Part shown: positions 1 to 64,000 of the stretch, piece by piece
Numbering within the stretch: the first letter of the stretch is position 1
How the letters are laid out: each line of letters starts with the position of its first letter
NCBI RefSeq assembly: GCF_003991155.1
Contig: NZ_CP031293.1
Origin: Escherichia coli
GTDB lineage: Bacteria > Pseudomonadota > Gammaproteobacteria > Enterobacterales > Enterobacteriaceae
Strand: one strand, 5' to 3'
DNA length: 64,000 bases
The notes under the pieces: generated by a model
What the model was told of the DNA's origin: nothing
Seen by the model: the letters and a program-made list of their open reading frames with translations, nothing else
Database searches by the model: none
Program-made: the position numbers and the translations under genes

Positions 1-323
1 ATGCTGCTGTTGCCTTGTTAAAAGCTTTACCACGCTTTAAGGGTATAAATTTTGTATTCCCTGCCACCCGAAAGGGACAACTCTCGGATACGGCTTTGCT
101 GGCAGTCCTAAAGCGAATGGGATACACCGATTTAACACAGCATGGGTTTAGATCGACATTCCGTGATTGGGCTGGTGAAACGACCAACTATCCGCGTGAG
201 GTAATTGAACATGCGTTAGCTCACCAGTTGGCAGATAAGGCAGAGGCTGCGTATCAACGTGGGACATTATGGCCTAAGCGGGTGGCGTTGATGGATGAAT
301 GGACGGGGTTTTGTGTTTCTTAG
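1..323 (+). CDS. Tyrosine recombinase (phage-type integrase), C-terminal fragment; 5' end lies upstream of the window
   Basis: ORF 15..323 is open to the window edge; translation carries catalytic-domain motifs (HGFRSTF, REVIEHALAH) typical of lambda/P4-type integrases. Confidence 0.7.
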   Translation, partial: AAVALLKALPRFKGINFVFPATRKGQLSDTALLAVLKRMGYTDLTQHGFRSTFRDWAGETTNYPREVIEHALAHQLADKAEAAYQRGTLWPKRVALMDEWTGFCVS

Positions 324-386
324 AAGTTCTAATTAGCTACAAATAGTCCCCGCCCTTTATGAACTGACACCATAAATTCTTAATGA

Positions 387-914
387 TTGTATAAGATTTA
401 TCAATTTAGAGTAATATACGACAGAAACGTTTCACATGAATATGCTGTTTTTAAGGAGAAAAATGAAACGAGTAAACTGGACTGGTTCAATAACGTAGAA
501 AATCGCCCACATCCTTGGGAAGGTATGGGGCTGACATGGTTGACAACAGCACTAAATGTCCCTGATGTAAAAGCAGCTATTAATTTTTACACTGAAGTAA
601 TGAAGATGGTGGTAATTTCTGAACTTGAGGGTGATGGTGGTGATGTATTATTTGCTCGTATCCGTTACCGTGGCACAAACTTCACCATAAATAAGGAAGG
701 ATGGGATTCCGACCTGAAAAGCCCAAATACTTCGGGAGCTATGCCTCCCTTTATTTTTTATATGTATGTAGATGATATGATCACTCTGGTAAATGAAATG
801 GTTGAAGCTGGCTCGACTGTTCTAAATGAACCTGCTGAAATGTTCTGGGGTGATTTAAAAGCCCGTGTGAAAGACCCATTTGGTTTTATCTGGGATATAG
901 CACAGAAACTGTAA
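387..914 (+). CDS. VOC/glyoxalase-like family protein (start uncertain: TTG at 387 or ATG at 525)
   Basis: C-terminal WGDLKARVKDPFGFIWDI resembles glyoxalase/bleomycin-resistance fold proteins; no good RBS at either start; a strong AGGAGA-ATG at 463 is out of frame. Confidence 0.4.
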   Translation: MYKIYQFRVIYDRNVSHEYAVFKEKNETSKLDWFNNVENRPHPWEGMGLTWLTTALNVPDVKAAINFYTEVMKMVVISELEGDGGDVLFARIRYRGTNFTINKEGWDSDLKSPNTSGAMPPFIFYMYVDDMITLVNEMVEAGSTVLNEPAEMFWGDLKARVKDPFGFIWDIAQKL

Positions 915-972
915 AGAAATCGTCAGATCATCGTTCAACTCCTCTTTTCGGTTAAAGTAGGCTGTTGAAATC

Positions 973-1016
973 AAAATGCACAACACATTTAATTCTTACT
1001 ATGTCGTGCATTTTTG
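973..1016 (+). terminator. Possible intrinsic terminator between convergent genes
   Basis: Imperfect hairpin aaaatgcacaac ... gtcgtgcatttt followed by T-run at 1011-1015; loop is long. Confidence 0.3.
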
Positions 1017-1056
1017 ATTCAAATAATTAATACAAAATCAATTCTGTATACTACTT

Positions 1057-2520
1057 TTATTTACATGCATATAACCTTCTGAAATTACTATAACAGTGCT
1101 CGTTCTTACTACCACTACAACGTTGTTCATCATATTCAGCGATTAAAGTTCCAGATATATAACCAAACTGAGGGCTATACGTTGACCCCGGACAGGCACA
1201 TGTCCCTGTATCACTATTCGGTATTACACACTTATATCCAGATACTTGATCGGTTATTGTTATAAAAATACCTTTCAGGCCATCACCACTTGCTGTCTGC
1301 CATTTACCACTGACACACGATAACACTCGGCCTGTACTGTCTCGCCCCACCAGACCATTAGGCGTACATTTCGCATTTAACGTTGCCTGACCATTTAAAT
1401 GGAGATATTCACCTGCTTTGATCCTGCCAGTTGATTCAATTGTTCCATTGGATTTTATCGTTCCGGCGGTAAGATTACCTGACGCATAAATATTACCCGC
1501 ATTGTTCATGTAAGCTTTAACTGTTTTACCGGTTCCTACACCAACAGTCCCTGACGCATACAAGTCATAGGTGCGAACACCGCCAGCCCAGCCAGCTGGC
1601 AGATCGTTTGGATTAAGTCCGTTCGTGGCAATACGACTACCAAATCTCGCCAGACCTGTTGTTGAAAGCGTATTCAGATAAGTATCGGATTTTACCTTCA
1701 GGTTGTTGTTGATATTTACAGGACCATTAAGGGTAGATGTTCCACCCACAGTCAGATCTGATGCAACAGACGCATTACCCGTGGTTTTCAGTGCTCCGGT
1801 TGTTGTTGTCCCTGATGCCGTCATATCTTTGATGTTTTTGATGCTCTTACCACCAAGATTCAGATCACCCGTCATCGGCAACGTTCCATCACGGCGCAGA
1901 TAAACAGAATACATTGAAGAGTTATACCCCACGCGGTAAGCCAGCAATCCACCACCCGTAATATTGCTGTAGCTGTTAGAGTTCTCACTCCACTGACCAC
2001 CATAGCCGGAAGCTATCTTGGTGTTTCTGCTCATCCCACCATCAACACCTGCCGCCTGAACCGCTTTACCTAACAGGTCATAACGAATACGACCACCTTC
2101 TTCCCACGGGCTGGCGGTTGTTATAAGGCCGTTAATGACATAATCAGGCGCTGTTCCTGAACGCTTTAACACAATCTTATAGGATGCTTTTTGCGCGTTA
2201 GTTCCTGTATAGCCTACAGGCAACAGACCTTCATTAATTAACGTCTGGTAAGTGATTTCACAACCAGCAGCCGAACATGTTCTTGGCCCCGGATCGCTAC
2301 TTTGATTGTTGGATGATGACAGTGTGGAAATCTTGTCATATCGAATACTGATATAGCGGTTAACCGCTTCACCAAGCTGTTTAATCTGTGTTCCAACATT
2401 ATCTGCTAATACCGCTTCCTGATTGTTTCGCATATCCTGAAACTTCATAAAAGCGATAAGCGTTCCAATACCTAAAACAATACTGACTTCCAGTAAGGTA
2501 AATCCTTTATTCTTTATCAT
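1057..2520 (-). CDS. pilV: Type IVb minor pilin / tip adhesin, PilV-like
   Basis: N-terminus [17 protein letters not shown] matches the type IV prepilin processing/hydrophobic motif (G|FTLLE); large Gly/Thr/Ser-rich body as in R64-type PilV; GGAGA RBS before ATG at 2520; directly downstream of pilS. Confidence 0.65.
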
Positions 2521-2572
2521 AATTATCTCCCTGTTTTGGCAATAAGAAAGAAAAGGGCTTACGCCCTCTTCA

Positions 2573-3130
2573 TTAAATAGACGTGAAAACTAATGTATTA
2601 CTTGTGGCATTCGTACATGCTGCTGCCGTAGCTGCCACATCGAGTGTTCCTCCTGCGGCTTTAACAACCTTGGTTCCAACCGTGGTAATGTAGAAATTAC
2701 CTGCTGCCGCTGTCGCAATCTTCACACATTCCGCTGCTGGCACATTATCGTATGTGATAGTGAAAGAAGAGCCAGCCGCTGATGATGGTCCTGTAGCTGT
2801 AGCAGCCAGCGTCACATTACCTTTAAAGGCATTAATGGGTTTAGCTGCCGTTCCTGACCCACTTAACATATTGTCAGGGAAGATTTTTGCCTGAACAGCC
2901 ACAGTATTTGTCAGGCCAGTAAAGCTTGATGCCGACGTGTATAATGCTTTAACACCTGCCTGTATGGTGGCAATGTTATTGGATTCTGCCTGCGCTCTTT
3001 GTGAAGCCTGAACCTTGGGATAAACGATAAAAGCCGCTACCACTAATGCAGCAATGATGCCCAAAACAAGTAATAGTTCGAGTAGTGAGAAACCTTTCTT
3101 GCTTTTTCTTTTGTTATTTAATAAAACCAT
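2573..3130 (-). CDS. pilS: Type IVb major prepilin, PilS-like
   Basis: Long basic leader [13 protein letters not shown] followed by [16 protein letters not shown], characteristic of type IVb prepilins; GGAGA RBS 6 nt before ATG. Confidence 0.65.
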
Positions 3131-3525
3131 TATTATCTCCTTTTTTGTTTTAATGATAACTCCTGTTATAACGCTTCTCTCATATCTGGCAATAGAAAGA
3201 GCAAGATATATTTAACTCTATCTGACAGACGGATGAATTAAAAAAGGCAAAGATTTCTCTTTGCCTTCCGGGAGATTTAAAAACAACATTTGTTATCACT
3301 ACTACTGTCATTACTACTTCCTCATGGGATATTTATCATATCTGATAAAAAAGTAATAATGACGTTCACTACATAAAGATAAAAATTAACAGATTACTGG
3401 TCAAACAGAACGCATGATTGAAAAGGAAAAAATATTAATAAAGGATGATCCTGTGTTCTGTTCTTTTATATAGATAACAGATAATAATTAGATATCAATA
3501 CCTGAAGCAAAATAAATTTAGTTTT

Positions 3526-3831
3526 TTATTTTTGTCTTCCATCCATTTGCGCCAGAAACTTCCTGCCTGCTTTTATATACGTTATTTTTTCAATATCATT
3601 CAGGTCAGGAACTGAAAGCAAAATCCCCATAACGAGTTCTTTATCCACCTGTTCGATATCGCAATGCATAGCTTTAGCTACTTCCGCGCCAAGTATAATC
3701 TTTAGCCTTGTTTCAATTTTCTTTCGTTCTGATTTCTCCAGAGACTTAAGACGATTAAGTTCAAGCTGAGCAAAAGCAACCTTTTGCTTTAATGTTTTTT
3801 CTGTTCTTGATCTTTTACTTTCATCACTCAT
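3526..3831 (-). CDS. Hypothetical small coiled-coil protein; weak resemblance to TraD-like relaxosome accessory proteins
   Basis: ORF; start overlaps the stop of the upstream gene by 4 nt (ATGA-type coupling); motif RKKIETRLKIILGAEVAKA recalled as similar to Ti-plasmid TraD, from memory only. Confidence 0.35.
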   Translation of the reverse strand: MSDESKRSRTEKTLKQKVAFAQLELNRLKSLEKSERKKIETRLKIILGAEVAKAMHCDIEQVDKELVMGILLSVPDLNDIEKITYIKAGRKFLAQMDGRQK

Positions 3832-4193
3832 ACAACATCATCCTTACCCAAAAAATAGGCAAATACTTCATCCACGCCTTTCATGGCGAGAACATCACTG
3901 AACAGCAAAATAGACGTCGCCAGATTTCCCGCTTCATCTGATGGTATAGACCTAAAGAACTCCATCACTTCATCTTCCTCATGGTATCGTGTCATCGCAT
4001 CAACTTTTATTTGCCATTCACCAATAGCAAAAAGCGCTGCTTCAAAGCAGGACTGAAATCGTTCTATATCAGGGCCAAAATGATACGTTATTCCGTCTTT
4101 ATATTTCGCAATGAAAATTTCAGTAATTTTTTCATTACTGCTCTGAAGAATATGAGTATCAATAGTAAAAACATAGGCCAGTTGTGCATTCAT
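3828..4193 (-). CDS. Hypothetical protein, first gene of a two-gene overlapping operon
   Basis: Clean 121-aa ORF with AT-rich upstream region; no recognisable motif. Confidence 0.4.
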   Translation of the reverse strand: MNAQLAYVFTIDTHILQSSNEKITEIFIAKYKDGITYHFGPDIERFQSCFEAALFAIGEWQIKVDAMTRYHEEDEVMEFFRSIPSDEAGNLATSILLFSDVLAMKGVDEVFAYFLGKDDVV

Positions 4194-4497
4194 TTTTTAT
4201 CTCCTTTGGTTATCGAATATTATATTTAACTATCACCAAAGAGAAATGACGTCAAATTAATAAAGTATTAGATATTACAATAGGATGTTAATCCTAAATC
4301 TACAACCGAAAATATCCCTTGTAATTATCCTTAATTTAAAATATTAAGTCATATGCACAATAATTAGTGATTCACCTAATCCAAAATCATCAGTAATTAA
4401 GTTATCAAATGATACACATTATTCTAAAACTTCTTTTATCTATATCCTCCAACGTTTACAATGCATGATAGGCAACGATTAATCATAAGAGGTAATT

Positions 4498-5376
4498 ATG
4501 AATATTTTTAGTCTCATCACTGATCCTGATAATGCAGTTTATTTGACTTTAGATAAATTTTATAAAAAAACGCATAGACATTATCCCTATATTCAAAAGG
4601 TTAATGGAGAAACTAAAGCATACGCTTTATGCCCAAGATGTCACAATCCGGTCCTTTTGGTTAATAGAATAAATAATCAGACGGAATCAAAAACTTTATA
4701 TGCTAAGCATGTTAAACATGATGTAATGGGTATCGCATCATATTCTCAACAAGGTTATGATGATTGCTCACTTGCAAACCCAACAAATCTTGATGCAAAA
4801 ATCAAAAGAGATATTAATAATAAATCAAATAATGAAATAAAAGATGCTGTTAAAAATTATTTCGATCTACTTATATACTCAATTGAATCACATATAGGCA
4901 TCAATTTTTCTGATTCCGTTTTAGCTCAAATGCTTGAGGATTTCAACGCTTGTGATGGACACCAGTATAGAGCGATTAACTTATATAATTTACCGTTATC
5001 ATTTGTCTACATCGCAAATGCTCAGGATCTTTACGGTTGTAGAGTAAACGGAAAAATCAAAGAAAATATAGATAAAAACTCAGAATCATTTATAACATCC
5101 GGTACAGAACTTTATGATAAGAGCCTGTATTATGTTAATAGAAAGAAAGGCAGTCCTTATAATAAAATCCTGTTTTATTTCTCTAATCATACCATTTCGA
5201 CAGAAAATGATGATGAATCGGTAATGTTATATATTGTAGAAAAAAAACAGGATCAGACTATAGATTCAGCAAAAATACTCTATAAAGAAAAAATATATTT
5301 TGATGGCACATATTTTTTTAATACTATGAAAAAAAGAGCACGGCTAAACGATTTAGCAAAATCAATTATTCAATAG
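4498..5376 (+). CDS. Hypothetical protein with Cys/His motif (CPRCHNPV ... HVKHD), possible zinc-ribbon or HNH-like
   Basis: 292-aa ORF, very AT-rich, Lys/Asn-rich; divergent from the 3526-4193 operon. Confidence 0.45.
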   Translation: MNIFSLITDPDNAVYLTLDKFYKKTHRHYPYIQKVNGETKAYALCPRCHNPVLLVNRINNQTESKTLYAKHVKHDVMGIASYSQQGYDDCSLANPTNLDAKIKRDINNKSNNEIKDAVKNYFDLLIYSIESHIGINFSDSVLAQMLEDFNACDGHQYRAINLYNLPLSFVYIANAQDLYGCRVNGKIKENIDKNSESFITSGTELYDKSLYYVNRKKGSPYNKILFYFSNHTISTENDDESVMLYIVEKKQDQTIDSAKILYKEKIYFDGTYFFNTMKKRARLNDLAKSIIQ

Positions 5377-5379
5377 TAT

Positions 5380-5688
5380 TTATTCTGGAATGCTAATTAT
5401 TTTTGATAACGGCTGGTTTAATACCAGCTTTATCAAGTCGATAGATATTGATGATGTATCAAATTGTTCCAACTCATACTCTGCAAAAGGTAAATCGCCG
5501 ACCACTTTTATATTCCCCATTATCTTTCCCAGAATATCACAAAATTCTTGATCTGTTTTTGGTTTTTCAATCAATCCTAAATCCAGTAACTTTTGATATT
5601 CAAATAATGCTCTAAGTGTTGCATTTTCCCAAAAAGTAAATTCCTGAAAATATGTTCCGTCTTCATATCTAGATTTTCTAAACTCCAT
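5380..5688 (-). CDS. Hypothetical protein
   Basis: 102-aa ORF convergent with 4498-5376; no recognisable motif. Confidence 0.35.
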   Translation of the reverse strand: MEFRKSRYEDGTYFQEFTFWENATLRALFEYQKLLDLGLIEKPKTDQEFCDILGKIMGNIKVVGDLPFAEYELEQFDTSSISIDLIKLVLNQPLSKIISIPE

Positions 5689-5989
5689 TATATCTCCTTA
5701 TGTTAATTATTATACATGGAGTAATACAATTATTCTCATCAGTCAAATCATAAAATTATAATAAATTCCATGAGTGGGTAAAGCTCAGTAGAAAAATAAA
5801 ATAGTGCAACGCATGTGATAGTATTTACTAACCAAAAACATCTGACACTCTCCGCGTTACTTATTTTTGCGCATTCGTGATTTTATTTTCACCTATCAAT
5901 TTTTAACTCTATTTTTCAATCTCAACCTGTGAATTGTGCAACACATAACACTCTCTGTTTTATTGGTTTTTTTCATCAAATTTAGCTAT

Positions 5990-6036
5990 CCCGCCTTACG
6001 GCGGGAATAATTAATACCTCTTTTGCCCTTACGGGC
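5990..6036 (+). other. Candidate oriT: two GC-stem hairpins sharing a TTAC loop
   Basis: cccgcc-ttac-ggcggg (5990-6005) and gccc-ttac-gggc (6025-6036), about 300 bp upstream of the relaxase gene; relaxase genes usually sit next to their oriT. Confidence 0.3.
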
Positions 6037-6337
6037 CTTTTCTTTACTCTTTTTGTCCTGTGGATGTGAAACCTACACCTTTAATCCAGTTTGCGCCGCT
6101 TATTCCGGCGTATTATTTTACAACAATACATATATTTCGTATTAATTGATAAGAGGGGCATTTTACATTGGCTTATTTTCTTAAAGACAATGCCCACCTA
6201 TACACTGCGTAGCAGTGTGTGGGGTCTACCGACGGTTGCCTGCCGCAGGCTAAAAGCAAAACCAAGGTCAACGTCAACCCCGAAGTTTTTCTGACGAAAA
6301 ACTAACAGCAGCATTTATATTTGAGGTTATATTTTTA

Positions 6338-7819
6338 ATGGCGATTTTTCATCTGGATTTTAAAATTGTGAAACGAAGCGAAGGCATGACTTCTGTTGCG
6401 AAAGCTGCCTACCATGCCCGTACACGTATTACGGATGATCGCATTGGAGAAACATTTGATTTCAGCCACAGAACAGATCTTCATGGTCATATTATATTGG
6501 CACCTGTTTCCGCACCCTCTCATATTGTTGAAAGCTCCTCAACACTCTGGAATGAAGTTGAAAGAGTGGAACGCCAGAACAATGGTCAAACAGCCCGTTA
6601 TTTTGATGTCGCTATCCCCGTAGAACTCAGTAATGATGACAAGAAAAAATTGGTTGCTGAATACTGCCAGAAGAACTTTGTTGATAAGGGAATGATTGCC
6701 GATATCGCATTTCATGATTTAGACGGTAAAAATCCCCATGCTCACGTTATGTTAACCCTGAAAACTGTTGGTCCCGAAGGCTTCGGTAAAAAAGACAGAA
6801 GCTGGAATGATAAGAAGATAATGATCCAATGGCGTGAGTCATGGGCCACGATGTCAAACAGCTACCTTGAAGCTATTGGAAGTGAAGAACGTATCGATCA
6901 CCGTTCTCTCAGGACGCAATGTGCTGATGCCCTTACCCAAGCAGAAGAAGCATTCAGCGCTGAAGAGAAAGCATTCTGGCTTGCCAAGGCAACAGAAACA
7001 AACCGCCCGGCAATGCAGCGTGTTCATCGTGCTAAATGGAATAACACCGAGTCTCAGGAACAGCGAGCTGCTGAACAAGCTCAACGCGATCATCAAATTG
7101 AGGAAGCAAAGAAGGTCTACACTACATTCAGTGAGCTACCACTGGAAATCGTGGTTGATGTTCGCTCTTACTCTGTTTACCAGCTTCCTGAACCGGAAGA
7201 GATCGTTCTCCCTGACTTCCCAGCTACAACTAAACAGCAACCTGTTTCAGCGACACCAGCCATAAGCAGAAGACCAGCAGCAAAATCTTACCGTGATCCC
7301 AGTAAGGTCAGTAAAGTAAATGTTTCAGGGAAGAAATCCCCTGTTCTGGTTGCGCCTGAACCAACTGCATCCACTAAATTGAAAACCCCATCTCTTCAAA
7401 AAACCAGAGCGATGAACCGCGCTCCTGTGAGGAGTAGGAAACAGACCAAGCCCCGCCAGAATGGTTTGTTTAAACGTTTCACGCTACTGATAGTAGGATA
7501 TATAAGAGAGAAATTTATCTGGGCCAAAAGGAAAGCAGATACCACTGATGCTGACCATGACAAGCGTATCGCAGAGAACTATATCTATGATGAAGTGCTG
7601 GGTGTCAATGTTCCACGTTCGGAGTTTGAAAAACGTACCAAATTTAACAATGGTGACTATAAATTAACACCTGATGAAATCAAGCGTTTCCCAAGCCGTC
7701 CTAATCAGGAACAGCCGGAAGTTAATAGAAGCATAGATCTCACACCTTCAATGCCACCAGAACACATGAGGCAAGGAAGCGCGCCAAAACTGAGTCCACC
7801 GAGCCATAAGAGACATTAA
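6338..7819 (+). CDS. mobA: MobA/MobL-family (MOBQ-type) conjugative relaxase
   Basis: N-terminus MAIFHLDFKIVKRSEG...AAYHARTRI parallels RSF1010 MobA (MAIYHL...), with the histidine triad region HAHVMLT and IDHRSLRTQ; C-terminal half is low-complexity. Confidence 0.8.
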   Translation: MAIFHLDFKIVKRSEGMTSVAKAAYHARTRITDDRIGETFDFSHRTDLHGHIILAPVSAPSHIVESSSTLWNEVERVERQNNGQTARYFDVAIPVELSNDDKKKLVAEYCQKNFVDKGMIADIAFHDLDGKNPHAHVMLTLKTVGPEGFGKKDRSWNDKKIMIQWRESWATMSNSYLEAIGSEERIDHRSLRTQCADALTQAEEAFSAEEKAFWLAKATETNRPAMQRVHRAKWNNTESQEQRAAEQAQRDHQIEEAKKVYTTFSELPLEIVVDVRSYSVYQLPEPEEIVLPDFPATTKQQPVSATPAISRRPAAKSYRDPSKVSKVNVSGKKSPVLVAPEPTASTKLKTPSLQKTRAMNRAPVRSRKQTKPRQNGLFKRFTLLIVGYIREKFIWAKRKADTTDADHDKRIAENYIYDEVLGVNVPRSEFEKRTKFNNGDYKLTPDEIKRFPSRPNQEQPEVNRSIDLTPSMPPEHMRQGSAPKLSPPSHKRH

Positions 7820-7897
7820 ATATAGAACATACTTTTTAATGATCTTAGTATCGTATATATTAAATACTCGGCGCATCATGTAGTTAGGGAGTTCATC

Positions 7898-8380
7898 TTG
7901 CCAACCATTAACGAAATAAAAGTAGAAGCAGTTAAATTTCGTAGATTAATTGAAAGTTGTGATAAAAAGAATACCAGCCTTGTTATAGACTGTTTTCCTG
8001 TTATGAGCTGTAAGCTTACCTCAATGCTTCTTTCTTACCATTTTCTGACACTATGGCCTGAATGTGAGCTAAAAGGAGTTAGCGCAGCTACCGGGAAAAA
8101 TAGTCAAATAACCCATTACTGGCTTGAGATAGATAATATTGTAGTTGATATAACAGGGGATCAATATAACATTATCAATGATAAGGAACTAAACAATAAA
8201 ATTATAAAAAACAGGCCATATCCTGCCATCCATGTCGTATATAAAGAAAGTAGTTATCTTTATAACTTATTCAAAATTCGAGATAAAGAACCTATTATAC
8301 ATGGATTTCCAACATTTAGTGAAGATTTTATTGAAGAAATGGAACTTGGATATAATCAACTATTCAACAGAAAAGAATGA
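7898..8380 (+). CDS. Hypothetical cytoplasmic protein (TTG start), first gene of a two-gene cassette
   Basis: 160-aa ORF; GGGAG RBS 6 nt before TTG; 59 bp before next gene. Confidence 0.4.
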   Translation: MPTINEIKVEAVKFRRLIESCDKKNTSLVIDCFPVMSCKLTSMLLSYHFLTLWPECELKGVSAATGKNSQITHYWLEIDNIVVDITGDQYNIINDKELNNKIIKNRPYPAIHVVYKESSYLYNLFKIRDKEPIIHGFPTFSEDFIEEMELGYNQLFNRKE

Positions 8381-8438
8381 AATAATAGTTAAAATATTAT
8401 ACCTTACTGGTATGAATCATTATACTTAGGAGTTAATC

Positions 8439-9011
8439 ATGACAATGGAAATACTTACAGCAATTCTTGTTATCATTACAGGAATTTATGCATTTTTGAC
8501 ATACAAGATGTCGAGAATAAGCGAACGAACAGCTCAGATAATGAATGAGCAAACCGAGGCAATGTCTCGTCCTTATATAATAATCCAGCCAATGGTAAGA
8601 CCTCACTCGCAATTCCTATACCTGAAAATTTATAATAGCGGTAAGACACCAGCCTTGAATGTAAAATTAGAATTAGATAAGGATTTTTATCAGTTCGATG
8701 AACCAACTAAAAACCTAAAAGAAACAAGTGTTTTTACATCAACTATTGATAGCTTAGCGCCCAATCAAGAGTTATTCTTCGCCCTTGGTCAAGGTTGGGT
8801 TATTTTTGGAGAATCCAAAAACCCTTTACCACAACAATTTACAATAACTGCAACGTATAGTTATATGAATAAAGAAGTTGTTGAAAAAAACAATATAGAC
8901 TTAAGCCCTTTCATGCAAAGTGAAGGTGAGAAAAATCCTATTGTTGAAGAGCTTGAAAGAATAAGAAAAACTCAAGAAAAATTGATGAAGGTATCTAACA
9001 AATCGATATAA
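8439..9011 (+). CDS. Hypothetical membrane-anchored protein (single N-terminal TM helix)
   Basis: N-terminus MTMEILTAILVIITGIYAFLTY is hydrophobic; GGAG RBS before ATG. Confidence 0.45.
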   Translation: MTMEILTAILVIITGIYAFLTYKMSRISERTAQIMNEQTEAMSRPYIIIQPMVRPHSQFLYLKIYNSGKTPALNVKLELDKDFYQFDEPTKNLKETSVFTSTIDSLAPNQELFFALGQGWVIFGESKNPLPQQFTITATYSYMNKEVVEKNNIDLSPFMQSEGEKNPIVEELERIRKTQEKLMKVSNKSI

Positions 9012-9048
9012 TAAAATATCATTCACCACATTAAATGAAATACAATTC

Positions 9049-9090
9049 ATGCCCCTTCTGTCACTTTCCACAGCGTAGCAGGGGCATTTT
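9049..9090 (+). terminator. Possible bidirectional terminator between convergent genes
   Basis: atgcccct ... aggggcat stem followed by tttt; loop is long (23 nt). Confidence 0.3.
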
Positions 9091-9104
9091 GATCCAGCAT
9101 CCTT

Positions 9105-9635
9105 TTAGTTAGCTTTCCAACCATTACTGGTCTTAACTAAATTCATGGCACTATCAGCAGGTTCATTCATCCCTTTAACGCTGGCGAAGGCTTTTTTGTC
9201 AATCCAGCCCGGAACGTCAACCAGCTTCCACGTATAAGTCACGCGAACTACTTTCTGATTACCGTTTCCCGGCTCAGTCCATTCCTTAATCTCGTCAACA
9301 GCACGACGACCAACACAGGCACCGTCTGTTGTGCTCCAGACTTTGGCTTTTTTGCCTTCCTCTGTTATCCCTAATACATTCGAATCATAACCCTGCTCAA
9401 AAACCATCAGGCCCTGCTCAATAAAACCATCGAGGATCACTGAATTCGTCCCTGTGCCAGTCGAATCAAGTCGTGGCTTGGCAAGACAGATGGGGAAGCT
9501 GGTGTTATTGTTATCCAGCGAGAAGCAGTATTTGTCTTGCCCAATCTTGGCATTAATCGCTTTCTCAAACTCACCTTTCTCACCACATCCCGCCAGTGTC
9601 AGAGTTGCGCCTACAACGAGTAAAATCTTCTTCAT
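9105..9635 (-). CDS. Hypothetical lipoprotein
   Basis: Signal peptide with lipobox MKKILLVVGATLTLAGC when started at ATG 9635. Confidence 0.5.
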   Translation of the reverse strand: MKKILLVVGATLTLAGCGEKGEFEKAINAKIGQDKYCFSLDNNNTSFPICLAKPRLDSTGTGTNSVILDGFIEQGLMVFEQGYDSNVLGITEEGKKAKVWSTTDGACVGRRAVDEIKEWTEPGNGNQKVVRVTYTWKLVDVPGWIDKKAFASVKGMNEPADSAMNLVKTSNGWKAN

Positions 9636-9780
9636 CTGCTTATCCATCCTGATAATCAAAATTGCGTATGTTTTTTGACCTAATCCGGTCAGGGCTAGAG
9701 TTGTTGCGGGATCCGGCTGATATCACATGGCAAAATCACCGCTTAACCAATTGATAGGATTCAATTCTTTTTGAGGCTCG

Positions 9781-9942
9781 TCATATCGTTTAAAACGATC
9801 AAAAACAACCATATGATAGTTTTTAACTATCATAAATTGATATTCGATCGATTATAACAATTAATAACCGATCGATATCGCGATTTCAATCGTTATAATC
9901 TATCAATAACTCATTATCGATCTTTTATATCGATCATTATTT
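9781..9942. repeat. Cluster of ATCGAT-containing motifs and a 9-bp-arm palindrome in a divergent intergenic region
   Basis: atgatagttTTTaactatcat (9822-9842) plus at least 5 ATCGAT/GATCGAT motifs within about 170 bp. Confidence 0.4.
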
Positions 9943-10054
9943 CAAGTTCTGATAGCCTTGCAACGCCGAGACCGACGCCATGAGTTTGGTGCAGTAGGAC
10001 GTATAAAACGAAGCAAAGCTCTGTGAGCGGGTTCAGTCTCTTTAACTCATTTAC

Positions 10055-10543
10055 ATGGAGGAAGTAAGAGTGGAAGCAACAAGTATCGTTTTTTTAGTGG
10101 TGCTCTTCGTCATTATCATGACCGCAGCAGTTATACAGAAGAAAAAGCACTACAACAGCTTTACGGAAGTTCTGGACGGCGACATTATTTCGTATGAATG
10201 CCAGCAGACAGGTATTGTAATTGATACTCAAAAACATACTGTCCGTATTTTCAATAAAGATAAAGACAGCACATATACTTTTGATGAAATCCGGGAAATA
10301 AATTATACGCTTTCAGAGGGTGGTAAGTTTTACGGCAATGGAACATTACGAGGTATGAATAATGCGGCTATTGCTAACTGGAGAGAACAACTTTCAGCGA
10401 ATAAACGGTCTGGCCTAAATATTTTAACCGATGATATTAAAAATCCCATGTGGAAAGTTAATGTTCCCCTGAAAAATAAAAGCACTTCAAATCACGAACT
10501 TTGTGAGCGATGGATGCTGGTATTTAAAAAGTATGTTTTCTGA
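10055..10543 (+). CDS. Hypothetical membrane-anchored protein (start may be GTG at 10070)
   Basis: N-terminal hydrophobic segment SIVFLVVLFVIIMTAAVI; GGAGG 8 nt before in-frame GTG. Confidence 0.4.
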   Translation: MEEVRVEATSIVFLVVLFVIIMTAAVIQKKKHYNSFTEVLDGDIISYECQQTGIVIDTQKHTVRIFNKDKDSTYTFDEIREINYTLSEGGKFYGNGTLRGMNNAAIANWREQLSANKRSGLNILTDDIKNPMWKVNVPLKNKSTSNHELCERWMLVFKKYVF

Positions 10544-10574
10544 GTCTCACCTTTCATCTATTTATGGAACAAAA

Positions 10575-10952
10575 ATGAAAAAATTATTACTTGCTATTTT
10601 TATCATATTACCACTTGGTGGCTGTACGGTTCATGGTAATAAATCCCTAACTGATGAAAATCATCAAACGGTTAAATTAAAAATCGTCAAGGGGAAAACT
10701 ACCCAACAAGAAATTCTTGCTGCCTTTGGAGAGCCTCAGACACGCGCTACGAATGATGGGCAGGAGATGTGGAACTACTCAAGTATGACGGGAGAAAGCC
10801 AACTATCTAACTACATACCGGGCCTTGCTCTATTGACCAATAGCAGCACGGCACACATTAAATCACTGGATATCTGGTTTAAGGGTGATGTTGTGGAACG
10901 TTATGATTTTCGTCAGACTGCAAGTAAGACATCTCGTGGCCTGCTTGATTAA
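10575..10952 (+). CDS. Lipoprotein, possibly BamE/SmpA-OmlA-like
   Basis: MKKLLLAIFIILPLGGC lipobox; mature part has a pattern reminiscent of small OM lipoproteins (VKLKIVKGKTTQQEILAAFGEP). Confidence 0.45.
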   Translation: MKKLLLAIFIILPLGGCTVHGNKSLTDENHQTVKLKIVKGKTTQQEILAAFGEPQTRATNDGQEMWNYSSMTGESQLSNYIPGLALLTNSSTAHIKSLDIWFKGDVVERYDFRQTASKTSRGLLD

Positions 10953-10966
10953 TATGTGTATATATA

Positions 10967-10992
10967 GGCCACAAATAGTTGTGGCCCTTTTC
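10967..10992 (+). terminator. Intrinsic terminator
   Basis: ggccacaa-atag-ttgtggcc perfect 8-bp stem followed by cttttcc. Confidence 0.5.
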
Positions 10993-11001
10993 CGTTATCA
11001 T

Positions 11002-11613
11002 CTATTTTTGTTTATATAAATCGTAGGAACTTAATTTTTTAGATTTCTCATAGGCATTTTCAATGTATAAAGATACATCTGCTAAAAATCGGTCTTCTTC
11101 TATCAATGAAATATAAGAACCAGTCAATTGATCATATGATTTGCACTCAGGGCAACAATATTTATCTTCTGAAGTTAAATTAAACCTATTATTATTAATA
11201 ATGTCATATAGTTCAGTTGTGTCAATAGTTCTTGATGAACATCCATCAGGCTTGATTGAAGAAGATACTAACCAGTCATAGCTATTATTAACCTTCATTA
11301 TCACACCAACAATGCCATTAGTTCGGGAAGTGGTTCCTCCTCTCTTGTATTCTTTCAATGCATATTCAATTTCCCAGTCAATCCATTTACTTTTAATCAT
11401 ATTCGGGGAAATAATAACGATTAAAACAGATGTCCCGAAAATCATATTTTTAAGATTGTTCTTTATATTATCTACTGTTGTATTACTTATATCAGGAGAC
11501 TCCGATGTTTCCCCTTTATAGTAAACAGCATCATCACCTAATGCCTTGACAATTTTGTCTCTTAAATCCTGTGCTTCACTATATTTATATGATATGAATG
11601 TTTCATGAGCCAT
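11002..11613 (-). CDS. thsB: Thoeris ThsB, TIR-domain protein
   Basis: N-terminal ETFISYKYSEAQ and WIDWEIEYAL are typical TIR-domain signatures; 16 bp downstream of thsA on the same strand. Confidence 0.8.
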   Translation of the reverse strand: MAHETFISYKYSEAQDLRDKIVKALGDDAVYYKGETSESPDISNTTVDNIKNNLKNMIFGTSVLIVIISPNMIKSKWIDWEIEYALKEYKRGGTTSRTNGIVGVIMKVNNSYDWLVSSSIKPDGCSSRTIDTTELYDIINNNRFNLTSEDKYCCPECKSYDQLTGSYISLIEEDRFLADVSLYIENAYEKSKKLSSYDLYKQK

Positions 11614-11629
11614 AACTTCACCTAATATA

Positions 11630-13066
11630 TTATTTATTCAGTTTGTTTATGATTTTTATTACAACTTCTATTGTTTTTTTTACCGAAAAATCTTTTTCAG
11701 TAAGCTCAGACAAATCATTATATATCCATTCATTACTTCCATAATATTTCTTAGGATCTTGTGATATTTGTTCAAATATATATTTAGACATATACCCGGT
11801 ATTGGGTAAAGGAATTGGTACAAGGCCATGTTGAACAGCAATCTCAAACTCTCTAAATACTCCCCTAGCATTTACTATATCATTATTTTCCTCTTGTTTA
11901 TTTCCAAAAATAAACAATGCAATACCACCAAGAGGAATCATTCTCTGTCTATACTCCTCCCAAAGTTCTTGAATATCTTTCCCCTTACTGACAGTTTGTG
12001 GAAATGGTCTAACAATGAGCTGTTCTTCTGATAATTTATCTGGCCTACTATAAATTGCATCCAACGCACCATTTATCACAGAACTTCCGACGCCCCATCC
12101 AAATCCATTCACTATCCTATAATTATTCTTTATAATCTCATATGCTAATGTGTGAATAAAATCTAATGCTTTAGGTCTTTCAAGATCCCCATATTTTTCT
12201 GCACTACCAGAAATAAATATCGTTTTCTTTTTAAATGATTGCTCTATCTTAGCTAGAATTTTAGGGATGTCAGAATATTCATCTATTAATAATACTTGTA
12301 TACCAAATCTCTTGAGATCATCGATTCGCAGTTTTTGTTTTCTGATCTTATAATTTACTGTTTCTTCATCATCTAGGGAATTATTAGCCTCATTCTTCAT
12401 AAAGCAATAGTGTGTCCTCTTGTCCCCAGAATGAGTATACAAACGACTCAAAATGTAATCCAGATTTGGGTCGGTAAAACTAAACCCTATGAATAGAAAG
12501 GTTTTTGATATTAAATCTCCGCTAAGTGCGGTGATAAATGAAGCGTGTGTTCTGTAGTATTTTTCATACTGCTCTTTATATAAAATAGCCTTGGATGGGG
12601 ACGAAATATCACCATGCATTTTATATACTATCGCGTCTCGCTTAGGTCGTGTTGTATTTAAATCATCTATGTTTCTTTTTACATCTGCAATTTTGTAAAC
12701 TTTCCGCAGACTATCTTCAATTAAAGTGTCATAGTTTGTTGTCCAAAATGTCTTAATCGGTAAACGAGCAATTATATTATGAACCTCTGATGGCTCGGCT
12801 TGCTCAGAAAACTCTTCGATTATCTTCCTTGTGAGTTTTGTAGCCCCTTTCTTTTCATTAACATGAAATTGAGCAAGCGATATTAGATCGTCTTCTTTAT
12901 TAATGTCTAAACTAAGCTCTTCTGCTATATCGCTAAGTAATTCTTTCCAATCAACATAACCTTGACTTTTAGACATTCCTGCGCCAGAAAAAATAGCAGC
13001 ACAATCATTTTCAAGATCTTTAACAAAATCTTTTATGAAAACTTCAATTTCATTACTAAACGTCAT
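11630..13066 (-). CDS. thsA: Thoeris ThsA, SIR2 (NAD-binding) plus SLOG domain protein
   Basis: From ATG at 13066 (GGAG RBS 9 nt upstream) the protein MTFSNEIEVFIKDF...AAIFSGAGMS...TTNYD...MHGD (SIR2) then IFISGSA...GFGWGVGSSVINGALD (SLOG) closely parallels Bacillus cereus ThsA as I recall it. Confidence 0.85.
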   Translation of the reverse strand: MTFSNEIEVFIKDFVKDLENDCAAIFSGAGMSKSQGYVDWKELLSDIAEELSLDINKEDDLISLAQFHVNEKKGATKLTRKIIEEFSEQAEPSEVHNIIARLPIKTFWTTNYDTLIEDSLRKVYKIADVKRNIDDLNTTRPKRDAIVYKMHGDISSPSKAILYKEQYEKYYRTHASFITALSGDLISKTFLFIGFSFTDPNLDYILSRLYTHSGDKRTHYCFMKNEANNSLDDEETVNYKIRKQKLRIDDLKRFGIQVLLIDEYSDIPKILAKIEQSFKKKTIFISGSAEKYGDLERPKALDFIHTLAYEIIKNNYRIVNGFGWGVGSSVINGALDAIYSRPDKLSEEQLIVRPFPQTVSKGKDIQELWEEYRQRMIPLGGIALFIFGNKQEENNDIVNARGVFREFEIAVQHGLVPIPLPNTGYMSKYIFEQISQDPKKYYGSNEWIYNDLSELTEKDFSVKKTIEVVIKIINKLNK

Positions 13067-13274
13067 TACACTTATCTCCATTTTAACTATTATTCCCAAA
13101 AGTAGAGAATAAACCTTTCAACCGGAGTTCATGAAACAGCATCTAAAAATATTCTGCCGGATACGAGTAAAATCATACTGGATATAAAAACAGTTGTCGA
13201 GAACTAAAACAATTGAAAACATGGCCAGATGGCATAGATAATATTACATACGAAAATTATTAACCAGATAATAT

Positions 13275-14237
13275 TCACGATGGTGATGTTTCATCGGACA
13301 TCCTTACATTATAAAGAAAAACCAGATGCATATTTACATCATTTCTTTTCTTAAAATAGCTATAACGCTGGAGGCTCAGCCATTTTGATGTTGCCAATAC
13401 GTATGGGCAGCCCTCCTTCCTGCTGGCACAACTTCTTAATGGATTGCCACTCCGCTTTTCAGACTCCATGTGAGAAGTGAGCGAATCAAAAGCACCGTCG
13501 GCTACGACGATGGTAGGTTCTTCATCTGTTTCATTGCCGATCGACTCCGTATTTGTGCTTTCAGCACGTTCTTCTTCCAGTTCAGCCAGACTCGCTTTCA
13601 GCTCATCAAGGCTGCTGGCTGCGTCTTTTGGTGCATAGAAGAACAGCCCGCTAATGAAGATGGCTTCCATAACCTCTCTAAAAGAAAACGAGGTATCGCC
13701 ATAAACAAAGCAACTGTGCTTGGAACTCTTCACACCCGATACGTTTTTCTTCAGCAAACCGTCTTTCGGTGAAGTCATTAATGTCTGTTTGCTATAGAGG
13801 ATTACAGGAAGATTTTTAATTTGTTGAACATCGCCGCTGATACTCCAGCGTTCTTTATCTCCTTTGATAAAGCCGGAAGCATCACAGCTACTTTCTATGT
13901 CAAACTCATCAGTCGGGAAGCGCTCGCGATTAAAATAGGTCGAAAAATCCTCCCCTTCTTCCATATCCTGACGCTTGTAAGCGCGATAAACCGAGCTTCG
14001 ACGGTCAATTCCGATCCATTCAATATCCCATGCCGTTGGCCCGGACGGTTTTCTTACCTCATCTATATAAGCACCAACATCTCTGTCCAGATAAGCTGCT
14101 AACAAAGCCTTCCATGGTTCTATTGCCAGAAAGATACTTGCCAGCGTTGTTCCTTCTTCAATCAGAACGGTATGGTGGAAGAACCGGAGAAGAAAGAACG
14201 GATCGGTATTGGCTATGACGTTCTGGATGGATAGCAA
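13275..14237 (-). CDS. Hypothetical protein with acidic central region
   Basis: 320-aa ORF immediately upstream of thsA; no recognisable domain. Confidence 0.35.
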   Translation of the reverse strand: MLSIQNVIANTDPFFLLRFFHHTVLIEEGTTLASIFLAIEPWKALLAAYLDRDVGAYIDEVRKPSGPTAWDIEWIGIDRRSSVYRAYKRQDMEEGEDFSTYFNRERFPTDEFDIESSCDASGFIKGDKERWSISGDVQQIKNLPVILYSKQTLMTSPKDGLLKKNVSGVKSSKHSCFVYGDTSFSFREVMEAIFISGLFFYAPKDAASSLDELKASLAELEEERAESTNTESIGNETDEEPTIVVADGAFDSLTSHMESEKRSGNPLRSCASRKEGCPYVLATSKWLSLQRYSYFKKRNDVNMHLVFLYNVRMSDETSPS

Positions 14238-14369
14238 TGGAACGGCAGCGGTTTCATCGTAATTGGATTGAAACCGTAGTATTGCATCGGAACAAAAATT
14301 AACTTACCTTCCATTGCTCATCCTTCTCCTGTAGTTATCAGACTAAATATTTTACCAGATCATAGGTTA

Positions 14370-14756
14370 TTATCGCATTTTGCTTTTTACTGATTCATAT
14401 TCGTTGGTGTGATCCTTAAAAGTGCTTATTGCTTTGGGCAATGACCTGTTAAATAAACCATTAATCTCCTGTGATGCTTTTCCGTTTCTGACAACCATAA
14501 TATATCCAAGAGTCAGATCTTGTCTTATCATTGGATTCAATGATTCTATACCTATGCTAATCCCCGTATTTTTGTATTTAGCAACCGGATACCCAACTGA
14601 ACTATGGATAACAATATTGCCGCTATCTGCAAGCCTTGATAACATTCTGTCGCTGTATATCGATTTTCTTAAATCCTCTAAAACAGGGATATAGTGTTTA
14701 TCCATTGTTCCTGTTAAAGTTGTAGGTATATAGATCTTTGTTTTTATTTTTAGCAT
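14370..14756 (-). CDS. Hypothetical protein
   Basis: 128-aa ORF, same strand as and upstream of 13275-14237. Confidence 0.35.
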   Translation of the reverse strand: MLKIKTKIYIPTTLTGTMDKHYIPVLEDLRKSIYSDRMLSRLADSGNIVIHSSVGYPVAKYKNTGISIGIESLNPMIRQDLTLGYIMVVRNGKASQEINGLFNRSLPKAISTFKDHTNEYESVKSKMR

Positions 14757-14883
14757 GATATTTTCCTGTTATTGTTTTTATTTAATACCATGCAACTGAT
14801 CGTAATATCAAAGATATTTATTATGTTCAATATAACTTTTAAAACATCTGCGATTTTATAGTTTCTTCACTCATCTGTGTGAG

Positions 14884-15108
14884 TTATGAAACCAAACGAA
14901 TATAAATATTTTTCAACCTGTCTTTATCACAACGACTTACAGACTCTGATAACAGATAATGACTATAATTATTGACACAAATATTGTTGCCGTTTTCAAG
15001 GGTTAATTTCAATCCAAGTTCTGTATCTTCAACTTTGTTTATAATACAGATCATAAATGGTGTTTTGTCATGTGGATGGAAGAGTGTGATCATTTTGATA
15101 TTGTTCAT
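14884..15108 (-). CDS. Hypothetical small protein (doubtful)
   Basis: 74-aa ORF in AT-rich DNA; no RBS assessment possible. Confidence 0.2.
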   Translation of the reverse strand: MNNIKMITLFHPHDKTPFMICIINKVEDTELGLKLTLENGNNICVNNYSHYLLSESVSRCDKDRLKNIYIRLVS

Positions 15109-15436
15109 TGTGTTTGTCCTTTTTTATTTATTACTGGTTAATACTCTATCGCAAGTGTAAAAATCAAATATATTTTCATTTATTAATGATTTTACTTCTT
15201 ATTATTAAACTTCTTTTTGAAAAGATTTTTATCTCTGTGCTTATGCACGGCTACGCCCTAAAACTGACATTTTGTATTTTATTTTACTACTATGAGGTAA
15301 TAAGTGAATGTATTCGATCATAGTCAGATCTATTTTCCTTTTAACTTTTAATTCGGTTCCTATGTTTGAACATAGCATTCCTCCTCTGACATATAGCATT
15401 TGCTCTTAAATGTATAGGAAAACTATATCTTTAGTA

Positions 15437-15474
15437 GCAGCACTTCGTGATTGTTGCCAACAATCACTTTGCTG
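15437..15474. repeat. 38-bp repeat containing a perfect palindrome gtgattgttg-c-caacaatcac (copy 1)
   Basis: Direct reading of the sequence; 10-bp arms. Confidence 0.6.
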
Positions 15475-15576
15475 AACAGGGCTTGTCCCTGTTAATTATG
15501 GATTTATCCAAAAAAAGATCGCGTCGAAGACGCATATAAAGTAAAAGGAAAATTAATTAAGCTCTCACAGTAAATG

Positions 15577-15614
15577 CAGCGGTTCGTGATTGTATGCAAC
15601 AATCACTTCGCTGT
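15577..15614. repeat. 38-bp repeat, copy 2 (gtgattgt-atgca-acaatcac), about 85 percent identical to copy 1
   Basis: Direct reading; 140 bp from copy 1 in an ORF-free stretch. Confidence 0.6.
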
Positions 15615-15835
15615 AATAACATAGTAAGGAAGATAAAGTTCAATAACGTTAGTAGGTGCCATTTATATAAGACACCAATCAACTAAAAAGAAGAACTGTT
15701 TTCTATATTTCATCCTTTTAAACGTCATCCAAAGCTTCGCTATTTGAATAATGAAGAAGAAAAATGCTCTCAAGCCAGTTATAGCTTAAAACAAAGTACG
15801 CACTCTCGGGAGTTAAAGTCCCGAATCCCGGTACT

Positions 15836-15854
15836 TAAGATGATAATCATTATC
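15836..15854. promoter_or_regulatory. Fur-box-like palindrome
   Basis: taagatgataatcattatc matches the 19-bp Fur consensus GATAATGATAATCATTATC at 16/19; core tgataatcattatca is a perfect 7-1-7 palindrome; about 170 bp upstream of gene 16023. Confidence 0.4.
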
Positions 15855-16022
15855 AATAATAAAAAATAATACAGCTCCTATTTTTACTTATTTCAGAACT
15901 TGAAGTTTTTAATAACCAAACTTCAAGTATTATTATTTTTATAAAAACTGCACTTAAAATATTGACTAACTAAAAATAGTACGTTATCTACTTTATATAA
16001 AAAGAATAAAGGGGAAAGTATT

Positions 16023-16568
16023 ATGTTAGATAATAAAATAAAAAAATCAAGAAGAGGTCTACCTCGCCATGTAAAAAACCCATTCCTTAATGATACAAAT
16101 ATACATACAAAAACAGGTATCAGACGTATCACAACAGGAAAAGATCGCTTAGCCGTAGTAAATGAAAATACAGGAGAACAGGTTGGGCATGGTGGTTTCT
16201 TTCAGTCAATGGAAGTAGACAAGACACAGTTCGTGAAGCTTTATGTGGATGGCGTATCAGCTATTGAGGGTTTATCCTCATCCGGTAAGAAAGTATTTAA
16301 GATACTGTATCTTGCTATTAGAGACAATAAAGATACAGATACGATATTAATGTCATTCGATATTGTTGATCAAGAGATTGTAAAAATATCAAGAACGACA
16401 TATTTCAAAGGGATGAAAGAACTTGCTGACAAGAAATTTATTGCTGAGACCATGATACAGAACTATTATTTTATTAATCCAGACTATATGTTTAATGGTG
16501 ATCGTTTAACTTTCATGAAAACTTATTACTTGAAGGGTAAAAAGAAAACAGCGAATAATAAAAATTAA
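16023..16568 (+). CDS. Hypothetical basic protein, possibly DNA-binding
   Basis: 181-aa ORF with AAAGGGGAAAG RBS-like region upstream; weak resemblance to small replication/DNA-binding proteins, not verified. Confidence 0.35.
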   Translation: MLDNKIKKSRRGLPRHVKNPFLNDTNIHTKTGIRRITTGKDRLAVVNENTGEQVGHGGFFQSMEVDKTQFVKLYVDGVSAIEGLSSSGKKVFKILYLAIRDNKDTDTILMSFDIVDQEIVKISRTTYFKGMKELADKKFIAETMIQNYYFINPDYMFNGDRLTFMKTYYLKGKKKTANNKN

Positions 16569-16722
16569 TTACCAACGGGAAAACAGGTTAAAAAATCGCC
16601 GTAATAAACTACGATTACATTAAAGGTATTTTCTTGCCAAGAGAGAAACATCACCAATTTGACACCTGAACCATATCTCGTAATATAAATATATCAACCA
16701 TTTTATTTACGAGGTATTTCTT

Positions 16723-17202
16723 ATGAGAAAAGTAAAAACAGACAACAGTGATTTAATCGAATACGTAAATACAGTTAAAGAACTAAAAAATCACATTCCA
16801 ATAGAAGAATACAGAAATGAATATCGTAAACTGCGTTCCGATGATATTCCATTGGTTAAAGCTCAGAAATTTAAATCTGCCCATACCGAACTTCGCAGAC
16901 TTGAAAAAAAGAGAGAGTCTCTTATTGAATACTTTATTGACGAGTTAAATCCCATCAGCAGTTCAAAAGCTAACACATCAGCGAGATCAACTAGTAATCT
17001 CGATTTATTTAACGAACGCGTGTTATACCGTAAGGCTATTTCAGAAAAGAGTGATGAAGAAATAGTAGCCTTGGTCATAAAACAACGCACAGAAGCCGCT
17101 GTTGAGTTCCAACGTTCAATTGAACATAGTCTTGAGCAACTATCTCGTATCTCGTCAGAGTTCGAACCAGCAAGCCAAAAGCGCAGGAAAATGTCTCTTT
17201 AA
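16723..17202 (+). CDS. Hypothetical protein
   Basis: 159-aa ORF, charged and coiled-coil-like. Confidence 0.35.
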   Translation: MRKVKTDNSDLIEYVNTVKELKNHIPIEEYRNEYRKLRSDDIPLVKAQKFKSAHTELRRLEKKRESLIEYFIDELNPISSSKANTSARSTSNLDLFNERVLYRKAISEKSDEEIVALVIKQRTEAAVEFQRSIEHSLEQLSRISSEFEPASQKRRKMSL

Positions 17203-17359
17203 AACGACTCTATGCTATTCGTGTGAAATGTGATGTATTAGATTGCTTATGCAATAATGTTTACTATATTATTTACTGACTGTTTTTTTTGATTTTTCCA
17301 ACAGCACCGTAAGCATTATTTTTATTAATCGCCTATTTTAAAACACCGGATGACATACT

Positions 17360-17764
17360 ATGAGTGAAGCTCTCAAGGCACTGAACAATATTCGTACACT
17401 TCGCGCACATGCTCGTGAAACAGATCTGACAACTCTGGAAGAGATGCTGGAAAAGCTCTCTGCTGTCGTTGAAGATCGCCGTGAGGAAGAAAATTCAGCC
17501 CGTAAAGAACAAGAAGAACGTCAGGCTAAACTGGAAGCCTTCCGCCAGAAATTGTTAGAAGACGGTATCGATCCTACAGAACTACTCGCTGCTGTTAGTT
17601 CATCCCAGCCTAAAGCCAAATCAACTCGTGCTCCTCGTCCTGCTAAATACAAATATACAGATGAAAACGGTAATGAGCAGACTTGGACGGGTCAGGGCCG
17701 TACTCCTAAAGCAATCGCCGCTGCTATCGAAGCTGGTAAGACACTGGAAGACTTTGCAATCTAA
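17360..17764 (+). CDS. H-NS family nucleoid-associated protein (island-encoded paralogue)
   Basis: [20 protein letters not shown]...[25 protein letters not shown] aligns closely with E. coli H-NS, including the DNA-binding TWTGQGRTP motif. Confidence 0.85.
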
Positions 17765-17827
17765 CCGCTACAGCATATCCGGGCTTCACTGTTCTCAAGA
17801 TAACAGGCCCGGAAAATATTCGATTTT

Positions 17828-18208
17828 TCATCCAAGGCTATCCCAGTCTGGCAGGTTGTTAACGACCTTTCGCCACCAATGATACGCAGCCATAAGAACA
17901 CCAAAACAAATACCTGCGACGACGCTTGAGACAAATGCAGTGCCCGGTTGTATCCCTGTATCCTTCCAAGTAAAAAACCACATACAGATCCCCCATGCCG
18001 GACCAAACCATCCACCCATCAACAAAGTGATTTGCCAGAATGAGGCAAAAGGTAGCGGTGGTATCTTGAGTCCAGCTTTCCATGCGAGGTGTAGCAAAGG
18101 AGGGGCATAATTACTTCGCCACATCTTCTTGCTTTCCATGATGGCAATAGCGTGTTTCTTTTTAGCTTCAAAGCCCATACGGTTCCCTCCAGCTCCACCT
18201 TTACTCAT
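17828..18208 (-). CDS. Hypothetical inner-membrane protein
   Basis: 126-aa ORF with two or more hydrophobic, Trp-rich segments. Confidence 0.4.
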   Translation of the reverse strand: MSKGGAGGNRMGFEAKKKHAIAIMESKKMWRSNYAPPLLHLAWKAGLKIPPLPFASFWQITLLMGGWFGPAWGICMWFFTWKDTGIQPGTAFVSSVVAGICFGVLMAAYHWWRKVVNNLPDWDSLG

Positions 18209-18282
18209 CTATCGATAAAAAGCCACAATAGACAATAATGATTATCAATTCCATGTATGTAAGTCAAAAATAACTCAAATAG

Positions 18283-18525
18283 TCATTCCTTTAGATCTTC
18301 TGGCGAAACCCGGTCACATGCCATTTTCTCAAGCATTCTTTGTAATCTTTTCATTTTCAACTTACGCGCTTTTTTCTCACCAATCTCCTGATAGTATTCT
18401 TCACGACGTTCGTTGACCACGCTCCTGAAATTTTTCAAAAGCTGTTCAAGTGTTTTGATGTCAGTAGTTGCGGCTTCCGCTTGGATTTTTTTATACATAT
18501 ACATCACATGAAATTCATCGATCAT
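18283..18525 (-). CDS. hnsT: Truncated H-NS-like protein (H-NST-like, oligomerisation domain only)
   Basis: 80-aa protein with TLEQLLKNFRSVVNERREE matching the H-NS N-terminal dimerisation region but no DNA-binding domain. Confidence 0.6.
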   Translation of the reverse strand: MIDEFHVMYMYKKIQAEAATTDIKTLEQLLKNFRSVVNERREEYYQEIGEKKARKLKMKRLQRMLEKMACDRVSPEDLKE

Positions 18526-18598
18526 TTTTTAGCTCCTTGAATAGACAAATAATATTTGTTATCAGCCCCAAGAAGGGGCCGATAGACACCAGAACATA

Positions 18599-18895
18599 TC
18601 AACATATTGATTCCGCCAGAACCGTATAATGCATTTTGGCTAATGCCTGCTTAACCCCCTTAAAATCCACCTCAGATAGTTTTTCAGCCGCGTTCTTTTT
18701 CCATGCTTTTTTCAGAAGATGTTTCTCCGCATTTCTCATCGCCAGATCGATTAGCCTACAGACAAACTCATGATCCATTACATGCGTTATAATCATATTA
18801 CTGGTCGTTTTATCCTTTGAGTTAAAAAGCTCCGCGTAGATATGCAAGGACACAACATAAAAGATTTCAGTATTTTTATTTTTAAATGTATTCAT
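18599..18895 (-). CDS. Hypothetical protein
   Basis: ORF 18599..18955; likely start MNTFKNK at 18895. Confidence 0.3.
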   Translation of the reverse strand: MNTFKNKNTEIFYVVSLHIYAELFNSKDKTTSNMIITHVMDHEFVCRLIDLAMRNAEKHLLKKAWKKNAAEKLSEVDFKGVKQALAKMHYTVLAESIC

Positions 18896-18939
18896 TGGCT
18901 TTTCCTTTTGGTTAATATTAAAAATGAAATGCTGTAGCA

Positions 18940-19242
18940 TTAGCGGTATACACACTTATAGACAATCCAAAGCTGACGAAGGTGTTGTTTTACCTTACTG
19001 TGGCTTACTTCTCCATAAATCCGATTCCTTTGGTCTTCTTCTGTGTCATCATAAAAATGATATCTCGTTTTTTTAATGATACTTTCCATAATGTCATTCA
19101 TATTGTATTTATTGTTGAGAAAATAATAAAAATCATCTGGTGCATTCCTCTGCAATTCGTCCATATAGTTCCTAAAATAACATTCGGCTTGTTCAATAAA
19201 CTGTTTTGTCGTAATAAGTTCTATCTTCATATTCTTCTCCAT
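18940..19242 (-). CDS. Hypothetical protein
   Basis: 100-aa ORF. Confidence 0.3.
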   Translation of the reverse strand: MEKNMKIELITTKQFIEQAECYFRNYMDELQRNAPDDFYYFLNNKYNMNDIMESIIKKTRYHFYDDTEEDQRNRIYGEVSHSKVKQHLRQLWIVYKCVYR

Positions 19243-19311
19243 TATTATTTAGGATAATAAAATGCCCTGTGCGAACAGTTATCTGTTCGACACGAGATCT
19301 TGTTTCTGTTT

Positions 19312-19530
19312 TTATGCAGCGTTCTGGCGTGAGTTTCGAATAGTCGTTTCAATCCATTCATCAATCTCACTTTCAACAAAAGCAACACACCTCGGACCTA
19401 TTTTTACTCTGTCAGGAAAGTTTCCTTCCTTAATACGCTCATATAAAGTCGTGCGACTGAATCCCACTCGATTTAAAACATCAGGAACGCGGATAAATCG
19501 TTTTACGCTGGTTTCAATATTTTCTTTCAT
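19312..19530 (-). CDS. alpA: AlpA-family phage regulatory protein (MerR-like HTH)
   Basis: IRVPDVLNRVGFSRTTLYERIKEGNFPDRVKIGPRCVAFVESEIDEWI matches the AlpA pattern; AGAGGA RBS 6 nt before ATG 19530. Confidence 0.7.
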   Translation of the reverse strand: MKENIETSVKRFIRVPDVLNRVGFSRTTLYERIKEGNFPDRVKIGPRCVAFVESEIDEWIETTIRNSRQNAA

Positions 19531-19745
19531 TGTCTGTCCTCTATTATTGTAAGTAATCTCTATGAGATTTCGCTTTTCTCTATGTTGTTTCGACGTGAAC
19601 AATGATAGCGATTTTGCTTATGGTAATTTAGGGACGTTCAAAGAAGTTTTTTTTGAAAAATTCGAAGGGGCACGGATGGAAAGATAACGGTTAACACTGG
19701 ATGAGATCACGTTCGCTCGGAGCGAACGTAACCCTTTTACTTGGC

Positions 19746-20639
19746 TTATTTTTTCTTATTCCTGTCGTCTTCTACATGCTTTTCAACAGGGGAGTCTTTC
19801 AAGTGGTTGTTTTCCATCATGTAATCTTCAAGCGATTTCAGATAGCTCGCATCCGTCAGAAAAGCCATTGCTAACGGGTAGTCCGTTGCCTTTAGCATTC
19901 CTTCATCACGATCGTTGTCGCTGTCCTCGTGAAGCAGCGAAGAAATCAGTGAAAGCGGGATTTTAATGCCGTTATCTTCTCCCCAGAAGATCAGGTCCAT
20001 CATCGGGATAAGACGATATTCAATGATTTTTCTGAATGTGCTTTTGCCGAAACGATACTCTCTTGGCGCTGGAGACTTCATCTTAAGCTGTCTCTTCCAT
20101 TGAGGGATCAGCACTTTCAGATGTTCAATGATTTCTTCAGTTGATGCCTCTTCCAGATGAATATCGACAGTAATGCGTGAAAGATTATTAAGGGATGTTT
20201 CTTTTAGATACTCGGACAGAAATTCGGATTCGCTTAACGCGGAAAGCTCAGGCGTGGCTTCGGTTAATGCCAGCGTTTTCGCATAAAATTGCGCGTGGCT
20301 TCGTGTCGTAGGATTTACCGCGTAGGTTCTGGCAAGCTCATGTCCAAGGGTAGCGGTATCACCACTGAAAAAGATTTCACCGCTGAGGATCTTGTTGCGG
20401 TAATCATCCAGCATTAATCGGTTAAAGGTAGGTATGGTGTTCCGGCTCAACAACATTCTGTAAGCCAAGATACGCCGCTCAACCTCAACATAAAACTGCT
20501 GTAAGGTGAGTTTCTCTATCGCCTCATATCGTTCCACATCAAACCATGCTTCCAGTGCTTTCCTGATTTCACTTCTTTTCATCCATCCTCCAACAATCCA
20601 TTTCCTTTGATATATCTTCACAGGATCCGTTTGGAACAA
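19746..20639 (-). CDS. Hypothetical protein occupying the position next to tRNA-Ser where an integrase would be expected
   Basis: 297-aa ORF, no tyrosine- or serine-recombinase motifs recognisable; same orientation as alpA. Confidence 0.4.
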   Translation of the reverse strand: MFQTDPVKIYQRKWIVGGWMKRSEIRKALEAWFDVERYEAIEKLTLQQFYVEVERRILAYRMLLSRNTIPTFNRLMLDDYRNKILSGEIFFSGDTATLGHELARTYAVNPTTRSHAQFYAKTLALTEATPELSALSESEFLSEYLKETSLNNLSRITVDIHLEEASTEEIIEHLKVLIPQWKRQLKMKSPAPREYRFGKSTFRKIIEYRLIPMMDLIFWGEDNGIKIPLSLISSLLHEDSDNDRDEGMLKATDYPLAMAFLTDASYLKSLEDYMMENNHLKDSPVEKHVEDDRNKKK

Positions 20640-20860
20640 TTGAAGTTCAACTGTTTTGTCATCAGAGACGGGGGAATGGCTAAGTTGTTGTTAAGAGTGT
20701 GAACTCGAGAGCATAAAAGTGGATGCCCGACGCGCGGCAAAATGGTAAAAAACAGCATCAGTAGTAAGAAAAATTGAGCGAGAGAAAGGAATTTTAATGC
20801 AGGGATTTATGCATGACAAAATCAAAAATACTTTGTAAGTGATTGATTTTGTTGAATGAT

Positions 20861-20950
20861 TGGCGGAGAGAGGGGGATTTGAACCCCCGGTAGAGTTGCC
20901 CCTACTCCGGTTTTCGAGACCGGTCCGTTCAGCCGCTCCGGCATCTCTCC
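20861..20950 (-). tRNA. serU: tRNA-Ser (anticodon CGA), serU
   Basis: Reverse complement reads GGAGAGATGCCGGAGCGGCTGAACGGACCGGTCTCGAAAACCGGAGTAGGGGCAACTCTACCGGGGGTTCAAATCCCCCTCTCTCCGCCA, matching the E. coli serU sequence as I recall it. Confidence 0.95.
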
Positions 20951-21043
20951 GTTCAGATGGTTGCCATGATGCCAGGAAATTTGGCATTTTAACAGTCCCT
21001 GTCCGTGCAATTTTGTTCAAGTGACGAGTTTGCGAGCAAAACG

Positions 21044-21841
21044 ATGATTAAGTGGCCCTGGAAAGTACAAGAATCAGCACATCAAACTGCCCTTCCCTGG
21101 CAGGAAGCACTATCGATCCCCCTTTTAACGTGTCTGACGGAACAGGAACAAAGCAAATTAGTCACTCTTGCCGAACGTTTTTTACAGCAAAAGCGGCTTG
21201 TTCCTTTACAGGGCTTTGAACTGGATTCATTAAGAAGCTGCCGGATAGCACTTCTATTTTGCCTACCCGTTCTGGAGTTAGGACTGGAATGGCTGGATGG
21301 TTTTCATGAAGTCTTAATTTATCCTGCGCCATTTGTGGTCGATGATGAATGGGAAGACGATATCGGTCTGGTGCATAACCAACGTATTGTTCAGTCAGGT
21401 CAGAGCTGGCAGCAAGGGCCTATCGTTTTGAACTGGTTGGATATACAAGATTCTTTTGATGCTTCTGGTTTTAACCTGATTATTCATGAAGTCGCTCATA
21501 AGCTGGACACCCGTAACGGCGATCGCGCCAGCGGAGTTCCCTTTATTCCGTTGCGTGAGGTTGCTGGCTGGGAACACGATCTTCATGCTGCAATGAACAA
21601 CATTCAGGAAGAAATCGAATTGGTTGGCGAGAATGCGGCGAGCATCGATGCTTATGCTGCCAGTGATCCTGCTGAATGTTTTGCCGTACTTTCTGAATAT
21701 TTCTTTAGCGCCCCAGAACTTTTTGCTCCTCGTTTCCCTTCATTGTGGCAACGTTTCTGCCAATTTTATCAACAAGATCCTTTGCAGAGACTGCATCACG
21801 CTAATGATACAGACTCGTTTTCGGCGACGAATGTTCATTAA
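21044..21841 (+). CDS. mtfA: MtfA (Mlc titration factor A, zinc-dependent peptidase)
   Basis: MIKWPWK... and HEVAHKLD zinc-binding motif; near-identical over most of its length to E. coli MtfA, with a divergent C-terminal tail. Confidence 0.9.
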
Positions 21842-21941
21842 TTAACAACTTTGCAGATTAATTAACCAATTGAAATGACTTATGAAATTTATTGTTGACA
21901 GACAAGGTACCGCTAAGTAATATGCGCCCCGTTCACACGAT

Positions 21942-22017
21942 TCCTCTGTAGTTCAGTCGGTAGAACGGCGGACTGTTAATCCGTATGTCACTGGTTCGAG
22001 TCCAGTCAGAGGAGCCA
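21942..22017 (+). tRNA. asnT: tRNA-Asn (anticodon GTT), asnT locus
   Basis: TCCTCTGTAGTTCAGTCGGTAGAACGGCGGACTGTTAATCCGTATGTCACTGGTTCGAGTCCAGTCAGAGGAGCCA, matching E. coli tRNA-Asn. Confidence 0.95.
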
Positions 22018-22183
22018 AATTTTAGTCTTGAGACATCTCTATAAGTCTCAGGATAGTTAAAAAACAAGAACTTATCTTTACCCGGTTGTCTCGCAAGAGG
22101 CTGCTGGGTTTCTTGACATCCATAGTTTTTAGGGGCCTAATCAGGGGCCTCACGGTTCGGTGAGCAAACGGAGCCCCCACGCT

Positions 22184-23446
22184 ATGGCATTAACAGACAC
22201 CGCTATTCGCAAGACTAAACCCTCTGACAAACCCTTCAAAATGACGGACAGTTCTGGACTGTACCTGTTGATCAAACCTAACGGCTCAAAACTCTGGTAT
22301 ATGAAGTACCGCATCGACGGCAAAGAGAAGAAACTGGCCTTTGGCCCCTACCCGGAGATCTCCCTGTTGCAGGCTCGCCGCCTGCGCGAAACAGCACGCA
22401 ATAACATTCATGCAGGCGTCGATCCGGCTGCGGTGAAGCAAACCGAGAAACAGAAGAGGAAAAACGGGCAGACGTTCAGCCAGATCGCCATCAACTGGCA
22501 TAGCGAGCATAAACGCTGGTCTGAGCATTACGCGAAAACGGTTATGCGCAGGCTGGAAATGTACGTTTTCCCGGATATCGGGGATCGCCTTATCGAGGAG
22601 ATCGAAACGGAGGATTTGTTATTCACGTTGCGCAAGGTAGAGAGTAAAGGCTTTCTGGAAATCACCGCGCGGCTGAAAAACTACGTCACCGATATCATGC
22701 ACTACGCGATGAAAAAGAAACTGCTCAAAGCGAACCCGGCGCTGTATCTGGACGGTGAGTTTGCCGCGCCAGAAACCAGTCACTACCCGGCCCTGTCGCT
22801 GGATAAGTTGCCTGAGCTTTTATCCCGGACAGAGAATTACTGCGGCAGGCTGCTGACGAAATACGCCCTCAAACTTTCGCTGCTGTTTTTCGTGCGCTCC
22901 AGCGAGCTACGTTTTGCCCGCTGGAGTGAAATCGACTGGCAGCAAAAACTGTGGGTGATCCCGGAAGAACGCGAGCAGATCGAAAACGTGCGCTTCTCTT
23001 ACCGGGGGGCGAAAATGAAAATCCAGCACATTGTGCCGCTGTCGGATCAGGCGATTGCGATACTGAAGCAGATCGAGGCCCTCTCCGGGCATCTGGCCTT
23101 TATTTTTCCCGGCGAATACGACCAGAACAAGTGCATGAGCGACAACACCGTCAACAAGGCGCTGCGCGTGATGGGTTACGACACCAAAAAGGATATCTGC
23201 GGGCATGGCTTCCGGGCAATGGCCTGTAGTGCGCTGAGCGAATCGGGATTATGGAGCAAAGAAGCCATTGAAAAGCAGATGAGCCACCAGGAAAGAAACA
23301 GCGTCCGTGCTGCCTATATTCACAAGGCTGAATATCTGGAGGAACGGATCGAGATGATGCAGTGGTGGTCAGATTATCTTGATGCAAACAGTGACGGGTA
23401 TGTCTCGGCTTACCAGTATGCCCGCCGCCTAAAACAGGCGTCGTAA
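22184..23446 (+). CDS. int: P4-type tyrosine integrase
   Basis: MALTDTAIRKTKPSDKP...LYLLIKPNGSKLW N-terminus and C-terminal HGFRAMA...RAAYIH catalytic motifs; immediately downstream of tRNA-Asn. Confidence 0.9.
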   Translation: MALTDTAIRKTKPSDKPFKMTDSSGLYLLIKPNGSKLWYMKYRIDGKEKKLAFGPYPEISLLQARRLRETARNNIHAGVDPAAVKQTEKQKRKNGQTFSQIAINWHSEHKRWSEHYAKTVMRRLEMYVFPDIGDRLIEEIETEDLLFTLRKVESKGFLEITARLKNYVTDIMHYAMKKKLLKANPALYLDGEFAAPETSHYPALSLDKLPELLSRTENYCGRLLTKYALKLSLLFFVRSSELRFARWSEIDWQQKLWVIPEEREQIENVRFSYRGAKMKIQHIVPLSDQAIAILKQIEALSGHLAFIFPGEYDQNKCMSDNTVNKALRVMGYDTKKDICGHGFRAMACSALSESGLWSKEAIEKQMSHQERNSVRAAYIHKAEYLEERIEMMQWWSDYLDANSDGYVSAYQYARRLKQAS

Positions 23447-23540
23447 GTTAACAAAGCATCAGAGGGGGAAAAGGTATATTCCCCCTTTGTGCGTTTCAAA
23501 TGTCGATGCTGACTGTAGCTTTTAAACTAAATTACTGGAT

Positions 23541-23569
23541 AAAAAGTAGCTTTTAAGCTACTATCTTTT
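23541..23569. promoter_or_regulatory. Palindrome agtagctt-tt-aagctact, with a related copy about 30 bp upstream; candidate operator
   Basis: Perfect 8-bp-arm inverted repeat immediately before the toxin-gene start. Confidence 0.3.
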
Positions 23570-23738
23570 ATGAAAACGATAAAGACCTACATAACTGCCG
23601 ACGGGCGAGATCTGTATGCAGAGTTTTTTAAAGGGTTACGCAACCCCATCGCGAAGGCAACGATCGCTTCCCGGATCAACCGGATGGCTTCGGACAATTT
23701 TGGCGACCATAAGCCCTGCCGGGAAGGTGTCTGGGAAC
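23570..23738 (+). pseudogene. 5' fragment of an addiction-module killer protein (RelE/ParE superfamily), truncated by IS insertion
   Basis: MKTIKTYITADGRDLYAEFFKGL...NFGDHKPCREGVWEL runs directly into the IS terminal repeat at 23739; no continuation on the other side. Confidence 0.45.
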
Positions 23739-23746
23739 TGTAGTGG

Positions 23747-25709
<1,963 letters not shown>

Positions 25710-25988
25710 ATCTCGTTCTCCTTCATAACATTCCAGATTCCAGAGGTACTTCGTGCTGCTATAACGTACCCGACAACCGGAACACCGGGACAGACAATGG
25801 ATGCGGTATTCGGTTATAAAACGGTATATATTTAAATAGTGAACACCATGAGCGTAATATATTTATTTGATGAATGTATTGATGAAAGGAAAATTGCTTT
25901 TTAGCTATTATCGGCGGGTGTATAATTTAGTCCGTTTTTTTCAAATAAATAATCGCAAATAGCATCTGATGCCACTGAGGACGCAGGT

Positions 25989-26780
25989 ATGAATTTCAGA
26001 CCAGCAGTATATTTATGTGCAGCAACATTTTTACTGGCTGGCTGTGCGCCACGCTCCCCCATTGATGCGAAGAAAACGGGCGCATCCGCCAAAGAGAGCA
26101 GCATCAGCAAAAACACAACGGCACAACTGACCGATAAAGATATTTTTGGCAATGAAACCACGCTGGCAGTTTCTGAGGAAGATATTCAGGCAGCACTGGA
26201 AGGCGAAGCGTTCCGCGTGCCGCTGAATTCACCCGTGATTCTGGTTCAATCCGGTAGCCGCGCACCGGAGGCCATGATGCAGCAGGAAATGAGTAAATAT
26301 TATACCGTTGCCACATTCTCCGGTATCCCGGACAGACAAAAACCTGTGACCTGTAACAAAGACAAAAACAAAGATAAAAGCGAGAACCAGGATGTTGCTG
26401 TTGTTGAGAATATGAACTGGATGCAGGCACTGCGTTTTGTGGCTGCAAAAGGACATCAGAAATCGATTATTGTTTACCAGGATACGTTGCAGACAGGAAA
26501 ATATGACTCTGCGCTGAAATCAACAGTGTGGTCAGATTATAAAAATCAAAAACTAACTGACACAATGTCATTACGTTTTTTGGTTCGCTTCACTCTGGTG
26601 GATGTGGCAACTGGCGAGTGGGCTACCTGGTCACCTGTAAATTATGAGTCCAGAGTTATCTTCCCTCAGACTGAAAAAAAGGGTGCAATCACTACCGATG
26701 TGACAGAGCAACAAATCACCCAGCTTAAGCAGAAAACATACGCAGCAATGACCAGGGATCTGGTGAACCGCTATCAGTAA
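25989..26780 (+). CDS. Hypothetical lipoprotein
   Basis: Signal peptide with lipobox [10 protein letters not shown]; GAGGA RBS. Confidence 0.5.
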
Positions 26781-26988
26781 GCAACATCCCCCTTACCTGC
26801 CGCTAATAAATAGTGGCGGCAGGCACTGGCACGAAAAACTCCCTGATGCTGACGATTATTAAACATCTTTCTGGTATTTTCTGTTGCAAACCATCCCATT
26901 CATAGCATATCAGTATCCATCATTTTAAATTTACAGTGATTGTATGCCTCAAAGCTAATCGCTTCCGATGATGGTGCCCGCAATAAAT

Positions 26989-27288
26989 TTAATCGGAATC
27001 GTCTTCTGTATCCTCCTCATATGAATCCCTGACGGTCCCCAGTTTTGTATTGCCATTGGCAGGCGTCCCATCTCCCATCAGAACGTCGATGTCATAGCCA
27101 GGATATTGTTTCTTTATATTGCGTTTGAACTCTGAGACCGTCGAATCATTTTTGGACATTTTCACCCGCTGATATTGTGGCATATCTTTTTTATCACCCC
27201 GGACGTCCTTACCATCGGGTGTTTTGAAGCGAACATCAAATCCCTGTACATCCCAGATTTTCTTTTCAACATTTTTTACTAATGGCAT
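26989..27288 (-). CDS. Hypothetical small protein with acidic C-terminal tail, downstream of hcp
   Basis: 99-aa ORF, no signal peptide; last gene of the T6SS operon direction. Confidence 0.35.
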   Translation of the reverse strand: MPLVKNVEKKIWDVQGFDVRFKTPDGKDVRGDKKDMPQYQRVKMSKNDSTVSEFKRNIKKQYPGYDIDVLMGDGTPANGNTKLGTVRDSYEEDTEDDSD

Positions 27289-27340
27289 TTTTATTCTCTC
27301 TTCAGAAAATTACACTAAATCAAAAAAAGTATCGCTATTC

Positions 27341-27820
27341 TTAATAGAGTCTCTCTTCCCATAAGCTATATGCACTGGTTCCTGCAACACAGTGCTCCTG
27401 AGTAATACTTTCATAGGTGAATGATATGGCCTCTTCTGGTTGTCCCTGGCTATTGTTGACAGTGTGCGGCACAATATGCTTTATGCTGGCAATGCGGGCG
27501 TTAATCAGCTTCACTTTGAAATACAGCTCGTTAATACCAAAACGGTTGGTGCGGTAATACTCAAAATCACAGGTCAGACACTCATTTTCGCTGATAGCCT
27601 TACTCAACAAAGGGGAAGATTTATCCACGGGTTTCTGAATAATGAGCGCTTGATGATTCACGTTTTGTGCACGGGTTAATCCGTGGCTGAGTCCCAGCAC
27701 CATGATCTGATCCATATGCGCAATCTGCGCTTTGTTCCCAATAGATGCCAGTGATGAACAGCCTGCGGAGATCAGCCCCTGGAGATCGCCGTTCAGTGTC
27801 AGGTAAACAGGATTTGCCAT
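27341..27820 (-). CDS. hcp: Hcp-family T6SS tube protein (second copy)
   Basis: MANPVYLTLNGDLQG... with KPVDKSSPLL and ELYFKVKL pattern typical of Hcp; AAGGAG RBS. Confidence 0.7.
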   Translation of the reverse strand: MANPVYLTLNGDLQGLISAGCSSLASIGNKAQIAHMDQIMVLGLSHGLTRAQNVNHQALIIQKPVDKSSPLLSKAISENECLTCDFEYYRTNRFGINELYFKVKLINARIASIKHIVPHTVNNSQGQPEEAISFTYESITQEHCVAGTSAYSLWEERLY

Positions 27821-27841
27821 ATTAAGCTCCTTGGTCCGGGG

Positions 27842-29197
27842 TTATTTCCCGACCCCTTTATCAATAATTGCCGTTTCCGGTAGAGAGTGATTTTTCAGCA
27901 ACAACCAGCGACTTAACACGCCGTCCAGCCGCTCGTTAATCTGTTTTTCCAGTACGTCGGTATTCTGCCCCTGCGCACGGGCGTCCTGGTACTGCGTCAG
28001 CAGCGACTCAACGGGTGTTTCCTGCCCCAGCCCCCGCTCCGCCTGCCAGATAACATTTTTGATGTAGGAAAGGGTTACCCCCTCTTTCTCACGTTTCATC
28101 ACGAGGTCTGCAAAGGCATGTAAGTCCTGGCGGGCCTGTAACCAGCCGCGTAACTGTGGACTACTCTGCGCACGAGTTTTCAGCGTCTCATTCCACTGTG
28201 CGGTGGCCTGCTGCTGTTGCAGACTCTCCGGCCAGCGGCTGTCGGCGGTACGCGCCATCTGTAAGCCCGTATTCAGCGGCTGAACAGGTGAAGCATCAAG
28301 GAGTTGCTGTAGCCTGCGCTCATAGTTTTCCAGCTCAGGCGACACAAGCCAGACTGTCGCAGCGCCCTGCGCGGTATCGCTGACCTGGGTGAGTTGTTGC
28401 TGCATGGGAGAGACCAGCCACCACCAGAGAGCGGCGGCAACAGCCCCGGAGCAGAGAACACCCGCGATAAAACCTTTCACCGCACTGCCCTGCTTTGCCA
28501 CACTGGTCGGTGGCGTACTGTCAGCCAGGCTGCGCACCTCCACCTTCATCTCCGGCAGTTCAGGCAGCGGCGGCATCACCGTTTCGGTTGCTGGCGTAAT
28601 ACCGTTTTCCGGGGCATAAATCAGCGTTCTGACCGTGGTCTGTGCGGTGTGTTCAACGCTGCTTTTCGGCTGCGGCTCAAGTCGTTTACGCGTGTTCTGA
28701 ACAAAATAAAGCAGGTTTTCCACGCGCGGCTGGCGCTTCAGTTCCACCTGCTGGAGCTTGTCACAGATAAGCTGTAGTGCCCGTTCCGTGCGATATAACA
28801 GAGGCAGGTCAGCCTCCACAAAGGATATCTGCTGGCGCAGGATATTCCCGGTGCGGGTGTTGAACCAGTCCAGCATCTCGGTCCGCGCCGGGCCGCCCTG
28901 CGGCCAGAAGTTATCCCACTCGTGAGTGACCATCGCCGCCAGCAATTCCGCCCCTTCGCAGAATCCCGCCAGCCCCTGTGTCCGGGTCCGGGCCAGCGTG
29001 TAGTAGGTGGCGGTATGCAAATCCACCCCGTTGGCCTTAAATATCGCCAGCGCCAGCGACTCCACCAGTTTCCAGTTCAGCTCCGGCTGCGACGGGTGGC
29101 TGGCCTTGTTGATTTCCTCGCGGATGGCGCTGAACTCTGGCAGGCCACGCGGGTCACTGCCGGTAACGATAGTTTGTGTCAGTACGTTATTGCTCAT
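27842..29197 (-). CDS. vasL: T6SS-associated protein VasL-like (ImpA N-terminal domain, TM segment)
   Basis: From ATG 29197: MSNNVLTQTIVTGSDPRGLPEFSAIREEINKASHPSQPELNW is the ImpA_N signature; internal hydrophobic segment; last core-cluster position as in the Vibrio cholerae vas cluster. Confidence 0.6.
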   Translation of the reverse strand: MSNNVLTQTIVTGSDPRGLPEFSAIREEINKASHPSQPELNWKLVESLALAIFKANGVDLHTATYYTLARTRTQGLAGFCEGAELLAAMVTHEWDNFWPQGGPARTEMLDWFNTRTGNILRQQISFVEADLPLLYRTERALQLICDKLQQVELKRQPRVENLLYFVQNTRKRLEPQPKSSVEHTAQTTVRTLIYAPENGITPATETVMPPLPELPEMKVEVRSLADSTPPTSVAKQGSAVKGFIAGVLCSGAVAAALWWWLVSPMQQQLTQVSDTAQGAATVWLVSPELENYERRLQQLLDASPVQPLNTGLQMARTADSRWPESLQQQQATAQWNETLKTRAQSSPQLRGWLQARQDLHAFADLVMKREKEGVTLSYIKNVIWQAERGLGQETPVESLLTQYQDARAQGQNTDVLEKQINERLDGVLSRWLLLKNHSLPETAIIDKGVGK

Positions 29198-29207
29198 CCC
29201 TGTCTCC

Positions 29208-32200
29208 TCAGTACAGCGTGTCCGACAGCCTGAACTGGCTGAAAAGCCCGCCACTGAATGGATTGTCCTCGGTGTCAGCGTGTATCCTGTAGACCATCGC
29301 GCCACCGTCCACGTTAAACCGCACGCTGAATGTCCCTGCCTCAACGCTGGTTAACTGCCCTGCCCCGAACAGGCGGAACTGCGCCCACGGCCCGGTGAAA
29401 CGGATGCTGCGCGGCGCTCCGCCGCTGACACCTATCAGCGTCAGTTTGCTTTCATTGCCTTCCCGCATATTGTTCGGCCACACCAGGTGGGCGGTATAGT
29501 TGCGGCCCTGGCTGTAATCGACTAACTGACCGTCGAGGTTCAGTACACTGCGCCGTTTGTTGCCGGAGAGCGATACCGTTTCCACCGCAAACTGCGTTCC
29601 CAGACCGTTTTGTTTACTGAAGAAGATGTCGCGAATCTTCTGCGCAGTATCCAGTTGCCGGATGATGTCCTCACGGATAATCACCCCGTCATCGCCATCA
29701 CGGCTCAGGTCATTTTCAATAAACAGTTTCAGGTTCTGCTGCCAGAATGTGTCCAGTACGCCATCCGGTTTAAAGAAACGCTCAAACGCATCCAGTGAGG
29801 CATCCTGCGCCGAGCGCGGATTAAACGGATAGTTACCGGCAAGCTGTTCATTGAACGGTTTCACCACGTTGTCACGCCAGTCAATTTCCATATAGTGAAC
29901 GGCCTCCACCATCACCACATGCCAGGCCTGGTCGGCCAGCTTGCCCACCCAGCGGTTAAGTGGCGCGGGCAGGGTTTTCGCCATCTGGCGGGTGGCGAAT
30001 ATCGGGTCGCTACTGTTCTGGTCCAGACGTAGCTGGACGGCTTTCAGCGCCGATTTCCCCGGCACCGGCGCGTTCTGGATCGCCAGCAGATAGCGGTGCA
30101 GTTCCGTTAACTGCTGGTACACCGCCTGCATGGTACTTTCTTTGTCCTTCTGCACCGCGAGCGTACTGTTTTCCGGGGCGAATTCATGCCCGAGGCGCGT
30201 CAGCAGGCGGTAGTCCGGCTCCGCCAGCGCGTCCTCCCGTTCTTTATCAGAGAGTTTTTCAGAGAGTACCGCAGGCTGCGTGTTATCACGCAGGGCAGTC
30301 AGCGCCCGCTGAAGTGGCTGGTCACCACTGATAATCTGCTCCAGCGCACCGGTCAGTTGCGCAATGGATTCATAATCCCGGACGTTCAGGTTATCCATCC
30401 CGGCCCGCCAGGTGGCGGTGTAGTCGCTGAGATACTGTTCAGTCAGCTGGCGCTGGATCTCTGTCTGGTCAGCGTCGCTGTATTTCACGCTGCGGGTGAG
30501 GTTGAGTACCCAGGAATCCATCGCCGTCAGTTCAACCAGTTCATCGCGCTGCTTCACAAAGTAGCTTTGCAGGCCGTAACGGGTGAGAAACTGCGGAACA
30601 ACCAGTTTGTTGTCATCGGCAGACGTGAACACCTGCTCAAAGGTCGGCCCCACCTGGTCACGCAGGTTAAGGTCAGCAGGCAGTACGCCCAGTGCCCGCG
30701 TTTTCAGGCTCTGGTAAACCCGCTGGTAGACAGGCAGTTTGCTCAGTTCTTTCTGTGCTGACACAACGGGCTTGTCATACGGCATCCAGCGGCTGATGGC
30801 GTCACCGTCACCCGCCTGACGCTCTGCGTGCCAGTCCGTGTGCGCCAGCGCGTAGTCAAGATGAGACATCAGTTGCGCCTGGATATCGCGCTGGCCGTGG
30901 AACTTTTCGCTCCAGCGTTTTGCCATATACTGCTTTACGACCTCATTATTACGTCCGCTTTTATCCTCCAGCATTCGCATCACGCGCAGCACAGCGAGTT
31001 TTTCCTCGCTCTCCGGCGGCGCGGCGTTCATCTCTTTGACCAGCCCGTTAAACAGGGCAGGCAAATAACGCTGCTCCAGCAGTTGCAGGTAGGTCTGCTC
31101 CACATACGGCCCGACACGCCGCCCCTGGTATAACCCCATATCCGCCAGGCGGCTGCGGTCGCCCCAGTCGCCATAAGCAAGAGTGGCATCACGTACCGGG
31201 TTCAGCAGCGGCAGTTGCAGGTTGCCATAGTCATCCATCCCCTGCGGGGGCGTGATATCCATAAACGCTTTCGCCTGCTTCAGCACCAGGACGCCGGAGG
31301 CATAGTTGTCATTGTAATAATGGTGCCAGCCGGTGATTAACAGCAGCGCCGCCACGCCGCCCGTTGCGGAAAAGGCGGTCAGGCGGCGGCGACTGCTGGT
31401 CAGCCAGGTCCGGCTCTCCGTTGCCAGGTTAGGCTCTGCCAGTAATGCCTGCGGGAACAGGTTGCGGGTGAAATACGGCGTGGTATCCACCAGCGGCCAG
31501 GCCGTCAGCGGACTGCTGCCCAGCCGGTACTGGCGGGCGGCGGACTGGGTAAAGATGTCATCCATCTGGCCGCGTTGCAGTGACGAGGTGAGATAGACGC
31601 CGCGCAGCATGACGTCCATGTTTTCGCCATCCAGCAATCCATCCAGCAGCGCCACCAGGGATTCCCGGCTTCCCTGCATCTGGCGGGCAAAGCTGAACAG
31701 GGAGCCACGCATATGGCTCTGCGCCAGCATCAGATCCGGCAGCGCCTGGTTCATTCGGTCACACCACGACTGCCAGAAGGCATTAAGTTCGCTTCGCCAG
31801 TCCTCGTTTTCATGGGCACGACGGGTGAACGTGACGCCCAGAATGGTGTCACGATCTTTTTTATCCAGTGACTGAAACAGCGTGGCAAAACCATGCAGCA
31901 GATCCAGCCGGGTCAGCACCACATAGACCGGCAACTGGCAGTGAAGCTGCTGGCGTACATCCTGGAGGCGGCTGCGCAGCGTCTGTAGCAGATACTCACG
32001 GCGGCGCTTGTCGGCGGTCAGCAGGTCAGGTAAATCGAGGGTCAGAATGAGCCCGTTCAGCGGCTGACGGGCGCGCTTCTCTACCAGCCAGCCCAGGGCA
32101 TGTTCCCATAACCGGCGGTGCAAAACATTTGCATCCGGCTGTTCACAGAGCGAGCCATCAATATCGAATATCACCGCCTGTTGCCCGACATGCGGGATGA

Positions 32201-32729
32201 GATACAGGCGCGGCTCCGCCCCACGCACCGCTTCGGGGATATAAATTATGTCAGACGGAAAACCCTCGCGCAGCAGTGTCGTTTTGCCACTGCCCGCCGG
32301 ACCGATAACCATATACCAGGGCAACTGCCACAGGTAGCGGCGGTTGTCGAGATGGCGTTGCAGGCGCAGTAACCAGCGGTCGAGGTAACGCTGCTGGGCG
32401 TTCAGCTCCACGCTGAGCGGATCAACGGCCTCTTCGCGCTGCTGTTTTTGCTGTTTTTCAAGCTGTTGCAGGCGCTTCATTACCCGGACAGTAAGCCACA
32501 CCAGGGCAATAATCCCCCATGCTGCCGTTGCCAGCCAGCGGTTAGCCAGTGGTTTGAGCCACTGTTCTTCATACAGCGTCCACGTCGGGCCTTTCCACCA
32601 GATCCACACCAGCAGGAAAATCCACGCCAGTATCAGCAGCCAGAATGCAGAAACCTTAAACCGGGGCATCGCCGGGCGCAGGGCTGATTTGAGTCCGCTG
32701 AATAGTCGGGGTGTTGGTAATCTGAACAC
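29208..32729 (-). CDS. tssM: T6SS membrane complex protein TssM (IcmF)
   Basis: 1173 aa; N-terminal TM helices, Walker A GPAGSGKTT; GTG start with AGGAG RBS. Confidence 0.9.
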   Translation of the reverse strand: MFRLPTPRLFSGLKSALRPAMPRFKVSAFWLLILAWIFLLVWIWWKGPTWTLYEEQWLKPLANRWLATAAWGIIALVWLTVRVMKRLQQLEKQQKQQREEAVDPLSVELNAQQRYLDRWLLRLQRHLDNRRYLWQLPWYMVIGPAGSGKTTLLREGFPSDIIYIPEAVRGAEPRLYLIPHVGQQAVIFDIDGSLCEQPDANVLHRRLWEHALGWLVEKRARQPLNGLILTLDLPDLLTADKRRREYLLQTLRSRLQDVRQQLHCQLPVYVVLTRLDLLHGFATLFQSLDKKDRDTILGVTFTRRAHENEDWRSELNAFWQSWCDRMNQALPDLMLAQSHMRGSLFSFARQMQGSRESLVALLDGLLDGENMDVMLRGVYLTSSLQRGQMDDIFTQSAARQYRLGSSPLTAWPLVDTTPYFTRNLFPQALLAEPNLATESRTWLTSSRRRLTAFSATGGVAALLLITGWHHYYNDNYASGVLVLKQAKAFMDITPPQGMDDYGNLQLPLLNPVRDATLAYGDWGDRSRLADMGLYQGRRVGPYVEQTYLQLLEQRYLPALFNGLVKEMNAAPPESEEKLAVLRVMRMLEDKSGRNNEVVKQYMAKRWSEKFHGQRDIQAQLMSHLDYALAHTDWHAERQAGDGDAISRWMPYDKPVVSAQKELSKLPVYQRVYQSLKTRALGVLPADLNLRDQVGPTFEQVFTSADDNKLVVPQFLTRYGLQSYFVKQRDELVELTAMDSWVLNLTRSVKYSDADQTEIQRQLTEQYLSDYTATWRAGMDNLNVRDYESIAQLTGALEQIISGDQPLQRALTALRDNTQPAVLSEKLSDKEREDALAEPDYRLLTRLGHEFAPENSTLAVQKDKESTMQAVYQQLTELHRYLLAIQNAPVPGKSALKAVQLRLDQNSSDPIFATRQMAKTLPAPLNRWVGKLADQAWHVVMVEAVHYMEIDWRDNVVKPFNEQLAGNYPFNPRSAQDASLDAFERFFKPDGVLDTFWQQNLKLFIENDLSRDGDDGVIIREDIIRQLDTAQKIRDIFFSKQNGLGTQFAVETVSLSGNKRRSVLNLDGQLVDYSQGRNYTAHLVWPNNMREGNESKLTLIGVSGGAPRSIRFTGPWAQFRLFGAGQLTSVEAGTFSVRFNVDGGAMVYRIHADTEDNPFSGGLFSQFRLSDTLY

Positions 32730-32747
32730 AAAAACTCCTGTTCTCTT

Positions 32748-34175
32748 TTATTGTTCTGCCGTGAATTTTTGTTCAAGCTGTTCAAGTAACGATGGCTCCC
32801 AGTCGGCCACCATCATTTGCAACCCCATCCTGAACAACATCCGGTACTGCTGCTGCGCAAGCTGTACCAGCCCCGCCTCTTCCGTCAACTGGGCGGCAAG
32901 GTACTGGCGGTGAAACTGATCGCGGGGATCGCCTTCGGGTAGCATGTCCAGATACCGCAGCGCCGCCTCCAGCCCCTGCTCAGCAAAACAGGCCCTGGCC
33001 GCCTGCGATTCCTCACCGGCCTGCGCAACCGGTGCCACTTTGCAGTCGGGCGAAGCGGACAGCCATTGTTTCGTCTGCTCACTGATAAACGGTGTGCGGT
33101 CATTAAACAGCAGCCCGGTAAGCTGGGGCAGGCGCTCAAGGAAGCGGGTGACCTCATCGCGGATGGCGTCTGCCACCTGTTTGTAACCCAGGCGCAGTGC
33201 CGTCTGTGCAGAAAGGCAGTGACCGTCCAGCCAGTAAGGAGCCAGCAGTACGCTTTTCTCCACCTGCTGCCACAGCGCCATATCCGCGCTGGCAAGCCGG
33301 GACTGGTAATCCGCCACCATATCGGCAGAAACCGCAGCCAGCGGGGTGCGTCCATCGCTTTCCACCTGGGGTGTACTGGTGATGTTCTGCCACAGCGCAT
33401 GGCGGCGCAGACGGTAGCCCTGCGGTGAGTCCGGCTGGCGTTCACATAAAATGGCCGCCACTTTTAACAGCGTGTCACGCCAGGCTTTGTCGTCGTGACT
33501 GTCAACCGTAACCTGGGGGGCCGGGACGGCAGGCGCCGTACTGGCGTTTTGCGAAGCAGCGGATACGGGAGCAGCAACGGTTTGCGCCAGTGTGCCGGTA
33601 TTTGCCGGAGAGGCCGGTGACACGGGCGCAGTACCATTAAACGCGCGCTGGTACAGGGCAAAAAGATCATCCGTCGCCTGTGCCAGTTCCGGGACGTTAT
33701 GCGACTGCCAGCACTGCGCCAGCTTTGCCAGTTCCCCCAGCAGCGCATCGCGCTGTGCCGTGGCTGCACTTTCCGCAAAAGACGTGACGCCCGCCTCAAA
33801 ACGTTTTATCACCTGACTGGCAAAGCGTTTTTTATGCGCCATATTCTGCGGCGCGGCCACCGCCCAGTAATGCTCCACATACAGCGCCAGCAGGCGCAAG
33901 GCCAGGAGCGGATCACCGGCATGTTGCAGGGTTCTCAGCAGATGCGCCAGCAGGCGAAAATCCTTACTCTCCGAAGCCAGAAGGACCAGCCCCCGGTGCT
34001 GGAGTTCAGGGATATCCAGCTGGCTGTGCGCCAGCGATCCCAGCTTGACAATCCCACCGTCGATATACTCCCAGTCCGGGTTATCGTCCTTCAGCGCTGA
34101 TGCCAGTTTCTCTTCCGGCAGGTTTTCCAGCAGGTGCGATACCCAGACATTCGGATCGCGTAAGTCCATTGCCAT
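32748..34175 (-). CDS. tssA: TssA-family protein (VasJ-like)
   Basis: Position between vasI-like gene and tssM; Ala/Pro-rich linker; GGGAGA RBS before ATG 34175. Confidence 0.6.
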   Translation of the reverse strand: MAMDLRDPNVWVSHLLENLPEEKLASALKDDNPDWEYIDGGIVKLGSLAHSQLDIPELQHRGLVLLASESKDFRLLAHLLRTLQHAGDPLLALRLLALYVEHYWAVAAPQNMAHKKRFASQVIKRFEAGVTSFAESAATAQRDALLGELAKLAQCWQSHNVPELAQATDDLFALYQRAFNGTAPVSPASPANTGTLAQTVAAPVSAASQNASTAPAVPAPQVTVDSHDDKAWRDTLLKVAAILCERQPDSPQGYRLRRHALWQNITSTPQVESDGRTPLAAVSADMVADYQSRLASADMALWQQVEKSVLLAPYWLDGHCLSAQTALRLGYKQVADAIRDEVTRFLERLPQLTGLLFNDRTPFISEQTKQWLSASPDCKVAPVAQAGEESQAARACFAEQGLEAALRYLDMLPEGDPRDQFHRQYLAAQLTEEAGLVQLAQQQYRMLFRMGLQMMVADWEPSLLEQLEQKFTAEQ

Positions 34176-34179
34176 ATTT

Positions 34180-34923
34180 TTATTCTCCCGCCCAGTGGCA
34201 GGCATCGCGCAGGGGTGCAATCGCCCCTGCCAGCCCGTCAATGTTAAAGGTCAGCTTTCCGGCGGCGTTGTCTGCGCCGGTATCCACCGTCAGCGTTTTT
34301 GCGCCAAATAACTGTTTAATTTCATCAATACCGGATAACCCCCGGCTGGACTCCAGCAGGGTGCCGTTCTCGCGTACAAACCAGTGGCTGCGTAATGCCC
34401 GGCTGTCAGCATTCAGGGTAACGGCGATATCATGGACATCCAGAGGGTGCATCAGCGCCACCTGCATCCGGGTAATATTGTCCACGCAACTGAACATCAG
34501 CACCGGGCGCGGCGGAACATGGCCGATAGCCGGGGTGGTTATCACCACCGTCGGGCGTTCCCCCGGCACCTGCGTCACCAGCAGCTCCGTGGTGTTGCCC
34601 TGGCGGCGTTTTTCCTGCTCTGTGGCGCGGGTCCAGGCTTCGCCCACAAAACCAGCTTTGACCAGCGCCCCGTCAAACCCTGACGGGGACAGCGGTTCCA
34701 GCAGGCGGTCATAGCAGTCAAGCCGCTCCAGCGCCGCAGACTCCCGCCGACAGGACTGCATGGCCTGTAACGTGGCTGTCGCATCCGGCGGTGTCGCTGT
34801 GGCGACAGCTACTGCCACACCGGCCATTGACGATGTTTCTGCGGGCGCGGCACTGGCGGGTAAGCCCGCCATCAGGCCCGCGATAAACCATCCTGTCTGC
34901 CGGAAAACGCGCAACCTGCTCAT
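34180..34923 (-). CDS. T6SS-associated secreted protein (VasI-like by position)
   Basis: Signal peptide FIAGLMAGLPASAAPA; start overlaps clpV stop (ATGA). Confidence 0.45.
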   Translation of the reverse strand: MSRLRVFRQTGWFIAGLMAGLPASAAPAETSSMAGVAVAVATATPPDATATLQAMQSCRRESAALERLDCYDRLLEPLSPSGFDGALVKAGFVGEAWTRATEQEKRRQGNTTELLVTQVPGERPTVVITTPAIGHVPPRPVLMFSCVDNITRMQVALMHPLDVHDIAVTLNADSRALRSHWFVRENGTLLESSRGLSGIDEIKQLFGAKTLTVDTGADNAAGKLTFNIDGLAGAIAPLRDACHWAGE

Positions 34924-37658
34924 AAAACCGTTTCATCCTCTGTGACGGACTCGTCGTCCAGAGCATCTTCCACATCTGCTGTGAACGCGCCGTCTGCCGC
35001 CGACAGCCGAATCCGGGCAATCGCCGTGTTGGCTGCCATCTTCTGCAACAGCAGCAGGGAGAGCGGCGGCAGCATGTCGCCGTCAATGACCGATTCGAGC
35101 ATCCTCGCGCCGTTTTCCGCTCGGGTGACGCGGCTCATGATTTCGTCCGTCACTTCCGGTTCAATAATCACTTCTGCGCTAAAGCGGCTGCGCAGCACGT
35201 TATCCAGGCGGGTGAGTTTCCCGGCAATGATGGTGGCGAGTGTCTCTTTCGACAGCGGCAGGTACGGCACCACTTCCATACGCGCCAGCAGGGCAGGTTT
35301 AAAGAAGTCCGCCAGCACCGGATACAGGGCTTCCTGCATGGTTTCCGGGTCATCGGCATGTTCGACAATCACCTGGTAGCCGAGGTTGGAGGTGAGGAAG
35401 AAGACGATATTTTTGCAGTCAATCAGGCGGCCCTCACCGTCGGCCATCTCACCCTTGTCAAATGCCTGGTAGAACAGGTTGAGCACATCCGGGTGCGCTT
35501 TTTCCACTTCGTCGAGAAGTACCACCGAGTACGGTTTCTGGCGGATCGCTTCGGTCAGCACGCCGCCTTCGCCATAGCCGACATAGCCCGGAGGAGAACC
35601 AATCAGCCGCGAAACGGTGTGTTTTTCCTGAAACTCGGACATATTGATGGTGGTGAGGTACTGGCGACCGCCGTAGAGCAGCTCCGCCAGTTGCAGGACG
35701 GTTTCGGTTTTACCCACGCCGCTGGGGCCAGCCAGCAGGAACGCGCCAAGCGGACGTCCCGGACGGCGCAGGTCGGCGCGCGCGGTCAGCAGGTGTTTAT
35801 GCAGGCTGGCAATCGCCAGGTCCTGGCCTTTGATGGTGTCGCCCAGCCATACCGGCAGGTCGGTGATGACTGACATCTCATTCTGCGACAGGCGGTTAAG
35901 CGGCACACCGGTCCATTCGGCAATCACCGCCGCAATCTGTTTTTTATCGACATGCGGGGAAACCAGCAACCGGTCGTTATGCAGGGCGTCCAGTTCGGCA
36001 GTGAGCTGTGCCAGCCGCTGCACCGGGGAAACTGTTTCAGCGGTCTCTTCCGGCTGTACACTGCCAGCTTCATCAGCCGGTGTGGCACCGGTATTATCCT
36101 GCTCTGAATCTGGCGGCGTATCCACTACGACATCTGTGTCCTCTGCCACGCCCAGTAACTTCTGACGCAGCGCGATAATCTCCTGTACCAGCGTCTGTTG
36201 CTGATGCCAGGCGGCCTCCAGTTCATCCAGCGCCGTCAGCGTTTCATCATACTGCACCAGCACTTCGGTCATCCGTGTGGTGTCGGTACGCAGCCCGATG
36301 CGAAGCTCGCGCTCAAGCTGGCGAATTTCCGCCTCCTGCTGGTGGCTCAGGGTGGTCAGCGCCGAGATTTGCTTCGGTGGCGATGACAGGTTGATTGCCA
36401 CACGGGCGCAGGCGGTATCCAGCACATCAATGGCTTTGTCCGGCAACTGACGCCCGGAGAGATAACGCTCACTTAATGTCGCAGCGGCCTGCAAGGCGTC
36501 ATCATCAATCAGCACGCCGTGAGACTGTTCATAGACCGAAGAGAGGCCGCGCAGAATAATGGTGGCTTCGGCGGCACTGGGTTCGCTGACCTTCACCAAC
36601 TGGAAGCGGCGCGACAGGGCGGCATCTTTCTCAAAGTATTTTTTGTATTCGCTCCAGGTTGTGGCGGCGATGGTTTTCAGTTCGCCACGCGCCAGCGCCG
36701 GTTTGAGCAGGTTGGATATATCCAGCCCGCCCTGCTGGTTGCCCGCGCCAATCAGGGTGTGCGCTTCGTCAATAAACAGAATGACCGGCTCCGGGGACGA
36801 TATGACTTCCGCCATCAGCCCCTTGAAGCGTTTTTCAAACTCACCTTTCACCGACGCACCAGCCTGCAATGCGCCCAGGTCAAGGGTCATAATATCGGTG
36901 TTTTTCAGCTTGTCCGGCACCTGGCCTGTCACAATACGCAGCGCCAGCCCTTCAATCAGCGCGCTTTTTCCCACGCCTGCTTCGCCCACCACAACCGGGT
37001 TGTTTTTACGGCGGCGGCAGAGAATGTCGATCATCAGGTCAATTTCATGATCGCGGCACAGCACCGGGTCGAGCCTGCCGTTACGGGCATCTTCGGTCAT
37101 GTTTTTGGCGTAGCGGGCAAGCAGGGTGTCCCCTGTATCCACCACAACACTGACGGCCTTTTCGTCGACCCCCTGCATCGCGGTTTCTGCCGACTCGCGC
37201 GTCCACTGCGCAAAGTCCTGTTGCAGACGATCGCGGTTAATGCCGGTCAGCAGACGTGCGGCCACGCCGGGGACATAACGCAGTGGTGAATGCAGCAGGG
37301 CCAGCAGCAGTACACCGCCACGCAGTTCGCTGTGCTGCATCTCTGCGGAGGCCAGCAGCCCCCCCTCTTTCAGCCACTCGACCAGCATCGGGGAAAATGC
37401 CGGGTAATTGTCTGCTGTGCGCGACGTGGCGTAGTTCTCCACCGTCAGCGCCCGGCGAAGCTCATTCAGGTCGATGTCGGCCCGCTCAGAGATCACCCTT
37501 AAGTCGCTGCGCACTGATGCCAACATCTGCAACAGAACATGCGCCACCGTAATTTCCGATGCCTGCTGACTCATGCACTCCGCTGCCGCCGCTTCCAGCG
37601 CCTGGCGGGAAAACGGATTAAGATGTTTAACCAGTGAGGCCAGATTAATCTGGATCAT
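34920..37658 (-). CDS. clpV: T6SS AAA+ ATPase ClpV (TssH)
   Basis: 912 aa with two AAA+ modules (GEAGVGKS, GPSGVGKTE) and ClpV-type N-domain. Confidence 0.9.
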   Translation of the reverse strand: MIQINLASLVKHLNPFSRQALEAAAAECMSQQASEITVAHVLLQMLASVRSDLRVISERADIDLNELRRALTVENYATSRTADNYPAFSPMLVEWLKEGGLLASAEMQHSELRGGVLLLALLHSPLRYVPGVAARLLTGINRDRLQQDFAQWTRESAETAMQGVDEKAVSVVVDTGDTLLARYAKNMTEDARNGRLDPVLCRDHEIDLMIDILCRRRKNNPVVVGEAGVGKSALIEGLALRIVTGQVPDKLKNTDIMTLDLGALQAGASVKGEFEKRFKGLMAEVISSPEPVILFIDEAHTLIGAGNQQGGLDISNLLKPALARGELKTIAATTWSEYKKYFEKDAALSRRFQLVKVSEPSAAEATIILRGLSSVYEQSHGVLIDDDALQAAATLSERYLSGRQLPDKAIDVLDTACARVAINLSSPPKQISALTTLSHQQEAEIRQLERELRIGLRTDTTRMTEVLVQYDETLTALDELEAAWHQQQTLVQEIIALRQKLLGVAEDTDVVVDTPPDSEQDNTGATPADEAGSVQPEETAETVSPVQRLAQLTAELDALHNDRLLVSPHVDKKQIAAVIAEWTGVPLNRLSQNEMSVITDLPVWLGDTIKGQDLAIASLHKHLLTARADLRRPGRPLGAFLLAGPSGVGKTETVLQLAELLYGGRQYLTTINMSEFQEKHTVSRLIGSPPGYVGYGEGGVLTEAIRQKPYSVVLLDEVEKAHPDVLNLFYQAFDKGEMADGEGRLIDCKNIVFFLTSNLGYQVIVEHADDPETMQEALYPVLADFFKPALLARMEVVPYLPLSKETLATIIAGKLTRLDNVLRSRFSAEVIIEPEVTDEIMSRVTRAENGARMLESVIDGDMLPPLSLLLLQKMAANTAIARIRLSAADGAFTADVEDALDDESVTEDETVL

Positions 37659-37669
37659 ATATTGTGTCC

Positions 37670-38488
37670 TTACCTGGCGAGCAGCCGGTTCAGTTGATGC
37701 AGAATATCCTGCGTCTGACTGTCCAGACGCAGCATGTAGAACAGATAAAACAATGCCAGTACCACCACGCCCCCCATCAGAACATGCTTTATGGTCAGGC
37801 GTTTCATTAACTGATAGCGCCCGCCCTGGGTCTTTTTGTCCTGGTGCAGTAATGGGAAGGGGGCATCGCCACGCAACGTATGCAGGACGTGGTGCAGACG
37901 GCGGTAGATCCGCTCAAACTCCCCCTGATCCTGGACGGCCACTTTGTAGCGCCCGCGAAATCCCAGCGAAAAACAGATAAAGATAAACTCCAGCAGATCC
38001 TGGTAGCGTTTTGGCTCACGGATCAGGCGCTCCAGCAGGATGAAGACCTTCTCCCCCCCCCAGGCTTCATTGTGGAAATGGACCAGCAGCGACTGTTTGA
38101 TCCACTCATTCTTGTTCGACCAGCCGTTACCCAGCGCAGCCTCATCGATAAAAGTGCACAGAACATAGCGAAAAGAGACGATCACGCCAGGCTCATAGCC
38201 CTGCTCCTGGAGTAACTGCTCCACTGCCTGAACGTCGGTCACAACCTGTGCAAAAAGATGTTCCGGCATGGTCTGACTGTTCATCCCGTCCAGGCGCATC
38301 ACCATCCCCAGTAACGGCGTGGCGGCATCGATCATCGGGTTCAGACTGTTACCGCGCAGGGGCAACCGGTACTGGCGGCTGGAAATATCGCCATCGCTGT
38401 CCGGCACCACGGTACTCTGCCTCTCCGGTATATTCCCCATAGCCAGATATTCATTTTCACCGGCTGGCAGGATGAACGGATCGTTCAT
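37670..38488 (-). CDS. tssL: T6SS TssL (DotU family)
   Basis: DotU-like cytoplasmic domain and C-terminal TM helix (VVVLALFYLFYML). Confidence 0.8.
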   Translation of the reverse strand: MNDPFILPAGENEYLAMGNIPERQSTVVPDSDGDISSRQYRLPLRGNSLNPMIDAATPLLGMVMRLDGMNSQTMPEHLFAQVVTDVQAVEQLLQEQGYEPGVIVSFRYVLCTFIDEAALGNGWSNKNEWIKQSLLVHFHNEAWGGEKVFILLERLIREPKRYQDLLEFIFICFSLGFRGRYKVAVQDQGEFERIYRRLHHVLHTLRGDAPFPLLHQDKKTQGGRYQLMKRLTIKHVLMGGVVVLALFYLFYMLRLDSQTQDILHQLNRLLAR

Positions 38489-38492
38489 GGCC

Positions 38493-39836
38493 TTAACCTC
38501 TTATTGCCCACAGTTGTACCCCCAGATCCGGGAAAGTGCCGGAAATATGCAGCGCCAGTGCCCCGGCTTTCATCACGTCCTGCCAGGCAGCTACGCCCTT
38601 GTCGAGTTCGAAGTAAACATAACCGTCGTGATAGGGTAACTGGCGCGGCGCGGCGGTCCGTGGCGTCAGCGGCACGCCCGGCACCTGGACGCTGACCATA
38701 TCGCGGATTTTGTTGGTGGCGGCAATTTTTGACTGCTGGGTAAACTGGTGGATAAGCTGGCTGTGAGGCATTCGCGCACGCACCGCCAGAATAAAGGTGC
38801 CGGACTGCAACAGTGTAGGATCGTTAACGGTGGCGACATAAAACCCATCCGAGAAGACCAGCGGCAGGTTCTGCGCACGCGGCATCAGTACAGTATTGAG
38901 CGCCCGGCGCAGTTCCGGGATCACGGTACTGAATGAGTGGGTCAGATCGCGGTGACTGTACACCTCCACCGGACAGGGAAGACGGCTGTCCTCCGTGAAG
39001 GTCATCAGTTCACCCAGCAGGCGAACAAGATCCAGATAAAAGGTTTCCGGATGCAGGGTATGCAGGTGCGTGCGGTGAGTGAAGTGCATCTGGCTGCGGT
39101 TAAGCATCTGCAACATCATAAACTCGGCCACATCGGCAATGCCACTTTGCTCTGGCGAGCCAATACGCTTTGCCAGTTCGCTGGCGCGGTTGCTGATAAG
39201 CCCCTGCACATCACCGGCAAACCCGCTGAGTACCGGACTGACCCGGATGGCCTGACAGGTGGGAATAAAACTGTCGTCCAGCACCAGCGCGCCATTAGCC
39301 AGCTTGTCACGGATACGGCACAGCGGCAGCGTCACCATTGCGCTGAGATCATCCGCACCGCTGACAATTTTGGGTGCAAGTTGCCCGAGGACAATTTGCT
39401 GAACATCGCCATCATCAGAGTGCAAATCACGGACATCAGCACGGGCCAGGCGGTAACGCTCCGTCCCCTGCCCTGCGCTCTGACGTCCCTCAATTTCACA
39501 GGTAATATCGCTGATGACAGGCAGCGCCAGATAAATGTCATGGCTTCCGGGTTTTGAGAGATCAAGCGGCTGATACGGGACAGGAAGCTGATCCTGCTCC
39601 GGAATGCTGAACACCGTACCATCCGGCATACAGCCTGCTGCGTTGTCGAGCATGAGTTTTCCCTGGGCCAGCAGCTCGGTGTTAATCGACAATGACGTGA
39701 AGCCCCAGGCAAAATCATCCTGTGCGCTGATACGCTGGTTCAGCAAATACTCCTGGTTCCGCTGCTGTTGCTGAAAATGCTGCGGCAGGGCAAACAACCC
39801 TTCCTGCCAGATCACCCTGTTTTTCATGGTCGCCAT
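38493..39836 (-). CDS. tssK: T6SS baseplate protein TssK
   Basis: N-terminus MATMKNRVIWQEGLFALPQHFQ typical of TssK; GAGGAAAA RBS. Confidence 0.8.
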   Translation of the reverse strand: MATMKNRVIWQEGLFALPQHFQQQQRNQEYLLNQRISAQDDFAWGFTSLSINTELLAQGKLMLDNAAGCMPDGTVFSIPEQDQLPVPYQPLDLSKPGSHDIYLALPVISDITCEIEGRQSAGQGTERYRLARADVRDLHSDDGDVQQIVLGQLAPKIVSGADDLSAMVTLPLCRIRDKLANGALVLDDSFIPTCQAIRVSPVLSGFAGDVQGLISNRASELAKRIGSPEQSGIADVAEFMMLQMLNRSQMHFTHRTHLHTLHPETFYLDLVRLLGELMTFTEDSRLPCPVEVYSHRDLTHSFSTVIPELRRALNTVLMPRAQNLPLVFSDGFYVATVNDPTLLQSGTFILAVRARMPHSQLIHQFTQQSKIAATNKIRDMVSVQVPGVPLTPRTAAPRQLPYHDGYVYFELDKGVAAWQDVMKAGALALHISGTFPDLGVQLWAIRG

Positions 39837-39838
39837 TG

Positions 39839-40372
39839 TCAGTTTTCCTCTTTTTTCATTTCGATACTGCTTTGCCTTACATGCACCAGCAAACGGTAGT
39901 GATGGCCTGTACCTTCCACCGCTTCGATTTGTTTCCATTCGGTCGCCTGGTCATCGGAGAAGTAGGCCACGACACCGATAAACTGCGTTTTCTCATCCAG
40001 CTTTACCGGCGGCAGGGTTTTAATGGTGTCCGGCAGCAGGTTAAAGTCCTGGTGGTCGATATAGTTTTTACCCAGCACATCCGGCAGCGGCGTACTGGCG
40101 ATCTGGTCATAGTCGGCTGCCTGCAACTTAGAGTCGTCGCTCATATAAATCAGTTGCACATCAACTGCCGCCGCCTCACCTTCTGCATTAATATTTGTGT
40201 CCGGCTCGGTCAGCAACGTGACCGTCACCTCTGAGGCCTGATCCGCCAGTTTCCCGACCTGAATATCCGGATTCTTGATCACCTGGCCGAGCTTTTTCAC
40301 TGTTTCGCAGCCTGTCAGGGTGAGGCTGAACAGCACCACCATCGTGCAGACGCGAAAGAAGCGCGCGGTCAT
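39839..40372 (-). CDS. tssJ: T6SS outer-membrane lipoprotein TssJ
   Basis: Lipobox LTLTGCE; start overlaps tagH stop. Confidence 0.75.
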   Translation of the reverse strand: MTARFFRVCTMVVLFSLTLTGCETVKKLGQVIKNPDIQVGKLADQASEVTVTLLTEPDTNINAEGEAAAVDVQLIYMSDDSKLQAADYDQIASTPLPDVLGKNYIDHQDFNLLPDTIKTLPPVKLDEKTQFIGVVAYFSDDQATEWKQIEAVEGTGHHYRLLVHVRQSSIEMKKEEN

Positions 40373-41667
40373 GCTTCCGGCTCCCGCTGTTTCTCACGCA
40401 GTACCCGGTCATAGACCTGGGCATAGACTTCGTTAAACAGCATTTCAAATCCCTGCTGGCGATCGGACGCCAGTTCTTCGTAATAATGGCTGTACATCTG
40501 CCAGGCTCCGGCGGCGTCCAGCGGCTGGCGAAGTTCATGGCTGCGGCGGTACTGCACAAAACGGCGCATCAGGCTCTGTGGTGAAAACGCATCCAGCAGC
40601 ACGCGGAGCGACTCCACAATCGCCGCCCGGTTGGCCTCTTCGTGATGGCGGATATTGCGCAGGCTTTCGCTGACGGCGGCAGGGGCCGCCAGATGTACCG
40701 GGCTTTTGCCCTCTGCAAACATCACATCAAGCGCGGTGGCGTAATCCATGTTCAGCCGCAGCGGGTTATCTTCCAGCGGGCGCAAATGTTTATCCGACAG
40801 GCTGTTACGGTGCTGTTGTAGATCGAGTAACCCTTTTATTGCCGCCTGTAGGGTTCGTCCGGCCTCTTCGAGAAAACCATCCGCATCCTGCGAGTTGCGT
40901 ACAGCCAGGGTACTACCCAGCCCACGCAGTAGCGGGGTAACAGCAAGATGGAGTTGGGCGATGTCAGTCGGATTAACGGAATCATCATGCTTCTCCTGCG
41001 GATCGGGATACACCGGAGGCAGATCCATAAACGGTTTGTCGATCACACCATCCCTGACGGGAGCCGAAGAGCGGGTTGGGACGATCCCGGAGAGAGGATC
41101 ACCCGCCACCGTCAAACTTTCTGCCTGAAGCGCCTGCAACGGATCGGCTGAAAAACTGTTGGCCACGGTATCTGCAAGCTGGTGTCGCTGGGGCATACCT
41201 GGATATGCAGGCTGGCCGTCCGTTGTCAGCAATGAGTCCGCCAGACGATCACGGTTAGTGACGATAGTTTCAGGTGCTGCCATCTGTTCGCTGTAAGTGA
41301 TCAGTTTTCCTGTGTGGATAAACACCTTCAGCGCCAGTGCCCCCAGCACGATCTCGTCCCCCTGTCGCAGACGTACCAGCCCGGCATCCAGGGCAACCGG
41401 AGCCAGGTTAATCATCAGTCCTGTACCCAGACTCTTCAGACAAAATGCGCCGTCATGCACCACCACCTGGCAGGCACGACCGGCAACGGAACCGGCCCTG
41501 TCCTGTACCGGCCAGTGGCACTCAGGCAGGTTACCGATATCCCCGCCATCAGCAGTAAAGAGGCATTTTGCGGCACGTCCGCTCTCCAGTTCATTACCGT
41601 TCATCACCTGTAATGTCATTGAGAGCCGGGAGGACTGCGTTTTTTCTTCAGCCATATGCGATTCCAT
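40369..41667 (-). CDS. tagH: T6SS FHA-domain protein TagH
   Basis: N-terminal FHA-like region then Pro-rich linker; start taken at ATG 41667 with AGGGA RBS. Confidence 0.65.
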   Translation of the reverse strand: MESHMAEEKTQSSRLSMTLQVMNGNELESGRAAKCLFTADGGDIGNLPECHWPVQDRAGSVAGRACQVVVHDGAFCLKSLGTGLMINLAPVALDAGLVRLRQGDEIVLGALALKVFIHTGKLITYSEQMAAPETIVTNRDRLADSLLTTDGQPAYPGMPQRHQLADTVANSFSADPLQALQAESLTVAGDPLSGIVPTRSSAPVRDGVIDKPFMDLPPVYPDPQEKHDDSVNPTDIAQLHLAVTPLLRGLGSTLAVRNSQDADGFLEEAGRTLQAAIKGLLDLQQHRNSLSDKHLRPLEDNPLRLNMDYATALDVMFAEGKSPVHLAAPAAVSESLRNIRHHEEANRAAIVESLRVLLDAFSPQSLMRRFVQYRRSHELRQPLDAAGAWQMYSHYYEELASDRQQGFEMLFNEVYAQVYDRVLREKQREPEA

Positions 41668-41671
41668 AAAA

Positions 41672-42715
41672 TTAATCCCTGATGTGAAGGGTGACGGAGG
41701 GCGGCGTTTTGGGCTGACCAATAAACGCCGTGCGTCCGATGCAGGAGCGGGAACGATCACCCAGCAGCATTCCTTTTGCCTGTTCCGGAGCCAGATCCAG
41801 CCGGAGATCCCAGGCAAACTGATCGCGCAACAGAAAGGCAATAAACATGGTCAGCGCCTGGTGGTTTTCGCCTTCCGGTAAAAACGAGAGATAGCACGCC
41901 ATGGAAAGATTACTTAACCGCAGCAGAAATTTTCCGCTGCGATCAGGTACTCTGGCACCCAGCGTAAAATTAACGCCAATGACGGAGCGCCCTGGTACGT
42001 ATCCGGCGGTTTTCTTTTTAGCATTACGCACGCCCAGCCGGTTCTGCTGGTCAGGCGCAATGACCACCTTTCGTAACTGCCAGCTTTCAATACTGACATC
42101 CGGCAGATCAAAGCAGTGGCTGACCAGGTTGCACACCACATCCGGCGAGCGCCCCGGCGTTGCCAGAATTCCGGCATACGCGAGCATTTTGCTGTGGTTG
42201 ATGGCAAGCCTGTCACGCACACTCTGGTTGCCCAGCCCAACCAGCGCATACATTCGCTGTGAAAAGACATCCGTCCCACCGTTGCGAAAACAGATGTAAT
42301 AGCGGTACTTACGCCAGGCATGGTAGGCAAATTGCGTCCAGCGGTGGCTGAACAGATCAAGAAATGCTTTCAGCCCTTCTTCATTCTGTGCGGATTCCCG
42401 CGCCATCCGATCCAGGTAATAACCGGGTAGCGGAGACTGGCCGCCGGAGAAACCGAGAAATTTTGTGGTCAGGGTAAACTGCCCGGAATCCCTGCGCTCA
42501 AGCGTGCTCAGGTCGCTACAGGGAAAGGCAATACTGGCGTCAGATTTAAACAGCGCCACTTCCTTTTCTGGCTCGGTGCGCAGGGACGGATCCTGATTCG
42601 GTGCACCATATCGGCGGTACAGTGATTCCATCAGCACATAAAAATTTATCCCGCGCACATCCGGGAGTATTCCCGTTCCCTCTATATCAGGGCGTGCTGG
42701 CCCGTATGTTGCCAT
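41672..42715 (-). CDS. tssG: T6SS baseplate protein TssG
   Basis: Size and position between tssF and tagH. Confidence 0.7.
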   Translation of the reverse strand: MATYGPARPDIEGTGILPDVRGINFYVLMESLYRRYGAPNQDPSLRTEPEKEVALFKSDASIAFPCSDLSTLERRDSGQFTLTTKFLGFSGGQSPLPGYYLDRMARESAQNEEGLKAFLDLFSHRWTQFAYHAWRKYRYYICFRNGGTDVFSQRMYALVGLGNQSVRDRLAINHSKMLAYAGILATPGRSPDVVCNLVSHCFDLPDVSIESWQLRKVVIAPDQQNRLGVRNAKKKTAGYVPGRSVIGVNFTLGARVPDRSGKFLLRLSNLSMACYLSFLPEGENHQALTMFIAFLLRDQFAWDLRLDLAPEQAKGMLLGDRSRSCIGRTAFIGQPKTPPSVTLHIRD

Positions 42716-44505
42716 TCCCAGGACTCCTGACTTTCCGTGTTAATAATTTTGAGGCAGTGAAATGAGTTGATGCTGGCATAAAGGGCAAAGAAGTATGAGA
42801 GCACCGTCCCCAGGAAATAGATCTCCCCCTCACAGACAAAGGGTGCGGGGTTAATCCACAGCGTGGTGGAGAGACCGCGGACCGGTATGCCTTTAAACAG
42901 GCGATCGACGGGACGGGATTCCATTTTTTCGATGGCATCCAGCTTCTGGGAGGAAAGCCGGGCCTGCTGCGGGTGATGAATGCCTGGTAAATCAAAAGTA
43001 CGCAGTACCTGAACCAGTGCTTCCCTGTCCAGCAGCGAGAGGTAGTTCAGGTTCATGCTTGAAATCAGCGACCAGTGCATATCACCATCCGTCACCGGGT
43101 ATAACGGGCGGGTTGGCCGGGTGACATTGCTGAAGGAAGCCACTGCCGGGTTTTTATTCACGGCTTCACAGATATCACCCACATGCAGTGACGCGGGCAA
43201 CATCCGGTTGGTGCATACCAGCGAGGCCGTGAACACTTCTCCGTCCAGTAGGGCCTGCTCCGGCAGGCTGCCATCAGCATGGACAAAGGCAATGGAATGA
43301 TCCAGTCCCCGGTGAAACAGTGACGTTTTTGTGCGGTGATGCCAGTAAACGACTTCACGCTGACGGCTGTACTCGATCTGGTGCTGAAAACCCTCAAATT
43401 CAGGCCAAAGGCGATACTTTTCCCCTTTGCTGACCGTTGGAAGTTTGCTGGAAACAGATTTTATCTGAAAAATATCATAGAACTCTGGATACTGTTGGCT
43501 GGCCGTTAATGGGTACTGTGGCGCACTGTCATCGGGCCTCACGGGTTCAGAATGATGGACAAACAGGTTCACTGCTGGTGTGCAATATGGACGAAGTGAA
43601 GCCTTACGCAGCTTAACATCCACCGGAAGAGGCAGATTAAAGTGCAGTCGTAGTGTAAAAGCATGGAGCGGGAAGCCTTTCGGCAACGGTGCAGCCTCCC
43701 GCAGATGAAAGAAGAAAAAGCTCTCCGGATAACAGAAATACTCCTGAAGTACACGGTAGCCATTATGTACGTTTTTCGGCCACGGCAGCAGCGCATCCTC
43801 CCGCTCAAATCCCGCAGCCTCAAGCCACAGATCCGGCAGCGCCACACGGTGATCTCCGGCTACCAGTTCCGCATCCATCAGACGCTCACTAAACCACAGA
43901 TAGAGTTGATGGCGGGTATAATCATCCTCATTTCCCAGCCAGAAGGAGAGCTTATTCAGATCCAGTTCACCGGGAGAAACGTTTCCCTCAGTGAAAAAAT
44001 CTATCTCAATGACACCTTCTTTGAGGGTACTGGTATTCCGTACATCCCTTACCATCAGGGGTTGTAGCCAGATATCACGCGCCAGTGTGAAATAGCAGTT
44101 CGGCAGTGCGGCTTTGTTATCATCATCGGTTAACGCCCCCCGAGCATAAGTTCGCATACTGCTGCCTGTCTGCGTTTTTATCAGCTCGTCGCGGTGTACC
44201 TGGACGGATGATTTCAGTTCCTTACGGGGTTGGTATTCAATCACTGCCATTGCCGGAACCGGGCGTAAATAGTTAGGCCACAACATATTAATCAGGCTAT
44301 GCGTAAATTCCGGGAATTCATCCTCCAGCTTTTGTCGCAAACCGCCCGAGAGAAACGCAAACGCCTCCATCAGGCGTTCCACATCAGGATCACCTTCCTT
44401 TTCAGCCAGAAAGCGGGCCAGATAAGGTTTCTCCTGTGACAGCAGCTTGCCAAGCTGACGTAGATAATCAAGCTCTTCTCGATAGTAACGTTCTTCGAAG
44501 GCCAT
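42682..44505 (-). CDS. tssF: T6SS baseplate protein TssF
   Basis: MAFEERYYREELDYLRQLG N-terminus typical of TssF; GGAG RBS. Confidence 0.8.
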   Translation of the reverse strand: MAFEERYYREELDYLRQLGKLLSQEKPYLARFLAEKEGDPDVERLMEAFAFLSGGLRQKLEDEFPEFTHSLINMLWPNYLRPVPAMAVIEYQPRKELKSSVQVHRDELIKTQTGSSMRTYARGALTDDDNKAALPNCYFTLARDIWLQPLMVRDVRNTSTLKEGVIEIDFFTEGNVSPGELDLNKLSFWLGNEDDYTRHQLYLWFSERLMDAELVAGDHRVALPDLWLEAAGFEREDALLPWPKNVHNGYRVLQEYFCYPESFFFFHLREAAPLPKGFPLHAFTLRLHFNLPLPVDVKLRKASLRPYCTPAVNLFVHHSEPVRPDDSAPQYPLTASQQYPEFYDIFQIKSVSSKLPTVSKGEKYRLWPEFEGFQHQIEYSRQREVVYWHHRTKTSLFHRGLDHSIAFVHADGSLPEQALLDGEVFTASLVCTNRMLPASLHVGDICEAVNKNPAVASFSNVTRPTRPLYPVTDGDMHWSLISSMNLNYLSLLDREALVQVLRTFDLPGIHHPQQARLSSQKLDAIEKMESRPVDRLFKGIPVRGLSTTLWINPAPFVCEGEIYFLGTVLSYFFALYASINSFHCLKIINTESQESWEWQHTGQHALI

Positions 44506-44509
44506 CAGA

Positions 44510-44932
44510 TTACTCCACACACCAATGCTGGTGGTTATCCAGCAAAATATCAAATTCCAGAACATCCTGTCGGTCACTGAAATCTATGTACGCTACAATA
44601 TGAAAACCTAGCTCCAGTGGCGCGTGCATTTCCTCTTCGGCAGCACTAACCACCACATCAGAAATGCGGGGTTCGTAACGCAGAATGCTATTTTTAATAG
44701 CCAGAATCATCCAGTCCCGGATGTTCATGGAGTCAGGGGAGCCATCATTAAAATCTACAATCCCAAGCTCCGGAGAACCGTGGCAACTACCAGAACGGGT
44801 GTTGAGTATATTGCGCAGGTTATTGCGAACAGAATGCAACAACGCCACCTTTGGACGTTGACGCGAAGAGGGATTTACCGCCTCACCAATACGCTCAAAC
44901 AAACTTCCTCCCGACTCCCGTTCCGTTACCAT
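44510..44932 (-). CDS. tssE: T6SS baseplate protein TssE (gp25-like)
   Basis: SLFERI motif near N-terminus; about 140 aa. Confidence 0.75.
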   Translation of the reverse strand: MVTERESGGSLFERIGEAVNPSSRQRPKVALLHSVRNNLRNILNTRSGSCHGSPELGIVDFNDGSPDSMNIRDWMILAIKNSILRYEPRISDVVVSAAEEEMHAPLELGFHIVAYIDFSDRQDVLEFDILLDNHQHWCVE

Positions 44933-44934
44933 GC

Positions 44935-46419
44935 TCACTCCTTGTCCAGACGTCCGACCAGGGATAATTCAAATGAAGCCCCCATGTATTTGAAGTGCGG
45001 ACGTACTGCGATATTGACCTGATACCAGCCCGGTTCACCTTCAACATCAGCAACTTCAATTTTTGCCTGGCGTAATGGCTTGCGGCTGCGAACTTCTGAA
45101 GGCGGGTTTTCCTGGTCAGCCACATACTGACGAATCCAGGTGTTTAACTCGCGTTCAAGATCTCCACGCTCTTTCCATGAACCCAACTGTTCACGCTGAA
45201 GCACTTTAATGTAATGCGCCAGCCTGTTGATAATGAACAGATAAGGAAGCTGAGTGCCCAGTTTGTAGTTAGTCTCGGCTTCTTTTCCTTCCGGCGTATT
45301 GGGGAATACTTTCGGCTTCTGTACTGAATTGGCGGAGAAAAATGCTGCATTGTCAGAGCCTTTACGCATAGTCAGAGTGATGAAACCCTGCTCTGCCAGC
45401 TCATACTCCCGTCTGTCGGTAATGAGAATTTCCGTCGGGACTTTAGCCTGAAGCTGGCCCATAGCCTCATATAAATGCACGGGCAAATCTTTTACAGCAC
45501 CACCACTTTGTGGACCGACAATATTCGGGCACCAGCGCGTTGACATGAAACTCTCAGCCATGTTTGCTGCCAGCAGAAACGCGGTGTTACCCCACAAATA
45601 GTGTTCGTGGTTTTTGCTGACATTTTCATGATAATTAAAGCTTTTCACCGGATTCTCATCAGGCGCATAAGGGTGACGCAACAGGAAACGCGGTGCTGTC
45701 AGACCGAGATTTCGGGAGTCTTCTGACTCACGCAGTGAACGCCATTTGGTGTAAGCCGGGCCTTCGAAAATGGCGGCAACATCCTTGATACCAGGAAGTT
45801 CGGTAAACGAATCCAGGCCAAAGAAATCAGGGGAAACGGAAGACAGGAACGGGCAGTGAGCCATCGCGCTGACTGCGCTGATATATTTCAGCAGCTTCAT
45901 ATCGGCGGCGGTATTATCGAAAGCGTAATTACCAATAACAGCGGCAACTGGCTCCCCACCAAACTGGCCGAAACCACTGGAATAAACATGCCGGTAGTAT
46001 CCTGACTGGGTAATTTCCGGAGCAAATTCAAAATCATCCAGCAGTTCTTCTTTGGTAGCATGCATCAGATGAATTTTGATGTTTTCGCGCGGATCGGCAT
46101 GGTCAACCAGCAGTTTCAGTGAACGCAGGAACGATTCCAGCTCCTGAAACTCCGGGGCATGGAGAATCAAATCCATTTGACGCCCCATGCGCTCATCGAT
46201 GTCAGCAATCATGCCATTGACGGCAAGAATATCGACGGACTCCGCCTCTTCATCACTTTGTAACAGCGCAGTGATAAAAGCAGTCACGCCCTGACGGGCA
46301 ATATCGTAGCTTTCTGATTCCGGTTTAAAACGAGTCTGCGCCATGATTTCATCCAGCAGGGTGGGCGCGGAGACCGGTGCAGCGGAAGCAGATACTTCCG
46401 GTAAGGTAGTTTCTGACAT
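44935..46419 (-). CDS. tssC: T6SS sheath large subunit TssC
   Basis: About 495 aa, conserved sheath protein pattern; start at ATG 46419. Confidence 0.9.
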   Translation of the reverse strand: MSETTLPEVSASAAPVSAPTLLDEIMAQTRFKPESESYDIARQGVTAFITALLQSDEEAESVDILAVNGMIADIDERMGRQMDLILHAPEFQELESFLRSLKLLVDHADPRENIKIHLMHATKEELLDDFEFAPEITQSGYYRHVYSSGFGQFGGEPVAAVIGNYAFDNTAADMKLLKYISAVSAMAHCPFLSSVSPDFFGLDSFTELPGIKDVAAIFEGPAYTKWRSLRESEDSRNLGLTAPRFLLRHPYAPDENPVKSFNYHENVSKNHEHYLWGNTAFLLAANMAESFMSTRWCPNIVGPQSGGAVKDLPVHLYEAMGQLQAKVPTEILITDRREYELAEQGFITLTMRKGSDNAAFFSANSVQKPKVFPNTPEGKEAETNYKLGTQLPYLFIINRLAHYIKVLQREQLGSWKERGDLERELNTWIRQYVADQENPPSEVRSRKPLRQAKIEVADVEGEPGWYQVNIAVRPHFKYMGASFELSLVGRLDKE

Positions 46420-46438
46420 ACTGAAGTCCTTGTACAAG

Positions 46439-46945
46439 TTATTTCCGGCCTGCGAGGCCCAGCTCTGCAATCAGTTGCTCACGGCTCTTTTCGTCATCAA
46501 GCAATGCCTGAAGTTGTGCACGGAACGCAGGGATATTGCCCATTGGCCCCCGAAGCGCCACCAATGCTTCGCGTAGTTCCAGCATTTTGCGCATCTCCGG
46601 CACCTGGGAGGCAATGTTGTCCGGAGAAAGATCGGCCAGCGAGCTGATTTTCAGATTTACGCTCATGCGCGTATCAGGCGTTTCGCTGAGAGCAGACGGA
46701 ACGGTGAAATCACGACCAATCCCTGCCTGATCCAGCACTGCGTTAAAGTTGTTGCGGTTGATGGCAACGGGCTGGCGCTCATCCAGTGGCGTGTTATCTG
46801 CATCACCTGTCAAATTGCCAGTAACCAACAGATTTAGCGGTAATTCCACTTCTGCTGTCTGATTCCCCGTTTTTGGCTTAAATTTAATATTTACTCTTTC
46901 TTTTGGGGCAATACTGCCACCACCGTCATTTCTTCTGCTGCTCAT
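46439..46945 (-). CDS. tssB: T6SS sheath small subunit TssB
   Basis: MSSRRNDGGGSIAPKERVNIKFK... typical TssB; start ATG 46945. Confidence 0.85.
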   Translation of the reverse strand: MSSRRNDGGGSIAPKERVNIKFKPKTGNQTAEVELPLNLLVTGNLTGDADNTPLDERQPVAINRNNFNAVLDQAGIGRDFTVPSALSETPDTRMSVNLKISSLADLSPDNIASQVPEMRKMLELREALVALRGPMGNIPAFRAQLQALLDDEKSREQLIAELGLAGRK

Positions 46946-47230
46946 AAGAATAATCCATAAGGTTATCATCCAGGCCATGAGCGCAGCATGTTCTGCATTT
47001 AAAAAATACAGCAAATACCAGCCCAATGGCAGTAAAAAAATAAAATTCTACACATTCATAGCGTCACATTCTACGCGCAGAAAAGCATTTGAAAAGAAAA
47101 TTTTCAAGGGGTATCCTTCCACGAAACAATAGGAACAACAAAAGACAAAGAAGCCTGAAACCATGCATGCCAAGCACGCAATGCCCAATAGTGAATTATG
47201 TAACTCATTGATTTTAGATCTTTGATCAAG

Positions 47231-47312
47231 AAACATAAGGATTTCTTATGACTTACAGAATATATATAAATTCCGTGATTATAATTTGAAATAAAATAAG
47301 GATATCCTTATT
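47231..47312. promoter_or_regulatory. Two related palindromes in the tssB-hcp divergent promoter region
   Basis: cataaggatttcttatg (about 47234-47250) and perfect 18-bp palindrome aataaggatatccttatt (47295-47312). Confidence 0.35.
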
Positions 47313-47627
47313 TTTATCAAAGTGACAATTAAGAACAACAGAATATAATATATATTCATGATAAAGCCATGCCTTTTATAGATGGTGATTGAAAAACATT
47401 TACCAACCACTAGCGATCATCCACTCGTTGATTAAAGTTTAACTAAACAGAAAGTTTAAAATTTGTAAAAACAATTATTACGACAAGCGTTAATTCGCAT
47501 TGTCTGTAAATCAAGCACAGAGAAATGGTGTGGTTCTAGGCATGGACCGTATCGTTATCTGCCTGCCAGGGATTAATGGCAGGTCATCAGCAAGTTGTTG
47601 TTAAGAACATTCACAAGGAGTTTACAA

Positions 47628-48146
47628 ATGCCAACACCGTGTTATATCTCAATTACTGGTCAGACCCAGGGAAACATCACCGCAGGTGCATTTACTGCTG
47701 ATTCCGTCGGCAATATCTACGTGCAGGGCCATGAAGATGAAATGCTGGTGCAGGAATTCCTGCATAACGTCACCGTCCCGACGGACCCACAATCTGGCCA
47801 GCCAGCCGGACAGCGCGCTCACAAGCCATTTATCTTCACTGTGGCGCTGAACAAAGCAGTCCCCCTGCTGTACAACGCGCTGGCCTCCGGTGAAATGCTG
47901 CCTACCACTGAACTGCACTGGTGGCGTACCTCTGTGGAAGGCAAACAGGAACATTACTTCACTACCCGCCTGACAGACTCGACAATTGTTGATATGAAGT
48001 TGCATATGCCGCACTGCCAGGACCCGGCAAAACGCGAGTTCACCCAGTTACTCGAAGTTTCGCTGGCCTACCGCAAAATCGAGTGGGAACACGTTAAGTC
48101 AGGCACTTCTGGCGCTGACGACTGGCGTGCACCGCTGGAAGCATAA
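47628..48146 (+). CDS. hcp: Hcp T6SS tube protein
   Basis: MPTPCYISITGQTQGNITAGAF... typical Hcp1; AAGGAG RBS 7 nt before ATG. Confidence 0.9.
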   Translation: MPTPCYISITGQTQGNITAGAFTADSVGNIYVQGHEDEMLVQEFLHNVTVPTDPQSGQPAGQRAHKPFIFTVALNKAVPLLYNALASGEMLPTTELHWWRTSVEGKQEHYFTTRLTDSTIVDMKLHMPHCQDPAKREFTQLLEVSLAYRKIEWEHVKSGTSGADDWRAPLEA

Positions 48147-48156
48147 GTTAAGACAA

Positions 48157-48190
48157 CAGCATCCGACCGTCTGGCCGGGTGCTGTTTTTG
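48157..48190 (+). terminator. Intrinsic terminator after hcp
   Basis: 9-bp stem cagcatccg / cgggtgctg (one G-U wobble), 10-nt loop, then ttttt. Confidence 0.5.
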
Positions 48191-48359
48191 TATTACACCG
48201 CAGGAAAAAAGGTTGTCAGTAAGGGGTTACGTTTTTACGGGAGATGGCGGATGCCGGATACTTCGGCGGTAGCGTGCCTGAAATCCAGCGTAACACTGTA
48301 CTGTCACAGCAACTGAACTGTGGAGTGTGTGTTTTCCTGTAAGCATCAGGGAGGTCTAA

Positions 48360-50348
48360 ATGTCATTAAAAGGATTGCGTTTTACGCTGAAAGTGGACGG
48401 CCAAAATGCGGACACCTTCGCCGTGGTAAATTTCTGGCTGATGCAGAATTTCTCGTTTCCATTTGTTATGGATGTAGATGTCGCCAGCAAGGAGTTTGGT
48501 ATTCAAGCAAATAGCTTGCTGGAAAAAAAAGCCACGCTGATCATCTGGCAGGGCCCCAAGGCGCTGCGTTATGTATCGGGTGTAATTGCCAGTTTCGGAA
48601 TGAAAGAAAACAATAACTGGCAGATGCAGTACCGCCTTCGTATCCAGCCACCTCTGTGGCGTAGCGGCCTACGCCAGAATTTCCGTATTTTTCAACAGCA
48701 AGATATTGCAACTATTTCAGCCACCTTACTGGATGAGAATGGTGTAACAGACTGGGAGCCATCCTTAAACAGTGAGCACCCTACTCGCGAGTTCTGCGTA
48801 CAGTATGGCGAAACGGACCTGGCATTTCTGTCACGGCTATGGGCAGAAGAAGGCATTTATTTTTATGATAAGTTAGCCCCGAACGGCCCGGATCAGAAAC
48901 TGACATTATGTGATGATGCAGCAGGTTTGTCGCCAATAGGAACCATTACCTTCAACCCAAATACCCGAACTGAAGCCGACAAGGAGTGCATCAATGCGTT
49001 TCATTACGAAGCTAATGTTCGTCCTTCATCAATACTGAGCAAAGACTACACCTTTAAAACCCCCGGCTGGGAAGGCAAATATATCCGACAGGGCGAGAAT
49101 CTGAACAACCAGTTTGAACAGTATGAAATCTATGACTACCCAGGACGTTTCAAGGATGAACAGCACGGGCAGGATTTTACCCGTTATCAGATGGATGGGT
49201 TGCGTAATGATGCGGAATTAGGCAGCGGTAGCAGCAATTCGCCGAGGCTATGGCCAGGAACCCGTTTCAAACTGGAGAACCATCCACAGAAAACCCTGAA
49301 CCGGGAATGGCAAGTGATCGGTAGCACACTAACGGGCGAACAGCCGCAGGCATTACATGGTAGCCAGGGTTACGGAACCTCGATGCATAACCAGTTTACT
49401 GTTATCCCGGCAGACCGTACCTGGCGTCCACAGCCAATGATGAAGCCAAAGGTAGATGGTCCACAAAGTGCCATTGTCACCGGTCCGGCTGGCGAGGAAA
49501 TTTTCTGCGATGAACATGGCCGGGTACGGGTGAAGTTTCACTGGGACAGAACCAAAACCAAAGATGAGAATAACTCCTGTTGGGTACGAGTGTCACAAGC
49601 CTGGGCTGGAGCCGGATTCGGCAACCTTGCCATTCCGCGTATAGACCAGGAAGTGATTGTCGATTTTCTTAACGGCGATCCCGACCAGCCCATCATCATG
49701 GGACGTACTTATCACCAGGATAACCGCTCTCCCGGTGGTCTGCCTGGCACCAAAACGCAGATGACTATCCGTTCAAAAACCTACAAAGGTGAGGGTTTTA
49801 ACGAACTACGTTTTGAGGATGCGACCAGTAACGAACAGCTTTATATGCACGCCCAGAAGGACATGGTGACAGAGGTACTGCATGACCGGACGACAACAGT
49901 GGATCACGACCATACCGAAACAGTGAAGAATAACCAGACGGTCACAGTAGTTGTTGGTCAGACGGTCAATGTGGGCAGTAAAAAAGAAGGCGGACACGAC
50001 CAGAAAGTGACGGTTGCCCACGACCAGACAGTCACGGTTCAGAACAACCAGACGCTGAATGTCACAGAAAAGCGTGAAAAAAATGTGGGTGGAGACCAGA
50101 AGGTCACTATCACTGGCGGCGATGATGAAACTGTCATGAAGTCGCAAAAGGTAACAGTAAAAGAAAACTATACGCTTGATGTCACCAAAGAAACGAAGAT
50201 TATTTCCGGCGAGTCGATTGAGCTTATCTGTGGCTCCTGCTCCCTGAAAATGGAAAAAGGTGGCAAGGTAACAATCTCCGGCTCAGAGTTTGATTTTACT
50301 GCTGGTGGCCTTGTGCATATCAACGGTAAAGACGTATTTATCAACTGA
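48360..50348 (+). CDS. vgrG: T6SS spike protein VgrG (TssI)
   Basis: 662 aa; gp27/gp5-like pattern and C-terminal beta-helix repeats (VTV..NQTV); AGGGAGG RBS. Confidence 0.9.
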   Translation: MSLKGLRFTLKVDGQNADTFAVVNFWLMQNFSFPFVMDVDVASKEFGIQANSLLEKKATLIIWQGPKALRYVSGVIASFGMKENNNWQMQYRLRIQPPLWRSGLRQNFRIFQQQDIATISATLLDENGVTDWEPSLNSEHPTREFCVQYGETDLAFLSRLWAEEGIYFYDKLAPNGPDQKLTLCDDAAGLSPIGTITFNPNTRTEADKECINAFHYEANVRPSSILSKDYTFKTPGWEGKYIRQGENLNNQFEQYEIYDYPGRFKDEQHGQDFTRYQMDGLRNDAELGSGSSNSPRLWPGTRFKLENHPQKTLNREWQVIGSTLTGEQPQALHGSQGYGTSMHNQFTVIPADRTWRPQPMMKPKVDGPQSAIVTGPAGEEIFCDEHGRVRVKFHWDRTKTKDENNSCWVRVSQAWAGAGFGNLAIPRIDQEVIVDFLNGDPDQPIIMGRTYHQDNRSPGGLPGTKTQMTIRSKTYKGEGFNELRFEDATSNEQLYMHAQKDMVTEVLHDRTTTVDHDHTETVKNNQTVTVVVGQTVNVGSKKEGGHDQKVTVAHDQTVTVQNNQTLNVTEKREKNVGGDQKVTITGGDDETVMKSQKVTVKENYTLDVTKETKIISGESIELICGSCSLKMEKGGKVTISGSEFDFTAGGLVHINGKDVFIN

Positions 50349-50358
50349 GGCGTGAAAA

Positions 50359-51540
50359 ATGGAATTTCGTAATCTTACGCCGTTTTCAGTAATGCAATAT
50401 GCAATGGACGACAAACACAACGAGCGTCATTGTGTGGTCGCCATGAAAACCGGCTTCCGGCTGAAGCAGGACGAGAATGGTCAGTGGCAGGCACAACTGA
50501 TGGAAAACCCGCCATTGCCGCTCTGTGTGGAGGATGAGTATGCCGGGGAGATGAACACCTCTCCGGTACTGCGTGAAAGTGACCTTGCTCCTCTGAAACC
50601 CGCCTGTGACATCATCATCAACGGAACAGCTTATACGCCGGGAGGCGCTGCCGTGCCAGAAATGACGGCAGGCGTTCTTATGCTCTCATCGACAGGTGAG
50701 GTGCTGACAGACAAAAAACTGCGGATAACAGGCCAGCGTTTCTACAGGTACCAGCCGTTAATCCGCCAGTGGTATGAAACTGAACCGGAACCCTTCACCT
50801 CCCTGCCGCTTGACTACCGTTACGCTTTCGGCGGCGAATGCCGCGTGGAGGCAGGCAGCGAATATGCCAGCCGCGTCCCCGAAGAATATCGCCTGACCGA
50901 AGACCAGCGTCGGGAACACCCAAACCAGGAGAATCCACCACTGGCGCATATGGCCTGTCCGGTCAATCCACTCGGATTAGGCTATATGCAGCAGTGGTAT
51001 CTGCGGGCCTGTCAGGTTCAGCAGGTTGAAGCGCCCCGCATCATCGCCGTGGACAGCCCATTCACACTCAAACAGTTCACAGACTGTCTCGAAGGGAAAG
51101 CAGACTGGTTTGCCCCCGAATTTCAGCCAGCCGGTTTTGGCTGTATCGGGCGCGCCTGGCTGCCACGGTTATCTCTTGCTGGCACCTATGACCAGGAGTG
51201 GCTGGAAACACAACACCCCGACCTGCCGGATGATTTTGATTTTAACTACTGGAACTGCGCCCCGGATGACCAGCGCATCCCTTTTCCTCTGCCAGGACTG
51301 GGATTTGTACTGACGGGTTTTCGCCCGGAGGGCGATATCCGGTTCACCCTGCCCGCACATGAAGGACGCCTTCTGTTGCGCGCCATGAGCGGGCATCGAA
51401 TGCCATTACCCATGTTGCTGGATACGGTGGAAATCAATACTGACACCCTGACCGTGGCGCTGACCTGGCGCTTTCTGCTGCCCAACAGCACACCACCGGT
51501 GCGGGTACTGGAAGCCCGCTACAGAACAAGGAGCGCCTAA
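50359..51540 (+). CDS. DUF2169-family T6SS adaptor protein
   Basis: Position between vgrG and PAAR-Rhs; size and sequence pattern as in DUF2169 adaptors. Confidence 0.7.
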   Translation: MEFRNLTPFSVMQYAMDDKHNERHCVVAMKTGFRLKQDENGQWQAQLMENPPLPLCVEDEYAGEMNTSPVLRESDLAPLKPACDIIINGTAYTPGGAAVPEMTAGVLMLSSTGEVLTDKKLRITGQRFYRYQPLIRQWYETEPEPFTSLPLDYRYAFGGECRVEAGSEYASRVPEEYRLTEDQRREHPNQENPPLAHMACPVNPLGLGYMQQWYLRACQVQQVEAPRIIAVDSPFTLKQFTDCLEGKADWFAPEFQPAGFGCIGRAWLPRLSLAGTYDQEWLETQHPDLPDDFDFNYWNCAPDDQRIPFPLPGLGFVLTGFRPEGDIRFTLPAHEGRLLLRAMSGHRMPLPMLLDTVEINTDTLTVALTWRFLLPNSTPPVRVLEARYRTRSA

Positions 51541-51542
51541 GG

Positions 51543-54500
51543 ATGGCCGACAACTTTACAGCCCGTAAGCACGGACAATGGAAAGTCATCAGCACCAAAC
51601 CGGATGTCTGTAAAACACCACGCGGAGATTCCACACCGCCTGTCCCCTACCCTGTCACAGCCAATATGGCTGAAGCAGTGATGGTGGTGCAGTCGGTGAA
51701 GCTGAACGGCTGCCCGGCAGTGGTCCTAAACCAGAGCACCATCCCTCAGACAAAGGGCGATGCCGCAGGTGCGGCAAAAGGTGTCAGCAGCGGTACAGTG
51801 GGTGATGTCTGCGAGCCGCTGGACCACAGCGAGACAGTATTTTTTGGCGGCAAGCCGATACTGCGTCACCACGATGAGTTCTGGATGAACAGCCGTAACA
51901 CCATCGGCCTAATCGTGGGCCAGCCGCCACCGGCAGGCGTGCCTGCGGAAGAAGCGGACCCGCCGGATGAACCGGAGACGGAAGAAGAGGAAGAAAAGAG
52001 CAGCTGGCTGGACTGGGTGCAGACAGGACTGGATATTGCCGGGTTTGCACCGGGCTTTGGTTTTTTTGCCGATATGCTGAATGCGGGTATCAGCCTGGCG
52101 CGTGGTAATTATGCTGACGCGTTTATGTCTGTGGCGGCCTCACTTCCGGGGATAGGTGATGCGGCAGCGGCTGGCAGGATGGCAGTTAAAGGACGAAAAG
52201 CAGCAAAGGCGGCTAAAGAAGCCGCCGAACGAGCCGCAAAGAAAAAGCTGGAGAAGGAGGCGGCAATGCGCTCCCGTGCGCTGAGAAAAGCCCAGAAGAA
52301 AGCGGCAGCTAAAAAGAAAGGGGGTATCGTTAAGGGGAAAGCGAAAAATAACAAAGGCAAAGGTAAGGGTGCGGAAAGCAGTGATTGTACCAAACCCGGC
52401 GAACCCGTGGACGCCGGAACCGGCGACTTTCTCCAGCACTTCAGCGTTCTTTCCCTTCCCGGCTCACTTCCTCTCACGCTTTCCCGGTTTTACCGTTCTC
52501 AGGCACAACATGGCGGCATCTTTGGTCCCAAATGGACCGATGAATGGTCCGTATCCCTGAAGGTACACACTGACGGCAACCTGCACTTCACTGACGGTGA
52601 AGGGGTGGAACTGTACTACCCCATTCCGCAGGACGGCATTTTTGAGGGTGCAGCGAACTCCCGCCAGGCACACTACCGGCTGACGGGCGACATGAGCGGA
52701 GAACTGTCGTTGTCCGACCGCCGCACACAGCAGACACAGATTTTTTCTCAGGCAGGCACAGGTACTTATTTGCTGTCTGCCCTTCATGACAATTACGGCA
52801 ACCGGATTGATTTTATCCGCACGGACGGCCTGCTGACAGAAATCCGCCACAGCGACGGCTACACGCTCGCGCTTGCCTGGCTACAGCAGCAACTAATGAG
52901 CATTGACCTGGCAACACCGCGGCGTCAGCGCCTTGTCACCTGTCAGTACGATGATAATGGTTATCTGGCAGAGTGCGATACTTTCCAGTTTTCTCATCTG
53001 TGGCATGAATACACGACTGAAGGGTTTATGACCCGCTGGCGGGATACGGATAAAACCTGCGTGGATATCCGTTACGACCCGCAGGGGCGCGCCATCAGCA
53101 CCCTGTCAACCGAAGGCTATTACGACGACCGTTTTATCTATAACGATGAAGAGCACTGTACCACCTACGTGGATGCAGAAGGCGGCGAAACCCGTTACTG
53201 GTATAACGAAGACGGCCTGGTCACCCACAGCACCGACCCGCTGGGCCGTGAAGAGATTACAGTATGGGAAAACACGCAACTTCAGTCGCGCACCGACGCG
53301 CTGGGGCGTAAAACAGCGTATGAATATAACGATGAGGGCGATATCTGGCATGTTGCCCTGCCGGGCGGCTACAGCCTCTATTACGACTACAACGACGCCG
53401 GGCAGTTAACCCGCCTGACCCTGCCGGGCGACCAGGTATGGCTGTGGGACTACGACGATAAGGGCAGCATGGTCTGCCTGACCGACCCGCAGGGCCGGAA
53501 ACAGCAGTTCAGCTACAGCCAACAGGGTGATTTACTGGCGCGGATTATGCCGGGCGGAGCCACCTGGCGCTGGAGCCATGACGCCCTGCACCAGGTGCGC
53601 GAGACCACTGCGCCGGACGGCGGCGTCACGCAGACTGAACAGGATATGCTGGGCCGCCTGCTGAGTGTGAAAGACCCGCTGGGCTTCACCACGCAGTTCC
53701 GCCACAGCAAAACCCACGCTGGGCCGCTGGGCAGCGTGGAAGAAATTAACCGCCCGGATGGCGTGCGGGAACTGATGCGCCAGAACAGTGAAAAGCTGCC
53801 GGAGAGCTTCACCGATGGCGAAGGCAAAACCACCCGCTACGAATATGGTGCATTTGACCTGTTAACGGCAGTTATCCGCCCGGATGGTGAACGGCTGGAG
53901 TGCCGCTACGACAAGCTGACCCGCCTGACCGAAATCACCAACGCGGAAGGTGAGCACTACCGTCTGGAATATGATAAAGCCGGGCAGCTTATCGCGGAAA
54001 CCGACTTCACCGGGCGCACACTGACCTACAGCTACGATGCGGCAGGCCGCTGTACCCGCACCACCTTCCCGGACGGCACTCACCTGAACCGCCGCTACAA
54101 CGTGACCGACCAGGTAACGGACGAGGAAGTCACCCAGGGCGACAGCAACCGTACCCTGAGCGCCACCACCTTCCTCTATGACACGCTGTGCCGCCTGGTG
54201 GAGGCGAAAAACGATGATGCCATCGTTACGTATGAATATGACAGTGCCAGCAGGGTTGTGGCCGAGACAATCAACGGCAGGCGTACAGAATACAGTTACG
54301 ACAATAATCTCGACACAGTTTCACAGCGCACCACCGCAGGCATCACAGAGCACTTCACCCGCAACCTGATGGGCTATCTGACCACCTGGCAGATAGCCGA
54401 CCATGCCCCGCTGACATTTGAACATGACCTGCGCGGCATGGAAACGTCCCGACGCAGCGAGGCCGGGTTTTACCAGACGCTGGCTTACACCCGCACAGGA

Positions 54501-55961
54501 ATGCCAACGAAGCAGAATGCCGGGGACCACCGGGCCGGCTCGGATGAGCGGAATAAAAGCCTGAAGCGCCAGTGGCTGTATGACAAAGCGTATAATCTGA
54601 CCGCAATCGCCGACTCGCTGCGCGGCTCCATGTTCAACACCATCACGGCGAACGACCAGATAAGCCACGCCACCTGGACGGGTGATTCCAGTCAGTTTCC
54701 GCTGTGTGAGGAACTGTTCACTTACGACAAAAACCTGAACATCACCCGCCGCCAGACCCGGGTGAATGACATACTGGAAAGCGAAACGCACCAGCAGAAC
54801 CGGCATGGACGGGTGATATCAAGTGAGCATGAAGGCTGGCGGCACTCAACGCACCGCATCAATCCGCAGACAGGAAAACCGGAAGAAGGGAAATTTGTCC
54901 GGGTGGTGAACGCCCATAACGTCACCTGGAAATACGATGTTAACGGCAGGCTGATACAGAAGCTGGTCGATAAAGGCGGTTACCGACCGCTGGAATGGCG
55001 CTACAGATGGGACGCGCGCAGCCAGCTAACCGGGCTGGAAACCCCGGATGGTGAACGCTGGGAATACAAATACGACCCCTTCGGCAGGCGCATCAGCAAG
55101 CGCTGCACCAACCGCGACAAACCCGGTATGGATTTTCACTGGAATGGCGACCAGTTGACGGAGGAAATTCCGGTCGGCGCTGACAGTAGTCCTGATACTG
55201 AAAACAGCATCCGCTGGATATATGAGCCGGGAAGTTTTACACCGATTGCGCGTTATGAGAAGGGGCAACTGCATTATGCAGTGACGAACACGGTTGGCCG
55301 CGTACAGGAACTGCTGACAGAAAACGGCCTGATAGTCTGGAAAGGCAAGCAGCAGCTATGGGGCCGTGAGGAAGGCAGAAATAAGAAAGATGCGCCCACA
55401 TGCCGGTTACGTTTTCCGGGGCAGTACGAGGATGTGGAATCAGGGTTGTACTATAACCGGTTCCGGTACTATGATTGCGAGACAGGACAATATCTGTGTG
55501 CTGATCCGTCAGGATTGGACGGAGGGATTAATCCATATGGGTATGTGCATAATCCATTAGGGTGGGCAGACCCTTTTGGGCTAGCCAAAAAGAACGCTCA
55601 GAATACAGTTTTCAGATATCTGAGTGCAGACGATCGTATTCGATATGAGAATGGTCAAAGTTTATTACCTAAAGGTGAGTTTGGTTCAATAGTTGAACAT
55701 GTTGATGGAAAAAATACAGGACATATTTCTGCATCGCTTACCAAGTGTGCAGCTAAAATATTTGATTCGGGCAATGGGTATATAGAAATTGATGTTCAAA
55801 AAATTATCGACAGTGGTATATCATTTATTGATCACAAGAATGTTATGCAAGCGGTTCGTCGTAGCGGCTCTTTAACTAACAGGAGAGATGCCGAAAGAGC
55901 ACTAGAAGTTCTCTTCAAAGGTGAAATTCCCTTTGATGCAATTATTCGTCATGTTATATAA
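51543..55961 (+). CDS. rhs: PAAR-like (DUF4150) Rhs-repeat polymorphic toxin with variable C-terminal toxin domain
   Basis: N-terminal PAAR-like region; many YD/Rhs repeats; demarcating motif PYGYVHNPLGWADPFGL at about 55540-55583 followed by an unrelated AT-rich 125-aa C-terminus. Confidence 0.9.
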   Translation: MADNFTARKHGQWKVISTKPDVCKTPRGDSTPPVPYPVTANMAEAVMVVQSVKLNGCPAVVLNQSTIPQTKGDAAGAAKGVSSGTVGDVCEPLDHSETVFFGGKPILRHHDEFWMNSRNTIGLIVGQPPPAGVPAEEADPPDEPETEEEEEKSSWLDWVQTGLDIAGFAPGFGFFADMLNAGISLARGNYADAFMSVAASLPGIGDAAAAGRMAVKGRKAAKAAKEAAERAAKKKLEKEAAMRSRALRKAQKKAAAKKKGGIVKGKAKNNKGKGKGAESSDCTKPGEPVDAGTGDFLQHFSVLSLPGSLPLTLSRFYRSQAQHGGIFGPKWTDEWSVSLKVHTDGNLHFTDGEGVELYYPIPQDGIFEGAANSRQAHYRLTGDMSGELSLSDRRTQQTQIFSQAGTGTYLLSALHDNYGNRIDFIRTDGLLTEIRHSDGYTLALAWLQQQLMSIDLATPRRQRLVTCQYDDNGYLAECDTFQFSHLWHEYTTEGFMTRWRDTDKTCVDIRYDPQGRAISTLSTEGYYDDRFIYNDEEHCTTYVDAEGGETRYWYNEDGLVTHSTDPLGREEITVWENTQLQSRTDALGRKTAYEYNDEGDIWHVALPGGYSLYYDYNDAGQLTRLTLPGDQVWLWDYDDKGSMVCLTDPQGRKQQFSYSQQGDLLARIMPGGATWRWSHDALHQVRETTAPDGGVTQTEQDMLGRLLSVKDPLGFTTQFRHSKTHAGPLGSVEEINRPDGVRELMRQNSEKLPESFTDGEGKTTRYEYGAFDLLTAVIRPDGERLECRYDKLTRLTEITNAEGEHYRLEYDKAGQLIAETDFTGRTLTYSYDAAGRCTRTTFPDGTHLNRRYNVTDQVTDEEVTQGDSNRTLSATTFLYDTLCRLVEAKNDDAIVTYEYDSASRVVAETINGRRTEYSYDNNLDTVSQRTTAGITEHFTRNLMGYLTTWQIADHAPLTFEHDLRGMETSRRSEAGFYQTLAYTRTGMPTKQNAGDHRAGSDERNKSLKRQWLYDKAYNLTAIADSLRGSMFNTITANDQISHATWTGDSSQFPLCEELFTYDKNLNITRRQTRVNDILESETHQQNRHGRVISSEHEGWRHSTHRINPQTGKPEEGKFVRVVNAHNVTWKYDVNGRLIQKLVDKGGYRPLEWRYRWDARSQLTGLETPDGERWEYKYDPFGRRISKRCTNRDKPGMDFHWNGDQLTEEIPVGADSSPDTENSIRWIYEPGSFTPIARYEKGQLHYAVTNTVGRVQELLTENGLIVWKGKQQLWGREEGRNKKDAPTCRLRFPGQYEDVESGLYYNRFRYYDCETGQYLCADPSGLDGGINPYGYVHNPLGWADPFGLAKKNAQNTVFRYLSADDRIRYENGQSLLPKGEFGSIVEHVDGKNTGHISASLTKCAAKIFDSGNGYIEIDVQKIIDSGISFIDHKNVMQAVRRSGSLTNRRDAERALEVLFKGEIPFDAIIRHVI

Positions 55962-55980
55962 AATAGGAAGGAGTGGAATA

Positions 55981-56274
55981 ATGCCTGCACTATCTGAGTA
56001 CTCGAATGTACACAACACTGTTTTTAATATTTTGATTTGTAAAGGATATCGATTGTGGCATGAAAAAAAACAAGAAAGATATTATGCCGAAAAAGATGGT
56101 TGGGATTTTGTAGCCAATAGCCCGTGTGCTCTCTTGGGGCTCATTGCTATTTATGAATATAAAAAACCCGATCATTATTATGAGTACTGGTGGAAAGATG
56201 AAGGATTACATTTAGAAAAAAACATTAGTGAAATCGCTCCTGAATATAACTCAATCATTTTAAAAAATAATTAG
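55981..56274 (+). CDS. Putative Rhs immunity protein
   Basis: Small AT-rich ORF immediately after the toxin domain, GGAAGGAG RBS before ATG 55981. Confidence 0.5.
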   Translation: MPALSEYSNVHNTVFNILICKGYRLWHEKKQERYYAEKDGWDFVANSPCALLGLIAIYEYKKPDHYYEYWWKDEGLHLEKNISEIAPEYNSIILKNN

Positions 56275-56299
56275 TTGTATACTACTATGATGATGACTC

Positions 56300-56810
56300 G
56301 GTAATAATAACAAACGAAACCCTCAACGGCAGACGGACGGAATATGGCCACGACGCAGAACAGGATTATGTCACCCGGCGCACCACCGCAGGCATTACGG
56401 AACGTTTCACCCGCGGGTTGATGGGTGAGCTGACATCGTGGCAGATAGCCGACCATGCGCCGCTGGCATTTGAATATGACCTGCGCGGCCAGGAAACATC
56501 CAGACAAAGCGAGGCCGGATTTTACCAGACGCAGGGCTACACGCAGACAGGAATGCTGACAACGCAGCGTTCGGGAAGCCAGGCAGAGCCGGAGGCGAAG
56601 AATAAAGACCTGCAACGCCAGTGGCTGTACGACCATGCGTATAACCTGACGATGATATCGGACACGCTGCGCGGGACGATGGTCAACAGCGTGACAGCGA
56701 ACGACCAGATAAGCCATGCCACCTGGACGGGCAGCAGTAATATGCCGATGAGTGAGGAACGCTTCCTCTACGACAAAAACCTGAATATCACCGCCGCCAG
56801 ACCTGGGTGA
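56300..56810 (+). pseudogene. Orphan Rhs core fragment, frameshifted relative to the downstream CT ORF
   Basis: Near-duplicate of main rhs about 54270-54770; a 1-nt difference near 56795 (ccc to cc) breaks the frame. Confidence 0.6.
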
Positions 56811-58030
56811 ACGAGGTACTGGAGAGCGAGACACATCAGCAGCAACAGCATGGCCGGGTGGCGTCGCGTGGACACAAAGAATGGCGACACTCAACGCACC
56901 GGATTAACCCGGACACTGGCAAGCCGGAGGAAGGGAAATTTGTCCGGGTGGTCAACGCGCACGGTATCACCTGGAAGTACGATATTAACGGTCGTCTGGT
57001 GGAGAAGCTGGTCGATAAAGGTGGCTATCGCCCTCTCCAGTGGCGTTACAAATGGGATTCACGCAGCCAGTTGACCGGGCTGGAAACACCGGATGGTGAA
57101 CGCTGGGAGTATAAATACGACCCGTTCGGCAGGCGCATCAGCAAACGCTGTACCAGCCACGATAAACCCGGTATGGATTTTCACTGGAACGGCGACCAGT
57201 TGACGGAGGAAATTCCGGTTGGTGTGGATGGCAAACCGGAAGACGAAAACGCCATCCGCTGGATATACGAGCCGGGAGATTTCACGCCGTTTGCGCGTTA
57301 TGAGAAGGGGCAACTGAATTATGCGGTGACGGACACGGTTGGACGAGTACAGGAACTGCTGACCGAAGACGGCCTGATTGTCTGGAAAGGCAAGCAGCAG
57401 CTATGGGGACGTGAGGAAGGCATCAATAAGGGCGATGCACCCACCTGTCGGTTACGTTTTCCGGGGCAGTATGAGGACACAGAATCGGGACTGTACTATA
57501 ACCGGTTCCGGTACTATGATTGCGGGACGGGGCAGTATATCTCTTCAGATCCGATTGGGCTGAGAGGGGGAATAAAACCATATGGCTATGTTCATAGTCC
57601 ATTAAATTATATTGACCCATTAGGTTTAGCTAACGCTAAAGTTATAGATAATGTTTTGCATATTGTGGATAAATTTGGAGTAAATGGGGCTGCTCCTGAT
57701 ACTGCAGCATCCAGAGAATTGGCTGAGTTTGTAAAAAGATGGAACGAGCAGATAGTGGCGAATGGTGGTTCAATGGCCAGACGTTCTGTTTGTAAAGAAG
57801 TCAGAAAAGCAGCAAGTGAAGCCGCCGCTGCTGAGAGAAAACTTAACCCAAGTTTATATGCTAATGGTGAAGTGGCGGGGCATATTCCAGATGTTGGATG
57901 GGGTGGAAAAATTGATGGTCCGTTTATGCCGTTAAGTCCAAAAGTAAATTCTTATATTGGTGGGTTAACTCAAGCAGTGCCTGTTGGTACAACTTATACA
58001 TCGGTAAGAATAGTGGACATTATACTATGA
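56807..58030 (+). CDS. Orphan Rhs C-terminal region with alternative toxin domain
   Basis: Rhs core ending in PYGYVHSPLNYIDPLGL followed by a distinct 139-aa C-terminus; GTG start, no own promoter evident. Confidence 0.6.
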   Translation: MNEVLESETHQQQQHGRVASRGHKEWRHSTHRINPDTGKPEEGKFVRVVNAHGITWKYDINGRLVEKLVDKGGYRPLQWRYKWDSRSQLTGLETPDGERWEYKYDPFGRRISKRCTSHDKPGMDFHWNGDQLTEEIPVGVDGKPEDENAIRWIYEPGDFTPFARYEKGQLNYAVTDTVGRVQELLTEDGLIVWKGKQQLWGREEGINKGDAPTCRLRFPGQYEDTESGLYYNRFRYYDCGTGQYISSDPIGLRGGIKPYGYVHSPLNYIDPLGLANAKVIDNVLHIVDKFGVNGAAPDTAASRELAEFVKRWNEQIVANGGSMARRSVCKEVRKAASEAAAAERKLNPSLYANGEVAGHIPDVGWGGKIDGPFMPLSPKVNSYIGGLTQAVPVGTTYTSVRIVDIIL

Positions 58031-58554
58031 AAAAATTAAAAGAATTGATTAACGATATTTTGGTTGATTTAAAAATAAATATAACGGAATTACCTGTCAC
58101 TTTACACAGCCATGATAAAGTACCCACGCTAAAAAAAGATTACTATAGAAATCTTAGCCCTATGCTAAAGGTTAGATTTGGTATGTTCTCTAGTTGGAAG
58201 AATGCAACACATGGGGATTGGCTTTCAATAGAAGAGATGATGGAAATTTGGCGTGATGATTTGGTAATAAATGACCGATTGTGGCGAATTAAGGAGAATC
58301 AGATAGCTGCTCGTAATAATTGGGACAATGATGCTTCTTCGCTTTTCAAAAATAATAGATTATCACTTTTTGCTGGAAGTGAGTCTACCTATGAACGAAT
58401 ATATCTGCTTTGGTTAGATAGTGAAATTGAACCTGAGATATGGGTATATGACTGCAATGGTGAATCGAGATATAAAAATCTAGAGTCTTATTTAAATGCA
58501 TATATAAATGACGATGTTAGTGCTAGTAATGAGTCATGGAGAGCCAAATACTGA
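58027..58554 (+). CDS. Putative immunity protein for orphan toxin 1
   Basis: AT-rich ORF overlapping the toxin stop (ATGA). Confidence 0.5.
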   Translation: MKKLKELINDILVDLKINITELPVTLHSHDKVPTLKKDYYRNLSPMLKVRFGMFSSWKNATHGDWLSIEEMMEIWRDDLVINDRLWRIKENQIAARNNWDNDASSLFKNNRLSLFAGSESTYERIYLLWLDSEIEPEIWVYDCNGESRYKNLESYLNAYINDDVSASNESWRAKY

Positions 58555-58777
58555 CGCAGCGACAGTCACCCAGTTAGAGTGAGAGCATGAAAAATATGTT
58601 TTTATACAATATTTTATCGCTATATTTTTGTCATCTGTTTTTGCGCGAAAATCACTCGACAATTTGCATGATATAACCAATTACTCATTAAATTTACCTG
58701 CAGCCTAGTAGGGCTGTCTGACCACCTGGCAGATAGCGGACCATGCCCCGCTGACATTTGAGCATGACCTGCGCGGC

Positions 58778-60310
58778 ATGGAAACCTCCCGACGCAGCGG
58801 GGCCGGATTTTACCAGACGCTGGCTTACACGCGCACAGGGATGCCAGCGAAGCAGAATGCCGGGGACCACCAGGCCGGGCCGCATGAGCGAAATAAAAGC
58901 CTGGAGCGGGAATGGCTTTACGACAAAGCGTATAACCTGACCGCAATCGCCGACTCGCTGCGCGGCTCCATGTTCAACACCATCACGGCAAACGACCAGA
59001 TAAGCCACGCCACCTGGACGGGTGATTCCAGCCAGTTTCCGCTGTGCGAGGAGCTGTTCACTTACGATAAAAACCTGAACATCACCCGCCGCCAGACCCG
59101 TGTGAATAACGTCCTGGAAAGCGAAACGCACCAGCAACAGCAGCATGGCCGGGTGATATCCAGTGAGCATGAAGGCTGGCGGCACTCAACGCACCGCATC
59201 AATCCGCAGACAGGAAAACCGGAAGAAGGGAAATTTGTCCGGGTGGTGAATGCCCATAACATCACCTGGAAATACGATGTTAACGGCAGGCTGGTACAGA
59301 AGCTGGTCGATAAAGGTGGCTACCGCCCTCTCGAATGGCGCTACAGATGGGATGCAAGAAGCCAGCTAACCGGACTGGAAACCCCGGATGGCGAACGCTG
59401 GGAATATAAATACGACCCGTTTGGCAGGCGCATCAGCAAACGCTGCACCAACCGCGACAAACCCGGCATGGATTTTCACTGGAACGGCGACCAGCTAACG
59501 GAGGAAATTCCGGTTGGCGTTAACGGTAAACCGGAAGACGAAAACGCCATCCGCTGGATATACGAGCCGGGAGATTTCACGCCGTTTGCGCGTTATGAGA
59601 AGGGGCAACTGAATTATGCGGTGACGGACACGGTTGGACGAGTACAGGAACTGCTGACCGAAGACGGCCTGATTGTCTGGAAAGGCAAGCAGCAGCTATG
59701 GGGACGTGAGGAAGGCATCAATAAGGGCGATGCACCCACCTGTCGGTTACGTTTTCCGGGGCAGTATGAGGACACAGAATCGGGACTGTACTATAACCGG
59801 TTCCGGTACTATGATTGCGAGACGGGGCAGTATATCTCTTCAGATCCCATAGGATTACTTGGGGGGATAAATCCTTATGGATATGTTCGTAACTCGCTGG
59901 AATTGATTGACCCTTGGGGGCTAGACAGTAAACGCGCTCGACTCCTCAAACAAAAAGGATTCCAAGAACATCATATTATCAGCGATAAAAACAGCTTAAC
60001 CAAAAACCATCCATTGTTGAAGGCCGCGGCATACGACCTACAGAAAATGAAAAACAAGATTTTCTTACCTACAAAATGTGAACTTCATGCAACTCGATCC
60101 ATTCATAAAGGGAGGCATCAAAAAAAGGTAAGTGAAAACCTGGCAAATGAAATGGACAAAGTGTTAGAACACGGGAGAAAACATGGGTGGACGCAAAAAC
60201 AATACAGTGACGCACTTGACGAAATAGTTGCTAAAGAAAGAGCCCTCTTGAAATCTGGCCATAGAGCTTTAAATAAAAACAGACGTGCATGGTCTGTTTT
60301 ACTAACTTAA
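58778..60310 (+). CDS. Orphan Rhs C-terminal region 2 with HNH-superfamily-like nuclease toxin domain
   Basis: Homology to main rhs begins about 58712; ends in PYGYVRNSLELIDPWGL then a C-terminus containing FQEHHIISDK ... HATRSIHKGRH. Confidence 0.6.
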   Translation: METSRRSGAGFYQTLAYTRTGMPAKQNAGDHQAGPHERNKSLEREWLYDKAYNLTAIADSLRGSMFNTITANDQISHATWTGDSSQFPLCEELFTYDKNLNITRRQTRVNNVLESETHQQQQHGRVISSEHEGWRHSTHRINPQTGKPEEGKFVRVVNAHNITWKYDVNGRLVQKLVDKGGYRPLEWRYRWDARSQLTGLETPDGERWEYKYDPFGRRISKRCTNRDKPGMDFHWNGDQLTEEIPVGVNGKPEDENAIRWIYEPGDFTPFARYEKGQLNYAVTDTVGRVQELLTEDGLIVWKGKQQLWGREEGINKGDAPTCRLRFPGQYEDTESGLYYNRFRYYDCETGQYISSDPIGLLGGINPYGYVRNSLELIDPWGLDSKRARLLKQKGFQEHHIISDKNSLTKNHPLLKAAAYDLQKMKNKIFLPTKCELHATRSIHKGRHQKKVSENLANEMDKVLEHGRKHGWTQKQYSDALDEIVAKERALLKSGHRALNKNRRAWSVLLT

Positions 60311-60322
60311 CAGAGAAAATAT

Positions 60323-60880
60323 ATGTATAGATGGACAATCCCAGAACAATATGCCAATAAGTATATTGGAGAATATCAATATGAATCTTTTGATTACTTA
60401 CTTTTTTCTCATAGCACACCAATTGAAAGAGTTGAGAATATCAATCCAGTCATTATCTACGCGATGCCCGATGAAATGATAAATAAATATGATTGCTTGC
60501 CAAATAGTTCATTGATCCCCGTAGTTAATGAACGACTAAAGGACTTCCTGGAAACACATGCCAAAGGTAATGTTGAGTTTCATAAAATAGACCTTCACAC
60601 GAACAATGGACTCAAAGATGGTTTTTATCTTTTGAATACACTCACAAAACTACCGTTAATTGATATGCAGCACTCTCATTGCCAGTATATTCCCGGAACA
60701 ACAGCGATCATGGGGTTTGAACAGGTTTTTTTTATTGAAGAGCCTCCGGAAGATTTTTGCATTGCACGATGCGCAGAATATTCATCTTATCTTATGTTAT
60801 CTGATTCATTAGTAAAAAAAATGAAAAAAGAAAAATTTAAAGGAATTTCATATTCGAAAGTTCCTGTTCACCGAGGTTAA
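60323..60880 (+). CDS. Putative immunity protein for orphan toxin 2
   Basis: 185-aa AT-rich ORF 13 bp after the toxin stop. Confidence 0.5.
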   Translation: MYRWTIPEQYANKYIGEYQYESFDYLLFSHSTPIERVENINPVIIYAMPDEMINKYDCLPNSSLIPVVNERLKDFLETHAKGNVEFHKIDLHTNNGLKDGFYLLNTLTKLPLIDMQHSHCQYIPGTTAIMGFEQVFFIEEPPEDFCIARCAEYSSYLMLSDSLVKKMKKEKFKGISYSKVPVHRG

Positions 60881-60964
60881 AATAATTGGACATATAACAA
60901 ATATATTAAATCGGTAGCATCTCCAGGGAAGGATCATCGTATTCGTATGCCGTAGGCACGCCGT

Positions 60965-61357
60965 AATCTGGTATAACGAAGACGGCCTGCTCACCCGCAG
61001 CACCGACCCGCTCGGTCGGGAAGAGATTACGGTATGGGAGAACACGCAACTCCAGTCACGCACCGATGCACTGGGGCGTAAAACAGCGTATGAATACAAC
61101 GATGAGGGCGATATCTGGCACGTCGCCCTGCCGGGTGGTTACAGTCTGTACTATGACTACAACGACGCCGGACAGTTAACCCGCCTGACCCTGCCGGGCG
61201 ACCAGGTATGGCAGTGGGATTACGACGATAAGGGCAGCATGGTCTGCCTGACCGACCCGCAGGGCCGGAAACAGCAGTTCAGCTACTGCGCACAGGGGGA
61301 TTTACTGGCGCGGATTATGCCGGGCGGAGCCACCTGGCGCTGGAGCCATGACGCCCC
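60965..61357 (+). repeat. Rhs core remnant (duplicate of main rhs about 53196-53590)
   Basis: About 390 bp nearly identical to the internal rhs segment, no start codon. Confidence 0.7.
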
Positions 61358-61507
61358 AGGGAACAGGGAAAGATCACGTAACGCTGCTTTTTTGTACTAA
61401 ATAATTCGCATTTTATGTTTAAAAATTGAGATATTCCTCATTACCTAAAGCTTTTTTTTATTGCTTATACATGATCAAATACTCCTTACATAATTAAGGA
61501 GAACAAA

Positions 61508-62644
61508 ATGGAACTTAAAAAATTGATGGAACATATTTCTATTATCCCCGATTACAGACAAGCCTGGAAAGTGGAACATAAATTATCGGATATTCTACTG
61601 TTGACTATTTGTGCCGTTATTTCGGGTGCAGAAGGCTGGGAAGATATAGAGGATTTTGGGGAAACACATCTCGATTTTTTGAAGCAATATGGTGATTTTG
61701 ATAATGGTATTCCTGTTCACGATACCATTGCCAGAGTTGTATCCTGTATCAGTCCTGCAAAATTTCACGAGTGCTTTATTAACTGGATGCGTGACTGCCA
61801 TTCTTCAGATGATAAAGACGTCATTGCAATTGATGGAAAAACACTCCGGCATTCTTATGACAAGAGTCGCCGCAAGGGTGCGATTCATGTCATTAGTGCG
61901 TTCTCAACAATGCACAGTCTGGTCATCGGACAGATCAGGACGGATGAGAAATCCAATGAAATTACAGCTATCCCTGAACTTCTTAACATGCTGGATATTA
62001 AAGGAAAAATCATCACAACTGATGCGATGGGTTGCCAGAAAGATATTGCAGAGAAGATACAAAAACAGGGCGGTGATTATTTATTCGCTGTAAAAGGAAA
62101 TCAGGGGCTGCTTAATAAAGCCTTTGAGGAAAAATTTCCACTGAAAGAATTAAATAATCCAGAGCATGACAGTTACGCCATTAGTGAAAAGAGTCACGGC
62201 AGAGAAGAAATCCGTCTTCATATTGTTTGCGATGTCCCTGATGAACTTATTGATTTCACGTTTGAATGGAAAGGACTGAAGAAATTATGCGTGGCAGTCT
62301 CCTTTCGGTCAATAATAGCAGAACAAAAGAAAGAGCCAGAAATGACGGTCAGATATTATATCAGTTCTGCTGATTTAACCGCAGAGAAGTTCGCCACAGC
62401 AATCCGAAACCACTGGCACGTGGAGAATAAGCTGCACTGGCGTCTGGACGTGGTAATGAATGAAGACGACTGCAAAATAAGAAGAGGAAACGCAGCAGAA
62501 TTATTTTCAGGGATACGGCACATTGCTATTAATATTTTGACGAATGATAAGGTATTCAAGGCAGGGTTAAGACGTAAGATGCGAAAAGCAGCCATGGACA
62601 GAAACTATCTCGCGTCAGTCCTTGCGGGGAGCGGGCTTTCGTAA
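61508..62644 (+). CDS. ISAs1-family transposase (H-repeat-associated protein)
   Basis: [18 protein letters not shown]...[20 protein letters not shown] matches H-rpt/ISAs1 transposases found beside rhs loci. Confidence 0.85.
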
Positions 62645-62645
62645 T

Positions 62646-62762
62646 CTTGCCCTGGGGTTTTGGGCTAACGAAATGGAAAATTTAACATAAATTTAATTCA
62701 TGCTCTTGCCCTGATTTCGGGCTGACATAATAGTGAAGATTTTAACACAAATTTAATTCATG
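62646..62762. repeat. Two imperfect tandem direct repeats of about 57 bp
   Basis: cttgccctg...ttaaca(t/c)aaatttaattcatg occurs twice back to back after the transposase stop. Confidence 0.5.
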
Positions 62763-62813
62763 TCCTCATCCCAGTATAGACTTTAATTTTATTTTTTTGA
62801 TAAGGTACTACAT

Positions 62814-63647
62814 ATGGCTTTCGTTTCTGCGTTAGTTAATTTGCGTTATGATTTAAACAAATATATTGTAGAGTTACGACGCATTTCAAATCTTGCCGCG
62901 ACATTTCTTATGGAAGATGATTTTATTAAGAATTTCTATCTTAATGAAGTTGAAATAAGCATAAATAATTATAATTTTAGATTCAATAACGAGCGAAACC
63001 CATTCAAGCAAAGGGAAATAGTTTTTGAACTTAAAGAAGAAGTTGAGTTGGAAAAAAAAGAATATGATATATTAAGAATGAAAGATCATGTTACTTATAT
63101 GGTAACTGATATGTTTGAAGAACAAGGCGTGTTAAAATATGTAAAAATATTTGGAGGGGTTGCTACAGGAGGAATAGAACTTTTCACTGCCTATGGGTAT
63201 TATCAATTGGGTAAAACATTACACCTTAGAAGATTACGTGGGATAGCAATTGTTTTTGCTTCTTATGGCGTTGATAATATATGGGAGTCAGTCTCTCCTT
63301 TGATTTTTGAAGAAGCGAATGCAGGGCCTCTTAGACGTGTTATTCGGGGAATTGCTGGTGAGTTTGGAATAAGTGAAGATGATTCTGATTTAGGGTATAG
63401 TTTTGTTGAATTTTCATTGTCCTTATATAATACTTTTAATGCAAGAAAATTGTTTCCGAATGAAAATAGGTTAGTTATAGGTGTGGGAAGAAAAAGGCCA
63501 GGGACTGGTAGGCTTTTTAATAATGTAAGCTGGGATTATGCATCTAAATGGTCAAAAATGAATACAAATATGAAGATTTGGAATTTAGGGTATAGCGCTT
63601 ATAAAGCCAAACTGGAATTTTATGATGAGAAATATAAATTTAAATAA
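62814..63647 (+). CDS. Hypothetical protein
   Basis: 277-aa AT-rich ORF. Confidence 0.35.
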   Translation: MAFVSALVNLRYDLNKYIVELRRISNLAATFLMEDDFIKNFYLNEVEISINNYNFRFNNERNPFKQREIVFELKEEVELEKKEYDILRMKDHVTYMVTDMFEEQGVLKYVKIFGGVATGGIELFTAYGYYQLGKTLHLRRLRGIAIVFASYGVDNIWESVSPLIFEEANAGPLRRVIRGIAGEFGISEDDSDLGYSFVEFSLSLYNTFNARKLFPNENRLVIGVGRKRPGTGRLFNNVSWDYASKWSKMNTNMKIWNLGYSAYKAKLEFYDEKYKFK

Positions 63648-63723
63648 TATTTCACATTACGTACTTTTAAAAAAGTATAATTATTAGCCGGTTAATTCAA
63701 TTATATAACACAGCCTCATTGCG

Positions 63724-63966
63724 CTAAAATAAAATTCGTATACCAAGTTTTATCAGCTTTAACTGAGTGATGATCTTTACATTATTGTTTTTTGCATCTG
63801 AGCATAAAATCATGACACTAAATATTGAAAACACAGCAGACATAAAGAAAAAAGCGGCCCCTCTTTCCAAGAGGATTCCGAGAATGAAAGCAAAAAATGC
63901 CACTGCCGGAAACCATAGCGACAAAGCGTCTTTTGCAGAGTCATATATCACATCTATTAGTGTCAA
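63724..63966 (-). CDS. Hypothetical small membrane protein (doubtful)
   Basis: 80-aa ORF with two hydrophobic segments. Confidence 0.2.
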   Translation of the reverse strand: MTLIDVIYDSAKDALSLWFPAVAFFAFILGILLERGAAFFFMSAVFSIFSVMILCSDAKNNNVKIITQLKLIKLGIRILF

Positions 63967-64000
63967 ATCTTTAGTTAAATTTGGATGAAGAGTTTTTTAA

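Follow-up and report, generated by a model that had tools for sequence, protein, structure and literature searches.

The divergent T6SS operons headed by tssB and hcp are separated by a long intergenic spacer, and the question raised by this locus is whether that spacer carries a binding site for a dimeric regulator and, if so, which regulator might recognize it. The stretch of DNA analysed, hereafter the window, is 64 kb in length and contains a complete T6SS island that was inserted with an integrase and adjoins tRNA-Asn and mtfA. The minus strand of the island encodes the structural genes tssBCEFG-tagH-tssJK-icmH-tssH-vasI-tssA-tssM-vasL-hcp, and its plus strand encodes hcp-vgrG-DUF2169-PAAR-Rhs. 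The island at tRNA-Asn is rare among complete E. coli genomes, the tssB-hcp spacer being present at an identity of at least 99% in 28 of 5,426. No regulator gene is annotated within the island, and searches with the three orphan proteins at its left end returned no NCBIfam match and, for the 242-residue protein, no Pfam match.

The first gene of the structural operon is tssB (168 aa; 46439-46945, minus strand), and hcp (172 aa; 47628-48146, plus strand) is the first gene of the hcp-vgrG-effector operon. According to the annotation and to all homologues, tssB begins with the ATG at 46945; the TTG at 47026, further upstream, is not its start. The spacer accordingly extends from 46946 to 47627 and measures 682 bp, not the 560 bp given in the preliminary description, in which the in-frame TTG had been taken as the start codon. 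With a G+C content of 34%, compared with 47% for the window, the spacer is AT-rich. Rfam 15 covariance models gave no match at E ≤ 5 between 46700 and 47900.

Inspection of the spacer confirmed the presence of a perfect 18-bp palindrome, aataaggatatccttatt at 47295-47312, which had been proposed as a candidate operator but proved to be only the central part of a longer perfect palindrome of 22 bp, AAAATAAGGATATCCTTATTTT (47293-47314). The 22-mer is identical in all 28 island-carrying E. coli genomes and is the longest perfect palindrome of the window. A half-length of 11 was reached in none of 2,000 dinucleotide shuffles of the 682-bp spacer; when the whole window was shuffled, 5 of 200 runs reached it, and ∼1.2 perfect palindromes of 22 bp are expected by chance in a 5-Mb genome. 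Because no spacer shuffle attained this length while about one such palindrome is expected per genome, the palindrome is significant locally but not extraordinary at the genome scale. As would be looked for in a generic dimeric operator, the dyad exceeds local chance and lies upstream of a promoter, its centre falling 40.5 nt upstream of the hcp -10 hexamer. Further copies of the site at other promoters, such as a regulon would show, were seen neither in the window nor in the complete E. coli genomes: BLAST of the 22-mer against the 5,426 genomes returned no other copies, and the window holds no further match to the 14-bp core with up to three mismatches. There is therefore no regulon signature.

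The position of the palindrome was considered relative to the promoters predicted on either side of it. The best sigma-70 match in the spacer, GTGACA-16-TATAAT (47322-47349, plus strand; 11 of 12 consensus positions), is the predicted hcp promoter, with its -35 hexamer at 47322-47327 and its -10 hexamer at 47344-47349. In the opposite direction, TTTTCA-16-TAGAAT (47068-47095, minus strand; 9 of 12 positions) is predicted to be the tssB promoter, with its -35 at 47095-47090 and its -10 at 47073-47068; these blocks are conserved at 0.82-0.84 in all homologues. Consensus-based start sites would lie at about 47357 for hcp (plus strand) and about 47061 for tssB (minus strand), and relative to these positions the centre of the palindrome (47303.5) would stand at about -53 on the hcp side and at about -242 on the tssB side. 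The hcp -10 hexamer is kept in nearly all homologous loci; a good hcp -35 is missing in most of them. A sigma-54 promoter was rejected on account of a GG-N10-GC match at 47578-47591 that is not conserved and the absence of vasH, as was a small open reading frame with TAAGGA as its Shine-Dalgarno sequence, for which a conserved start codon is missing. Two GATC sites also lie near the palindrome, at 47217-47220 and 47224-47227, one of which is lost in two close relatives (L010 and L012).

A second, related palindrome had been described about 55 bp upstream of the first. The sequence is present, as the imperfect palindrome cataaggatttcttatg (CATAAG-gattt-CTTATG; 47234-47250) with 6-bp arms and a 5-nt spacer, but the distance between it and the 18-bp core is 61 bp start to start and 61.5 bp centre to centre, with a gap of 44 bp. 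This second site stands at chance level because inverted repeats with 6-bp arms and spacers of 3-8 nt occur ∼1.8 times per shuffled spacer. Its conservation is moderate and confined to the left CATAA (∼0.68). The ATAAG arms are separated by 6 nt in the 22-bp palindrome and by 5 nt in the second site, and a half-site spacing that differs by one base means that one rigid dimer would not fit both. The octamer ATAAGGAT, common to the two sites, occurs 5 times in the window compared with 2.0 expected, a count equalled in 10 of 100 shuffles. Use of the second site as a promoter -10 together with the conserved TTGATT at 47208-47213 would require a 20-nt spacer, which is too long. The second site is at best an auxiliary half-site.

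Phylogenetic footprinting drew on 27 homologous spacers, each flanked by tssB and hcp in the same divergent orientation, of which 6 came from a species-level genome scan, 20 from an exact look-up of TssB relatives and 1 from the common E. coli T6SS-2 locus. The spacer evolves rapidly, identity between genera being 50-61%; an alignment of six distant genera alone showed no conservation, and the footprint emerged once the sample was enlarged and included closer loci. Spacers of 97% identity (L009 and L011) retain the perfect 22-mer in full, and those of 91% (L010 and L012) retain only the 14-bp core TAAGGATATCCTTA (47297-47310), a retention that is not significant by itself. At 72% identity the site reads TAAGAAATCCCTGA, and there and below the dyad is lost. 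In a 15-lineage alignment, column identity in the central spacer averages 0.60, and two blocks stand out: 47342-47365, which comprises the hcp -10 and the sequence following it and is the best-conserved central part (0.84), and 47293-47305 (0.81). The latter corresponds to the left arm of the palindrome, with the consensus TTAAGGAAT in homologues and a 9-column conservation of 0.79-0.81, and is the second-best conserved block of an otherwise scrambled region. Conservation of both half-sites, as might be expected of a generic operator, was not seen; it is limited to the left half, and the right half differs outside the closest clade. Taken literally, the footprinting test proposed in the preliminary description thus goes against the palindrome as such and against the second site, both confined to near-identical relatives, but it reveals a conserved left arm.

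When sequences were anchored on the conserved TATAAT, taken from the -10 block of the alignment, an element of 14-15 bp emerged that begins 47-50 nt upstream of the hexamer and has the consensus TTAAGGAATATCT(G/C)A, which reads T(C/G)AGATATTCCTTAA on the opposite strand. The element and its fixed offset are shared by Escherichia-like genomes, Citrobacter koseri, C. sedlakii, Enterobacter huaxiensis, Lelliottia and another Enterobacteriaceae genome, amounting to more than 12 lineages plus the paralogous common T6SS-2 locus of E. coli, whose spacer has TTTTTAAGGAATATCTCAAAAATTATCAAAATGATAATT at the equivalent place. This common promoter segment, of the type found in EHEC, occurs in 2,229 of the 5,426 complete genomes, O157:H7 among them. 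The loci of Salmonella houtenae, Hafnia, Kluyvera, Phytobacter, Buttiauxella, C. youngae and C. amalonaticus lack the motif at the corresponding position. A promoter-proximal half-element, which reads ATTCCTTAA, TTCTCAA or TTATCAAAA elsewhere, corresponds in the window to TTATCAAAG (47314-47322, plus strand) when aligned with the EHEC-type locus (L024) and that of C. koseri (L017). This half-element spans roughly -46 to -33 of the predicted hcp promoter. An unbiased search for enriched 8-mers, allowing one mismatch, was dominated by AT-rich words and gave no informative motif.

The element was compared with the binding sites of known regulators and was seen to resemble that of RcsB, a regulator of the envelope-stress response. 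Two RcsB boxes have been published, TN(G/A)GAN4TC(T/C)NA and the lower-affinity TN(G/A)GAN4(A/C)CTNA, together with the observations that swapping the central G or C abolishes binding and that validated boxes can be as far as 215 nt upstream of a start site (PMC7913699). The RcsAB consensus, as cited in PMC3950696, is TaAGaatatTCctA, in which the capitals T1, A3, G4, T10, C11 and A14 are highly conserved, and the DNAs used for RcsB binding include TAGGAAAAATCTTA from flhDC and TAAGGTTTATCCGA from rcsA (PMC5758874). Scanning both strands of the 27 spacers with the two published patterns gave 14 matches, where chance would give 2.5, or 0.092 per spacer. Of these matches, 12 coincide exactly with the conserved element, which precedes the hcp ATG by 315-335 nt, and 2 lie elsewhere; the element thus carries a perfect published RcsB box in 12 of 27 spacers, among them that of the common E. 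coli/EHEC T6SS-2. In the EHEC-type locus the box is perfect, non-symmetric and of the low-affinity kind, TGAGATATTCCTTA, and the matches in C. koseri and C. sedlakii are TCAGATATTCCTTA and TGAGACATTCCTGA, respectively. In E. huaxiensis a perfect high-affinity box, TAAGACTTTTCTCA, is found on both strands at the adjacent promoter-proximal position. The significance of the RcsB match carries a multiple-testing cost because the box is degenerate and ∼20-30 regulator consensuses were informally compared.

Further agreement was apparent in the pattern of variation. Positions 1-4, 6, 11, 12 and 14 of the element are conserved and positions 7-9 and 13 are variable, a profile that mirrors the specified and N positions of TN(G/A)GAN4TC(T/C)NA and of TaAGaatatTCctA. 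G4 and C11 are invariant in nearly all homologues, the exception being one locus (L015). Positions 5 and 10 switch jointly, being G/T in ∼8 lineages and A/C in 3, with sister Lelliottia species differing from one another; from the viewpoint of a symmetric dimer, a strong half-site is thus retained opposite a weak one in every lineage. In C. koseri, the box TAAGGAATATCTGA agrees with the rcsA box at 11 of 14 positions and differs only at two N positions and the Y position, and both the C. koseri and the EHEC-type copies match all six RcsAB capitals.

Several other regulator consensuses were compared and rejected. A Fur box reached about 11 of 19 positions at best, near the -10 block. For NarL/NarP the orientation of the half-sites in a 7-2-7 arrangement was wrong, the T-N11-A motif of LysR-type regulators fitted the second site and not the 22-bp palindrome, and of the YTTAAK repeats of PmrA/QseB only a single hexamer was found. 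CRP, FNR, ArgR, EvgA, SlyA, HipB, MqsA, IHF and sigma-E were likewise rejected.

The window's own copy departs from the published patterns in a particular manner. Its 14-bp core shares the frame of the RcsB/RcsAB box of Enterobacteriaceae, a pseudo-palindrome of the same length with T1, R3, G4, C11, Y12 and A14; the residues in the window are T1, A3, G4, C11, T12 and A14, and the G4 and C11 required of an RcsB box are both present. By contrast, the symmetric G5/C10 found on both strands is not among the published variants. Having G for A at position 5 on either strand, the core fails both published RcsB patterns and matches only an ad hoc GG/CC variant, and it agrees with the RcsAB consensus at 11 of 14 positions, the capital T10 being C. 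Each half belongs to the class regarded as the weaker one in the published RcsB motifs. Under an RcsB model, the gain of palindromy would have shifted the window site away from the consensus.

Comparison with the outgroup sequence TAAGGAATATCTSA indicated that about three small changes lead to the 14-bp dyad, and that deletion of a C and two T-to-A changes in the flanks extend it to its full 22 bp. Recent, lineage-specific origin applies both to the perfect symmetry and to the second palindrome. Symmetry of a different kind was observed in C. koseri, where the element is doubled into a perfect 31-bp palindrome, TTTAAGGAATATCTG-A-CAGATATTCCTTAAA (L017:2103-2133). In the window's lineage there could have been selection for a symmetric site with altered affinity or for a different member of the regulator family. 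Correction of a quasi-palindrome by template switching, an established mutational mechanism in E. coli, could equally be the source of the symmetry.

Several T6SS loci described in the literature provide a context for these observations. In Serratia marcescens RM66262, RcsB directly activates a T6SS promoter, with attack or envelope damage as the signal, from a site shown by DNase I footprinting to lie 418-438 nt upstream of the vgrG ATG (PMC5565961). The window resembles this system in having an RcsB site, here a predicted one, in a T6SS cluster promoter, and the Serratia site is likewise conserved, among syntenic strains; the Serratia cluster differs in being another T6SS cluster and a single unit that starts at vgrG. 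In Klebsiella, which carries a different T6SS type, the effect of RcsB on the T6SS is negative and indirect, via PhoPQ, and H-NS represses the T6SS (PMC7108748).

A further comparison is with EHEC EDL933, in which the bidirectional T6SS-2 promoter, ‘t6sP’, has been called unknown and is repressed by H-NS; deletion of hns raises tssB and hcp3 mRNA yet is insufficient for expression, and the only regulator sites given are in-silico ones for ArgP, CysB, CytR, Fis, LeuO as well as NarP/NarL, RcsB not being mentioned (PMC13141884, 2026). The two loci have homologous spacers between divergent tssB and hcp genes, that of the EHEC-type locus L024 measuring 694 bp, and they have in common the -10 block, a stem-loop in the hcp leader and the TTAAGGAATATCTCA element. 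The two differ in that EHEC T6SS-2 has the non-symmetric low-affinity RcsB box, whereas the rarer tRNA-Asn paralogue in the window has the symmetric version. Resemblance to the sci1 locus of EAEC lies in the AT-rich T6SS promoter and, in the window, the pair of GATC sites near the palindrome, whereas the T6SS subtype is different. The sci1 promoter is reportedly controlled by Fur and by Dam methylation, in work attributed to Brunet et al. 2011. No convincing Fur box was found to overlap the palindrome.

The left arm of the palindrome sits on a conserved block at a fixed offset from the -10 hexamer, with an RcsB box in 12 spacers, and for this reason the palindrome is best read as the form that a conserved operator upstream of the hcp promoter takes in this lineage, with an RcsB-type regulator as the most likely ligand. 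We assign this reading a probability of about 0.5. The proposal that a dimeric regulator binds in this spacer is thereby partly supported: the left-arm footprint, the constant spacing to the -10 and the RcsB boxes point to a binding site at the element under the left arm, but neither the perfect symmetry nor the second site on which the proposal was founded contributes to it. In the scheme envisaged, a NarL/FixJ-type response-regulator dimer, most probably RcsB alone or with a partner, would bind the element and would activate transcription, counteract H-NS silencing of the 34% G+C spacer, or both. On this reading, an inverted copy of the conserved half has replaced the promoter-proximal half (TCTGA/TCTCA) in the window's clade, and later flank changes extended the dyad from 14 to 22 bp. 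The outcome is a perfectly symmetric site built by doubling the half that ranks as the weaker one in published RcsB motifs, and the window's operator is probably weaker or of altered specificity.

Four other explanations were weighed against this one, the first two of which deserve to be taken seriously. The symmetry may be a neutral product of template switching or AT-rich drift, with either the ancestral left half functional or nothing functional at all, a possible although somewhat unlikely account. It agrees with the restriction of the perfect dyad to the closest relatives, with the expectation of about one such palindrome per genome, with a right arm that departs from the conserved TCTGA/TCTCA, with the absence of a second copy from the window and the E. 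coli genomes, and with the fact that template-switch correction is a generally known route in E. coli. Set against it are the failure of all 2,000 spacer shuffles to attain the observed length, the location of the palindrome exactly on the conserved element and not at a random place in the spacer, and the stepwise growth from 14 bp (L010, L012) to 22 bp (the window, L009, L011), a growth that takes several events, all of them towards greater symmetry. It is rather unlikely that the element is instead an operator for another regulator with the half-site TTAAGGAAT, be it of the LuxR/FixJ type, an RcsB partner or a T6SS-2-specific factor, with the likeness to RcsB coincidental or at the level of the family. 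The perfect matches of 12 spacers to a published RcsB pattern, with 0.092 expected per spacer by chance, argue against such a regulator, as do the lack of an annotated regulator gene in the island, whose three left-end orphans are without NCBIfam match and whose 242-residue orphan is also without Pfam match, and a 13-bp difference in half-site spacing that is hard to square with a single rigid dimer. In its favor, TTAAGGAAT is the best-conserved part of the element yet the weaker half under the RcsB model, and two lineages have independently duplicated this half in inverted orientation, abutting in E. coli and 20 bp apart in C. koseri. In addition, no lineage carries a full high-affinity RcsB box on the element, and the activator of EHEC T6SS-2 has yet to be named (PMC13141884). 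A more specific form of the idea, in which TTAAGGAAT is the half-site of an undescribed regulator dedicated to T6SS-2, or of RcsB with a new partner, that tolerates very different half-site spacings, is improbable; if true, it would represent a new operator architecture or a switch in regulator specificity and not a standard RcsB box.

The remaining explanations dispense with a specific operator. That the AT-rich spacer is simply a region of H-NS nucleation and silencing, with the palindrome a consequence of base composition, fits the G+C content of 34% compared with 47% for the window, the rise in tssB and hcp3 mRNA upon hns deletion in EHEC T6SS-2 (PMC13141884) and the repression of the Klebsiella T6SS by H-NS (PMC7108748). 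This explanation is quite improbable as a complete one: it leaves the base-specific conservation of TTAAGGAAT, including two G:C pairs, amid diverging AT-rich flanks unexplained, and silencing is in any case compatible with an operator since an RcsB-type factor could act as an anti-silencer. An RNA hairpin bordered by A/U tracts, serving as a weak bidirectional terminator or an insulator between the divergent units, is very improbable. The palindrome does fold to -10.2 kcal/mol on the plus strand and -9.5 kcal/mol on the minus strand (z-scores of -3.4 and -3.9, respectively), with a 9-bp stem flanked by runs of A and U; however, only 2 of the 9 stem pairs are G:C, a terminator scan of 46800-47800 gave 0 sites, and the hairpin is not conserved in homologues and has no Rfam match. 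Moreover, the palindrome is upstream of both predicted promoters and so is probably not transcribed.

The T6SS-2 family is present in about 40% of complete E. coli genomes, including O157:H7, and is silent in the laboratory. An RcsB-type box at about -53 of hcp leads to the hypothesis that Rcs envelope-damage signalling switches T6SS-2 on, as in Serratia. The symmetric variant in the window and the 31-bp palindrome of C. koseri could serve as natural alleles with which to dissect the requirements of the site, and should RcsB turn out not to be the ligand, no better bait for the missing activator is at hand than the conserved element. The main value of the element lies in the lead it offers on the activation of a widespread yet silent family of E. 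coli T6SS-2 systems.

The best-conserved block of the central tssB-hcp spacer (47339-47365; conservation of 0.84) contains the TATAAT of the predicted hcp promoter. Inspection of this block also revealed an inverted repeat that is close to perfect, GAATATA-ata-TATATTC, and, after it, the invariant sequence TTCATGAT, within which an ATG at 47358 coincides with the expected transcript start of the same promoter. The block may constitute a candidate repressor operator lying across the -10 element and start site, or alternatively a leaderless start. Its likeness to a Fur box, as assessed visually, was weak (∼11 of 19 positions).

A second conserved feature was located in the hcp leader, ∼170 nt of which share 71% identity with the leader of hcp in the common E. 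coli T6SS-2. Here, a stem-loop of the form GCCTGYC-N8/10-GRCAGGY (47561-47584, with stem arms at 47561-47568 and 47577-47584) lies ∼45 nt 5′ of the hcp ATG and was retained in 12 of the 12 loci compared, including those of Salmonella and Hafnia, with one base pair appearing as U-A, U-G, or C-G in different loci. Rfam gave no match to the stem-loop. This structure could be an RNA element with a regulatory or stabilizing role or a DNA operator.

Immediately 3′ of the hcp stop codon (the gene ends at 48146), the region between hcp and vgrG contains a G+C-rich hairpin, CAGCATCC...GGGTGCTG, that is followed by TTTTTG (∼48158-48192) and resembles a terminator. A parallel in EHEC is the terminator-containing “h3R” region reported 3′ of hcp3 (PMC13141884). 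Further downstream, the minus strand matches the lower-affinity RcsB pattern once at 48346-48359 (TTAGACCTCCCTGA), in a position that overlaps the vgrG ribosome-binding site. Given that the whole window yielded 6 matches to this pattern versus 9.8 expected, the match at vgrG is at chance level.

Partial copies of the half-site that forms the arm of the 22-bp palindrome (47293-47314) were also observed on the tssB side of the spacer. One, GGGTATCCTT (AAGGATACCC on the minus strand), is located at 47109-47118, approximately -52 from the predicted tssB start, and the other, CATAAGGTTATC, at 46956-46967, 11 nt 5′ of the tssB ATG. At these two positions, homologues conserve only GGTAT and AGGTTATC, so both copies probably resemble the palindrome arm by coincidence.

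The sci1 T6SS of EAEC is under the control of Dam and Fur. Reminiscent of that arrangement, two GATC (Dam) sites 7 bp apart, start to start (47217-47220 and 47224-47227), are contained within a small palindrome, AGATCTTTGATCAA, directly upstream of site 2, the smaller dyad CATAAG-gattt-CTTATG. The pair in the window is, however, not conserved, the second GATC (47224-47227) being missing from L010 and L012, the two homologous loci with 91% spacer identity to the window.

The T6SS island has at its left end a minus-strand gene (24981-25709) for an orphan protein of 242 amino acids, the N terminus of which appears helix-turn-helix-like by eye. This protein, which gave no match in Pfam or NCBIfam, was considered as a possible island-encoded regulator, but no evidence for such a role was found. 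Upstream of tRNA-Ser lies a separate integrative element with adjoining genes annotated as encoding TIR-domain and SIR2-family proteins (11002-13066), which we read as a Thoeris-like anti-phage pair, together with two H-NS-family genes, MobQ, RepL, and pilV/bfpA.

In Citrobacter koseri (GCA_042805175.1), the half-site of the window 22-mer also forms a perfect palindrome, TTTAAGGAATATCTG-A-CAGATATTCCTTAAA (L017:2103-2133), which spans 31 bp and has its halves 20 bp apart; it is the same element, turned palindromic independently of the window lineage. Positions 5 and 10 of the conserved, RcsB-box-like 14-mer (47301 and 47306 in window numbering) switch jointly between G/T and A/C across lineages (loci L003-L006, L013, L016-L019, L022, and L024), and sister Lelliottia species have unlike states. 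In each of these states, an RGA/TCY half is retained alongside an AGG/CCT half, and G/C at positions 5/10 is confined to the window clade. As judged from sequence in few lineages, this coupled switch resembles compensatory evolution in an operator with dyad symmetry.

Follow-up and report, generated by a model that had tools for sequence, protein, structure and literature searches.

Displaced Rhs toxin tips with intact candidate immunity genes behind a T6SS-linked PAAR-Rhs gene in Escherichia coli

Enterobacterial rhs loci are known to contain dissociated tips that lack start sites, some with frameshifts, along with core fragments that have no tip (PMC2935791, Jackson et al. 2009). In Salmonella, recombinational activation of an orphan after duplication was shown experimentally, with a substrate of 522 bp at 95% identity (PMC3967940, Koskiniemi et al. 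2014). Internal expression of orphans was demonstrated for the SPI-6 rhs locus of Salmonella Typhimurium, where the internal TSS lies 89 nt upstream of the PxxxxDPxGL codons (PMC7043789, Starsta et al. 2020). Assays on modules of Dickeya and E. coli EC93 showed that orphan cdiA-CT/cdiI and rhs-CT/rhsI pairs work and that their immunity genes are expressed (PMC3150448, Poole et al. 2011). Tde/Tdi, an Ntox15 HxxD DNase with its immunity protein, forms T6SS pairs in Agrobacterium and Bacteroidales (PMC4096383, PMC10470768), and Imm11 was named as the partner of Tox-AHH in a survey of polymorphic toxins (PMC3482391, Zhang et al. 2012).

The window analysed here, a stretch of 64,000 nucleotides, is an E. 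coli tRNA-Asn island. It carries a complete T6SS and a PAAR-Rhs effector gene in an Hcp-VgrG-DUF2169-PAAR-Rhs context. BLAST of the window against this main gene detected three downstream copies of its core (E=0, far beyond chance), two of which are 5'-truncated and run into an unrelated toxin tip that is followed by a small ORF. The features are:

51543..55961, + strand: main rhs gene, 1472 aa (ORF list; NCBIfam YD repeats and Rhs_assc_core)
55584-55958, + strand: main toxin tip, 125 aa, the C-terminal part of main rhs
55981..56274, + strand: candidate immunity gene of the main tip, 97 aa (from position, Shine-Dalgarno sequence and low GC, 33%)
56315..57604, + strand: orphan 1 rhs core fragment, 79.5% identical to main 54263-55559 (BLAST)
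57629..58030, + strand: orphan 1 toxin tip, 133 aa after PLNYIDPLGL, probable nuclease by predicted fold and motif
58027..58554, + strand: orphan 1 immunity gene (imm1), 175 aa, predicted SUKH/SMI1-KNR4 fold
58693..59892, + strand: orphan 2 rhs core fragment, 89.25% identical to main 54354-55552 with 1 gap (BLAST)
59924..60310, + strand: orphan 2 toxin tip, 128 aa after SLELIDPWGL (Pfam PF14412 AHH, E 1.8e-15)
60323..60880, + strand: orphan 2 immunity gene (imm2), 185 aa, Imm11/DUF1629 (Pfam PF07791 Imm11, E 7e-11)
60968..61356, + strand: tipless mid-core rhs fragment, 93.1% identical to main 53198-53586 (BLAST)
61389..62658, + strand: ISEc1 (ISAs1-family, 'H-repeat'), closing the array (NCBIfam transpos_ISAs1, E 3e-124)

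The main protein has a PAAR-like (DUF4150) N-terminus and then an Rhs/YD shell, with PLGWADPFGL ending at amino acid 1347. Its RefSeq name is PAAR-like domain-containing protein, and Hcp, VgrG and DUF2169 precede it. Searches of Pfam and PDB with the main tip gave no match, and neither did a Pfam search with the 97-aa candidate immunity protein. The gene for the latter has a strong Shine-Dalgarno sequence (GGAAGGAG) 8 nt 5' of its ATG, and another locus (L014) carries a variant 81% identical to the main tip, followed by an ORF 64% identical to the candidate.

Two further Rhs core 3' segments had been predicted downstream of the main gene, each ending in a different toxin domain and followed by an immunity-like ORF, and BLAST places them at 56315-57604 and 58693-59892. 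After DPxGL, the three tips of the locus are mutually unrelated (no BLASTP match below E=2), and the small ORFs behind them (55981-56274, 58027-58554 and 60323-60880) are all intact. The proposed core identity of about 90% holds for orphan 2 (89.25%) but not for orphan 1 (79.5%). GC content is 55.5-57% in the core, 38-41% in the tips and 33-34% in the immunity ORFs, which is a typical Rhs profile. A delivery gene of full length is attached to the first tip module only, and neither orphan has a delivery domain or a start signal: the 5' end of the orphan 1 core shows no Shine-Dalgarno sequence and no usable start, and no Shine-Dalgarno sequence precedes the ATG of orphan 2 at 58778. With a truncated core, a DPxGL boundary, an unrelated low-GC tip and a conserved immunity-type ORF, both units fit, by their sequence features, the name orphan rhs-CT/immunity cassettes given in the original prediction.

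The frameshift anticipated near 56795 in orphan 1 comes from the loss of one base (1-nt deletion) from a short run of C (ACCCGCC to A-CCGCC) between 56790 and 56791. This core aligns to main 54263-55559 with 7 gap positions and also has two in-frame 3-nt deletions, and the frameshift splits orphan 1 into open frames at 56271-56810 and 56756-58030. The tip is probably an HxxD-type nuclease. Its model has a nuclease-like alpha+beta fold, closest to NucB and Rhs2-CT, with an invariant H..D..N, and the tip family is C-terminal in every member, full-length PAAR-Rhs proteins included. As in Tde/Tdi, orphan copies occur in Bacteroides islands, and the invariant G-H-x-P-D...N of the tip aligns with the Ntox15 HxxD region. 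However, no Pfam family matched the tip, Ntox15 included, and Tde1 is mostly alpha-helical, so we liken the pair to Tde/Tdi in its way of working and do not assign it as a member. The imm1 ATG overlaps the stop codon of the toxin (ATGA), and the imm1 product is predicted to adopt a SUKH immunity fold. An imm1-type ORF stands behind this tip type in three independent contexts, namely Bacteroides, Myroides and a full-length T6SS Rhs.

Orphan 2 had been described as in frame from about 58712, which is exact: its frame opens there, just after a 1-nt insertion at 58710, and runs to 60310. In its demarcation motif S replaces the first P. The tip is a predicted AHH-family HNH/EndoVII nuclease domain and its partner, which RefSeq names an imm11 family protein, matches Imm11, as in Tox-AHH/Imm11 pairs, but the AHH motif starts with E (EHH) instead of A, and the pair here belongs to an orphan.

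At the distal end, the tipless core fragment has an open frame across the homology. The boundaries of ISEc1 were set by comparison with a second copy, and its transposase ORF is 61508-62644. Neither element was listed previously. This IS also delimits the arrays of L012, L013 and L014, and array content across related loci is lineage-specific and ISAs1-bounded.

These features resemble the arrays of PMC2935791, in which partial-core direct repeats, each with a non-homologous low-GC tip, stand behind an intact rhs gene. There too, fragments lack proper start sites, some are frameshifted, tipless core pieces are present and relatives of the tips sit on intact rhs genes of other taxa. The present array is short (two tips), with an ISAs1-family element at its end. 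Unlike the near-identical cores of those arrays, its core fragments are 79.5% and 89% identical to the resident gene at the nucleotide level, and orphan 1 would therefore be either old or from a distant donor. As in the modules of PMC3150448, the demarcation motif is kept, initiation signals are missing, an intact, presumably cognate immunity gene is next, and the orphan tips occur fused to full-length genes in other bacteria, but the two orphans here are known from sequence whereas those modules were assayed. The locus is also like rhs-main/rhs-CT-orphan of Salmonella Typhimurium SPI-6, where a T6SS-linked full-length Rhs precedes an orphan tip and immunity gene with a common 3' core; it differs in having two orphans, one of them frameshifted.

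The displaced-tip arrangement is real and already textbook. Very probably, the array belongs with the classical Rhs arrays of 'dissociated tips' (orphan rhs-CT/rhsI) and arose as C-terminal ends were displaced one after another on a PAAR-Rhs effector delivered by the T6SS. Cassettes of core end, tip and immunity gene from diverged functional rhs alleles would have recombined into the core, each shunting the incumbent tip downstream. Import rather than local decay is indicated because the cores diverge from the main gene under constraint (dN/dS 0.20 and dS 0.71 for orphan 1, dN/dS 0.15 and dS 0.36 for orphan 2), and because of the GC contrast between core (56%) and tips with immunity genes (33-41%).

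As read from the alignments, past homologous exchange is clear in the history of the locus. The longest exact match between the orphans is a 292-nt tract (57233..57524, + strand, in orphan 1; 59528-59819 in orphan 2; 100% identity), which resembles a gene-conversion patch, with diverged sequence on both flanks. The 5' two-thirds of the orphan 2 core are ~93% identical to the main gene, and its 3' part is identical to orphan 1. The main rhs chassis is also a mosaic whose identity falls toward the core end, and in other E. coli at least five unrelated tips occur on it, with DPxGL at amino acid 1347 in each. The order of acquisition events was not recoverable from the mosaic pattern.

The cassettes were also proposed to be a substrate for toxin switching. 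In the strong form of this idea, the array is kept because frequent recombination with the main gene swaps the deployed toxin and creates newly armed subpopulations. The recent exchange within the array, the 1.2-1.3 kb of common core, the nine exact blocks of at least 25 nt between main gene and orphan 2 (longest 89 nt), the variety of tips on the chassis and the Salmonella precedent make a substrate plausible, but we regard frequent switching as doubtful. The substrates here (1200 bp with 89% identity for orphan 2, 1297 bp with 79.5% for orphan 1) fall short of the 95% identity in Salmonella, and main gene and orphan 1 share just five blocks of at least 25 nt (longest 33 nt). An orphan 1 chimera would be in frame solely for a crossover 3' of 56790, with crossovers 5' of it giving a frameshifted product. 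Any single crossover with the main gene would remove the main immunity gene and, with orphan 2, imm1 as well. Neither the 28 complete E. coli genomes that have this rhs gene nor the members listed for its 90% protein cluster included a main::orphan chimera. Among those members the alternative tips are never those of orphan 1 or orphan 2, so tip turnover on this chassis looks like import and not local orphan re-use. Because all 28 genomes, which may be one clone, share an identical array, they do not directly indicate that displacement or switching continues in this lineage.

Somewhat less likely still, the orphans might act as toxin-antitoxin-like modules, in which an internal promoter at the core end and a non-canonical start yield low intracellular toxin, making addictive or growth-modulating pairs independent of the T6SS. 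Both orphans carry a sigma70-like AGGACA-17-TATAAC (9/12 matches, versus 7/12 in the main gene) at 57474-57502 and 59769-59797, inside the 292-nt tract, ending 8 nt 5' of the equivalents of the Salmonella TSS (57510 and 59805, derived by the position rule of PMC7043789). An in-frame CTG preceded by GAGG is found at 57491 and 59786. However, these CTG codons lie upstream of the TSS equivalents and hence off the predicted transcript, and the promoter matches are consensus resemblances. Two genomes that lack the T6SS and the main rhs gene retain imm1, orphan 2 and imm2, which could suggest a T6SS-independent role, but the orphan 1 tip is truncated there while imm1 is kept, which fits immunity better than addiction. 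A generic consensus promoter scan gave sites no more numerous than in shuffled sequence, so expression of the orphan immunity genes is inferred.

It is improbable that the orphans and small ORFs are functionless, decaying leftovers awaiting deletion. The orphan 1 frameshift is fixed in all genomes carrying the array, the distal end consists of a core scrap and an IS, arrays in related loci are truncated in association with IS, and imm1 and imm2 have weak Shine-Dalgarno sequences. Against decay, orphan 1 (~1.7 kb) and orphan 2 (~1.6 kb) are free of stops apart from the one 1-nt deletion, the orphan 1 tip keeps every invariant residue of its family, all three immunity ORFs are intact, imm1 and imm2 survive where the T6SS was lost, and comparable systems express protective orphan immunity genes (PMC3150448, PMC10470768). 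Local tandem duplication of the main gene 3' end with divergence in place and no foreign cassettes is effectively refuted despite the regular spacing of the direct repeats (~2.05 and ~2.29 kb), by a core omega of 0.15-0.20 at dS 0.36-0.71 where about 1 is expected of a silent duplicate, by tips and immunity ORFs that are unrelated in sequence and fall into different families, and by the presence of each orphan tip type in distant taxa.

For an array formed by successive displacement, the orphan toxins (orphan 1 probably an HxxD-type nuclease, orphan 2 one of the AHH family) would be undeliverable in their present form. The intact orphan immunity genes (SUKH fold and Imm11) could still be expressed, by read-through or internal promoters, and their products may guard against neighbours deploying matching toxins. 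Through the shared core, the orphans would also form a latent toxin reservoir, which might be re-armed if RecA-type recombination joined them to the main gene, with orphan 2 as the realistic candidate; prior duplication would probably be required, as in Salmonella, so that the main immunity gene stays. Switching here is possible, yet rare on the sampled timescale, and the array makes more sense as the trace of earlier tip displacement, which doubles as a store of immunity genes and of latent toxins.

Downstream of the main PAAR-Rhs effector gene, three further copies of Rhs core sequence were located by BLAST of that gene against the window. Two of them, orphan 1 and orphan 2, are 5'-truncated copies that each lead into a putative C-terminal toxin domain (tip) and a small ORF. 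The third is a tipless fragment, followed by an insertion sequence:

56315-57604, + strand: orphan 1 core, corresponding to main gene 54263-55559 (79.5% identity, 7 gap positions)
58693-59892, + strand: orphan 2 core, corresponding to main gene 54354-55552 (89.25% identity, 1 gap)
60968-61356, + strand: tipless mid-core rhs fragment with an open frame, corresponding to main gene 53198-53586 (93.1% identity)
61389-62658: ISEc1 (ISAs1 family, "H-repeat"), ~32 nucleotides after the tipless fragment

The shared core segments of the original prediction are therefore present, although their proposed identity of about 90 percent describes orphan 2 and not orphan 1, and the array was drawn too short, since the tipless fragment and ISEc1 lie beyond it and were not listed. 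An inverted-repeat search for the ends of ISEc1 found none, and its boundaries were set by comparison with a second copy. In three related loci of E. coli, the rhs array is likewise bounded by an element of this IS family.

The frameshift proposed near position 56795 in orphan 1 corresponds to one C missing from ACCCGCC, between 56790 and 56791, and splits the fragment into open frames at 56271-56810 and 56756-58030. Phase variation at this site can be dismissed, as the run is merely CC versus CCC and is the same in all genomes. Orphan 2 is in frame from exactly 58712, as proposed, and its frame continues to 60310; homology begins 19 nucleotides before the frame because of a 1-nucleotide insertion at 58710. 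The cores end in the demarcation motifs PLNYIDPLGL (orphan 1) and SLELIDPWGL (orphan 2, 59894-59923), the latter with S for the first P of PxxxxDPxGL. The three tips that follow DPxGL in the main gene and the orphans have no mutual similarity detectable by BLASTP, in agreement with the prediction of a different toxin domain in each case. GC content has the usual Rhs signature, at 55.5-57% in core segments, 38-41% in tips and 33-34% in the small downstream ORFs. With a truncated core, a demarcation motif, an unrelated tip, a small ORF and no delivery or start features, both units are correctly called orphan rhs-CT/immunity cassettes, and the array is a long-known, textbook kind of Rhs biology.

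Positions 48360-64000 match E. coli 2016C-3878 (NZ_CP029747) at 100% identity, and positions 1-48681 differ from E. coli AR Bank #0349 (NZ_CP041996) at 3 positions, so the RefSeq annotation of both genomes can be used directly. It places the array in a tRNA-Asn genomic island, with a complete T6SS cluster (tssB/C/E/F/G/J/K/M/A/H, tagH and two hcp genes). The genes 3' of this cluster are annotated as follows, and NCBIfam matches confirm VgrG, YD repeats and the Rhs-associated core domain:

48360-50348, + strand: vgrG, preceded by hcp
50359-51540, + strand: DUF2169 adaptor gene
51543-55961, + strand: PAAR-like Rhs gene (1472 amino acids), the main gene

The gap between vgrG and the DUF2169 gene is only 10 nucleotides here (50349-50358). 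In related E. coli loci it is 2-3.3 kb and holds extra small genes (locus L012, 6795-8813; L013, 5525-8813; L014, 5064-8813), among them a DUF4225 gene in L012 and an ISAs1 copy in L014. The DUF4225 gene of the window lies past ISEc1 (62814-63647) and has no similarity to that of L012 detectable by tblastn. These differences suggest IS-mediated rearrangement of effector cargo.

Elsewhere in the window is a complete type I Thoeris anti-phage system (11002-13066, - strand), with the following genes:

11002-11613, - strand: ThsB (TIR), PADLOC match 2.6e-85
11630-13066, - strand: ThsA (SIR2/STALD), PADLOC match 8e-203

Its carrier is an apparent integrative mobilisable element with a PilV shufflon adhesin, a BfpA-type pilin, a MobQ relaxase and RepL, upstream of tRNA-Ser (20861-20950). 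Just inside the island, and adjoining the integrase gene (22184-23446) at tRNA-Asn (21942-22017), a RelE/ParE-family toxin gene (23570-23740) is truncated by an IS3-family element (23747-24924, - strand).

Two simple histories of the array do not agree with its sequence. Local duplication followed by decay is rejected as the origin of the core fragments by deep synonymous divergence with low dN/dS: between the main gene and orphan 1, dS is 0.71 and dN/dS 0.20, and between the main gene and orphan 2 the values are 0.36 and 0.15. The divergence is deep and was gained under purifying selection, while the cores were part of working genes. A simple two-step insertion history, as in a circular-intermediate model, predicts a pattern other than the mosaic of orphan 2, whose 5' 650 nucleotides share ~93% identity with the main gene and ~75% with orphan 1, and whose 3' core part matches orphan 1 exactly. 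Between the orphans, the longest exact match is 292 nucleotides (57233-57524 and 59528-59819), with diverged sequence on either side; at their overall divergence of 15.5%, such a run would arise by chance with a probability of ~0.845^292, or ~1e-21. We infer that this tract is a recent gene-conversion patch, and attribute the 3' patch of orphan 2 to such later conversion.

Tips carried by the same chassis (a main-type Rhs considered apart from its tip) were surveyed through the protein cluster (90% level) that contains the main Rhs, with 124 members, 15 of them listed. The full-length E. coli proteins listed reach the end of DPxGL at residue 1347 in each case, and continue into unrelated tips of 125, 112, 110 and 96 amino acids; a listed Salmonella protein has yet another. 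Sister alleles of the chassis carry at least five other tips, and because these unrelated tips occur within one 90% cluster, it is a population-level fact that tips have been replaced on exactly this chassis. Along the gene the alleles form a patchwork of 82-100% identity per 200 nucleotides, which falls to 78-86% in the last 400 nucleotides of the core and collapses at the tip, as would be expected if incoming cassettes carry their own core ends. The content of the array also varies by lineage. In L013, ISAs1 comes after a tip, its immunity gene and a 186-nucleotide core-end relic; in L014, ISAs1 comes after a variant of the main tip/immunity pair and the first ~200-250 nucleotides of an orphan core; and in L012, other small ORFs precede ISEc1. 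Core copies with no start site, with frameshifts or with no tip are also reported in work on C-terminal displacement (PMC2935791), and the tip turnover, mosaic alleles and lineage-specific arrays seen here all match that model.

The original prediction also regarded the array as a substrate for toxin switching by homologous recombination. A physical substrate exists, and recombination has occurred in the past, but there is no sign of current activity. The main gene and orphan 2 share 9 exact blocks of at least 25 nucleotides (longest, 89), and the main gene and orphan 1 share 5 (longest, 33). An in-frame chimera with orphan 1 could arise only from a crossover 3' of 56790, where all five of its blocks lie. 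The validated Salmonella substrate is 522 bp at 95% identity, and switching there required prior duplication (PMC3967940), since the main immunity gene is lost in a simple crossover. The tracts in the window are longer but more diverged (89% and 79.5% identity), and the same constraint of immunity-gene deletion applies. The main rhs gene is present in 28 of 5426 complete E. coli genomes, always at at least 99.9% identity and with the same array. No main::orphan chimera occurs among these 28, which have little diversity, or among the 15 listed of the 124 cluster members, whose alternative tips also do not include those of orphan 1 or orphan 2. Tip turnover on this chassis therefore looks like import, as far as these sequences indicate, and not like re-use of local orphans. 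The switching interpretation is a reasonable extrapolation from Salmonella and has the support of clear past recombination, but the genome survey, the foreign tips, the divergence and the loss of the immunity gene weigh against frequent switching, and orphan 1 is a poor substrate for it.

The predicted toxin of orphan 2 belongs to a catalogued pair. Its tip matches Pfam AHH (PF14412; E 1.8e-15, amino acids 390-484), a nuclease family with the HNH/EndoVII fold, and its AHH motif reads EHH. The downstream ORF, imm2 (60323-60880), matches Imm11 (PF07791; 7e-11), which bears out its description as immunity-like. Imm11 is given as a Tox-AHH partner in a survey of polymorphic toxins (PMC3482391), and an AHH domain with its His-His followed by an Imm11 protein fits such a nuclease/immunity pair. 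The main tip (125 amino acids) and its 97-amino-acid partner (together 55584-56274) have no match in Pfam, NCBIfam or PADLOC, or by sequence in the PDB. Nor did the PDB contain a significant sequence match to the orphan 2 tip or to imm1, the partner ORF of orphan 1, and neither the immunity ORFs, DUF4225 nor a downstream 554-amino-acid ORF has PADLOC or NCBIfam matches. The partner of the main tip (55981-56274) is preceded by a strong Shine-Dalgarno sequence (GGAAGGAG). In L014, the same chassis carries a diverged version of the main tip and its partner (81% and 64% identity).

The orphan 1 tip has no Pfam match, even at E<=10, and an exhaustive HMMER search, run on 1.84 billion representatives, places 97 clusters in its family. 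The domain is C-terminal in every case, including carriers of 1172-2621 amino acids. Context was examined for two full-length carriers, and both are PAAR-Rhs proteins; the gene for one follows VgrG in a T6SS cluster. An alignment of 42 sequences has invariant G84, H85, D88 and N107, and H85 and D88 form a catalytic-type HxxD motif that aligns with the H-N-P-D of Ntox15. In a confident AlphaFold model (pLDDT 96), H85 ends one strand, another strand comes next, and N107 lies in the following helix. We favor, with moderate confidence, a predicted function as a metal-dependent DNase. The sole profile link to Ntox15 is a marginal match of the family profile to PDB 8fzz (E 0.005, domain i-E 0.08, 46 residues). 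Because the Pfam model gives no match and the predicted structure lacks the mostly alpha-helical, Tde1-like fold, we do not place the tip in Ntox15, and retain that family only as a functional analogy.

The start of imm1 (58027-58554, 175 amino acids) overlaps the orphan 1 stop codon (ATGA at 58027). This ORF has no match in Pfam or NCBIfam. Its homologs (49-57% identity) are found directly downstream of orphan 1-type tips (44-62% identity) in three independent settings: Bacteroides fragilis contigs, beside two tyrosine recombinases; an orphan array of Myroides odoratimimus; and a genome in which the tip is on a full-length T6SS PAAR-Rhs. The family has 89 clusters of ~175 amino acids in Enterobacterales, Pasteurellaceae and Bacteroidota, and the model of imm1 (pLDDT 93) has the SUKH/SMI1-KNR4 fold. 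Conserved adjacency and a known immunity fold thus give good support to the proposed immunity-like function. Pairs of this type are found in E. coli, Klebsiella, soft-rot Enterobacterales, Pasteurellaceae, Myroides and B. fragilis, and since the last of these is included, the pair is common to different phyla. In the B. fragilis contigs (loci L006-L009), a 142-amino-acid fragment of an orphan 1-type tip and a SUKH-fold immunity gene (2070-6967) directly follow two tyrosine recombinase genes and a Fic gene, a layout that resembles Bacteroidales recombinase-associated acquired interbacterial defence islands.

Neither orphan toxin is deliverable as it stands, because both lack PAAR and shell regions. 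Their frames open inside core homology (56271 and 58712), where no start codon has a ribosome-binding site, and their first ATGs lack Shine-Dalgarno sequences. Both imm1 and imm2 are intact, with weak Shine-Dalgarno sequences. In a consensus scan of 55300-61500, promoter-like sites were rarer than in shuffled sequence, and + strand terminator-like sites were absent, also between modules, so that transcripts of the main operon may read through. In Salmonella, an internal rhs promoter has its transcription start 89 nucleotides upstream of the PxxxxDPxGL codons (PMC7043789). Both orphans have a sigma70-like AGGACA-17-TATAAC (9/12) ending 8 nucleotides before the equivalent position, in a region where the generic scan is not enriched, and the main gene has a 7/12 match there. 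This element, which is spanned by the 292-nucleotide tract, is a candidate internal promoter, and a lead only.

Two E. coli genomes retain the orphans after losing the weapon. In L003 (NZ_CP127324) and L004 (NZ_CM142671), an IS3 element replaces the entire T6SS cluster and main rhs gene, and the sequence corresponding to ~57.6-64 kb of the window keeps a truncated orphan 1 tip, imm1, orphan 2, imm2, ISEc1 and DUF4225. H54 and H55, considered as possible intact or recombinant orphan 1 alleles, were rejected because they are IS3-truncated remnants. The L003/L004 locus is in effect an immunity islet without a weapon; its retention is compatible with a role as an immunity reservoir, and may represent a single event. 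A bolder possibility, which we regard as improbable, is that the orphans are not passive spares. The 292-nucleotide tract would then cover a conserved internal promoter and be kept uniform by gene conversion, both modules would be transcribed independently of the T6SS operon and persist as self-maintaining immunity or toxin-antitoxin-like units, and orphan 1 would represent an undescribed HxxD nuclease and SUKH family exchanged between Proteobacteria and Bacteroidota. Such units would explain why orphans are kept in strains without the T6SS and main rhs.

As a phenomenon, the array alone changes nothing. It has modest value as a clean natural example in which three unrelated toxin/immunity pairs follow one another on one chassis, together with a datable gene-conversion tract, and in which orphan immunity genes are kept by two derivative strains after loss of the weapon. 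The nuclease-like tip of orphan 1 and its SUKH-fold immunity family are the sole uncatalogued part: the tip is compact and confidently modelled with an invariant H..D..N, and neither partner has a Pfam family. Once characterised, this pair would extend the nuclease effectors by one family, and would provide an immunity family of relevance to cross-phylum interbacterial defence in the gut.

Follow-up and report, generated by a model that had tools for sequence, protein, structure and literature searches.

The apparent tandem repeat at the distal end of an Escherichia coli rhs array linked to a T6SS is, on the evidence of alignment and translation, two homologous right ends of ISEc26-type elements arranged head to tail, which were most likely left behind when ISAs1 elements inserted serially into the right ends of one another and deletions followed. 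The region lies in a 64,000-nucleotide stretch of an E. coli chromosome, here called the window. Overall, it is ordinary mobile-element and IS debris, the decayed distal end of the rhs array, and its ingredients (Rhs-associated H-rpt/ISEc1, IS-in-IS nesting, and rhs fragments) are each well known already. The value of the analysis is thus mostly one of annotation: the distal end of a rare T6SS-linked rhs array is mapped exactly, and the “repeat” is best entered as two ISAs1 (ISEc26-type) end relics, and neither as a repeat region nor as a recombination site.

The array starts with vgrG, a DUF2169 gene and then the gene for a 1472-aa PAAR-Rhs protein at 51543–55961. Two orphan rhs-CT/immunity modules were recognized by Pfam search: one at 56418–58554, and a second at 58778–60310 with an AHH nuclease tip, accompanied by Imm11 at 60323–60880. 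The downstream neighbors of the array region are cbl, nac, and a tRNA-Asn gene. Within the array, a frameshift near 56807 splits the first orphan module (56418–58554), whose 175-aa downstream gene has no Pfam match, and a 117-aa ORF (55921–56274) overlapping the 3′ end of the main Rhs gene is likely an immunity gene. Of 5,426 complete E. coli genomes, only 30 have the arrangement from 60300 to 64000, and in these it is 100% identical. Since these 30 complete genomes were assembled independently and are 100% identical over the stretch, the repeats are no assembly artefact, and the locus is real sequence of one lineage. Searches of E. coli with the flanks for intermediates or empty sites returned the same 30 genomes only, and the search for a donor species or an intermediate among species-representative genomes gave 0 matches to the degenerate core TGRARAWTTTAACAYARATTTAATTCATG.

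Two imperfect direct copies follow the stop codon of the transposase gene discussed below, with a period of 59–60 bp and three 1-nt indels. In the register in which they were first described (62645–62702 against 62704–62762), 49 of 61 positions are identical, and the first copy seemed to begin at the transposase stop because the repeats drawn in this way start with TCTTGCCCTG, the terminal sequence of the preceding element. Alignment and translation give different boundaries, both on the + strand: relic A, formed by the terminal 59 bp of an ISAs1 element of the ISEc26 type, at 62655–62713, and relic B, the last 61 bp of another ISEc26-type element, at 62714–62774. In this register the two units align globally with a score of 24, against −10 ± 4.5 for shuffles, and 0 of 2000 shuffles reach that score. 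The window has exactly two occurrences of the 22-mer core TTTAACAYAAATTTAATTCATG (0 expected), and a repeat search of the window finds the cores of both units. Tandem Repeats Finder reported nothing at 62640–62780, owing to the indels and the identity of ~78%, and pairwise alignment was used instead.

When the repeat region was compared with all E. coli genomes by a distant BLAST search, ~600 of them matched one unit at 85%–87% identity, and the matching sequence is the right end of ISEc26-type elements or of what remains of them, as in O157:H7. Three such ends were aligned with the units, and each unit proved to be the terminal ~60 bp of an ISEc26-type element, consisting of the 3′ end of the transposase gene and the right inverted repeat (IR). 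The homology among independent ISEc26-type copies stops directly after …CTCTTGCCCTG; their right IR is TTCATGCTCTTGCCCTG, and the left IR of ISEc26 is CAGGGCAAGATCATGAA. Transposases of the ISEc26 subgroup have a C-terminal extension, GFRxxKxxxLT(Q/E)(I/M), which is missing from ISEc1, and both units encode such an end up to the stop codon: GFWANEMENLT in A and FRADIIVKILTQI in B, where ISEc26 has GFRTDKMK(N/I)LTQI. The right IR of A is intact, matching TTCATGCTCTTGCCCTG at 17 of 17 positions, and that of B is decayed, with TTCATG kept and an outer part, CTCATCCCAG, that agrees at about 8 of 11 positions. Identity to ISEc26-type ends is 51–52/59 (88%) for A and 46–49/59 (83%) for B, while A and B agree with each other at 45 of 58 positions (78%), and are thus farther from each other than each is from the ISEc26-type ends. 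The likeness to ISEc26 of O157:H7 extends over the last ~60 bp, including the C-terminal extension and the right IR; unlike that element, A and B keep only the terminal 59–61 bp, and the identity of 78%–88% marks them as relics of related but distinct members of the subgroup. Both are cut at nearly the same internal point, at about positions 1247 and 1249 of the 1305-bp ISEc26.

The preliminary description was therefore right that two imperfect direct repeats follow the stop codon, though not in their size of 57 bp. Its proposal that they might be the IS terminus holds insofar as they are termini of older ISEc26-type elements, and fails insofar as they are not those of ISEc1, which ends at 62654. 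It had also named two outcomes that would refute it: an assembly artefact, which the 30 identical genomes contradict, and ordinary IS terminal sequence found at all copies, to which the occurrence of the unit as the right end of ISEc26 or its remnants in ~600 genomes comes close. Recurrence of the unit at other rhs loci of the same genome was not found: the A+B stretch stands at one place per genome, solely in the 30 genomes of the lineage, and these hold no other ISEc26-type right end (one place per record). An ISAs1-derived MITE, by which we mean a short element with both IRs, a target-site duplication (TSD) and multiple genomic copies, was considered for A and B and rejected: they are right ends only, lack a TSD, and are confined to one lineage, with a single occurrence in each genome.

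The element in front of the relics is a complete ISEc1 (H-rpt, ISAs1 family) of 1291 bp on the + strand at 61364–62654, delimited by BLAST and by the shared ends of independent copies. Its transposase gene, 378 aa and intact, lies at 61508–62644 on the same strand (Pfam, NCBIfam). The protein has the domains DDE_Tnp_1_assoc (PF13808) and DDE_Tnp_1 (PF01609), scores 414 bits against NCBIfam NF033564 (ISAs1 family transposase; cut-off 70), and is named “ISAs1-like element ISEc1 family transposase” by PGAP; its identity is 98% to YhhI of K-12 (the H-rpt protein of RhsB) and 59% to the ISEc26 transposase. The ends of the element are IRL CAGGGAAAGATCACGTAACG and IRR …CGTAATCTTGCCCTG, which form an inverted repeat (CAGGGAAAGATCACGTAA in IRL against CAGGGCAAGATTACGAAA in the reverse complement of IRR). 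Six copies were compared, namely the window copy and those at the ydcC locus, yhhI/RhsB, the rhs gene of the yafV locus, RhsC, and a genomic island: all start with CAGGGAAAGATCA… and finish with …CGTAATCTTGCCCTG, and their flanks are unrelated. BLAST matches at ydcC, yhhI, and other loci span positions 1–1291 of ISEc1, and the window copy is 99% identical to the other copies.

Target duplications of 10 bp are present at two of the relatives: ATTGGAACCC at locus L009 (copy at 3000–4290), for which strain RMDEC465 (H266) has the uninterrupted empty site, and GCGTTAAACA in strain KSC1031 (L004, copy at 2663–3952), where ISEc1 lies inside ISEc26. Ends of the type seen at 61364 and 62654 are consequently true transposition ends. 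The duplications and the empty-site counterpart are also direct evidence that ISEc1/H-rpt has transposed within E. coli; transposition of H-rpt had not been observed according to PMC3032704, where H-rpt in Rhs C-terminal tips is mentioned. The window copy itself has no target-site duplication, its flanks being …CAGGGAA and GGGTTTTGGG, and since its relatives carry TSDs of 10 bp, the flanks must have been rearranged after insertion. The element is complete and probably still active. It shares with the K-12 H-rpt (yhhI in RhsB, ydcC in RhsE) the length of 1291 bp, the 378-aa transposase and the CAGGG…CCCTG ends, as well as the orientation of the rhs gene and a position downstream of it. Unlike those copies, it lies directly against a mid-core rhs fragment whose type, a T6SS-linked PAAR-Rhs, is rare, and it has two relic ends of a different ISAs1 subgroup behind it. 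The association of H-rpt with Rhs is reportedly long established, going back to the Hill laboratory papers of the 1990s (Zhao/Hill 1993–94).

The rhs fragment on the other side of ISEc1 is a mid-core remnant at 60961–61356 on the + strand, identified by alignment and Pfam, with solid homology over 60968–61356. By local alignment this part corresponds to 53198–53586 (+ strand) of the main PAAR-Rhs gene (51543–55961), with 367 of 395 positions identical (93%), and it covers residues ~552–681 of the 1472-aa main Rhs core. A Pfam RHS_repeat match (PF05593, E = 2e-20) marks it as a Rhs/YD-repeat fragment, and PGAP annotates 61026–61400 in strain WW2 as “RHS repeat domain-containing protein.” The homology ends sharply at 61356, where the main gene goes on with …CTGCACCAGGTG, and the remnant has no C-terminal toxin, no DPxGL boundary and no 3′ end of the core. 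Compared with the main gene, 27 of 387 nucleotides differ, 21 of them at third codon positions, and 26 of 129 codons differ, 21 synonymously and five non-synonymously. This predominance of synonymous differences implies that the remnant diverged inside a functional gene and comes from another, once-functional rhs allele; judged by its substitutions, it is no recent local duplicate of the resident rhs gene, but the relic of a diverged allele.

These results bear out much of what the preliminary description had said of this part: a rhs core remnant and an intact ISAs1-family element (H-rpt, which is ISEc1) do lie at the end of the rhs array at approximately the coordinates it gave, the length of 390 bp for the rhs piece fits the aligned 60968–61356, the transposase is an intact 378-aa ORF with ISAs1 domains and 98% identity to YhhI, and the remnant together with H-rpt is, in outline, the footprint of past rearrangement that it had proposed. 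Only the term “duplicate” needs qualification, in that the homology to the internal rhs segment is real (93%) and a simple copy is not, with 27 of 387 nucleotides different, mostly at synonymous sites.

We also compared the remnant with the orphan rhs-CT/rhsI modules (Koskiniemi et al., 2014; PMC3967940), taking as their marks a 3′ core end that includes the DPxGL boundary, together with a variable toxin domain and an immunity gene to match. As in those modules, a displaced rhs fragment lies downstream of the main gene and has a high-identity stretch in common with it, here 389 bp at 93% against 522 bp at 95% in Salmonella LT2 (PMC3967940). Unlike them (PMC3967940), the remnant is mid-core and has neither toxin domain nor immunity gene: it holds core residues ~552–681 only, and then ISEc1 follows, so that it was not counted as such a module. 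Recombination between the remnant and the main gene could only truncate Rhs, with no swap of toxins. The segments 53198–53586 and 60968–61356 form a 389-bp direct repeat of 93% identity, 7.8 kb apart. Recombination across this repeat could delete the 7.8 kb and so destroy the toxin array, not diversify it; with the tip of the main toxin, every orphan module and the associated immunity genes gone, the N-terminal half of Rhs would be left joined to a short IS-derived tail.

Two short stubs flank the remnant. The first is an 18-bp solo ISAs1-type, left-IR-like sequence, CAGGGAAGGATCATCGTA, at 60924–60941 on the + strand, 43 bp past the stop codon of Imm11 and separated from the rhs remnant by ~20 bp. 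It was found by its match to the IR consensus CAGGGMARGATCAY, to which it has zero mismatches, and is one of two such + strand sites in the 64 kb. No IS body stands behind it, the likeness to the left ends of ISEc1 and ISEc26 stopping after 15–18 nt, and no relative of the stub was found elsewhere in E. coli. An ISEc26-type left end was considered for it and set aside: with a similarity of only 15–18 nt, the stub is merely IR-like. The second is the 7-bp CAGGGAA at 61357–61363 on the + strand, which, read directly, is identical to bases 1–7 of ISEc1 and is possibly the last trace of the left end of a resident element. In two rhs-associated ISEc1 copies the 7 bp preceding the IS are similar to its own initial bases, with CAGGGAC at L010 (2490–2510) and CAGGGAA in the window (61350–61370); the former can be read as rhs coding sequence (RYYNPGQG) and the latter cannot.

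The identity, the boundaries and the relic nature of every part follow directly from these comparisons; the order of events and the mechanism of the deletions we infer as follows. An ISEc26-type element, the source of B, would have stood at the end of the array. A second ISEc26-type element, A, would then have inserted ~60 bp from the right end of B in the same orientation, and ISEc1 in turn at almost the same place in A. Deletions would afterwards have removed the left-hand portions of both older elements, along with the remainder of the rhs gene, either by recombination between the direct repeats formed by IS bodies or ends, or by IS-mediated adjacent deletion. Both routes would erase target duplications, which would explain why the TSD is missing at every junction. 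The gradient of decay, with the IRR of ISEc1 intact, that of A perfect, and that of B degenerate, fits the successive arrival of B, A, and ISEc1.

A precedent for such nesting exists in strain KSC1031, with ISEc1 cleanly inserted into ISEc26 and flanked by its TSD. The pair of families and the orientation are the same there, and the resident was likewise entered within its final ~110 bp; in contrast to the window, which has lost the left parts and the TSDs and has two stacked relics, KSC1031 has kept both halves of the resident and the 10-bp TSD. IS elements commonly target one another, and nesting is a general phenomenon (PMC5756416). Other stacked right-end relics, in the same orientation as the neighboring element and without TSD, are an 83-bp relic that abuts an ISEc26-type element on a metagenome contig, with a junction free of TSD (L016, 1816–1899), a 50-bp ISEc1 end relic after an 84-bp spacer (L010, 3839–3972), and a 23-bp ISEc1 end relic after another IS fragment (L007, 4644–4666). 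On the other side, all 30 genomes with the locus are identical and no intermediate structure was found. The nearly identical cut points of A and B, if these inserted independently, need either a hot spot or a coincidence, and the other nested or stacked cases do not demonstrate a hot spot, since they lie 83 and 110 bp from the end. The 7-bp CAGGGAA and the 18-bp stub at 60924 fit a history of serial insertion only loosely. Nor do right ends of ISEc1 outnumber left ends genome-wide, the right 70 bp occurring at 20,838 places and the left 70 bp at 24,499, so that a general bias towards right-end relics is not seen at this 70-bp scale.

The same cut points are the chief attraction of a tandem duplication in situ, by which one ~60-bp right-end relic of the ISEc26 type would have been copied locally, through slippage or unequal exchange between short repeats of the CCCTG or GGGTTTCG type, and the copies would then have diverged. 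The units begin within 2–3 bp of the same internal position, follow each other exactly head to tail, and have in common a GGGCT where ISEc26 has GAACT and L003 has GGTCT. We nevertheless regard such a duplication as unlikely: A and B differ at 13 of 58 positions (22%), with a net in-frame length difference of 3 nt, and this divergence sits badly with the 99% identity of the adjacent ISEc1 copy and with a locus that is invariant in 30 genomes. The distances, by which A and B are each nearer to ISEc26-type ends than to each other, point the same way, although the tree is star-like, and both arguments count only weakly.

Readings that give the repeats a role of their own fare worse. They might be an extended right end of ISEc1 with reiterated transposase-binding sites, the element then ending near 62713 or 62774, and unit A does close with the same terminal 10 bp, TCTTGCCCTG, which the ISEc1 transposase might use as an alternative end. 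This is very improbable, however, given that six independent copies stop at …TCTTGCCCTG with unrelated sequence beyond, that TSDs and the empty site delimit an element of 1291 bp, and that A+B is restricted to the 30 genomes of the lineage, at one copy each. We give still less credence to a functional cis element, whether a site-specific recombination site, as had been suggested initially, a small RNA, or a promoter or leader of the DUF4225 gene, even though the units lie 40–160 bp upstream of the DUF4225 start codon. There is no credible Rfam match in 60500–64000 that would mark a structured RNA, folding is no better than that of shuffles (z = −0.11), no sigma-70-like site is present on the + strand within 62650–62810, an adjacent recombinase gene is absent, and the coding end of the IS and its IR fully account for the sequence. 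Nothing was found in support of the recombination site or of a terminator, and the repeats are probably without function today.

Returning to serial insertion, ISAs1 elements might prefer the last ~60–110 bp of a resident relative, entering in the same orientation, with the body of the resident then lost. Such self-targeting of the right end would possibly be guided by transposase bound to the IR of the resident element. If true, A and B, cut 2–3 bp apart, would mark an insertion hot spot, and the preference could help explain why H-rpt accumulates in tandem in O-antigen clusters and where Rhs arrays end. We consider a preference of this kind quite unlikely. A fixed insertion hot spot 59 bp from the end of ISEc26 finds no support in E. 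coli, where the classes of ISEc26 remnant are either full-length or start 110 bp from the end, the latter from a single event at the yafV locus.

The DUF4225 gene (PF13988, by Pfam) at 62814–63647 on the + strand lies outside the IS debris. A second ISEc1 stands in the same orientation beyond the end of the window (L001, 15252–16541, equivalent to window positions 64151–65440); it is 96% identical, frameshifted and without TSD. The DUF4225 gene and ~0.5 kb of AT-rich DNA are thereby placed between two direct copies of ISEc1, in a layout like that of a composite transposon. Past the second copy, a 554-aa ORF has no Pfam match, and the IS may have truncated it at the 5′ end. Finally, ~2,000 genomes, among them K-12, BL21, and TOP10 derivatives, carry an ISAs1 element that matches ISEc26 at 94% only as far as position ~1207 and diverges from it beyond, which is also where ISEc1 sits within the ISEc26 of KSC1031; the divergence may indicate mosaic right ends within the ISAs1 family.
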